A stretch of DNA of 32,000 nucleotides from Pseudodesulfovibrio mercurii (lineage in GTDB: Bacteria > Desulfobacterota > Desulfovibrionia > Desulfovibrionales > Desulfovibrionaceae), in assembly GCF_000189295.2 (NCBI RefSeq), contig NC_016803.1:1320001-1352000 (forward strand), written 5' to 3'. The position numbers and the translations under genes were made by a program. Below the pieces are notes generated by a model. That model had not been told where the DNA came from. It made no database searches and worked only from the letters and a program-made list of their open reading frames with translations. This document shows, piece after piece, positions 1 to 32,000 of this stretch. Positions within the stretch are counted from its first letter, which is position 1, and each line of letters begins with the position of its first letter.

Positions 1-465
1 CTGCAGGACCTGCTCGGCCCCCCAGGCCAGGAAATGGCGGTCGCGCGCCTCGGGGTTCGCGGCCAGTTCGCCGGGCATGAGCGCCAGGGTCCGGTCCACG
101 TTGACCAGGACCTCGCGCTCGATCTGCCACAGGTAGTCGTCCAGGGCCTCGCGCAGGGACTCCAGCGCATCCGTGCGCGGCCCCTGCTCCAGCTTGACGG
201 CGGCCGCGTTGCGCAGCGCCCGGATGGAGTCCCGGATGCCCGACAACGCCCGCCGCGCCTCGGGATCGCCCACCAGCCGCATATGCAGCCCGAAGGACAT
301 GAGGTCGTAAAACCGCCCGGCCAGCTCCGCCAAAGGACCGGCGGCCGAAAGCAGGTCGTCACTCTTCCGGGCCTCGGCAAAGGACGCGTCGAGCCCGCCC
401 AGCCAGGACACGTCGGGCACGGTCAGCCACAGCCTGTTGCTCAAGAAACTCGCGATGCCGCACAT
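1..465 (-). CDS. Class-II (Ntn) glutamine amidotransferase-like protein, N-terminal part only; the gene runs off the left edge
   Basis: ATG at 465-463 is preceded by GGAGAGGGAG (470-479, minus strand). My own translation begins MCGIASFLSNRLWLTVPDVSWLGG. An MCGI N-terminus (Cys2 nucleophile) is typical of GlmS/AsnB/PurF-type amidotransferases. The frame stays open to position 1 and is absent from the ORF track because it is truncated. Confidence 0.45.
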   Translation of the reverse strand, partial: MCGIASFLSNRLWLTVPDVSWLGGLDASFAEARKSDDLLSAAGPLAELAGRFYDLMSFGLHMRLVGDPEARRALSGIRDSIRALRNAAAVKLEQGPRTDALESLREALDDYLWQIEREVLVNVDRTLALMPGELAANPEARDRHFLAWGAEQVLQ

Positions 466-497
466 GATGCTCCCTCTCCTTGTCGTCGCGGACGGCG

Positions 498-1901
498 CTA
501 GCGTTTGTACTTGTCCTCAAGGCGGACGATGTCGTCCTCGCCCAGATAACTGCCGGTCTGGACCTCGATGAGCTCCAGGAGGATCTTGCCCGGATTTTCA
601 AGCCGGTGGACGTTGCCCAGGGGGATGTAGGTGGATTCGTCCTCGCCGAGGAGGAACTCCTTGTCGCCGTTGACGATCTTGGCAGTTCCCTTGACCACCA
701 CCCAGTGCTCGGCCCGGTGGAAATGCTTTTGCAGGGACAGGACCTCGCCCGGTTTGACGATGATCCGCTTGACCTGGAAACGGTCGTCCGCCGAAATGGA
801 CTCGAAGCTGCCCCAGGGGCGGTAGACCACCTTGTGCGCCTCGGTCTCGGGGCGCTTGGCGGCCTTGAGGCGGCGGATGACCGACTTCATGTTGTCCAGC
901 TTGTCGTTGGCGGCCACGAAGACCGCGTCCTGGGTCTCCACCACGGTGGCGTTGTCGAGCCCCAGGGTGACCACCAGCCGCCCGGAGGAGCGCACGTAGC
1001 TGTTGTGCGTGTCCTCGGCGACCACGTCCCCGAGCAGGCTGTTGCCCGCCGCGTCGCGGGGGTGCATGTCGTGCAGGCTCTTCCAGGAGCCCAGGTCGCG
1101 CCAGGCCATGTCGATGGGCACCACCTCGATGGAATTGACCTTCTCCATGACCGCGTAGTCGATGGAGTCCGACGGGCAGCGCCCGAAATCCTCCTCGCCC
1201 AGCCGGATGAAGTCCAGATCCTTGTAGCTGTTGGCCACGGCCGTCCGGCAGCTGTCGAGGATGGCCGGGGCGTGCTCGGCCAGGGCGTCCAGGTAGCTCG
1301 ACGCCTTGAACAGAAAAATGCCGCTGTTCCAGAGGTACTGGCCCGAGGCCAAATATTCCTCGGCCGTCTCGCGCGCGGGTTTCTCCACGAAGCTGTCCAC
1401 GCCGAAGACGCCTTCGGACACGGCCCCGCCCTTGCGGATGTAGCCGTAGCCCGTGTGGGGGTGGTCCGGGACCACACCGAAGCAGACGAACCGGCCCTGT
1501 TCGGCGCGCTCGCAGCCCAGGGACACGGCCCGCCCGAAGGCCTCGGGGTCGGCGATGGAGTGGTCGGCGGGCATGACCAGCAGGACCGGATCGCCGCCGT
1601 GCTCCATGAGGGCGGCCACGGCCGCCGCCGGGGCGGTATTGCGGCCGAAGGGCTCCAGGACCATGCGCCCGGAGGTGCCGAGCTTGCGCAACTGTTCGGC
1701 CACCAGGAAGCGGTACTCGGTGTTGCAGACCACGATGGGTTCCACCGCCTCGGGCAGGGACGCGCAGCGCGCCACGGCGTCGGCAAAGAGCACGCGGCCC
1801 TCGGAGACCTCGATGAACTGTTTGGGGTACAGGGTCCGGGACAGGGGCCAGAGCCGGGTGCCCTCTCCGCCGCAAAGTATGACCGGTTGCAAAGACTTCA
1901 T
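498..1901 (-). CDS. manC: Mannose-1-phosphate guanylyltransferase / mannose-6-phosphate isomerase (bifunctional, cupin C-terminus)
   Basis: 467 aa. N-terminal nucleotidyltransferase motif ILCGGEGTRLWPLSR. C-terminal cupin region LQKHFHRAEHWVVVKGTA. Size and domain order match ManC/CpsB/XanB. Confidence 0.9.
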   Translation of the reverse strand: MKSLQPVILCGGEGTRLWPLSRTLYPKQFIEVSEGRVLFADAVARCASLPEAVEPIVVCNTEYRFLVAEQLRKLGTSGRMVLEPFGRNTAPAAAVAALMEHGGDPVLLVMPADHSIADPEAFGRAVSLGCERAEQGRFVCFGVVPDHPHTGYGYIRKGGAVSEGVFGVDSFVEKPARETAEEYLASGQYLWNSGIFLFKASSYLDALAEHAPAILDSCRTAVANSYKDLDFIRLGEEDFGRCPSDSIDYAVMEKVNSIEVVPIDMAWRDLGSWKSLHDMHPRDAAGNSLLGDVVAEDTHNSYVRSSGRLVVTLGLDNATVVETQDAVFVAANDKLDNMKSVIRRLKAAKRPETEAHKVVYRPWGSFESISADDRFQVKRIIVKPGEVLSLQKHFHRAEHWVVVKGTAKIVNGDKEFLLGEDESTYIPLGNVHRLENPGKILLELIEVQTGSYLGEDDIVRLEDKYKR

Positions 1902-1961
1902 GTTCTCTCCTCCACGTTATTGATGGAAAACCCGCGCTGAAGGTTGCGCGGCCCCGCGCGG

Positions 1962-3323
1962 CTAGTCCCCTCTGATGCCGTGACGCTTCATCAGGTCGTA
2001 GAGCGTCGGGCGGCTCACGCCCAGGGCGCCCGCCGCCTTGGCCACGTTGCCGGCGTGGCGGTTCAGGGCGGACTCGACCATGTCCCGTTCCAGCAGGGAG
2101 CGGGCCTCCTTGAGGGAGATGTCGTCGGACCGCTGCCGGGCCCGCACGGCCTCGTCCGGGCTCAACCCCAGGTCCTCGGGGGTGATCTCCGGGCCGTTGG
2201 CCATGATGACCGCCCGCTTGACGCGGTTTTCCAGCTCCCGGATGTTGCCGGGCCATTCGTAGCCCCGGATGCTGTCCATGGCTGCCCGGCTGAAGTTCTT
2301 GATGTCCTTGCGCGGGCCGATGTTGACGCTCTTGTTGAAATAGTTGGCCAGAAGCTCGATGTCGTCGCCGCGCTCCCGCAGGGGCGGCAGGGCGATGTTC
2401 ATGACCCCGATGCGGTAGAACAGGTCTTCGCGCAGGGTCCCGTTGGCCATGGCCTCGTTGATGTCGATGTTGGTGGCCGTGATGATGCGCACGTCCACGC
2501 CGATGTCCTTGCGCCCGCCCACACGGGTGATGACCATCTCCTGGAGGAAGCGGAGGAGCTTGACCTGCAACGACATGGGCATCTCGCCCACCTCGTCCAG
2601 GAAGAGCGTGCCCTTGTCCGCGTACTCAACCTTGCCCTTGACCGTCTTGTTGGCACCGGTGAAGGCGCCCTTCTCGTGGCCGAACAGCTCGGATTCGAGC
2701 AGGTTTTCCGGGATGGCCCCGCAGTTGATGCAGACCATTTCCTTGTCCGCGCGCAGGCTCTTCCGATGGATGGCCCTGGCCACCAGCTCCTTGCCGGTGC
2801 CGGATTCGCCGGTGATCAGCACCGGCACGTCCGAGGCGGCCACGCGTTCGATCTGGGTGAAGACCTGGCGGATGCCGGAGCACTCGCCGACGATGCCCAT
2901 CTCGTTGACCGACTGCTGGCGCAGATTGCGGTTCTCGGCCTCCAGGGTCTGGAGATACATGGCCCGTTCCACGATGACCTTCAGTTCGTTCAGGTCGATG
3001 GGCTTCTTGTAGTAGTCGTAGGCCCCGAGCTGCACGGCCTTGAGAGCCGCGTCGTGCTCCTCGTTGCCGGTGATGACGATGACCTTGGCCAGGGGGTTGA
3101 GGCGCAGTATCTCGCCCAGGACCCGCAAGCCCTCCTCCACGCCGTTCTCGAAGGGCGGCAGTCCCAGGTCCAGGGTGACCACCGGAGGCCGGTGCTTTTC
3201 AAACAGTGCGAGCCCTTCCGCGCCGTCGCAGCCAAAGAGCAGTTCATAGTTGGACCGCGACAGCCCCCACTTGAGTTGTCGGCGAACTTCTTCGTTGTCG
3301 TCTATGATGAGTAGTTTCTGCAT
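1962..3323 (-). CDS. prsR: Sigma-54-dependent response regulator, PrsR-like (PEP-CTERM-box regulator)
   Basis: Receiver domain ([10 protein letters not shown] ... [10 protein letters not shown]). AAA+ domain with GESGTGKE and the GAFTGA loop (EKGAFTGA). C-terminal Fis-type HTH ([18 protein letters not shown]). It lies directly downstream of the PrsK-like kinase. Start is ATG 3323, or GTG 3329 as in the ORF track. Confidence 0.85.
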
Positions 3324-3347
3324 ACGCACATGGTGGCTGATCGCCGC

Positions 3348-5408
3348 TTAGACGTTATGCCCTGAAGGATCGGGCAGCACGACGCTGAACACGGCCCCGC
3401 CGGCATCGCCGGCCGTGGCATAGAGGCCCCCGCCATGGGCCTCGACGATTCGCTTGCTCTGGTACAGGCCGATGCCCATACCCTTCTTCTTGGTGGTCTT
3501 GAACGGCACGAACAACCCTTCCCGGAGGATTTCCTCGTCGATGCCGCGGCCGTTGTCGATGACCCGGAACACCGGGCCGTTGTCGTATTCCACCAGGACG
3601 GTGAACCGGTTGCTCTCCCCGGCCTCAAGGGCGTTCAGGAAGAGATTGAGGGCGACCTTGCGCATCTGCTCCACGTCCACGCGGGCCCGGACCCCGCCGC
3701 CCTTGAACTCTATCTCGGCGTCGGGCACCTGCCGGGCCGCATCCCTGGCCAGGTCCATGAGGTCGATCTCCTCCAGCTTGAGGGAGTCGTTCTTGGGGAT
3801 ATTGGTCAGTTGCGCGATAAGCTCGTTCATGCGGGTGACGATGTTACCCAGTGAATCGAGCATATCCTCCTGAAATTCCTTGTCGTTGATGAACTCACGC
3901 GCGTTCTCCGCCAGCAGGGAGAGGGGATAGACCTGGTTCTTGAGGTCATGCAGGACAAAGGCGGCCACCTTGCCGAACCCCTCCATGTCGCGGGCCTCGG
4001 CCAGTTCGTCGCCCAACCGGATGTTCATGACCAGGGCGGCCACCTGCCCGGCCACGGTCTCCATCAGCTCCCGATCCTCCACATCGTAGTGTTCCAGGGG
4101 ATTGATGGGCGACCCGAGCATGAGCAGACCGTGCAGGACGTCATCCGTCATGATCGGCAGGATGAAGCGGATCTTCCGGTCCTTGAGAAAGGTGTCCACA
4201 TCCTCCTCGAACTCCAGGGGCTCCGACTTGAGGTCCAGCAACCCCCGTTCCCGGCCCAGCCGCTCCACCAGGGCGGACTTGTGCGGCAGGACCAGCTTGG
4301 AATCGTCCATCTCGTGGAACAGGACCGGGGAATAATCCTTGCTGTGGCGGCCTTGCAGGAACATGGCCCCGCCGCCGATGCCGAAGATCTCGCAATAGAA
4401 GATCAGGATGTTGCGGTACAGTTCATCGCGGCTGCCCGAGTTGACCACACGGCTGGTGAACTTCTTCCACTCGTCGCGGTAATCGTACTTGTCGCCGTAG
4501 AAATTGCGCTGGATGAACAGCCTGATCTTCCGCCGGATGCCCTCGGACAGCATGCAGGCGATCAGGGCCAGGCCGCCCAGGAAGGCCACGGTCATGAAGG
4601 CCACGGTGCTGAAATCGCTGCCGAAGAGCTTGATGCCCTCGCCGATGACCCCCACGCCCAGCAGGAACAGGGCGAAGAACAGGAAGACGAAGGAGCGGAA
4701 GGCCAGCTGGCGGGAGATGACGATGCGCTCGTCGCTGCCCCGGCTCAATTCGGAATACATTATCAGGAGCAAGCCGATGCCGGTGCCCCAGGCGCGCTGG
4801 AGCAGGTAGTCCATGTCCAGGGAGCGCAGCATCAGGCTCTGGCTGAAGTAAAGCATGTAGGTGGCGATGACCGCCCCGGCCCCGAGGATGGCGAACTTGA
4901 TCTTCCACTTGATGCCGTGGCGCGCGCTGGTCACCGTCATTTCGAGGTTGAACAGGCTGACGGCCATGAACAGCAGGATCTGGAGGTAGAAGAAGAAGGC
5001 CACGGGCTCCAGGAACAGGACGCGGTCCATCTCGAAGTCCGGGGAATAGAAGAACTGGGAGCCCGGGAAGACGACGGTCATGACCAGGGGGATGAAGGAG
5101 AAGGTCAGCACGACCTTCTGCATGACCGGCATGCGCTTCAGCGAAAACTCGCGGTTGTAGGCCTGGCTGAAGACCAGAAGCACGGGGCATAGGGCCGCCT
5201 CGAGCCACAGGGCCGGACGCTTGTAGGTCAGGAAGGTCGTGGCGTGCTCCATGGACAGCAGGTCCAGGAGGTTCAGTGCGGCCAGAACCCACAGGGTCGC
5301 GGCCAGGGACAGCCGTGAAAAGGATATCCCGTTGTGGACCATGGTGTACACCGGGTACAGGACCAGAATGGCCGCCACCAGGATTTGGGTCACCATCATC
5401 GACGTCAT
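3348..5408 (-). CDS. prsK: Multi-pass membrane sensor histidine kinase, PrsK-like (PEP-CTERM system)
   Basis: 686 aa. Long polytopic hydrophobic N-terminal half. H-box FVLHDLKNQV. N/G boxes NLFLNALEAG, IDNGRGI and GMGIGL. It sits 3 nt downstream of epsI and 18 nt upstream of prsR. Confidence 0.8.
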   Translation of the reverse strand: MTSMMVTQILVAAILVLYPVYTMVHNGISFSRLSLAATLWVLAALNLLDLLSMEHATTFLTYKRPALWLEAALCPVLLVFSQAYNREFSLKRMPVMQKVVLTFSFIPLVMTVVFPGSQFFYSPDFEMDRVLFLEPVAFFFYLQILLFMAVSLFNLEMTVTSARHGIKWKIKFAILGAGAVIATYMLYFSQSLMLRSLDMDYLLQRAWGTGIGLLLIMYSELSRGSDERIVISRQLAFRSFVFLFFALFLLGVGVIGEGIKLFGSDFSTVAFMTVAFLGGLALIACMLSEGIRRKIRLFIQRNFYGDKYDYRDEWKKFTSRVVNSGSRDELYRNILIFYCEIFGIGGGAMFLQGRHSKDYSPVLFHEMDDSKLVLPHKSALVERLGRERGLLDLKSEPLEFEEDVDTFLKDRKIRFILPIMTDDVLHGLLMLGSPINPLEHYDVEDRELMETVAGQVAALVMNIRLGDELAEARDMEGFGKVAAFVLHDLKNQVYPLSLLAENAREFINDKEFQEDMLDSLGNIVTRMNELIAQLTNIPKNDSLKLEEIDLMDLARDAARQVPDAEIEFKGGGVRARVDVEQMRKVALNLFLNALEAGESNRFTVLVEYDNGPVFRVIDNGRGIDEEILREGLFVPFKTTKKKGMGIGLYQSKRIVEAHGGGLYATAGDAGGAVFSVVLPDPSGHNV

Positions 5409-5411
5409 CGT

Positions 5412-6053
5412 CTATCTCCGTCCCGCCGGGGCTGGCAGGAATGCCTCGATCTCCGGATAGGCGGTCTCGGCAAAGTCGTGCAGGGCCCGCTCGGCCACCC
5501 CGTCCTCGTCGGATATTTCGGTGGACAGGCGGATAAAGGCGCTGTCCCGCCTGCGGCTGGTCATGGACCCCATGATCTCGCCCAGCTTGAGGGCGTACTC
5601 ATTGGTCACGACCTTGCCGCAGACCTGGAACCAATAGAGCATGGTCACGGTCTTGTCGTCCTTGTCGTAGGCCGCCAGGACCGCCTTCATCCGTCGGCCG
5701 TCCAGGGCCACGGGAACGGTCTTGTCCACCCGCTTCAGCCAGCCGCCGCCGGGCAGGCAGTTGCGCGGGGAATGGATGGGACCGGCGTCCGGCCCGCCGT
5801 CGTGGTAGCCGAGGTACAGCTCGACCTCCCGGCCCTGGTCGTCCCGGTACAGCCTGGACACGTAGCCCGTGGCCTTGAGGGTTTCGAGAACGGCCGAACC
5901 GAAACGCCATTCGTGGATCATCTGCCACCGCCCGACCGTGGTCGGGAATTCGTCCAGGGACCGGGACAGGGGCACGGCCAGGTCATTGTGGAAATTGATG
6001 AACGCCCCGGCGCACAGGACGAGCACGCAAATGATGATAATCCTAAGCTTCAC
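5412..6053 (-). CDS. epsI: EpsI-family exosortase-associated protein
   Basis: 213 aa with a single N-terminal TM/signal segment (MKLRIIIICVLVLCAGAF). Its start overlaps the exosortase stop by 11 nt, which is the usual position for EpsI. The family call rests on position and general resemblance. Confidence 0.65.
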   Translation of the reverse strand: MKLRIIIICVLVLCAGAFINFHNDLAVPLSRSLDEFPTTVGRWQMIHEWRFGSAVLETLKATGYVSRLYRDDQGREVELYLGYHDGGPDAGPIHSPRNCLPGGGWLKRVDKTVPVALDGRRMKAVLAAYDKDDKTVTMLYWFQVCGKVVTNEYALKLGEIMGSMTSRRRDSAFIRLSTEISDEDGVAERALHDFAETAYPEIEAFLPAPAGRR

Positions 6054-6894
6054 GGCGTTTCTCCCAGAGCTTGAGCAGGAAGCACGTCCCGCCCAGAAAA
6101 ACCATGGCCATGGCGAAAACGGCCAACCCGGCGAATTCGTGGAAAAAGCCTTCAGCCGCGGCCCGTCCGAAATGACGCGCGAGCACGCCGGTGGCCACGA
6201 CCCGAAGGATATTGGTCAGGACCGCGAAGGGGATGGACGACAGCACGAGCAGCCAGCGGGTCCAGGGGGATTTGAGCATCAGGAAGGCCAGGGTCACGGC
6301 CAGGGCGATGAGGGACACCAGGGAGCGCAGGCCGCTGCACGCGTCGGCCACCTCGAGGACGATGTTGGGGAAGGCGATGATGTTGCCCTCCCGCCACACG
6401 GCGTAGCCCATGGTCTTGAGCGTGCCCACGGACACCTTGGCCACGAACAGCTTGAGCGGAAAGGCCATGGCGTCGTAGATGATGTAGGGCAGCGGCACCA
6501 TGAGGATCAGGTAGGCCAGAGGCAGCCGGAGCCGCTTGAAGACCCCGGTCCCGAAGAGATAGAGGACGCATCCGGCCAGGACCACGATCAGCGACAGGCG
6601 CATGTTGAAGAGTTCCGTGCCCAGCCAGGCGAAGACCAGCTGCGCCAGCCCCAGGAGAATGACCGGAATCCCCCAGTTGGAGGGTTTGACCACGGTCTCC
6701 TTGAGAAGGTCCCAGTCCCGCCAGACAAACCAGCCGGCAATGAACGGAATGAGAAATCCGTGGGAATAGTTGTCGTCCAGGTACCAGTTGGCGACCATCC
6801 GCTGGATGATTGCCCAATAGGCCGCCCCCAGAACCAGCGGCACGGCCAGCAGCCACCATTTGTACCTGTCCAATGTCTCCCGTAGCGTCATCAT
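6043..6894 (-). CDS. xrtA: Exosortase (EpsH/Xrt family, probably XrtA type given the PrsK/PrsR/PrsT/EpsI context)
   Basis: 283 aa polytopic membrane protein. Candidate catalytic Cys in EVADACSGLRS, conserved Arg in NILRVV, His in FFHEFAG. I placed the start at ATGATG 6894 with GAGGG upstream. The ORF-track extension to 7008 has no signal features. Confidence 0.8.
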   Translation of the reverse strand: MMTLRETLDRYKWWLLAVPLVLGAAYWAIIQRMVANWYLDDNYSHGFLIPFIAGWFVWRDWDLLKETVVKPSNWGIPVILLGLAQLVFAWLGTELFNMRLSLIVVLAGCVLYLFGTGVFKRLRLPLAYLILMVPLPYIIYDAMAFPLKLFVAKVSVGTLKTMGYAVWREGNIIAFPNIVLEVADACSGLRSLVSLIALAVTLAFLMLKSPWTRWLLVLSSIPFAVLTNILRVVATGVLARHFGRAAAEGFFHEFAGLAVFAMAMVFLGGTCFLLKLWEKRREA

Positions 6895-7163
6895 GCCCTC
6901 GTCATCCGATCTTCCGGCCCAAGCCGATTTTTCACACAAAAAAAGTGTCGATCTCCTGCGTAATTCAACTGATCGGCACTTGCTCGCCACCGACCCCCAG
7001 CTTGCCATTCGGGATTTCGGCTCCGGCCTGTGGCCGGCTTGGCGGGCATGCGCCCTGCCGCAAATCTATTGCAAACGTGTGGTCAATCCGTGTCTCCGGA
7101 ATCCCTGTGGCCGGGATCGGGCTCGTCTGTCTTATGCGTCCGCCTTCGTCACCTCCCCCTCTC

Positions 7164-8405
7164 CTAGTACACCCACGACAGGGATGCTCCCAGGGTGTTG
7201 GATACGTAGTCGCTCGAAGCCCGTTCCGCATCATTCAACTTGAGTCGGTAATTGAGGCTGCAGCTGAAGTCTTCCGAGAGTGCGTAACGAAGGCTGGTCA
7301 ACAGGAACAAGTACTTGTCGCAGTCCGGATTGGTATCCAGATCCACGTAGACGTTGTAGTCGAGTCCCAGCCTTTCCGTGAGTTCATGCGCTCCTTTGAT
7401 GCTTGGCCGCCAGTAGGTCGTCCTGCTGGACGAGCTCTCCGATTGATAATCCCTGTATTCCAGCTTGGCGCCGATATGGCCCCGTTCGTACATGTGATCC
7501 AATCCGATCCCGTGCTCGAACCGATTCTTGGTCAGGGACGAGGTCGGATCCTCGGCAAAATTCATTCTGGTGTAGGCAGTGCATGTCCATGTGTCGGTGA
7601 TGGCGTGGGTGATGCTCAACGAATACGGGACATACTGCTTATCCGTGGACCGCTCCTCGGCATAATCCGTGTACGTCGGCGTGATGCTCGCCTGCACGAA
7701 GGAATTCTCCGCGTACGTGTACATGGCGCCGATGGTGGTGCTGTATCGGTCAAACCCGCCATCCTCCCCACCCTTGGGCACCTGTTTGTCGTACCCGGCG
7801 CCGAACTGAAGGGAGAGTCTGTCGCTCATTTCGTGGTCCACGTTGGCGAAGAGCGAATAGACCCGCTTGTCCACGTTGCCCTCTTCCGAGTACCAGATAT
7901 CCTTGAACTGCGCGCCCGTGCTCAGCGTGGTCCGCTCCTGCAGGGGGAAGCTGAAATACGGTTTGACGCCGAACTCGTTCTGGTCCGTGGTCCCGTTGCT
8001 GGTGTCGCCGTCCGGCACATCGCCCTTGTTCACGTCCTCGTAGACTTTCCGGAAGCTGTCCGTGACGTCGACGTAGAAGAAGTCCTTGATGGCCTCCACG
8101 GCCAGTTTCGAGTCCAGATAGTTGTTGAACTCGTCCGACATCACCTGGTTGAGGTAGCGCTTGTGTTCGAAATCGTAGGACACGTCCATGAGCACCCGAC
8201 TGTGGGCGTACGTCATGCTCAGGCCGGGCTTGACGATGGCCACCCAGTCGCCCTGGCCGCCGTCGGTCTGCTCCACGTTGTCGTTGTACTCCCCCGTTAC
8301 CCTGATCCGAGGATGAAAGGTCAGGTCCGCAGCCGACGCCACCGGGCACAGACACGCGAGGAGCAGTGCGGTCGCAAGCAGTTTCGGGAGGAGTGATGCC
8401 ATCAT
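7164..8405 (-). CDS. Outer-membrane beta-barrel protein, PEP-CTERM-locus associated
   Basis: Signal peptide MMASLLPKLLATALLLACLCPVASA. Alternating amphipathic Tyr/Asp/Thr-rich strands. C-terminal aromatic residue (LSWVY), typical of BAM-assembled barrels. Confidence 0.6.
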   Translation of the reverse strand: MMASLLPKLLATALLLACLCPVASAADLTFHPRIRVTGEYNDNVEQTDGGQGDWVAIVKPGLSMTYAHSRVLMDVSYDFEHKRYLNQVMSDEFNNYLDSKLAVEAIKDFFYVDVTDSFRKVYEDVNKGDVPDGDTSNGTTDQNEFGVKPYFSFPLQERTTLSTGAQFKDIWYSEEGNVDKRVYSLFANVDHEMSDRLSLQFGAGYDKQVPKGGEDGGFDRYSTTIGAMYTYAENSFVQASITPTYTDYAEERSTDKQYVPYSLSITHAITDTWTCTAYTRMNFAEDPTSSLTKNRFEHGIGLDHMYERGHIGAKLEYRDYQSESSSSRTTYWRPSIKGAHELTERLGLDYNVYVDLDTNPDCDKYLFLLTSLRYALSEDFSCSLNYRLKLNDAERASSDYVSNTLGASLSWVY

Positions 8406-8512
8406 GGGTTCCAAAAAAATCAATGCGGTTTTTGTCCGAAAGATGGAAAAGCGCTTCAGATATACTCTGCTTTACTTTCAACATCAAATATTTGCAAGTG
8501 TCCGGAGCCATA

Positions 8513-9682
8513 TTATTCCCCCCCGAACAACAATCTGTAGGCCCAGCTCCGCTTGCGGGGCTGCTCGGGCTCCTTGGCGGGCCGCGCCAGGGTCTCCATG
8601 CGGGTGAGCATGGCCCGGTTCTGCACGGAGAGCCGCAACCCTTCCAGCTGCTGCCGTTGCAGGGCGACCTGCTTCTCCAGTTCCTCGATGCGATCCAGGA
8701 GGCCGACCATGCTCGCGGGCTGATTGCTGTTTTCCTGGCGCTCGAGGTAATCCATCCGGTCCTCGAGGGTACGGATGGCGCGCAGGACCTTCTGGGCCTG
8801 GCCGGGCACGCCCCGGCCGCGGCTCTGGACCATGCCGGAGACGGGCCGCTGGTTCTTCTTTTCCGGCCAGTATTGCCGCTCGAAATCCAGTTCCTCAAGA
8901 ATCTCGGTCACATCCTGTTCACCGACCTCGCGCCGTTCGGCGGCAAAGGCGTCGATGAGCAGATAGTCGCAGAGGATGTTGATGAGCCGGGGGACCCCGC
9001 GGGTCTGCTCGGCGATCAGGGCAAAGGCCTCGTCGGAAAAATTGACGGCTTCCCGGTTGCCCGCGCACTCCATCCTATAAAGGATGTAGTCCCGGACCTC
9101 GTCGGGCTTGAGCGGCGACAGGTGGCAACCGATCTGGATGCGCTGGCGGAGCTGCAACAGGGTATGGCTGTTCAGGGTCTCCTTGAGTTCGGGCTGACCC
9201 GCGAGGATGATCTGCAGGAGCTTGCCGCCGTCCGTCTCCAGGTTGGAGAGCATGCGCACCTCCTCCAGGAGTTCGGCGGACAGGTTCTGGGCCTCGTCGA
9301 TGATCAGGACGCAGCGCTTGCCCAGGGCGTACTGGTCGATGAGGAACTCGTTCAGCTCCCGCACCAGGGCGGCCTTGGTCCGGCCCTCGGTCTCCAGGCC
9401 GAAATCGTCGTTGATCATGGTCAGCAGCTGATGGGAATCCACCTTGGTATTGGTCACCTTGGACAGGATGACCTTGTCCAGATGGTCCTTTATCAGCAGC
9501 CGGATCAGCGTGGTCTTGCCCGCGCCGACGTCGCCGGTGAGCAGGATGAACCCCGCCCGCTCCTCGATGCCGTACCGCAGGTACGACAACGCCTTGCCGT
9601 GGGTCCGGCTCATGTAGAGCAGGTCCGGGTTGGGCAGGAGATCGAACGGCTTGGAGCCGAAATTGAAGAATTTCTCGTACAT
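8513..9682 (-). CDS. ExeA-like AAA ATPase, PEP-CTERM/exosortase-locus associated, with C-terminal coiled coil
   Basis: Walker A LTGDVGAGKTTL and Walker B VLIIDEAQNL. Start moved to ATG 9682 (MYEKFFNFGSKPF), 20 nt after the upstream stop. The ORF-track N-terminal extension overlaps the BY-kinase gene in another frame. Confidence 0.8.
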   Translation of the reverse strand: MYEKFFNFGSKPFDLLPNPDLLYMSRTHGKALSYLRYGIEERAGFILLTGDVGAGKTTLIRLLIKDHLDKVILSKVTNTKVDSHQLLTMINDDFGLETEGRTKAALVRELNEFLIDQYALGKRCVLIIDEAQNLSAELLEEVRMLSNLETDGGKLLQIILAGQPELKETLNSHTLLQLRQRIQIGCHLSPLKPDEVRDYILYRMECAGNREAVNFSDEAFALIAEQTRGVPRLINILCDYLLIDAFAAERREVGEQDVTEILEELDFERQYWPEKKNQRPVSGMVQSRGRGVPGQAQKVLRAIRTLEDRMDYLERQENSNQPASMVGLLDRIEELEKQVALQRQQLEGLRLSVQNRAMLTRMETLARPAKEPEQPRKRSWAYRLLFGGE

Positions 9683-9702
9683 TACGATCCGGCCATGCCC
9701 GC

Positions 9703-10581
9703 TTAGCTGGCGTAGTGGTAGTACTTGTACTTCATGTACGCGTCCGCGTTCAGGCTGCGGTGCATCCGGCTGGCCTGGGTGTAGACCGCGCCGAGGATGT
9801 TGGAGCCCTGCAAGGCCTCGATGGTGTCCCGCAGGTCTGCCTGGGACGCCTGTCCCTCCTTGATGACCAGGACCACCCCGTCGGCCAGGCGGCTCAGATT
9901 GCGCGATTCGGCAAAGGGCAACACCGGCGGCGAGTCGATGATGATGTAGCGGTCGGCGTAGCGGTTCTTCATCTCGGCCAGGGACTCGGCCATCCGTTTG
10001 GAGGCCAGGAGTTCGCCCACGTTGGGCACGGGCGACCCCGCGGACAGGAAGGAAAGCTTGCCGATGCCGGTCTTGACCAGTCCCTTGCCGATGGGCGACC
10101 CGTCCACCAGGCAGTCGGACAGACCGTAGCCGTTCTCCATGCACAGGAGTTCGTGGCAGCTGGGGGAGCGGATGTCCGCGTCCACCAACAGGACCGTGTG
10201 ATCGAATTCCTGGGCCAGGCTGATGGCCAGGTTCACGGCGGTCACACTCTTGCCCTCGCCGACCGTGCCGCTAGTCACCAGAATGGTGTTCTGGAACCCT
10301 TCGCGCTTGGTCTTTCGGACCAGGCTCTGCTTGAGCTTGCGAAATTCCTCGGCGGCCAGGGAGATGGGCTCGTTCATGGCCACCAGCATGCGCTGCTGCC
10401 GGGCCCGGTCCAGGCAATCCGACTGCAACGGCGAGAAGTCCAGGGAGGCATCCACAGGGCTTGCGGCCTCCATGACGGGCGCGGCGACAGGCTCCACGGA
10501 AGGCACCGTTTCCGGTTCCCGGCGGCGGTTCTCGTCCCGCTTCTCCGAAGCCTTTTTCAATGCGTCTTCTATTCTGCTCAT
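9703..10581 (-). CDS. BY-kinase (Wzc C-terminal-type tyrosine autokinase), EpsG-like
   Basis: Walker A SGTVGEGKS, Walker A' LLVDADIRSPS, Walker B YIIIDSPPV. Tyr-rich C-terminal tail DAYMKYKYYHYAS. Confidence 0.8.
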   Translation of the reverse strand: MSRIEDALKKASEKRDENRRREPETVPSVEPVAAPVMEAASPVDASLDFSPLQSDCLDRARQQRMLVAMNEPISLAAEEFRKLKQSLVRKTKREGFQNTILVTSGTVGEGKSVTAVNLAISLAQEFDHTVLLVDADIRSPSCHELLCMENGYGLSDCLVDGSPIGKGLVKTGIGKLSFLSAGSPVPNVGELLASKRMAESLAEMKNRYADRYIIIDSPPVLPFAESRNLSRLADGVVLVIKEGQASQADLRDTIEALQGSNILGAVYTQASRMHRSLNADAYMKYKYYHYAS

Positions 10582-10584
10582 GGC

Positions 10585-12102
10585 TTACATCCTCCATTGC
10601 TGCACGACGAGCGCGCCTTTCGCAATCAGCTTATCGACAAGGCCCAGGCCCAGGAACTCCGAGCCGAGAAAGGCCAGGAAGATCATGAGCCCCACGGCGA
10701 CGATAACATAAATCCGCAGGTTGCGCCGGGAGGTCTTGCGCTCCTCCTCGACGTTCTTGAGCTTGGGAATGACCGCGAGCACCGGAATGCCGAACTCGCG
10801 CAGGTCATCCACGTTCTTGATGGACGGATCGATGAGATCCATAAGGAAAATCACGCCAAGGCCGAAGGCCACCCCGATGGCCATGCCCGCCAACATGATC
10901 AGCGGACGGTTGGGGCTGGACGGAATGGTCGGAATCACGGCCGGATCGAGCACGCGGAAGGAAACCGCCTTGTCCTGGAGCTCCATCTCCTTGGAGACCT
11001 CGGACTGGCCATAGCGGGAGACCAGCTTCTCGTAGATGATGACCTCGTTCTTCTCCTTGCGCTTGAGCTCCTGCAACTCGGCCTGGGCTCGGGGAATCTG
11101 GTCCAGGAGGGCCTTGTTCGAGGCCATCTCTTCCTCGATGTTCGCCTTCTGGGTGTTCAACGCCCGGATCTGAACCTTCAGATGCTGGTATTCCGGCGAG
11201 CTGTAGATCAGCGACAACTCCTCCTCGCTGTTATGGGCGATCTGCCGCTTGGTCTCGGCAATGGCGTTCTCCAGTTGCCGGACCCGGGGATGGTTTTCGG
11301 TGTAGCGGGCGAGCATGTCGTCCAGAAGCTGCTCCTGCTGCCTCAGCCGGGACCGCGAGGGCGAGTTGCTGAGCAACATGGTGCGCGAGGACTCCAGGGT
11401 GCTTATCCTGATGTCGATGTCCTTGATCTGGTCCTCGCCCTTCTCGATCTCCCGTCGGACCGCATATTCGTTGGTGGTCAGGACCTTGCCCGAGGCCACC
11501 TTGTAATCCTCGATCTCCTTCTTGGCCTCATCGATGCGTTTTTTGAAAACCTCGATCTGATCGGCCAGGAAGCGGGTCGCCTCGTAAGACTCCTTGCGCT
11601 TGTTGGACACGCTGTCCTCGATGTAGACGCGGGTCAGGGTGTTGACCACGTCGCGCGCGAGGACCGGATCGGTGTCCGCGAAACGGATGTCGAACACCCC
11701 GCGTTTCTCGTCGAGCCCGATCTTGATACGGCCGCGCAGGCTCTTGATGGTCGAGTCCAGGGATATCTCGTTCTTGAGATCCACGTCGAGATCCAGGGCG
11801 TTGATGACCTTGGACAGCATGTTGCGGCTGAGCATGGTCACCTTGATGGCCTTGATCTTGGTGTCCATGGACGGCGTGACCGCGATGCCCTTGACCAGAT
11901 CGCTGATGACGTTCTGCTCGATGAAGACGATGCTCTTGGCTTCGTACTTCTTGGGCAGGACATAACTCGTCACGATGGCAATGAACATGGCCAGCAGGAC
12001 AATGAACACGAACAGTCCCCGATGGTTGCCCACCAACTGGACATAATGCATGACGTCGAATGAGGCTTCCGCCCCCGGCGTTTCCAATTTGTTGTCCGTC
12101 AT
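10585..12102 (-). CDS. Polysaccharide chain-length determinant (Wzz/Wzc N-terminal-type co-polymerase), PEP-CTERM-locus type
   Basis: 505 aa. N-terminal TM (LFVFIVLLAMFIAIV), a long coiled-coil periplasmic region, and a C-terminal TM pair. It sits 3 nt upstream of the kinase gene, giving a split Wzc arrangement. Confidence 0.8.
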   Translation of the reverse strand: MTDNKLETPGAEASFDVMHYVQLVGNHRGLFVFIVLLAMFIAIVTSYVLPKKYEAKSIVFIEQNVISDLVKGIAVTPSMDTKIKAIKVTMLSRNMLSKVINALDLDVDLKNEISLDSTIKSLRGRIKIGLDEKRGVFDIRFADTDPVLARDVVNTLTRVYIEDSVSNKRKESYEATRFLADQIEVFKKRIDEAKKEIEDYKVASGKVLTTNEYAVRREIEKGEDQIKDIDIRISTLESSRTMLLSNSPSRSRLRQQEQLLDDMLARYTENHPRVRQLENAIAETKRQIAHNSEEELSLIYSSPEYQHLKVQIRALNTQKANIEEEMASNKALLDQIPRAQAELQELKRKEKNEVIIYEKLVSRYGQSEVSKEMELQDKAVSFRVLDPAVIPTIPSSPNRPLIMLAGMAIGVAFGLGVIFLMDLIDPSIKNVDDLREFGIPVLAVIPKLKNVEEERKTSRRNLRIYVIVAVGLMIFLAFLGSEFLGLGLVDKLIAKGALVVQQWRM

Positions 12103-12111
12103 CTGTTCGGC

Positions 12112-12912
12112 CTAGAAGAAGCTTTCACTGGCGACGATGTAGTCGCCCGCCTGCAACAGGATGTTCTGGCTCTGGTCGCCCTTCTTGATCAGGTCCTTGG
12201 TCTTGACGGGAATGGTGATCTTCTTGTCGCCGTCCTTGCGGATGATCAGGACCTCGTCCTCATCGGCGTACTTGCTGAAATTGCCCGCCTGCAACAGGGC
12301 GTCCAGGACGGTCAGGCCTTCCTGGAAGAAAATCGCCTTGGGCTGGTTCACCGCGCCGATGACGAAGACGTTGCGGTCGTACTTGACCGGCAGAAAGATC
12401 ATGTCGCCGGGTTCGAGCTGGATGTCCTTCTCGAATTCGCCCTTGCTGAACAGACCGGAAAAATCGGACATGACCTTCTTGCCCTTGCGGTAGACATAGG
12501 ACTTGTTCAGGTCCGCCGCATCCAGGGAGCCCACCGAGGCGAGCACCTGCAACAGGGTCGTGCGCTGAGGCATGTCGTACACCTGCGGCTGGACGCCGCC
12601 GCCCACCACGAAGACCCGGCTGTTGACGCTTCTGAGCAGGGAGATGCTGACGATGGGGTCCTTGACCAGCGAGGAAAGCTTTTCGCTGACTTCCTTCTTC
12701 AACTCGGGCACGGTTTTGCCCGCCGCCACGATATCGTCGATGCCCGGCATGGACATCTTGCCGTCGGGGCGGACAATGACCGCGGTCTTGAGTTCATCCT
12801 CGCCCCAGACATGCACGAAGAGGTTGTCCCCCTCGCCCACGACGTAGTCCTTCGCCTGGGCCAGGACGGGCATGCACAACACGATCAGCAGAACCAGCAA
12901 CAGCTTCTTCAC
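12112..12912 (-). CDS. Polysaccharide export protein (Wza/Poly_export + SLBB type)
   Basis: Signal peptide MKKLLLVLLIVLCMPVLAQA. The GEGDNLFVHVWGEDEL motif region and PGDMIFLP / AGDYIVASE are typical of Wza-like exporters. Confidence 0.8.
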   Translation of the reverse strand: MKKLLLVLLIVLCMPVLAQAKDYVVGEGDNLFVHVWGEDELKTAVIVRPDGKMSMPGIDDIVAAGKTVPELKKEVSEKLSSLVKDPIVSISLLRSVNSRVFVVGGGVQPQVYDMPQRTTLLQVLASVGSLDAADLNKSYVYRKGKKVMSDFSGLFSKGEFEKDIQLEPGDMIFLPVKYDRNVFVIGAVNQPKAIFFQEGLTVLDALLQAGNFSKYADEDEVLIIRKDGDKKITIPVKTKDLIKKGDQSQNILLQAGDYIVASESFF

Positions 12913-12945
12913 GGCGACTACCTCATTCTTTGCCTGGGGCCTTGC

Positions 12946-14304
12946 CTAGCGGCCCATCTTCTTCAACATGACCAACACGGTCTTGAACATGATCCTGAAA
13001 TCGAACCACAGTGAATAATTTTTAATGTAATACAGATCATAACGCAATTTTTCAAAGGCGTCTTCAACAGATGCGCCGTAGGGATAGCAGACCTGGGCCC
13101 AGCCGGTGATGCCGGGCTTCACGAAATGACGCTCCGCATAGTACGGCACGATCTTCTTCAACTCCCGCACGAACTCGGGGCGCTCGGGCCGGGGGCCGAT
13201 CAGGCTCATGCTGCCCATGAGCACGTTGAACAGCTGCGGAATCTCGTCGATGCGGGACTTGCGGAGGAACTGGCCGAACCGGGTGATCCGGTTGTCGTTC
13301 TCCCGGGCCCAGACCGCGCCGGACTTCCGTTCGGCGTCCTGGCGCATGGAGCGGAACTTGTAGATGATGAACTCCTTGTCGCCCTTGCCCACGCGAATCT
13401 GCTTGAAGAGCACCGGGCCGGGGGAGTCCAGCTTGATGCCGATCATGACCAGGGGCAGGATGGGCGAGACGAGGATGATGCCGATCAGGGACAGGATCAC
13501 GTCCAGCACGCGCTTGCCGAAGCGGCGGATGCCGATGATCTTGAACCCCTTGGCGAAGATGAACCAGCTCGGGGTGATCTTCTCGAGCATCAGCTTCTGG
13601 TTGACCCGCTCGTAGAATTCCGGGGCCTCGAGGACCTCGATGCCGCTCAATTTGCAGTCCAGGATCTCCTGGAGCGGGAAAGCGGCCCTGCGCTCGGTCA
13701 GGGAAACCACGATCTTGCTCGCCTTGGCCCGCCGGGCGGCCTCGAGAATCCTGTTGGTGGGATGGTCCACCTGGGCCGCGGGATCGGCGAAATCACCGGA
13801 CCGGCATTCCACGTAGTCCTTGAACTCGTAACGCCCGCCCGACTGGGCGGCCAGAAGGCGCATGTCCTGGGCCAGCTGGCCGTTGCCCACGATGATCACC
13901 CGGTGCACCAACCCCGGAATTTTCCGCCAGTAGGAGGAAAACAGCAGCCACAGGGTATGGTTGAGGCCGAACAGGCACAACAGGACCAGGATCATCTCCT
14001 CAAGCCGCTTGAACAGATCGGTCTGCCAGTAGATGAAGAAGGTCATGTTCGAGGCCACGATCAGGCTGATGACCAGCCCCAGGGCCCCGGCATTGCGCGA
14101 CGGCGCCAGGTAGTGGACGATGATGTGCACGACCAGGAACGAAACCAGGATGACCCCGATCAGTACGGACACGTCCGCTGGACGTCCTTCGAACAGGGCG
14201 AGCATCTCGGTCGGTTCGTTGTACAGCATCACCGAGCACAGGAACAGCGCCAGGACCAGAAGCAGGAAGTCCTTGAAGACCCTGACTGATGCGATTGCTA
14301 CCAT
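12946..14304 (-). CDS. Undecaprenyl-phosphate hexose-1-phosphate transferase (WbaP/EpsB-type priming sugar transferase)
   Basis: 452 aa with N-terminal TM segments. C-terminal bacterial sugar-transferase domain PGPVLFKQIRVGKGDKEFIIYKFRSM ... RIDEIPQLFNVLMGSMSLIGPRPERPEF. RBS GGGAGGAAAG lies upstream of ATG 14304. Confidence 0.85.
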   Translation of the reverse strand: MVAIASVRVFKDFLLLVLALFLCSVMLYNEPTEMLALFEGRPADVSVLIGVILVSFLVVHIIVHYLAPSRNAGALGLVISLIVASNMTFFIYWQTDLFKRLEEMILVLLCLFGLNHTLWLLFSSYWRKIPGLVHRVIIVGNGQLAQDMRLLAAQSGGRYEFKDYVECRSGDFADPAAQVDHPTNRILEAARRAKASKIVVSLTERRAAFPLQEILDCKLSGIEVLEAPEFYERVNQKLMLEKITPSWFIFAKGFKIIGIRRFGKRVLDVILSLIGIILVSPILPLVMIGIKLDSPGPVLFKQIRVGKGDKEFIIYKFRSMRQDAERKSGAVWARENDNRITRFGQFLRKSRIDEIPQLFNVLMGSMSLIGPRPERPEFVRELKKIVPYYAERHFVKPGITGWAQVCYPYGASVEDAFEKLRYDLYYIKNYSLWFDFRIMFKTVLVMLKKMGR

Positions 14305-14331
14305 GTCTCTTTCCTCCCTCTCGTTCCCGAA

Positions 14332-16986
14332 CTATTCGCTCTTGATGGCGGCCAGCAGTTTCTTGGCCGCATCGGCATTGGCGCAGTTGGGACAATTCGC
14401 GACCTTCTCGAGCAAGGGCACGGCTTTATCATTCTTTCCGGACTGCTTGTAGGCATATCCGAGGTGGTATTCGATATCCGGGTTCTCCCCGGCGTTTTCC
14501 AGGGCCTTTTCCAGGACCTGCACGGCCTCGTCGTTGCGGCCGTTGACGGCCAGGGCGTAGCCGAAGGTATCCAGGACCGCGGGCTCGCCGGGCCGCTGCA
14601 TGTAGGCGGTATAGCTCAACCGCAGCGCCTCGAGCCGGGTCTTGGGATCCCTCAGATAGAGCATGGCCAGGTTGTTCAGGGCCGGGACATAACGCTGGGA
14701 CAGCTGGAGCGCCTTGTTGTAGCTGTCCACCGCCTCCTTGTCCTTGCCCAGCAACGTGTAGATGTTGCCGCGGATGGTCACGGCCATGTAGTTGTTCTCG
14801 TCGCGCTTGATGGCCGCGTCGATGTAGCTCAAGGCCTTCTTGGTCTCTCCGGAGGCGAGATAGACGTTGCCCAGCGCCACCAGGATGGACGAGTTGGAAT
14901 CGCAGAGTTTCTGTCCTTCTTCCAGGGTCGCCAACTGGTTGGCCTTGTCGCCCGCCCCGCCGTAGATATCGGCCAGGGTCAGGTACCCCAACGGCTGGTC
15001 GGGGTAGAATTCGATGATCTGCTTGGCCGAACCCACGGCCTTGTCGAAGTCGCCCTTGAGCATATAGGTCCGGGTGCGCAGGCCCAGGGCCGCGCTCCGG
15101 CTGTGCTCTTCCAACTCGTCGCAGAGTTGCAGCACGTCTTCGTACCGCTTCATGGACAGCAGGACCTGGGCCCGGAGACGCTCCAACGAGGCGTTGAAGG
15201 GCAGCTTGCCGCGTCCGTCATCGAGCACGGCCAGGGCCTGGTCCGGCTTGCCGCCGCGCACCAGGCTGCCGGCATAGCTGAGGTAGGCCTCGGGACTGTT
15301 GGTCTTGAGCGCTTCCTGGAAGCTCGCCTCCGCCTCATCCGGGCGATGCAGGAGTTGCAGCACCAGGGCCTTGCCCAGCCAGGCGCGGACGTAGTCGGGC
15401 TTGCGCTCGAGCAGGGCCGTGTATTCCGTGAGCGCGCCCTCGGGGTTCTTCTGGGCCAGGTGCAGGGCGGCGAGGGTTATGTACGGATCGGAATTATCCG
15501 GATTGCTCTCCTTGGCCTTGGTCAGATATTCCTTGGCCTTGTCGACGTTGTTGTCCGAGAGTTCCACCCGTCCGAGCAGGAAATAGAGCACGGAGTCCGT
15601 CTTGCTGCCGTTCAGGCCGCCTTCGAGGGTGGCCCGGGCCATGTCCTTCTCACCGTTCTTGATGTAGAAGGCGGACAGAATGATCATGGGCCGGATGGAA
15701 TCCGGCGAAGCGGTCACGGCGCGGGCCAGGTCGGTCTCGGCCTGCTTCATGTTGCCCATGGCATAGTTCAGCGCACCCATCTTGAGGTACGTCGCGCTGT
15801 CGTCGGGCCGGTTCTTGGTCACGGCCTCGTATTGCTCGATGGCCTCTTCGGTCTCGCCCTTCATGGTCAGGGCGTCGGCCAGGGTCATCCGGGCGGCGAC
15901 GTTGTCGGCGTCCTTTTCCAGGACCTTGCGGGCCTCGGCCATGGACTCGTCAACCCGGTGCTGCTGCAGGAGGATCATGGAGATCATCTCACGGGCCTTG
16001 AGATAGTCGTCGGCGCGGTCCGCGGCCACCCGGAGATGGCTGATGGCCGTTTCCAGATCGCCCACGGCGTAGTAGCTCAGGCCCAGGAAGAAATACGAAT
16101 CCGCGTCGGGCCGGATGGATATGGCCTTGTGGTAGGCGTTGATGGCCTCCTGGTAGTTCTTCTGCAAATACATGGACAAACCGACGGTCTTGTCGGCGTA
16201 CGGCATCTTGGGCGCCATGGACCGGAGTTCCTTGGCCAACTGGGCCGCGGTGTCGAACTTTTTCTCCTCCAGCATGGCCTGGGCCTTGATATACTTGGCG
16301 TAGGCGTCATGGGGATAGGCGTCGCTGATGGCGGTGAAGGTCTGCCGGTAGGCCTTCTTGTTCTTATCCTCCAGCTCGCGGCCGGCCTTGAAGTACAGGG
16401 CTTCGCGGTTGGTCGGGTCCTTGGCCAGGACCTCGGCGATGGCCTTGTCCGCGGCGTCCTTCCGGCCCCGGCTCTTGTAGACCTGGGCCAGGCCGATGCG
16501 CGCCTCGGTGTTCTCGGGGGCCAGCTGGAGCGCCTTGCTGAACCATTCCTCGGCCTGCACGTCATTGCCGCCCTCAAGCAGCAGGTGCCCGAAGAGCAGT
16601 GCGCCCTCCACGGATTCGGGGTAATCCTTGCAATACGCGGCCGCGTACTCCAGGGCCTTGGGCTTGTTCTGGGAAAGCCGCTCCAGACGGGCCAGGTCGT
16701 ACCCCAATTCCTTATCATACGGATTTTGCAGCTGGTACTTTTCGAAATTCTTGCGCGCCTGGTCCAGCTTGCCGGTGGCCAGGTACGACTTGGCCAGACC
16801 GAGCCGGGCCTTCAGTTCATTGGGGTGCTCATCGAGGATCGTCTTGTAGATGACGATGGCGCCGGAATAGTTGCCGTCGTTCCGGTACTGCTCGCCCTCT
16901 TCCAGCATATTGGCGACGTCGTTCTTCCCGCATGCGGCAAGAAGGACAATGATCATGGTCAGGTAGACAAAATTCTTCAGTTTCAC
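14332..16986 (-). CDS. prsT: TPR-repeat lipoprotein, PrsT-like (PEP-CTERM system)
   Basis: About 884 aa of tandem TPR repeats. Lipobox LLAACG follows a hydrophobic signal. I placed the start at GTG 16986, which is 4 nt after GGAGGA. The ORF-track TTG at 16998 lies inside that RBS. Confidence 0.8.
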   Translation of the reverse strand: MKLKNFVYLTMIIVLLAACGKNDVANMLEEGEQYRNDGNYSGAIVIYKTILDEHPNELKARLGLAKSYLATGKLDQARKNFEKYQLQNPYDKELGYDLARLERLSQNKPKALEYAAAYCKDYPESVEGALLFGHLLLEGGNDVQAEEWFSKALQLAPENTEARIGLAQVYKSRGRKDAADKAIAEVLAKDPTNREALYFKAGRELEDKNKKAYRQTFTAISDAYPHDAYAKYIKAQAMLEEKKFDTAAQLAKELRSMAPKMPYADKTVGLSMYLQKNYQEAINAYHKAISIRPDADSYFFLGLSYYAVGDLETAISHLRVAADRADDYLKAREMISMILLQQHRVDESMAEARKVLEKDADNVAARMTLADALTMKGETEEAIEQYEAVTKNRPDDSATYLKMGALNYAMGNMKQAETDLARAVTASPDSIRPMIILSAFYIKNGEKDMARATLEGGLNGSKTDSVLYFLLGRVELSDNNVDKAKEYLTKAKESNPDNSDPYITLAALHLAQKNPEGALTEYTALLERKPDYVRAWLGKALVLQLLHRPDEAEASFQEALKTNSPEAYLSYAGSLVRGGKPDQALAVLDDGRGKLPFNASLERLRAQVLLSMKRYEDVLQLCDELEEHSRSAALGLRTRTYMLKGDFDKAVGSAKQIIEFYPDQPLGYLTLADIYGGAGDKANQLATLEEGQKLCDSNSSILVALGNVYLASGETKKALSYIDAAIKRDENNYMAVTIRGNIYTLLGKDKEAVDSYNKALQLSQRYVPALNNLAMLYLRDPKTRLEALRLSYTAYMQRPGEPAVLDTFGYALAVNGRNDEAVQVLEKALENAGENPDIEYHLGYAYKQSGKNDKAVPLLEKVANCPNCANADAAKKLLAAIKSE

Positions 16987-17623
16987 GGCATCCTCCAAAT
17001 ATGATGCTCCGATTCCTCAGGCGGAGCCCACCATATAGCCAGAATCATGCCAGGAGGACTGTTCACAAAAAAATACATTAAAAACGAATGTTTAAGCTAG
17101 ATATATTCCTTATATTAAACGAAACGGACCCCCCTGAAGTCCGGTTTATCCGGACTTTCCGTTTTCCCCGAAAAATGATCCCGGAAGGCAATCAGCTTTC
17201 TAAAAAAAGACGAGAAAAATTCTAAAAAAAAGTCCCGATAGTTTTCCACAGATCATGACGTTTATTTCTGTATCGAACGGTCATTTCCAGCGAATTGATA
17301 TCGATGTCGATACATAAACCATTTTACCATTGATTTTATCAATGCACGCACCCTCAACCTGAACTTATGGCATTATTCATATATATATCGAATAGATATA
17401 TTATGAATAAGCGAGTTGTCCGCTTTTCCCGGATCAAAACGAGGGTCATTTCCGGACACAATGCATCGGGCAGGACTTGAGCGTGTCCGATCTCACCTCG
17501 ATTTGCGTTTTTTTGCACAAAAGTCGTGGACGATGAGCCTGTGGGGGCCATATCTTTCCGGTTGGCACCCCGGCGCGAAATTTGCTATTTGATATAGCCA
17601 TCAACGAGAACAATCGGACCACA
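16987..17623. promoter_or_regulatory. AT-rich divergent control region between the prsT operon and the ABC-exporter operon
   Basis: About 640 bp with no convincing ORF, visibly far more AT-rich than the flanks. It contains a sigma-54 promoter, phased A-tracts and several perfect palindromes (see findings). Confidence 0.6.
17037..17052 (-). promoter_or_regulatory. Sigma-54 (-24/-12) promoter candidate for the prsT operon
   Basis: Minus strand reads TGGCAT-GATTC-TGGCT, against the consensus TGGCAC-N5-TTGCW. The GG and GC dinucleotides have correct spacing. It lies about 50-65 nt upstream of the GTG start at 16986. Confidence 0.6.
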
Positions 17624-18754
17624 ATGATCGCCACCATCGCCTGCCAGAATCTTTTCCACGACAAGCTCCGTCTGGTCGTGACCCTGACCGGAATCGTCTT
17701 TTCCGTGGTCCTGATCACCATCCAGGTGGGCCTCTTCCTCGGGTTCACCACGACCATCTCGTCGGTCATCGACCACTCCGGGGCCGACGTCTGGGTGACC
17801 TCGCCGGGCGTCAAGAACTTCGACATCGCCCTGCCCCTCAAGGAGAGCAAGTATTACGATACGCTGTCCGCGCCGGGCGTGGCCCGGGCCGCCAAGTTCA
17901 TCACCCAGTTCGCCAATTGGAAAAAGCCGGACGGCGGCCAGGAGTCGATCCAGATCATCGGCTTCGAACCGGCCAAGGGCATGGGCGGCCCCTGGGGCAT
18001 GGTGGCCGGGTCCACCGACCTCCTGGACCTGCGCGACGGCATCATCCCGGACCAGCTCTACGTGGACAAGCTCGGCGTCCCCAGGCAGGGGGTGGTCGTG
18101 GAGATCAACGACAAGCGGGCCCGCGTGGTCGGGTTCACCCAGGGCATCCGGTCCTTCACCACCTCGCCCTTCGTGTTCGCCAATCTGGACACGGCCTGGA
18201 AGGTTTCGAGCCTGAAACCCGGCGAATTCACATACATTCTGGTGAAAGCGGACAAGGGCGTCTCCCCCGAGGCCCTGCGCGACTCCATCCGCCGACACGT
18301 GCAGGGCGTGGACGTCTACACCACCGGGGAGTTCAGCTGGAAGACCCAGCGGTACTGGATGTTCAACACCGGCGCTGGCACGGGCATCCTCATCGCCGCC
18401 TTCCTCGGCCTCGTTGTTGGCACGGTCATCGTGGCCCAGACCCTGTACGCCACCACCCTGGACCACATCGCGGAGTTCGCCACCCTCAAGGCCATGGGCG
18501 CGCCCAATTCCTACATATACGGCATCCTGCTCACCCAGGCGTCCCTGAGCGCCGTGCTCGGCTACGGGTTCGGCATCACCATCTCGATCATGGTCTCCCG
18601 GCTCAGCGATTTCACGGCAACGGCCATCGTCATCCCCCCCCTGCTGGGCGGGGGCATGTTCTTTCTTACCCTGTTCATGTGCGTCAGCTCTGCGGTGATC
18701 TCCATCCGCAAGGTCATGGCGCTCGACCCGATCCTGGTCTTCAAGGGGAGGTAG
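17624..18754 (+). CDS. ABC exporter permease, FtsX/MacB-DevC type
   Basis: N-terminal TM, a large periplasmic domain, and a C-terminal FtsX-like 3-TM bundle with LKAMGAPNSYIYGILLTQA. First ATG is at 17624; the ORF-track TTG at 17582 is less likely. Its stop lies 1 nt before the ATPase start. Confidence 0.8.
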   Translation: MIATIACQNLFHDKLRLVVTLTGIVFSVVLITIQVGLFLGFTTTISSVIDHSGADVWVTSPGVKNFDIALPLKESKYYDTLSAPGVARAAKFITQFANWKKPDGGQESIQIIGFEPAKGMGGPWGMVAGSTDLLDLRDGIIPDQLYVDKLGVPRQGVVVEINDKRARVVGFTQGIRSFTTSPFVFANLDTAWKVSSLKPGEFTYILVKADKGVSPEALRDSIRRHVQGVDVYTTGEFSWKTQRYWMFNTGAGTGILIAAFLGLVVGTVIVAQTLYATTLDHIAEFATLKAMGAPNSYIYGILLTQASLSAVLGYGFGITISIMVSRLSDFTATAIVIPPLLGGGMFFLTLFMCVSSAVISIRKVMALDPILVFKGR

Positions 18755-18755
18755 G

Positions 18756-19475
18756 ATGACGACGAAGACGGCCATCGAACTCCGGAGCATATCCAAGGCC
18801 TACGGCCCGGCGGGCAACCAGGAGTATGCCCTGCGCGACGCCACCCTGGACGTGGTCCGGGGAGAGGTGCTCATGCTCATGGGCCCGTCGGGCAGCGGCA
18901 AGACCACCCTCCTGTCCATCATGGGCTGCATCCTCAAGCCCACCTCGGGCTCCATCACCGTGGCGGGACACGACGTGTCCGGCCTGTCCGAGCGGGCCCT
19001 GGGGAGGATCCGGCTCGACAACCTCGGCTACATCTTTCAGGAATACAACCTGTTCCCGACCCTCAACGTCCTCGAAAATGTCATGGTCGCCCTGGACCTG
19101 CGGGGCTACACCCGCCGCCGGGCCAGGGAGACGGCCATGAAGACCCTGGCCGACGTGGGCCTGGACGACAAGGCCCAGGTCAAGCCCGGGACCATGAGCG
19201 GCGGGCAGAAACAGCGCCTGGCCATCGCCCGCGCCCTGGCCGGGTCGCCGCAGGTCATCCTGGCCGACGAACCCACGGCCGCCCTGGACTCGGTCAACGG
19301 CCAGCAGGTCATGGAGCTGATGCACTCCCTGGCCAAGCGGGGCGACCGCGCCGTGGTCGTGGTCACCCATGACCCCAGGACCGTGGATTTCGCCGACCGC
19401 ATCGTGACCATCGAGGACGGCCTGCTCCACCCACAGCCCCAGGACGGGGCAAAGGCTCCCGAGAGGAAACCATGA
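18756..19475 (+). CDS. ABC transporter ATP-binding protein (MacB/LolD/DevA-like)
   Basis: Walker A GPSGSGKTT, signature MSGGQKQRLAIARAL, Walker B ILADEPT. RBS AAGGGGAGG. Confidence 0.9.
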   Translation: MTTKTAIELRSISKAYGPAGNQEYALRDATLDVVRGEVLMLMGPSGSGKTTLLSIMGCILKPTSGSITVAGHDVSGLSERALGRIRLDNLGYIFQEYNLFPTLNVLENVMVALDLRGYTRRRARETAMKTLADVGLDDKAQVKPGTMSGGQKQRLAIARALAGSPQVILADEPTAALDSVNGQQVMELMHSLAKRGDRAVVVVTHDPRTVDFADRIVTIEDGLLHPQPQDGAKAPERKP

Positions 19476-20572
19476 GAATAGTACTCTTGCTCCTGGCGAT
19501 CACCATCGGCGCCGCGGTCTACGTGGTCCATGAATCGCCGCAGTGGCTTTCCGCCTCCCTGCCCGACGTCGGCAGCTCCACCGAAGACATGGCCGCGACC
19601 CCGCCGATCAGTAACCGCTCCCCGTGGGTGGCGGCCTACGGCCGAGTCGAACCGGCCACCGAGGAACGTGACCTGGCCTTCGAAATCAGCGGGGTGATCG
19701 AATCCGTGGTGGTCGAGGAGGACGAGCACATCACCAGGGGCCAGCCCCTGGCCTATCTCCGCGACGACCAGTACGTGGCCCATCTGGCCACGGCCAAGGC
19801 CAACGCCCAGGCCAAGAAGGCGTACTACGACAAGCTGGTGGCCGGGGCGCGCAAGGAGGAGAAGAGCGAGGCCCAGTCCGTGGTCCAGCGGACCAAGTCC
19901 GTGATGATCAACGCGAGAAACGAAATGAACCGGCGCATGGAACTCCTCGACAAGAAACTCATCGCCAAGGAGGAGGTGGACCGGGCGACCAAGGACTTTC
20001 TCGTGGCCGAAAAGCAGTACGAGGAGGCCGTCCAGCGCATGCTCATCACTGAAAACCAGTCGCGCAAGGAAGACATCCTCATGGCCTGGGCCGAGTACCA
20101 GGCCGCGGTGCAGGGCGCCATGGAGGCCGAGGCCCAGCTGGACCAGACAGTGCTCCGTTCACCCATCGACGGCATCGTCCTGCGGCGCCACCGGTTGCCG
20201 GGCGAACATGTGTCGGTCTTCGTGGAGACCCCGGTCATGACCGTGGCCGACGTCAGCAAGTTCAACGTCCGGGCCGAACTGGACAAGAAGTTCGTGACCC
20301 TGGTGCACGCGGGCCAGGACGCCTACTTCACCAGCGAAGCCTTCGGCGACGAGCGGATCAGGGGCAAGGTGCTGCGCAAGGCGGGCACCATGCAGCTGAC
20401 CGAGATTCCGCCCCGGACGCCCGGCGAAAAAGTGGACAAGACCGTGCTCGAGGTGATCATCGCGCTGGAGCCCAGGGAAGGCATGGTCACCGGTTTGACC
20501 GGCGACGTCTTCATCCAGACGGAAAAGACCGTTGGCTCCGAATTCAACTCCATCGTCAACGACAAGCCCTGA
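19472..20572 (+). CDS. HlyD/DevB-family periplasmic adaptor (membrane fusion protein)
   Basis: ATGA start/stop overlap with the ATPase gene. N-terminal TM MRIVLLLLAITIGAAVYVV. Coiled-coil middle region and lipoyl/beta-barrel motifs (RSPIDGIVL). Confidence 0.8.
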   Translation: MRIVLLLLAITIGAAVYVVHESPQWLSASLPDVGSSTEDMAATPPISNRSPWVAAYGRVEPATEERDLAFEISGVIESVVVEEDEHITRGQPLAYLRDDQYVAHLATAKANAQAKKAYYDKLVAGARKEEKSEAQSVVQRTKSVMINARNEMNRRMELLDKKLIAKEEVDRATKDFLVAEKQYEEAVQRMLITENQSRKEDILMAWAEYQAAVQGAMEAEAQLDQTVLRSPIDGIVLRRHRLPGEHVSVFVETPVMTVADVSKFNVRAELDKKFVTLVHAGQDAYFTSEAFGDERIRGKVLRKAGTMQLTEIPPRTPGEKVDKTVLEVIIALEPREGMVTGLTGDVFIQTEKTVGSEFNSIVNDKP

Positions 20573-20579
20573 GGTGCCC

Positions 20580-21248
20580 ATGACTCCCCTGCTTGCCCGC
20601 ATCCTGCCGTTCTGTCTGTACATGGCCTTTGTCGCCGTCCCGGAGATCGGGACACGGTCCGGGCTGTTCGAGGTTTCCGCCCACACGGCGGCCGCCCTCT
20701 ACCCGGTCAAGATCGGATTGGTCGGCCTGGCCCTGGTGCTGCTGTGGAAGCGCTACGACGAGTTGTCCTGGGCGGACCTTGGTCGCATGAAGGACACGAC
20801 CCTGAGCCTCGTGTTCGGCGCGGTGTTGTTCGTCCTTTGGATCAACCTCGACATGCCCTTTGCCGTGACCGGCGACCCCCAGGGCTTCGATCCGAGCGGG
20901 TTCGGCGGCCTGCGGCTGCCCATGATCGCGGTCCGTCTCTTCGGCGCGGCGATCATCGTGCCCATCATGGAGGAGCTGTTCTGGCGCTCCTTCCTGGCCC
21001 GCTACCTGGTGGACAAGAACTTCACGGCGGTGCGCCACGGCACCTTCACGGTCTTCACCTTCACGGCCACGGCCATCCTGTTCGGCCTTGAGCACAACCT
21101 GTGGCTGGCGGGCATCCTGGCCGGTGTGGCGTATAACTATATATACATGCGCACCGGCAGCGTCGTGCAGTGCATCCTGTCCCACGGGGTCACCAATCTC
21201 CTCCTCGGCGTCTACGTCATCGCCACGGGCCACTGGCTTTTCTGGTAA
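20580..21248 (+). CDS. CPBP-family (CAAX-protease-like) intramembrane glutamic endopeptidase, PEP-CTERM-associated type
   Basis: 222 aa polytopic protein. All three CPBP motifs are present: EELFWRSF (EExxxR), FGLEHNLW (FxxxH) and SHGVTN (HxxxN). ATG 20580 lies 7 nt after the adaptor stop, with GAGGTG as RBS. Confidence 0.75.
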   Translation: MTPLLARILPFCLYMAFVAVPEIGTRSGLFEVSAHTAAALYPVKIGLVGLALVLLWKRYDELSWADLGRMKDTTLSLVFGAVLFVLWINLDMPFAVTGDPQGFDPSGFGGLRLPMIAVRLFGAAIIVPIMEELFWRSFLARYLVDKNFTAVRHGTFTVFTFTATAILFGLEHNLWLAGILAGVAYNYIYMRTGSVVQCILSHGVTNLLLGVYVIATGHWLFW

Positions 21249-21348
21249 CTGTTAAGAGTACCGAATATTACGTCGGATTACCTTACAGTCTATGCGCCGC
21301 CCATTTTTTCGGGGAAAAAAAATACAATGAAATCGGGCACAAATTCTT

Positions 21349-21364
21349 TGGCACACCACTTGCT
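21349..21364 (+). promoter_or_regulatory. Sigma-54 (-24/-12) promoter for the PEP-CTERM protein gene
   Basis: TGGCAC-ACCAC-TTGCT is a perfect match to TGGCAC-N5-TTGCW. It ends 41 nt upstream of ATG 21405, with a GGAGG RBS in between. Confidence 0.75.
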
Positions 21365-21404
21365 ACCATGGAGGAAAACGCACACCTTTATGGAGGCAAC
21401 GACA

Positions 21405-22340
21405 ATGAAGAGACTTTCCGCGATCATTATGACTATGGCCCTGACGCTCCTGCTCAGCAGCGTCGCCTACGCAAACTTCCTGGGCATGGACAGCAGCGAC
21501 TCCACCTACAAGTGGACGATCAGCGACATGTACCAGCAGATCGTCGATGCCGACGGCAACAACGTGGACATCGACACCAGCAGCCTGAACAGCGTGCTGA
21601 CCTCCATCGCCGACCTGCTCGCCAGCGGGACCGAGTTGTACCTCTGGGGGTACATCAATGTGACCACCGTCACGGACACCGGCGATGTTCCCCCCACCAA
21701 CGCCTGGTCTGAAAACGACATTCCCGACACCGTCACCGGCGTGTTCTGGGGCATCCAGATCGTGGGTGTTGACACCCCGGACGATCCTACCGCTGCCTCG
21801 ATCTTGTACTTCTCCGGTGGCCAAGGCGCCTTCTACGCCGGCACCTCCGATGGCGACAGCCTGCCCAGCCTGGATGTTTCCGACTACACGACCGATGGTA
21901 TCCTCGACGTGGCCGCCCTTCTGGCCGCCGAGTCTTCCTGGAGCGACACCGGCCGCTTCGCTGAACTCTTCGCCACCTTCGACTGGACCGACGGTGTCCT
22001 GCCCAGCAACACTCTGATCACCCAGGTCGCTCAGCTGACCGACCGTGACGAGACCACCGGCGACGTCGACAACGGCACCATCGCTCAGGGCAAGTTCAAC
22101 CTCGACGTGACCTCCGACAACAACTTCAGCGAGCTGATCGACTCCAACGCCTACGCCGGTGAGTCCGATGTCGAAGGCCAGGTTGCCATCCAGCTGTACG
22201 GCCAGGGCGGTTGGGACTTCTCCGGTGAGTCCGCTCACCTGAACATGACCACCGTTCCCGAGCCCAGCACCTTCCTGCTGATCGGCCTGGGCATGGTCGG
22301 CTGCTTCGCCTACGCTCGTCGCCGCCGCAACAACGCCTAA
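21405..22340 (+). CDS. PEP-CTERM sorting-domain protein, acidic and Thr/Asp/Ser-rich (exosortase substrate)
   Basis: Signal peptide MKRLSAIIMTMALTLLLSSVAYA. C-terminus VPEPSTFLLIGLGMVGCFAYARRRRNNA, which gives the PEP motif, a TM helix and an Arg cluster. Confidence 0.85.
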   Translation: MKRLSAIIMTMALTLLLSSVAYANFLGMDSSDSTYKWTISDMYQQIVDADGNNVDIDTSSLNSVLTSIADLLASGTELYLWGYINVTTVTDTGDVPPTNAWSENDIPDTVTGVFWGIQIVGVDTPDDPTAASILYFSGGQGAFYAGTSDGDSLPSLDVSDYTTDGILDVAALLAAESSWSDTGRFAELFATFDWTDGVLPSNTLITQVAQLTDRDETTGDVDNGTIAQGKFNLDVTSDNNFSELIDSNAYAGESDVEGQVAIQLYGQGGWDFSGESAHLNMTTVPEPSTFLLIGLGMVGCFAYARRRRNNA

Positions 22341-22369
22341 CCGAACGGTTGCCTTCAATTAACCGATAC

Positions 22370-22399
22370 GCGGGGCCAACAATGTTGGCCCCGCTTTTT
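22370..22399 (+). terminator. Rho-independent terminator after the PEP-CTERM gene
   Basis: GCGGGGCCAAC-AAT-GTTGGCCCCGC is a perfect 11-bp stem, followed by TTTTT. Confidence 0.75.
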
Positions 22400-22415
22400 G
22401 CTATTCGGAGCCCCC

Positions 22416-23159
22416 ATGAGCATCCCCCCGCGCAAGCTTGAAGAAGAAGTGATGATGGGCCGAGAGGAGGCCGCCGCCTACGACGGCCTGACCCGCAAAT
22501 TCCTCGACATCCTGCATGCCGGCTTCGTGGAGTCGGTGGTCAATCTCGCCCCGGCCCAGGGGCGTTTTCTCGATGTGGGCACGGGCACCGGCTGGATCGC
22601 CATCGGCGTGGCCCGACACTCGGGGGCACAGGTCACGGGCATCGACCTGTCGGACGACATGCTGGCCATCGCCCGCATGAACGCCGATAACGAGGGCGTG
22701 CGCAACGTGGAGTTCGTCAAGGGCAACGCCTCCCGTATCCCCTTTGACGACAACACCTTCGATGCGGTCTTCTGCCACAACATGCTCCACCACATTCCCG
22801 AGCCCGAGGGGCTGGTCCGGGAGATGCTGCGGGTGGCCAAACCCGAGGGGGCCGTGGTCATCCGGGACCTGAAGCGGCTGTCGAAATTCATGACAGCGCT
22901 ACACGTCAACCTGTTCGGACTGACCTACAACGAGCTGATGAAGAAGGAGTATCGGGATTCGATCATGGCCAGCCTGACCGAGGAGGAGATGCGGGACCTG
23001 GCCGACAGGGTGGGGCTGGGCCGCGAGACCTTCTCACGCGCCTTCGTCACCCACATGACCCTGGCCCGCCCGGCCGCGAACCGCAGGCCAGACCGGATCA
23101 CGGTGCCCGTGGCCCCGCACAAGAGCCTGGCCAAGAATTTCTACGTCTGCAAGGGCTAG
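22416..23159 (+). CDS. Class I SAM-dependent methyltransferase
   Basis: SAM-binding motif I FLDVGTGTGWIAIGVA. Downstream acidic and post-I motifs (GIDLSDDML, FDAVFCHNMLHH). ATG 22416 has a GGAG RBS. The ORF-track TTG at 22398 lies inside the terminator T-tract. Confidence 0.85.
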   Translation: MSIPPRKLEEEVMMGREEAAAYDGLTRKFLDILHAGFVESVVNLAPAQGRFLDVGTGTGWIAIGVARHSGAQVTGIDLSDDMLAIARMNADNEGVRNVEFVKGNASRIPFDDNTFDAVFCHNMLHHIPEPEGLVREMLRVAKPEGAVVIRDLKRLSKFMTALHVNLFGLTYNELMKKEYRDSIMASLTEEEMRDLADRVGLGRETFSRAFVTHMTLARPAANRRPDRITVPVAPHKSLAKNFYVCKG

Positions 23160-25189
23160 GCGTCGCCGCCCGGGAATGCGGTGAGCGGCTTCCGGTAGGT
23201 GCCGTACTTGATGCCCGGCCCGAAGCCCACCCGGAAGAAGAGCACCGGCCTGGACGCCAGGAATCCGGGGAAACATTCCTCGGCCAGAGACCAGGACCTG
23301 CCCAGCAGCTTGCCGTGGGCGGGCGAAAAGGACGTCTCCCCCTCCAACAGCCAGCGCAGCCGGAACAATGCCGGTGCGGCCGCAGGCTGGAACCGGATGC
23401 CGTAATGGGTGAAGGTCAGCCAGGCGCGCTCCAGCGCCCTGCCCGCCAGGAAGAGCGATTCCGTGTCCAGGGCCTGCGTGCTGATCAGTCCCACGCCTCC
23501 AGAACGAAGGATGCCCTTGCCCGAATGCGCGGCCACGCCACGTGAGGCGCCCAGGGTATTGAGGGCCTTCATGACCGACCAGGACCGGGTGGCCTTGAGG
23601 AACAGGTTGCCAGCGCGGCCCGCCTCAAGATTGCCGAGCGGGAACCCGTCCCGTGTCTCCTCGGCGTCCTTTTGCGTGAACCGGATCATGGCGTTCAAAT
23701 GCTCGTGGAGCCCGCGATGCTCCGTGCGGATGCGGTCCGCCAGGCACACGGATTCGGCGAACTTCTTCAATTGATCCTGGGCTGATATCCACTGCAGTGT
23801 GGTGCCGGGAAACCGCTCCACAGCCTCGCGGATGTGTTCCCAAACGCCGTCCGAGACCGGCTTCCGGCTGTAGAACTTGCGGTTGGTGCAACGCAGCCAG
23901 ACGGCGTCGTGCAGAACCGGTTCGTGGACGTCCTCCCCCTGTTTCAGGGTGAGAGCGGCCAAACGGATTTCCCCCGCCCCCTCTTCGGGACGCAGTTCCA
24001 CCTCGGGCTTGAGGCCGCAGGCCTGGGCGGCCAGGGTCATGTTCTCCATGGCCGCACCGCAGGCCACGATGGATGCGGCCTGCCGAACGTTGAAAAAGCT
24101 CTCGTCAGTGCCCTTGTCCAGGGACAGGACGATGCGTTCGCCCTTGCCCGAGAACCGCCACGGCTGGCAGTTGTCGCCCGACGGGGCCTGGACGCCCGCG
24201 CTGATGACGTAGTCGCGCACTGCGGCCAGACCGTCGGCGGCCAGATCCGGCTGCTCGGGCCTGACCGGACCGATGACCTTGTTCCTATCCAGCATGTAAT
24301 TCTTGGCGATCCACAACTTCAACCGTTGGACCGGATGCCGGTTGCCCATACGCAGCCGTCCCTTGACCAGCTTGCGGACATAGGGGTCGAATTGCAGGAA
24401 ATAGGGAACCGGCTTCACGCCCTTGCGGCCGAGCAGCAGACGCAGGGCCTCGGTCACGGCCAGGGACGCGCACAACTGGCAGGCGCAGCCCAGGGACGGC
24501 CCGCGCTTGGCCCGAAGATCCACGAAGTCCATGTTGACGTACCCGAAATGGGTGGGACGCGGGGCCAGGCCCATGGCGAACTTGAGGATGCGCTCGATGT
24601 ACGTGTCCTCTTCGCGGATGTCGAAATATTCGTCGAACCCCATGCCGTCGGGCGTGAACACCAGCAGGGCCGAACTGAAACCCATGGGCCCGGCGGTGAT
24701 CACCGGGATGCCCTTTTCCAGGGCCTTCTTGAAGACCATCCGGCGCACTTCGAAGACGAAGAAGTCCAACCCGTCCAGGACCAGGTCCGCCCCGTCCAGG
24801 AAGGCGTCCACGTTTTCCTCGGTCACCCCGTCCTCGAAGAGCGTGAGCGACAGGTGCGGATTGACCTCCAGGGCGTTCTCCGCCATGACGCGGAGTTTCT
24901 CCCGGCCGAAGGCCGAGACCGTGGCTCCGTACTGGCGGTTGCCGTTGACCGGATCAAAACGGTCGAAGTCGGCCAGCCGGAAGCCGCCCACGCCGCTGCG
25001 GGCCAGGGCGATCAGGTGTCCGCCCCCCACGCCGCCCAGACCGGCCACGGCCACCACGGCGTGCTGCAGCCGATTCTGCTCATTGGCGTCGAGCAGACCG
25101 AGATTTCGGCAAAAGGCCGCTTCCTGATACGTATTGTGGGAGGCGACGTGGAACACGTCGAGTTTCTGCCGGGTTTCCGGAGTATTCAA
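23156..25189 (-). CDS. Fusion protein: N-terminal ThiF/MoeB E1-like adenylyltransferase domain plus C-terminal nitroreductase-fold (FMN) region; architecture resembles M. tuberculosis Rv1355c
   Basis: 677 aa. Rossmann GxGxxG in VAVAGLGGVGGGHL with E1-like downstream sequence. After about residue 340, nitroreductase-like segments appear (AGVQAPSGDNCQPWRF ... WLRCTNRKFYSRKP). TTG start at 25189 is preceded by AAGGA. The domain call is by eye. Confidence 0.65.
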   Translation of the reverse strand: MNTPETRQKLDVFHVASHNTYQEAAFCRNLGLLDANEQNRLQHAVVAVAGLGGVGGGHLIALARSGVGGFRLADFDRFDPVNGNRQYGATVSAFGREKLRVMAENALEVNPHLSLTLFEDGVTEENVDAFLDGADLVLDGLDFFVFEVRRMVFKKALEKGIPVITAGPMGFSSALLVFTPDGMGFDEYFDIREEDTYIERILKFAMGLAPRPTHFGYVNMDFVDLRAKRGPSLGCACQLCASLAVTEALRLLLGRKGVKPVPYFLQFDPYVRKLVKGRLRMGNRHPVQRLKLWIAKNYMLDRNKVIGPVRPEQPDLAADGLAAVRDYVISAGVQAPSGDNCQPWRFSGKGERIVLSLDKGTDESFFNVRQAASIVACGAAMENMTLAAQACGLKPEVELRPEEGAGEIRLAALTLKQGEDVHEPVLHDAVWLRCTNRKFYSRKPVSDGVWEHIREAVERFPGTTLQWISAQDQLKKFAESVCLADRIRTEHRGLHEHLNAMIRFTQKDAEETRDGFPLGNLEAGRAGNLFLKATRSWSVMKALNTLGASRGVAAHSGKGILRSGGVGLISTQALDTESLFLAGRALERAWLTFTHYGIRFQPAAAPALFRLRWLLEGETSFSPAHGKLLGRSWSLAEECFPGFLASRPVLFFRVGFGPGIKYGTYRKPLTAFPGGDA

Positions 25190-25222
25190 GACAACGTCCT
25201 TTTCGAGCGGACAAGGTTAATG

Positions 25223-26116
25223 CTACATCAGGCCCTGTGCAAAAAATGCGTCGTGGTACATGAGCTGGAACCGATTACGTTGCTCCTTGGTCAGGCAGTC
25301 CAGAATTTCCGGACGCTTCTCCAGGAAGTAACACAGATTCTCCGGGCTCAGCGGCTTCTTTCTCTCCACGGGGTACAGGATGTGCGGGTCCATGATGGAG
25401 TTGTTGACCTTGGTGAAAAAGCTGTGCAGGTCCGTGTCGAAGTCCGACTTGCCATAGGCCTCGATCATGGCGTCGTCATAATCGCGGAACGAAATCCGCA
25501 AGGCCACCGCCGGGGCGCCCACGCCCTTGTACCAGCGCTCCTCCCCGAAGTCCTCGAACAGGAAGATTTCCTTGTAGAAACGGACGTGTTTGGGATTGAC
25601 CATGATGCACATGTCGTCCACGCCGGTCAGGTGCCCGTAGTTGAACATGGCCTTGGACAGATAGACGACCAGGTTGGACCACCGCCGCCGCCTGGGGGTG
25701 GCCAGCGCACCGAGCTCCGCGATCTTTCTCCCCTGCCCGCGCAGAACGTCCAGTTCCTTCTTGTACAGCGCGTCCATGGGCAGGCCGAAAGTCTCACTGT
25801 CGGCGTAATAGGACATGGTCGATATGACCTTCAGATATTCCTTGAAAATGAAGGCGCACGTGGTGGGAAGCAGGCTGTGCACGCTGAAGGACATCTCCGA
25901 GGGGTGGTCCTCGACGATGTACTTGGTTGAACGATAGACCGAATAGACCGTCCGGAAGGCCTGTTCGAGTTCATCCCGGGTTTCGGCGATCTTTATGCTT
26001 GGTTTTTCAAGCCCTTCCAGCTTGCTGTCCACAAGGGAAGACCGCCGGATACGTAAGGTCCTTCGACGTTCCACTCCGTTCTGCAAATCTACGCTGACCT
26101 TTCCTTTGCTTGACAT
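25223..26116 (-). CDS. GNAT-fold N-acyl amino acid synthase-like protein (FeeM / exosortase-associated acyltransferase type)
   Basis: 297 aa. The core IKIAETRDELEQAFRTVYSVYRSTKYI ... KIAELGALAT resembles FeeM/autoinducer-synthase-like N-acyltransferases. RBS GAAAGG. The gene starts 34 nt downstream of the PilZ gene stop. Assignment is from memory of the family, not from a search. Confidence 0.5.
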   Translation of the reverse strand: MSSKGKVSVDLQNGVERRRTLRIRRSSLVDSKLEGLEKPSIKIAETRDELEQAFRTVYSVYRSTKYIVEDHPSEMSFSVHSLLPTTCAFIFKEYLKVISTMSYYADSETFGLPMDALYKKELDVLRGQGRKIAELGALATPRRRRWSNLVVYLSKAMFNYGHLTGVDDMCIMVNPKHVRFYKEIFLFEDFGEERWYKGVGAPAVALRISFRDYDDAMIEAYGKSDFDTDLHSFFTKVNNSIMDPHILYPVERKKPLSPENLCYFLEKRPEILDCLTKEQRNRFQLMYHDAFFAQGLM

Positions 26117-26150
26117 CGCCTTTCATATTGCACAGGCAGGCACTCTCTGT

Positions 26151-26663
26151 CTATGCAATGTAGTGCTGTAACATGATATCCATCATGGAACGGGTCTCGG
26201 CGTTATTCCCTTCGAACACACCGACCAGGGTCAAGTCCCGATCGACCTTGTGACGAAGTCGCTTGCAATAGAACGACACGGTCTGCGATAATTCAGGAAT
26301 GGTGAAGAACACCTCGAAAAAGGATGAATTCGCCAAACGCTCTCCCATATCCGGAGAAACATCCTTGAACGATATCCGCAACCCTCCCTCGGAGACGTCA
26401 TCCACCATCACGGGGTAACTGCGCATCTCCCTGTCGGAAAACTTTACGCAAGATATCGCGGGAATTGACACATCCACCCTGGGATACTTCCGTCTGTCCT
26501 TTCCGTTCGCAGTCCAATCTCTGCTCATGAAGTCCCTCAGGCACCCCTCCACGATACCTGAAACAAACTGGGAACAATCCACCCCTTCTCCCCGTGCCAT
26601 GCGCTTGAGTGCCTGAAAACTCTCCTGATTCATGTCAAAACACACTTTCACCACTTCAGACAT
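26151..26663 (-). CDS. PilZ-domain protein (predicted c-di-GMP receptor) with a ~80-aa N-terminal domain of unknown function
   Basis: Canonical PilZ motifs RRKYPR (RRxxxR) and DDVSEGG (DxSxxG), about 30 residues apart. First ATG is at 26663. The ORF-track start at 26729 is a TTG without an RBS. Confidence 0.7.
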   Translation of the reverse strand: MSEVVKVCFDMNQESFQALKRMARGEGVDCSQFVSGIVEGCLRDFMSRDWTANGKDRRKYPRVDVSIPAISCVKFSDREMRSYPVMVDDVSEGGLRISFKDVSPDMGERLANSSFFEVFFTIPELSQTVSFYCKRLRHKVDRDLTLVGVFEGNNAETRSMMDIMLQHYIA

Positions 26664-27029
26664 CTTTTCAACTACCTTGAATCTAGCTTGCAGTGTGTGG
26701 GACGGTTCCCCCCGGTGTCCCCTTTCCAATGCCGCAACAATTCTCGATTTTTTGCAATAAATATACCGCAGCCGTCACTTGAAGCGGTCCGGGCGCAACA
26801 TGCCCCGGCCGTTTGCGGGAGACGGGCTCGCCCCGACTCGGCCCGATGGGAAATTGTCGAATCATACGGGAGAGCTATACAACGTTCCCGGGTCTCACGG
26901 CGGAAAAATAAATTCGGGTTCGTGGCGCCGCGGCAACAGGTCTGATCCGCGCACGCGCCGGACGGCCACGGCAAATTGTCTGGTAATCCGACAAGAAGCG
27001 AAAACCAGGTCCTGCAACGCAACAGGAAA

Positions 27030-27049
27030 CGCCGCCGAATCCGGCGGCG
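27030..27049 (-). terminator. Possible intrinsic terminator or structured element downstream of the second PilZ gene
   Basis: Minus strand reads CGCCGCCG-GATT-CGGCGGCG, an 8-bp GC stem, followed by TTTCCTGTT. The U-tract is imperfect. Confidence 0.3.
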
Positions 27050-27154
27050 CAGTTTGCGGGAAAGATTGAAAAACGGAGAGTGAGTGTCCGTCATGCCGTC
27101 TGTCGTGTCGGGCAACCGACACACGTCCCGGACGGACAAACGGGCGGGCAGCGC

Positions 27155-27583
27155 CTACATGAGGAAGCGCTGGATGCGGGCCTTGTCATCGGATTCATCC
27201 GAGACCTCGACCCCGACTTCCACGGGCTCATCCAGGACGATACGCCGAGGCAGACATTCCAGGGTGACCATGGCGTCGTCCAGCATGAAGGTCACGCTCA
27301 ACCCTTCGATCTGCTGGAGCATGCCGGCAAAAACGTGGCCTTTATCCATGAATTCCAAGAGCATACCCTGTATGGAAATGTTCCGGATCTGCACGGAAAA
27401 GACCATGATCTCACCACTGGTCTTGAGCACCTGGACGAGCCCGGAGAGCATGACGGGCCAGCGCGGCGACGTCCGCCGCTCCAGGTCGCCCGGCCCGGCC
27501 GGAGCCGCTTCGCCGGTTTCACCCGCCTCGAGTCGGTTGAGAATCCTGCCGAGCGCCTCGCCATCCTTCACGGCGACATGCAT
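27155..27583 (-). CDS. Small single-domain PilZ protein (predicted c-di-GMP receptor)
   Basis: RRTSPR (RRxxxR) and RNISIQG (NxSxxG) motifs. I chose the start at ATG 27583 (MHVAVKDGE) because the sigma-54 promoter at 27622-27637 overlaps or abuts the two upstream in-frame ATGs. Confidence 0.65.
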   Translation of the reverse strand: MHVAVKDGEALGRILNRLEAGETGEAAPAGPGDLERRTSPRWPVMLSGLVQVLKTSGEIMVFSVQIRNISIQGMLLEFMDKGHVFAGMLQQIEGLSVTFMLDDAMVTLECLPRRIVLDEPVEVGVEVSDESDDKARIQRFLM

Positions 27584-27621
27584 GCATTTGTTGGTCTGAT
27601 AATTGTACATGTAAAAATAAA

Positions 27622-27637
27622 AGCAAAATTCGCGCCA
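27622..27637 (-). promoter_or_regulatory. Sigma-54 (-24/-12) promoter candidate for the small PilZ gene
   Basis: Minus strand reads TGGCGC-GAATT-TTGCT, one mismatch to TGGCAC-N5-TTGCW. It ends about 39 nt upstream of ATG 27583. Confidence 0.6.
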
Positions 27638-27655
27638 CACGAACGCGTTGCGCCG

Positions 27656-27678
27656 AAAAAATCGCCGATCGGCCGATT
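27656..27678 (-). terminator. Possible intrinsic terminator after the response-regulator gene
   Basis: Minus strand reads AATCGGCCGATCGGCGATT, an imperfect hairpin with one bulge, followed by TTTTTT. It begins 9 nt after the stop codon. Confidence 0.45.
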
Positions 27679-27686
27679 CCGACGGA

Positions 27687-29123
27687 TCAGTTGTTTTTCA
27701 GCGAGAGGTTGTGCTTGCTCAGCAACTCGTACAGACGGGCCCGGGAAAGGCCGGAAAGCTTGCAGGCCGTGGCGATGGAGGCATCGCTCAACTGGACCAG
27801 CCGCTGGAGATAGACCTGCTCCATGGCCTCCACGGCTTCCTGCCGGGCGGCCTTCATGACCGGGAACTCCTCGGCGGTCATGGGCAGGGAATACATACTC
27901 GGCGTGGGAGCGGATTCCTGGGGCGCGGCCTCGTCCTCGCCCATGTCCTGAAACACGCGGCGCATGCGCAACTGCTGCGGAAGATGGTAGATGTTCAGGA
28001 ACTTGGAGAAACGCGCCTTTTGGAGCGAGACATGGAGGACGTTGACCAGCTCGCGCACGTTGCCGGGCCAGTCGTAGAGCCGCAGGGTCTCGATGAACTG
28101 GGGGTCCACCTCCTTCTCATCCATGCCGTTTTCCTTGCACAGGATGGGAAGATAATGCCGGGTCAGCATCTCGATGTCACCGTTGCGGTCGCGCAGGGGC
28201 GGCAGTTCGATGATGAAGCTCTGGAGCCGGTAATAGAGATCCCTGCGGAATTCACCGCGGGCCACCATCTCCTCAAGGTTCCGGTTGGTGGCCGCCACCA
28301 GCCTGAAATCACTGTATACTTCCTTGCTCGAACTGAGGGGGCGGAAGGTCTTTTCCTGGAGGACACGGAGCAGGGACTTCTGGATGCCCAGGTCGAGGTC
28401 GCCGATTTCGTCCAGGAACAGGGTGCCGCCGTGGGCCAGGTGGAACAGCCCCTTGCGGTCCTGGTCAGCCCCGGTGAACGACCCCTTGGCATGCCCGAAC
28501 AGCAGGCTCTCGGCCAGGGTCGAGGGGAGGTTGGTGCAGTCCACCACGATATAGCGGTTGTCCTTGCGGTCGCTGTTGTTGTGCAGCGCCCTGGCGAAAA
28601 GTTCCTTGCCCGTCCCGGTCTCGCCGGTGATGAGCACGTTGCCCACGCCCTTGGCGGAGATGGCCAACCGTTCGAGGCACTGGTTCAGGGCCGGGCTGTC
28701 GCCGATGATCTCCTCGCGGGTCAGGGTGTCGGTCTCTTCCCGCTCCACGGTCTTCTGTTGCAGGAGATTCTGGATGACCTTGCGGAAGCGATCTTCCTTG
28801 ATGGGCTTGACCAGGTAGTCCTTGACCCCGGCGGCAAAGGCCTGGGAGATGCAGTCGGAATCGGATTCCCCGGTGAGCATGACGATGTCCACGTTGGGGT
28901 CCAGTTCGGTCAGACGGGGGATGTGGCTCAACCCGCTGCCCTCGTGCAGATTGAGGTCCAGGAAGATGATGTCGAAATGGCTACTCTTAAGCAGGGTGAG
29001 GCCTTCTATCCCGGAATAGACGCAGTGGCAGTCGTAGCCCATCTTCTTGATGATGGACTCGACGACGGCGCACTGGAACGGATCGTCATCGATCAGCAGT
29101 ATCTTTCCCACGGAAGGTTCCAC
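27687..29123 (-). CDS. Sigma-54-dependent response regulator (NtrC family enhancer-binding protein), orphan with no adjacent kinase
   Basis: Receiver domain (KILLIDDDPF ... IIFLDLNL ... YLVKP). AAA+ domain with GETGTGKE and GSFTGA. C-terminal HTH (ACKLSGLSRARLYELLSKH). Start set at GTG 29123, 7 nt after AAGGAG. The ORF-track start at 29180 is TTG without an RBS. Confidence 0.85.
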   Translation of the reverse strand: MEPSVGKILLIDDDPFQCAVVESIIKKMGYDCHCVYSGIEGLTLLKSSHFDIIFLDLNLHEGSGLSHIPRLTELDPNVDIVMLTGESDSDCISQAFAAGVKDYLVKPIKEDRFRKVIQNLLQQKTVEREETDTLTREEIIGDSPALNQCLERLAISAKGVGNVLITGETGTGKELFARALHNNSDRKDNRYIVVDCTNLPSTLAESLLFGHAKGSFTGADQDRKGLFHLAHGGTLFLDEIGDLDLGIQKSLLRVLQEKTFRPLSSSKEVYSDFRLVAATNRNLEEMVARGEFRRDLYYRLQSFIIELPPLRDRNGDIEMLTRHYLPILCKENGMDEKEVDPQFIETLRLYDWPGNVRELVNVLHVSLQKARFSKFLNIYHLPQQLRMRRVFQDMGEDEAAPQESAPTPSMYSLPMTAEEFPVMKAARQEAVEAMEQVYLQRLVQLSDASIATACKLSGLSRARLYELLSKHNLSLKNN

Positions 29124-29398
29124 GTAACAGCTCCTTGCCCGCTCGCGGACAGGTCGGCTTGACGGCCGGACGATGGACAAAAGTTGGCCATTCTATACAT
29201 AGGCGCATTTTTTCTGTCCATAGGAAAATCTCCCGTTTCCGTTTTTTCCGGACAGACTGCGACCGTGCGAGAATATCCTTTCGGATACCCACACTTTCAC
29301 TATATCCCCCTTTTCCGATTTTTCAAGACATTCCGGATTTATTCGCAAGCCCTTTCCGGTGCGGCGGGCCGGGCGCCGGGACCATATGCAGGAACACG

Positions 29399-29430
29399 AA
29401 AAAAGCCGGGCAATCCGCAGATTACCCGGC
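29399..29430 (-). terminator. Rho-independent terminator after the second PEP-CTERM gene
   Basis: Minus strand reads GCCGGGTAATCTGCGGATTGCCCGGC, with a GCCGGG/CCCGGC outer stem, followed by TTTTTT. Confidence 0.7.
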
Positions 29431-29456
29431 CATTCATTATCTATTATATAAGAGAA

Positions 29457-30230
29457 TCAGAGAGAACGACGCTTCCTGCGGGTGTAGCAGACCACGCCCA
29501 GTCCACCGAGACCGAACAGGATGAAGGTGGAGGGTTCCGGCGCGGGAATGGTGGACTCGCCGAAGAGTACGTCGTTGCCGCAGGTCATGGCGAAGGCGTA
29601 GGTGAACGTTCCGGAGTAGCCGGAGAGGTCGAGGGCGAAGTCGGACCAGGTGGAGGTGCCGGTTTCATTCCAGCCCAGGTATTGCTCCCACCCGGAGAAG
29701 GTCACGCTCTCCAGCCAGTCTTCCCGGTCCACCAGGGCCTGGACCGGGTGATCGAAGCGTCCTTCGTAACCCCACGGCCAGAAAGAGGCCCTGTAGTCGT
29801 CCATCCAGCTGTCGTCCGTATAGCCGAGGTAGGCCAGGTCGACGGAGAACAGGGCGTATCCGCCGTCCCAGTTGACCCTTCCGTCATAGCCGACGCACAG
29901 GATGTGGTGCAGGACGTAGTCCCAGCTCCCGTCCTGATCCAGATCGAAGAACCAGTCTCCGGGAACGAGTTCCCGACTGGTGCTTTCATAGTTCAATTCG
30001 ATCCCGGTGAGGGTATGGCCACTGTACACGAAATTGCCGCCGGTCAGGTTCGGGGAGCCGATGACGTCCAGGTTGTCCTGCCAATCCCGCAGATAGGGGT
30101 CCCAGCGGTTGTTGTTGAAACCGGGCCAGTAATTCACCTCGTCGGTGAAGGCCACGGTATAATAGGCCAGTGCGGACGGAGCCTGGAGCAGGCACAGGAG
30201 GAACAGGGCCAAGGCGATACAGCGTTTCAT
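29457..30230 (-). CDS. PEP-CTERM sorting-domain protein, Trp/Tyr/Asp-rich (exosortase substrate)
   Basis: Signal peptide MKRCIALALFLLCLLQAPSALA. ATG 30230 has a GGGAGAC RBS. C-terminus PAPEPSTFILFGLGGLGVVCYTRRKRRSL. Confidence 0.85.
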   Translation of the reverse strand: MKRCIALALFLLCLLQAPSALAYYTVAFTDEVNYWPGFNNNRWDPYLRDWQDNLDVIGSPNLTGGNFVYSGHTLTGIELNYESTSRELVPGDWFFDLDQDGSWDYVLHHILCVGYDGRVNWDGGYALFSVDLAYLGYTDDSWMDDYRASFWPWGYEGRFDHPVQALVDREDWLESVTFSGWEQYLGWNETGTSTWSDFALDLSGYSGTFTYAFAMTCGNDVLFGESTIPAPEPSTFILFGLGGLGVVCYTRRKRRSL

Positions 30231-30262
30231 GATTGTCTCCCACGTTGAATTCCACGCCATTA

Positions 30263-30278
30263 AGCATAAAGTATGCCA
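30263..30278 (-). promoter_or_regulatory. Sigma-54 (-24/-12) promoter candidate for the second PEP-CTERM gene
   Basis: Minus strand reads TGGCAT-ACTTT-ATGCT, with GG and GC correctly spaced. It ends about 33 nt upstream of ATG 30230. Confidence 0.65.
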
Positions 30279-30582
30279 GCAATGTAAATGGCGACTTTCC
30301 AGGACTCAAACGCAAGGGAAATGTCATTTTGCCCGACATCTTGTCGAAGGGTCTTACATTTTGTGCCCGTTTCGACACAATCAGACCGATTCTCAGCCCA
30401 AAAATCATGTTTTTACCGTTTTCCACAGGGCAACCGCCGGGGAAAATGGATTTTAGCGCAGTGGGGCCGACGGCCCGGACAGGATGATCTGGACTCGGGC
30501 AACAGATTGTTCCTTTACACGCCATCAAGGATACTTATTTGAATAGGAACGACCAACCCACATTCGTGAAAGGAGCTATATC

Positions 30583-31101
30583 ATGGCCGAACGAACCGGA
30601 ATCATCACGTTTCAAGGAAACCCATTGACCTTGATAGGCCCTGAAATCCACGTCGGCGACACCGCGCCCGACTTCACCGTGACCGCCAACGACCTCTCCC
30701 CCGCCACCCTGGCCGACTTCTCCGGCAAGGTGCTGGTCATCGCCTCGGTGCCCTCCCTGGACACCCCGGTCTGCGACATGGAAACCCGCCGCTTCAACAC
30801 CGAGGCCTCGGCCCTGGGCGACGAGGTGAAAATCCTGACCGTCAGCATGGACCTGCCCTTTGCCCAGGCCCGCTGGTGCGGCGCGGCCGGAATCGAGGCC
30901 GTGCAAACCCTGTCCGACCACGCCCAGGCCTCCTTCGGCGAGAACTGGGGCGCGCTCATCAAGGAACTGCGCCTGCTGACCCGCGCGGTCTTCGTGGTGG
31001 ACAAGGACGGCAAGGTCGCCTACGTCCAATACCTCAAGGAGATCACCGAGGAACCCGACTACGAGGCCGCCCTGAAGGTGGTCCGCGAACTGATCGGCTG
31101 A
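30583..31101 (+). CDS. tpx: Thiol peroxidase (atypical 2-Cys peroxiredoxin Tpx)
   Basis: 172 aa. The sequence FQGNPLTLIG ... APDFTV ... SVPSLDTPVCDMET carries the peroxidatic Cys, and ARWCGA carries the resolving Cys. RBS AAAGGAG. Confidence 0.9.
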   Translation: MAERTGIITFQGNPLTLIGPEIHVGDTAPDFTVTANDLSPATLADFSGKVLVIASVPSLDTPVCDMETRRFNTEASALGDEVKILTVSMDLPFAQARWCGAAGIEAVQTLSDHAQASFGENWGALIKELRLLTRAVFVVDKDGKVAYVQYLKEITEEPDYEAALKVVRELIG

Positions 31102-31130
31102 TCCGCCCGCAACATCGCACGACTCAACGG

Positions 31131-31163
31131 CCCGGAAGGCAACCCCTTCCGGGCCTTTTTTGC
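31131..31163 (+). terminator. Rho-independent terminator after tpx
   Basis: GGCCCGGAAGG-CAACC-CCTTCCGGGCC is an 11-bp stem, followed by TTTTTT. Confidence 0.75.
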
Positions 31164-31398
31164 GCCCCGTCCCCGATTCCGCAGGGGACCGGGCCGGGCC
31201 GGATGGCGCACGGCTCGCGGCAGGCAATTGCGCCCCCCGACTTGCCGCCCCTTTCGCAACAACTCGTCCCGACAAGAGGACGGCGGCGTCCCGTTTTTCA
31301 CCCAACAGGGCGTCAAAGCGGGATATCCGCCCGCCTCGCTCTCTTCATTTCCGCAGGATTACAGAGGGTTGACATTCGGCCAAAGGGGCCGTATCAAT

Positions 31399-31890
31399 AT
31401 GTGCATGGATGCATATATTGAGAGTCAAGAGTCCGGCCAGCCGGAGGACATCGCCCGGCTCGGGCGCAGTTTCGACCATCTGCACAGCCTGGCCGCGGCC
31501 CAGATATTTACCTCCATGGCCCGCTCCATGCACACCTCGGACATCACCTTCAGCCAGCTCAACGCGCTCTTCCGGCTCTACACCCACGGCCCGCAGCGCA
31601 TCGCCGACCTGGCCGAAGGCGCACACCTGAGCCACTGCGCCACCAGTCGGCTGATCAGCCGGTTGGCCAAGGAAGGCCAGGTGGACAAGCAGCCCAACGC
31701 GCAGAACAGGCGCGAGCGGCTGATCAGTCTGACGCCCGAGGGGCTGGCCTTTCTCCGGAGCCTGAAGCTGAACACCACGGCTGCCTACGAGAATCTCTTC
31801 CGCACCCTGCCGTCTTCCCTGACGGACCGGCTCCAGGCCGTGCTCGACGATATCCTGCCCCTGCTGCCGCCGCCCGAAATGCCCGGCTAG
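31399..31890 (+). CDS. MarR-family transcriptional regulator
   Basis: Winged-HTH core LNALFRLYTHGPQRIADLAEGAHLSHCATSRLISRLAKEGQVDKQPNAQNRRERLISLTPEG. Start placed at ATG 31399 (MCMDAY), after AAAGGGG. The upstream ORF-track extension looks non-coding. Confidence 0.8.
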   Translation: MCMDAYIESQESGQPEDIARLGRSFDHLHSLAAAQIFTSMARSMHTSDITFSQLNALFRLYTHGPQRIADLAEGAHLSHCATSRLISRLAKEGQVDKQPNAQNRRERLISLTPEGLAFLRSLKLNTTAAYENLFRTLPSSLTDRLQAVLDDILPLLPPPEMPG

Positions 31891-31948
31891 CCGCATCCCG
31901 GCTGCCCCCATCACACCGCTTTCACGACGTTTTCCGAGGTATTCCACC

Positions 31949-32000
31949 ATGCGCAAACGAGGCCTTGCCCATCTCGCCATCCTGGCGGGCATCTCCACAC
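31949..32000 (+). CDS. 5' end of an unidentified gene, possibly a secreted or membrane protein (truncated by the window)
   Basis: ATG 31949 follows GAGG. It translates as MRKRGLAHLAILAGIST, a signal-peptide-like start. Only 17 codons are visible. Confidence 0.3.
   Translation, partial: MRKRGLAHLAILAGIST

Follow-up and report, generated by a model that had tools for sequence, protein, structure and literature searches.

This analysis confirmed that three minus-strand genes of Pseudodesulfovibrio mercurii, encoding a small PilZ protein (PilZ1), a FeeM-type N-acyl amino acid synthase (NAS) and a fusion of a ThiF domain with a nitroreductase-like FMN oxidase (ThiF/NTR), are embedded in a canonical XrtA/PEP-CTERM locus within the window (the whole stretch of 32,000 nt that was analysed). 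Judged from their sequences, the two enzymes are a Desulfovibrionaceae-type member of the already characterised OxzAB/TrzAS pathway, so that their predicted chemistry is not new. We consider it likely that this pathway has here been placed in a sigma-54 regulon and wired to c-di-GMP, with PilZ1 acting as a regulator of the matrix programme. The features on which this reading rests are collected in Table 1.

Table 1. Features of the window, with coordinates, strand and supporting evidence.
Feature	Position	Strand	Evidence or remark
Core XrtA/PEP-CTERM EPS locus	1962..16998	-	NCBIfam matches above cut-off
MacB-type exporter (FtsX permease, ABC ATPase, HlyD adaptor) and CPBP/Rce1-like protease	17582..21248	+	Pfam
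Perfect sigma-54 promoter TGGCACACCACTTGCT before PEP-CTERM gene	21349-21364	+	0 mismatches
PEP-CTERM protein gene, probable start 21405	21349..22340	+	PF07589 E 3.5e-8
SAM-dependent methyltransferase, candidate tailoring enzyme	22416..23159	+	Methyltransf_11 E 1.4e-29
ThiF-like adenylating cyclase and Acg-type FMN oxidase, OxzB/TrzS-like oxazolone synthetase (677 aa)	23156..25189	-	NF011424, NF005901, NF047509, AF2, Foldseek
Flavin-dependent oxidase domain, residues ~328-670	23180..24208	-	NF047509 residues 328-607; Acg 2YMV alignment
ThiF domain, residues 27-273	24371..25111	-	Pfam ThiF; motifs invariant in homologues
FeeM-type N-acyl amino acid synthase, OxzA/TrzA-like (297 aa)	25223..26116	-	PF21926, NF011425, 2G0B
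PilZ1, c-di-GMP receptor candidate (170 aa)	26151..26663	-	Pfam PilZ, motifs, AF2/Foldseek
Sigma-54-type -24/-12 element CGGTATATTTATTGCA, probable promoter of the three-gene unit	26753..26768	-	~90 nt upstream of PilZ1 ATG
Terminator-like hairpin downstream of PilZ2	27029..27050	-	9-bp stem, 8 GC pairs, then T-rich tail
PilZ2, second small PilZ protein (RRTSPR, NISIQG)	27155..27583	-	Pfam PilZ 22.8 bits
PilZ2 sigma-54 promoter TGGCGCGAATTTTGCT	27622-27637		1 mismatch
Sigma-54-dependent response regulator, receiver and AAA+	27687..29180	-	Sigma54_activat 2.8e-63, Response_reg 8.9e-24

A preliminary description of this DNA, made from the letters alone, had reported gaps of 34 and 33 nt between the three genes, which are indeed found (26117-26150 and 25190-25222), and had read the genes as one transcription unit, each with its own ribosome-binding site. 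A single transcript is probable, PilZ1 lying 34 nt upstream of the FeeM-type gene. As for the ribosome-binding sites, that of the ThiF/NTR gene is good (AAAGGA, 7 nt before its TTG start), but the FeeM-type gene has GAAAGG only 2 nt before its ATG, and PilZ1 has a weak AAGG about 12 nt before its own. The PilZ1 open reading frame extends to 26729, and the ATG at 26663 yields the length of the gene called on a Logan contig and on relatives. The same-strand order PilZ-FeeM-ThiF/NTR recurs in relatives (L082-84, L089, L002 and L085 in our numbering of the collected loci) whose ThiF/NTR protein is 92, 57, 56 and 50 % identical to that of the window, respectively, which argues against a chance arrangement.

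Profile searches bore out the domains proposed from the letters for all three genes, with PilZ, FeeM, ThiF and Acg-type/Rv1355c-family matches. The second protein, described as a FeeM-type synthase, matched FeeM in Pfam (PF21926, E 3.5e-42), the FeeM structure 2G0B (E 2e-11) and, over positions 6-282, NF011425 (PRK14852, a 989-aa fusion model; E 1.2e-88); it also carries a conserved C-terminal extension of ~90 aa. It does not belong to TIGR03694, no match being found at E<=0.01, and the partner NAS genes of alpha- and gammaproteobacterial loci exceed the cut-off of that model. In 44 of 65 cases, the gene that directly precedes the ThiF/NTR homologue is of FeeM type, and FeeM, ThiF and NTR form a single polypeptide in L017, L020 and L027, as in the NF011425 model.

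The fusion matched NF011424 (E 2.9e-255), ThiF (PF00899, E 2.6e-42, residues 27-273) and, across both domains, the Rv1355c family model NF005901 (E 1.2e-77). Its C-terminal half matched the Acg-type FMN oxidoreductase model NF047509 (3e-41, residues 328-607), and the Pfam Nitroreductase match falls short of its cut-off. With the AF2 model (pLDDT 83.7), Foldseek retrieved Acg (2YMV), at a TM of 0.75, and the ThiF of E. coli (1ZFN), at 0.82. The GxGxxG motif pointed out earlier is read in the translation as GLGGVGG (G50-G56); together with D74/D76, N84-R85-Q86, K98 and D139/D142, it is invariant in 14 homologues and aligns with the nucleotide-binding motifs of TcdA. D139, conserved in the alignment with MoeB and TcdA, may be the counterpart of the TrzS aspartate whose change (D217A) abolishes cyclisation. 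In the oxidase domain, the residues of the FMN-site motifs APSGDNCQPW and RCTNRKF are likewise present and invariant in homologues, and the alignment to Acg 2YMV keeps APS..N.QPW and R.T.R. The homology to the Oxz and Trz systems is direct, since both domains of the fusion are covered by the Rv1355c-family match and the loci retrieved with it include entries of the OxzB table of de Rond (Roseomonas nepalensis, 647 aa; Halioglobus; Emcibacter; Nitrosospira). Substrate and product could nevertheless differ from those of known systems, because the scores lie under the curated cut-offs (262 against 476 for the Rv1355c family, 848 against 1170 for PRK14851) and identity to published OxzB-family proteins is ~33-38 %. 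It is extremely improbable that the fusion has as its substrate not a small lipid but the C-terminus of a peptide or protein, as E1, MccB or TOMM enzymes do. Before OxzB, the characterised substrates of the ThiF family were all macromolecules, and PEP-CTERM proteins are encoded nearby, but ThiF/NTR is fused with, or adjacent to, a NAS gene, its homologues OxzB and TrzS act on small molecules, and the gaps within the trio are too small for a precursor-peptide gene.

In the predicted pathway, the FeeM-like enzyme would N-acylate an amino acid from acyl-CoA or acyl-ACP; the ThiF domain, with ATP, would adenylate the free carboxylate, after which ring closure by the amide oxygen would give a 5(4H)-oxazolone; and the FMN domain would desaturate the C-alpha/C-beta bond, giving an N-acyl oxazolone (azlactone) or, once hydrolysed, an N-acyl dehydro-amino acid. 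This sequence of acylation, adenylation and cyclisation or oxidation, already proposed in the preliminary description, is the activity demonstrated biochemically for homologous systems: the OxzA/OxzB oxazolone synthetase of Pseudoalteromonas rubra and other proteobacteria, which converts N-acyl amino acids to oxazolone lipids (de Rond, Asay & Moore, 2020/2021; 10.1101/2020.06.11.147165), and the TyzACB tyrazolone cluster (Grigg et al., 2023; PMC10404671) and the TrzA/TrzS N-acyl tryptazolone pathway (Kleetz et al., 2025; PMC12856293) of Mycobacterium tuberculosis. The statement that no described pathway combines these components is thus superseded, N-acyltransferase, ThiF and nitroreductase being already combined in all three, and the view of the Rv1355c family as functionally uncharacterised is outdated, Rv1356c/Rv1355c having been identified as TrzA/TrzS in 2025. 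For the window, the steps, the substrate, the product in the host and the oxidant under anoxia are all inferred, the steps and the product by homology. Characterised oxidase domains require O2 (PMC12856293; PMC10404671 as cited in PMC12479983) and the closest named relatives of the locus are sulfate reducers (Pseudodesulfovibrio, Desulfovibrio, Maridesulfovibrio), so that desaturation may be conditional, use another acceptor or not occur.

The adjacent methyltransferase might then methylate the product, and the neighbouring MacB-type pump may carry it out of the cell. It is possible, though not the reading that we favour, that the end product of importance is, instead of the oxazolone, an N-acyl dehydro-amino acid resembling the stieleriacines or thalassotalic acids, formed by hydrolysis and possibly methylated, which would be exported by the MacB-type pump and serve as a surfactant or biofilm-modulating signal. 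Oxazolones indeed hydrolyse in water within hours, and Stieleria clusters containing NAS, methyltransferase, ThiF, nitroreductase and PEP-CTERM genes yield methylated N-acyl dehydrotyrosines, no oxazolone having been seen (PMC12479983; PMC7293339). In Desulfobacterota loci the methyltransferase keeps its place next to ThiF/NTR, with orthologues (E 1e-70 to 1e-100) in L002, L005, L008 and L010 in varying orientation, but in L085, L086, L088 and L089 the enzyme genes have no such neighbour. In the window, moreover, it lies on the opposite strand, convergent with the ThiF/NTR gene (the ends overlap by 4 nt), with a strong terminator-like hairpin (22370-22394) just upstream. The ABC/HlyD/FtsX exporter is also conserved adjacent to these genes, the exporter/protease block recurring in L006, L017, L027, L082, L086, L088 and L089, but its task could just as well lie in the PEP-CTERM or EPS system.

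The core of the surrounding locus comprises PrsR, PrsK, EpsI, exosortase, an outer-membrane protein, an ATPase, a tyrosine kinase, a chain-length determinant, an exporter, a TIGR03013 glycosyltransferase and PrsT (TIGR02915, TIGR02916, TIGR02914, TIGR02602, TIGR03016, TIGR03015, TIGR03018, TIGR03007, TIGR03013 and TIGR02917). Among 50 loci that are at least 15 kb long and contain an OxzB-family gene, published ones included, 25 have XrtA-system markers within 10 kb; the gene order is oxzA-prsT-oxzB in L034 and L035, and 26 partner NAS genes of the collected loci match TIGR03694 at E<=0.001. According to papers citing it, a link between NAS and exosortase loci was published by Craig, Cherry & Brady (2011). 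These associations, together with the established chemistry of oxazolones as activated acyl donors, could mean that the lipid itself takes part in exosortase sorting, either as an N-acyl amino acid nucleophile or anchor for cleaved PEP-CTERM proteins, much as the preliminary description had suggested, or as an amine-reactive oxazolone acylating sorted proteins or EPS. We regard such a role as very unlikely: the association is positional only, the Desulfobacterales loci contained no XrtA markers, the word exosortase is absent from the P. rubra OxzAB, M. tuberculosis TrzAS and TyzACB papers, and protein or EPS adducts are not mentioned in the oxazolone papers searched.

Besides PilZ1 and PilZ2, two PEP-CTERM genes and PrsT have a sigma-54 element in front of them, and the operon would belong with these genes to one regulon. 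The element before PilZ1, with 3 mismatches to the consensus, is not significant on its own. It is identical in L082 (ThiF/NTR 92 % identical), although the remaining intergenic region has diverged, and PilZ1 orthologues have a counterpart of it 81-123 nt ahead of them, with 2 mismatches in L085, L086, L088 and L089 and 3 in L087; it is conserved in six lineages. The sigma-54 response regulator next door, which relatives also have upstream of their PilZ genes, probably activates the local sigma-54 promoters and drives the operon. The hairpin downstream of PilZ2 sets this gene apart from the PilZ1 unit.

PilZ1 scored 32.3 bits against PilZ (PF07238, cut-off 22.5), and its AF2 model (pLDDT 80) had as best Foldseek matches the PilZ domains of BcsA, YcgR, Alg44 and MrkH. 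The motifs noted earlier are read in the translation as DRRKYPRVD (R58-x3-R62) and DDVSEGG (D89-x-S91-x-x-G94), and these residues are invariant in 16 homologues. Ahead of the PilZ barrel, residues 1-47 form an RHH-like strand and two helices, a weak resemblance (RHH_4 E 0.1; RHH_7 E 0.01 in the L002 orthologue) which suggests that PilZ1 may bind DNA. The family is small, with 20 clusters whose named members are all Pseudodesulfovibrio. In L082-85, L087 and L089, too, a PilZ2 gene follows the sigma-54 regulator, and GGDEF genes lie beside PilZ1 in four relatives (L085, L086, L088, L089). Control of the locus by c-di-GMP is well supported by this context of two canonical PilZ genes and adjoining cyclases, and the input would reach the operon via both PilZ proteins.

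The gating by PilZ1 proposed in the preliminary description, taken as a direct allosteric gate with PilZ1 binding the FeeM-like or ThiF/NTR enzyme and switching lipid synthesis post-translationally in response to c-di-GMP, is rather unlikely. The probable shared transcript and its recurrence in relatives would suit such a gate, as would the divergent PilZ genes flanking the fused enzyme in L017 and L027; a ligand-sensing domain joined to a FeeM enzyme also has precedent, since in Desulfobacterales this enzyme is fused to a cNMP-binding domain. By contrast, L087 has neither a FeeM nor a ThiF/NTR gene next to its retained set of sigma-54 regulator, PilZ2 and PilZ1 (the last 74 % identical), a PEP-CTERM gene and an RTX-like gene sit between PilZ1 and FeeM in L086 and L088, no PilZ turned up close to the enzymes in alpha-, beta- or gammaproteobacterial loci, and the RHH-like module suits DNA binding better than enzyme docking. 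The partners with which the PilZ1 gene travels are not the enzymes but the sigma-54 activator, the second PilZ and the GGDEF cyclases of a regulatory module. We infer that PilZ1 most likely regulates the local matrix programme in response to c-di-GMP, a dedicated allosteric valve on the enzymes being less likely.

Like OxzAB, the window enzymes are encoded by a pair of genes in which that of the N-acyltransferase directly precedes that of a di-domain protein (ThiF-nitroreductase, ~650-700 aa). Unlike OxzAB, whose published set was alpha-, beta- and gammaproteobacterial only, they occur in a Desulfobacterota host, share the limited identity given above, include a NAS of PRK14852 N-terminal type with its C-terminal extension, and stand in an operon led by a PilZ gene. 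The fusion shares its architecture with TrzS and has as structural relatives 1ZFN and 2YMV, the reference structures of the TrzS analysis (PMC12856293); it differs in scoring under the family cut-off, in its exosortase/EPS rather than mycobacterial context, and in its anaerobic lineage, desaturation by TrzS being O2-dependent. TyzACB offers the same acyltransferase, ThiF-like cyclase and FDO-A desaturase activities, assigned by homology in the window, but its ThiF and FDO are separate proteins, a split form seen in ~16 of the collected loci. The window also resembles the TIGR03694 family and the NAS-exosortase link (Haft; Craig, Cherry & Brady, 2011, as known from citing papers) in having a FeeM-fold synthase in an XrtA/PEP-CTERM locus, although its synthase lies outside that family. 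PilZ1 shares with BcsA, Alg44 and MrkH the PilZ fold, both binding motifs and an EPS/biofilm locus, but is small and stand-alone, with an RHH-like N-terminus. A ThiF/NTR partner named together with exosortase was not found in searchable papers, nor did we find stated in the accessible literature the presence of OxzB-family genes in XrtA loci, the addition of c-di-GMP and sigma-54 control in the Desulfovibrionaceae-type lineage, or the anaerobic hosts of enzymes whose characterised oxidases require O2. The Stieleria stieleriacine-type clusters (Kallscheuer, 2020; Commun Chem, 2025) are planctomycete, with ThiF and nitroreductase separate, several NAS paralogues and no PilZ/sigma-54 module reported; with their NAS, methyltransferase, ThiF and nitroreductase genes beside PEP-CTERM and EPS genes, they come closer than any other published cluster to the neighbourhood as a whole.

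The PilZ1, FeeM-type and ThiF/nitroreductase genes form a genuine conserved operon, the enzymology of which is already known in kind from OxzAB and TrzAS. ORF reading placed the three minus-strand genes exactly where the preliminary description had put them, and the measured intergenic gaps of 34 and 33 nt also agreed with it. Its further statement, that each gene carries its own ribosome-binding site, held convincingly only for gene 3. GC3 was 0.64 in PilZ1 and 0.79 in the FeeM-type gene, versus about 0.87 in the adjoining genes (range 0.83-0.92).

Coordinates of the trio, of its surroundings and of related loci (positions in the window, unless preceded by the handle, Lnnn, of a homologous locus collected from another genome or metagenome)
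Feature	Position	Strand	Remarks
PilZ1	26151-26663	-	170 aa from an ATG agreeing with gene calls on related contigs
FeeM-type gene (gene 2)	25223-26116	-	297 aa
ThiF/NTR gene (gene 3)	23156-25189	-	677 aa, TTG start
MacB-type exporter (FtsX/MacB_PCD, ABC, HlyD) and CPBP/Rce1-like intramembrane protease	17582-21248	+	
ORF opposite the FtsX gene	17585-18796	-	403 aa
Exosortase	6043-7008	-	
First PEP-CTERM protein, longest ORF	21327-22340		
Sigma-54 promoter before first PEP-CTERM gene	21349-21364	+	TGGCACACCACTTGCT, perfect match
Terminator-like hairpin	22370-22394		strong; 3' of first PEP-CTERM gene
SAM methyltransferase	22416-23159	+	convergent with gene 3
Second PEP-CTERM gene	29457-30260	-	267 aa
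Sigma-54-dependent response regulator	27687-29180	-	
Sigma-54 promoter directly upstream of second PEP-CTERM gene	30263-30278	-	TGGCATACTTTATGCT, 2 mismatches
Sigma-54 element before PrsT	17037-17052	-	2 mismatches
Sigma-54 element before PilZ2			1 mismatch
Sigma-54 element before PilZ1	26753-26768	-	3 mismatches, weak
FeeM/ThiF/Nitroreductase single polypeptides	L017:9068-12022; L020:8936-12025; L027:9071-12220		985-1050 aa, PRK14852 type
FeeM/cyclic-nucleotide-binding fusions (examples)	L013:8686-9969; L015:4305-5462		upstream of ThiF/NTR
oxzA-prsT-oxzB	L034:6254-11986; L035:6322-12016		
GGDEF genes by PilZ1	L085:5397-7800; L086:5007-7394; L088:603-3217; L089:4739-6382		on the strand opposite to PilZ1

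Judged by its domains and model scores, the gene 3 protein is a homologue of OxzB/TrzS, placed in a separate subfamily. Its ThiF domain was recognized by Pfam (PF00899, E 2.6e-42), while the Pfam Nitroreductase match stayed under that model's cut-off; residues 328-607, in the C-terminal half, matched the NCBIfam model of Acg-type FMN oxidoreductases (NF047509, 3e-41). The whole protein matched the Rv1355c family model, built on a characterized member, at 1.2e-77 (NCBIfam NF005901; 261.9 bits, the cut-off of 476 not being reached), and its best model was NF011424 (PRK14851, named "hypothetical protein"), at 2.9e-255 and 848.5 bits, below the cut-off of 1170. Gene 3 shows the features of OxzB/TrzS, namely a ThiF domain and an Acg-like oxidase in one polypeptide, with an N-acyltransferase gene 33 nt upstream. 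The residues of both sites are conserved: the GxGxxG motif (G50-G56), D74, R85-Q86, K98 and D139 of the nucleotide site, which align with TcdA and ThiF, and the FMN-site motifs APSGDNCQPW and RCTNRKF, the latter with arginines R433 and R437, were all invariant in 14 homologues, and APS..N.QPW and R.T.R are conserved in the alignment with 2YMV. The AF2 model (pLDDT 83.7, pTM 0.63) had 2YMV (top, TM 0.75) and 1ZFN (TM 0.82) as its two best PDB matches in Foldseek. The linker is poorly defined in the structure models of TrzS (PMC12856293).

The assignment of gene 2 to the FeeM type was borne out by Pfam (PF21926, 144.3 bits against a gathering score of 27, E 3.5e-42), and the protein also matched the FeeM structure 2G0B (E 2e-11). 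Membership of the PEP-CTERM/exosortase-associated family TIGR03694 was rejected, with no match at E<=0.01 in NCBIfam (cut-off 111.95 bits); the partner genes in four collected loci (L034, L035, L039, L040) scored 199-237 bits with this model. When the gene directly upstream of ThiF/NTR was considered in 65 sequences (the window's own and 64 from the collected loci), it was of FeeM type in 44, matched TIGR03694 at E<=0.001 in 26, and was of the PRK14852 N-terminal type in 15, including the window's own. PRK14852, an unnamed model of 989 aa, aligns with gene 2 over positions 6-282 and with gene 3 over positions 298-797, so that a natural fusion of the two has already been modelled.

Homologues of gene 3 number in the hundreds. 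The nearest with organism names belong to Pseudodesulfovibrio, Desulfovibrio, Salidesulfovibrio and Maridesulfovibrio (56-62 % identity), the top match overall, at 92 %, lying on JGI metagenome contigs. With one genome taken per species, scanning yielded 80 loci, which belong to Desulfobacterota and to alpha-, beta- and gammaproteobacteria, and several of these coincide with entries in Table S1 of de Rond: Roseomonas nepalensis (647 aa), Halioglobus sp., Emcibacter, Nitrosospira and an alphaproteobacterial MAG (671 aa). The presence of these entries places the window protein in the published family, of which it is a Desulfobacterota branch, about 33-38 % identical to those members; this tie to OxzB/TrzS rests on the NCBIfam Rv1355c-family model together with the overlap with Table S1.

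Gene organization varies within this family. Single polypeptides combining all three domains occur in Desulfovibrio and Oleidesulfovibrio MAGs, and in about 16 loci ThiF and NTR are on separate genes. A 215-aa PilZ gene lies just upstream of the triple fusion, in divergent orientation, in L017 and L027. In Desulfobacterales/Desulfatitalea loci (L012-L015, L019, L028, L032), the FeeM-type synthase bears a C-terminal cyclic-nucleotide-binding domain, one such fusion also showing a weak Crp-type HTH match; a 102-aa PilZ gene is found about 2.5 kb downstream in L013 and L018.

The window as a whole represents a canonical XrtA/PEP-CTERM exopolysaccharide locus. The models of NCBIfam that scored above cut-off were TIGR02916, TIGR02915, TIGR02917, TIGR02602, TIGR02914, TIGR03013, TIGR03015, TIGR03016, TIGR03018 and TIGR03007, and the components comprise PrsR, PrsK, EpsI, the exosortase, a TIGR03016 outer-membrane protein, a TIGR03015 ATPase, a TIGR03018 tyrosine kinase, a TIGR03007 chain-length determinant, a TIGR03013 glycosyltransferase and PrsT (TIGR02917), along with two PEP-CTERM proteins. 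The exosortase fell marginally under the cut-off of the XrtA-specific model (206.5 versus 208); the XrtW and XrtD models scored slightly above XrtA, both below their own cut-offs. EpsI is encoded separately from the exosortase. The trio is bordered by a convergent SAM methyltransferase, a PEP-CTERM gene, a CPBP/Rce1-like protease and a MacB-type exporter (FtsX, ABC, HlyD), and by PilZ2, a sigma-54-dependent response regulator and the second PEP-CTERM gene. Most relatives among the Desulfovibrionaceae keep the exporter/protease block next to ThiF/NTR. The 403-aa ORF, which gave no family match and lies across the FtsX gene on the opposite strand, is unlikely to be a true gene.

As sampled by the scan, strong markers of the XrtA system lay within 10 kb in half of the loci of at least 15 kb (25/50), and all TPR neighbours (30/30) and sugar transferases (14/14) matched PrsT (TIGR02917) and TIGR03013, respectively. 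The association of OxzB with exosortase loci is thus frequent and not obligatory, since XrtA/exosortase markers were not found in the Desulfobacterales loci examined, including those with FeeM/cyclic-nucleotide fusions. It extends to published members of the family: in L034, which matches the Table S1 entry with 671 aa, and in L035, from an Emcibacter sp. that is a relative of the Emcibacter nanhaiensis in that table, the gene order is oxzA (TIGR03694, about 235 bits), prsT (TIGR02917) and oxzB, followed by a TIGR03013 glycosyltransferase, prsK and prsR. The intervening prsT accounts for the mark "F 2 genes back" that both corresponding entries carry in that table (de Rond, 10.1101/2020.06.11.147165). 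That N-acyl amino acid synthases (NAS) are linked with exosortase loci is itself already published (Craig, Cherry and Brady, 2011; name of the TIGR03694 model), and this was also noted for Stieleria, in a cluster with methyltransferase, ThiF, nitroreductase and PEP-CTERM genes (PMC12479983). The terms "exosortase" and "PEP-CTERM" are absent from the text of the oxazolone papers searched, de Rond's included, and a full-text search for "exosortase" together with "ThiF", outside which Craig 2011 falls, gave only unrelated work. The exosortase, sigma-54 and c-di-GMP context of the trio is only partly new.

Transcription of the trio probably starts from a sigma-54 promoter, within a local PEP-CTERM regulon, as suggested by the sequence elements found upstream of both PEP-CTERM genes, PrsT, PilZ2 and PilZ1. 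The weak element before PilZ1 opens a phylogenetic footprint, and four further lineages have counterparts of it (2 mismatches) at 81-123 nt upstream of their PilZ1 orthologues. As for a sigma-70 promoter of the trio, the consensus was matched once, within PilZ1 but on the opposite strand, and shuffled sequences also give one match. The promoter TGGCACACCACTTGCT falls within the longest ORF of the first PEP-CTERM protein, and translation probably starts at an ATG at 21405, the first codon of the signal peptide MKRLSAIIMT.... The conserved 5' UTR was also considered as a possible riboswitch, for c-di-GMP or another ligand, and this was rejected: Rfam gave no match at the gathering score over the whole window, nor at E<=1 over 26100-27700, and the 5' UTR folded no better than shuffles (z -0.95).

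PilZ1 is a candidate c-di-GMP receptor by its domain (PF07238, 32.3 bits versus a cut-off of 22.5; Pfam) and by the two PilZ motifs, DRRKYPRVD (RxxxR) and DDVSEGG (DxSxxG), in which R58, R62, D89, S91 and G94 are invariant among homologues. Its predicted fold is that of PilZ and resembles c-di-GMP-bound PilZ structures (AF2, Foldseek). The first 47 residues look faintly ribbon-helix-helix-like, and the PilZ barrel dominates the whole-protein Foldseek matches. The family is small (20 clusters), with Pseudodesulfovibrio as the only named source. Synteny around PilZ1 varied among the relatives, the same-strand order PilZ1-FeeM-ThiF/NTR being shared by the 92 % relatives (L082-84), Maridesulfovibrio (L002), P. 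cashew (L085) and D. oxyclinae (L089). In P. profundus (L088) and L086, PilZ1 is set apart from FeeM by two genes, one for a PEP-CTERM protein and one RTX-like, and L087 keeps the sigma-54 regulator, PilZ2 and PilZ1 with no enzyme genes adjoining. We concluded that PilZ1 belongs to a c-di-GMP/sigma-54 regulatory module; this protein might also gate the enzymes directly, as first proposed, although nothing points to it. In four relatives, PilZ1 is closely preceded by one or two genes for GGDEF diguanylate cyclases (CBS-PAS-GGDEF), with a PilZ2-like gene on their far side in L085 and L089, and the window has only a 490-nt intergenic region at this place.

From a wider point of view, the locus brings together two questions: what biological role oxazolones and N-acyl dehydro-amino acids have in bacteria, which the authors who characterized them state to be unknown, and the chemistry that follows exosortase cleavage. 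The present analysis adds that the published OxzB family and its Desulfovibrionaceae branch physically sit in XrtA/PEP-CTERM loci, and that a conserved sigma-54 promoter, with PilZ and GGDEF neighbours, provides a concrete regulatory context in this lineage. In a reading that we consider rather improbable, N-acyl oxazolone synthesis would be built into the XrtA/PEP-CTERM matrix system as a regulated module, as opposed to being a free-standing natural-product pathway. If this were true, sigma-54 and c-di-GMP would turn on OxzAB together with the PEP-CTERM proteins, and an amine-reactive azlactone, or the N-acyl amino acid corresponding to it, would be used to lipidate or cap exopolysaccharide or sorted proteins or, alternatively, would act as the chemical signal of the Prs system; an O2-requiring desaturation could, in anaerobic hosts, couple matrix production to oxygen exposure.

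Comparison with known systems brings two statements of the preliminary description up to date: that no described pathway combines these components, and that the Rv1355c family has no known function, since OxzAB, TyzACB and TrzAS were characterized in 2020-2025 and Rv1355c is TrzS. In de Rond, Asay and Moore (10.1101/2020.06.11.147165), OxzB is a "ThiF-nitroreductase" di-domain protein and OxzA the N-acyltransferase encoded upstream, and heterologous expression and in vitro reconstitution showed that together they yield oxazolones, the N-acyl tyrazolones and phenazolones. TyzACB of M. tuberculosis does the same chemistry as OxzAB, and FDO-A oxidases paired with ThiF were predicted to yield acyl-oxazolones broadly (Grigg et al., PMC10404671). 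Rv1356c/Rv1355c (TrzA/TrzS) produce N-acyl tryptazolones, by ATP-dependent cyclization and then O2-dependent desaturation (Kleetz et al., PMC12856293), and oxazolones are destroyed by acid and by methanol according to the same study; the structural references used there for TrzS, 1ZFN and 2YMV, are exactly the two best PDB matches of gene 3. The sequence of reactions first proposed for the window, in which an N-acyl amino acid is made, activated at its carboxylate and then oxidized or condensed, matches this demonstrated chemistry, and by analogy the window enzymes would form oxazolones through ATP-dependent cyclization and flavin-dependent desaturation. The occurrence of the pathway in anaerobes raises the question of the flavin domain's oxidant: as the characterized oxidase domains use O2, desaturation here may depend on exposure to O2 or may proceed with another acceptor. 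A methylated end product is plausible, since a SAM methyltransferase repeatedly adjoins ThiF/NTR in Desulfobacterota loci and the Stieleria clusters likewise hold a methyltransferase alongside ThiF and nitroreductase genes. The enzyme function is thus not new with respect to these systems; what is new is a member from a new lineage.
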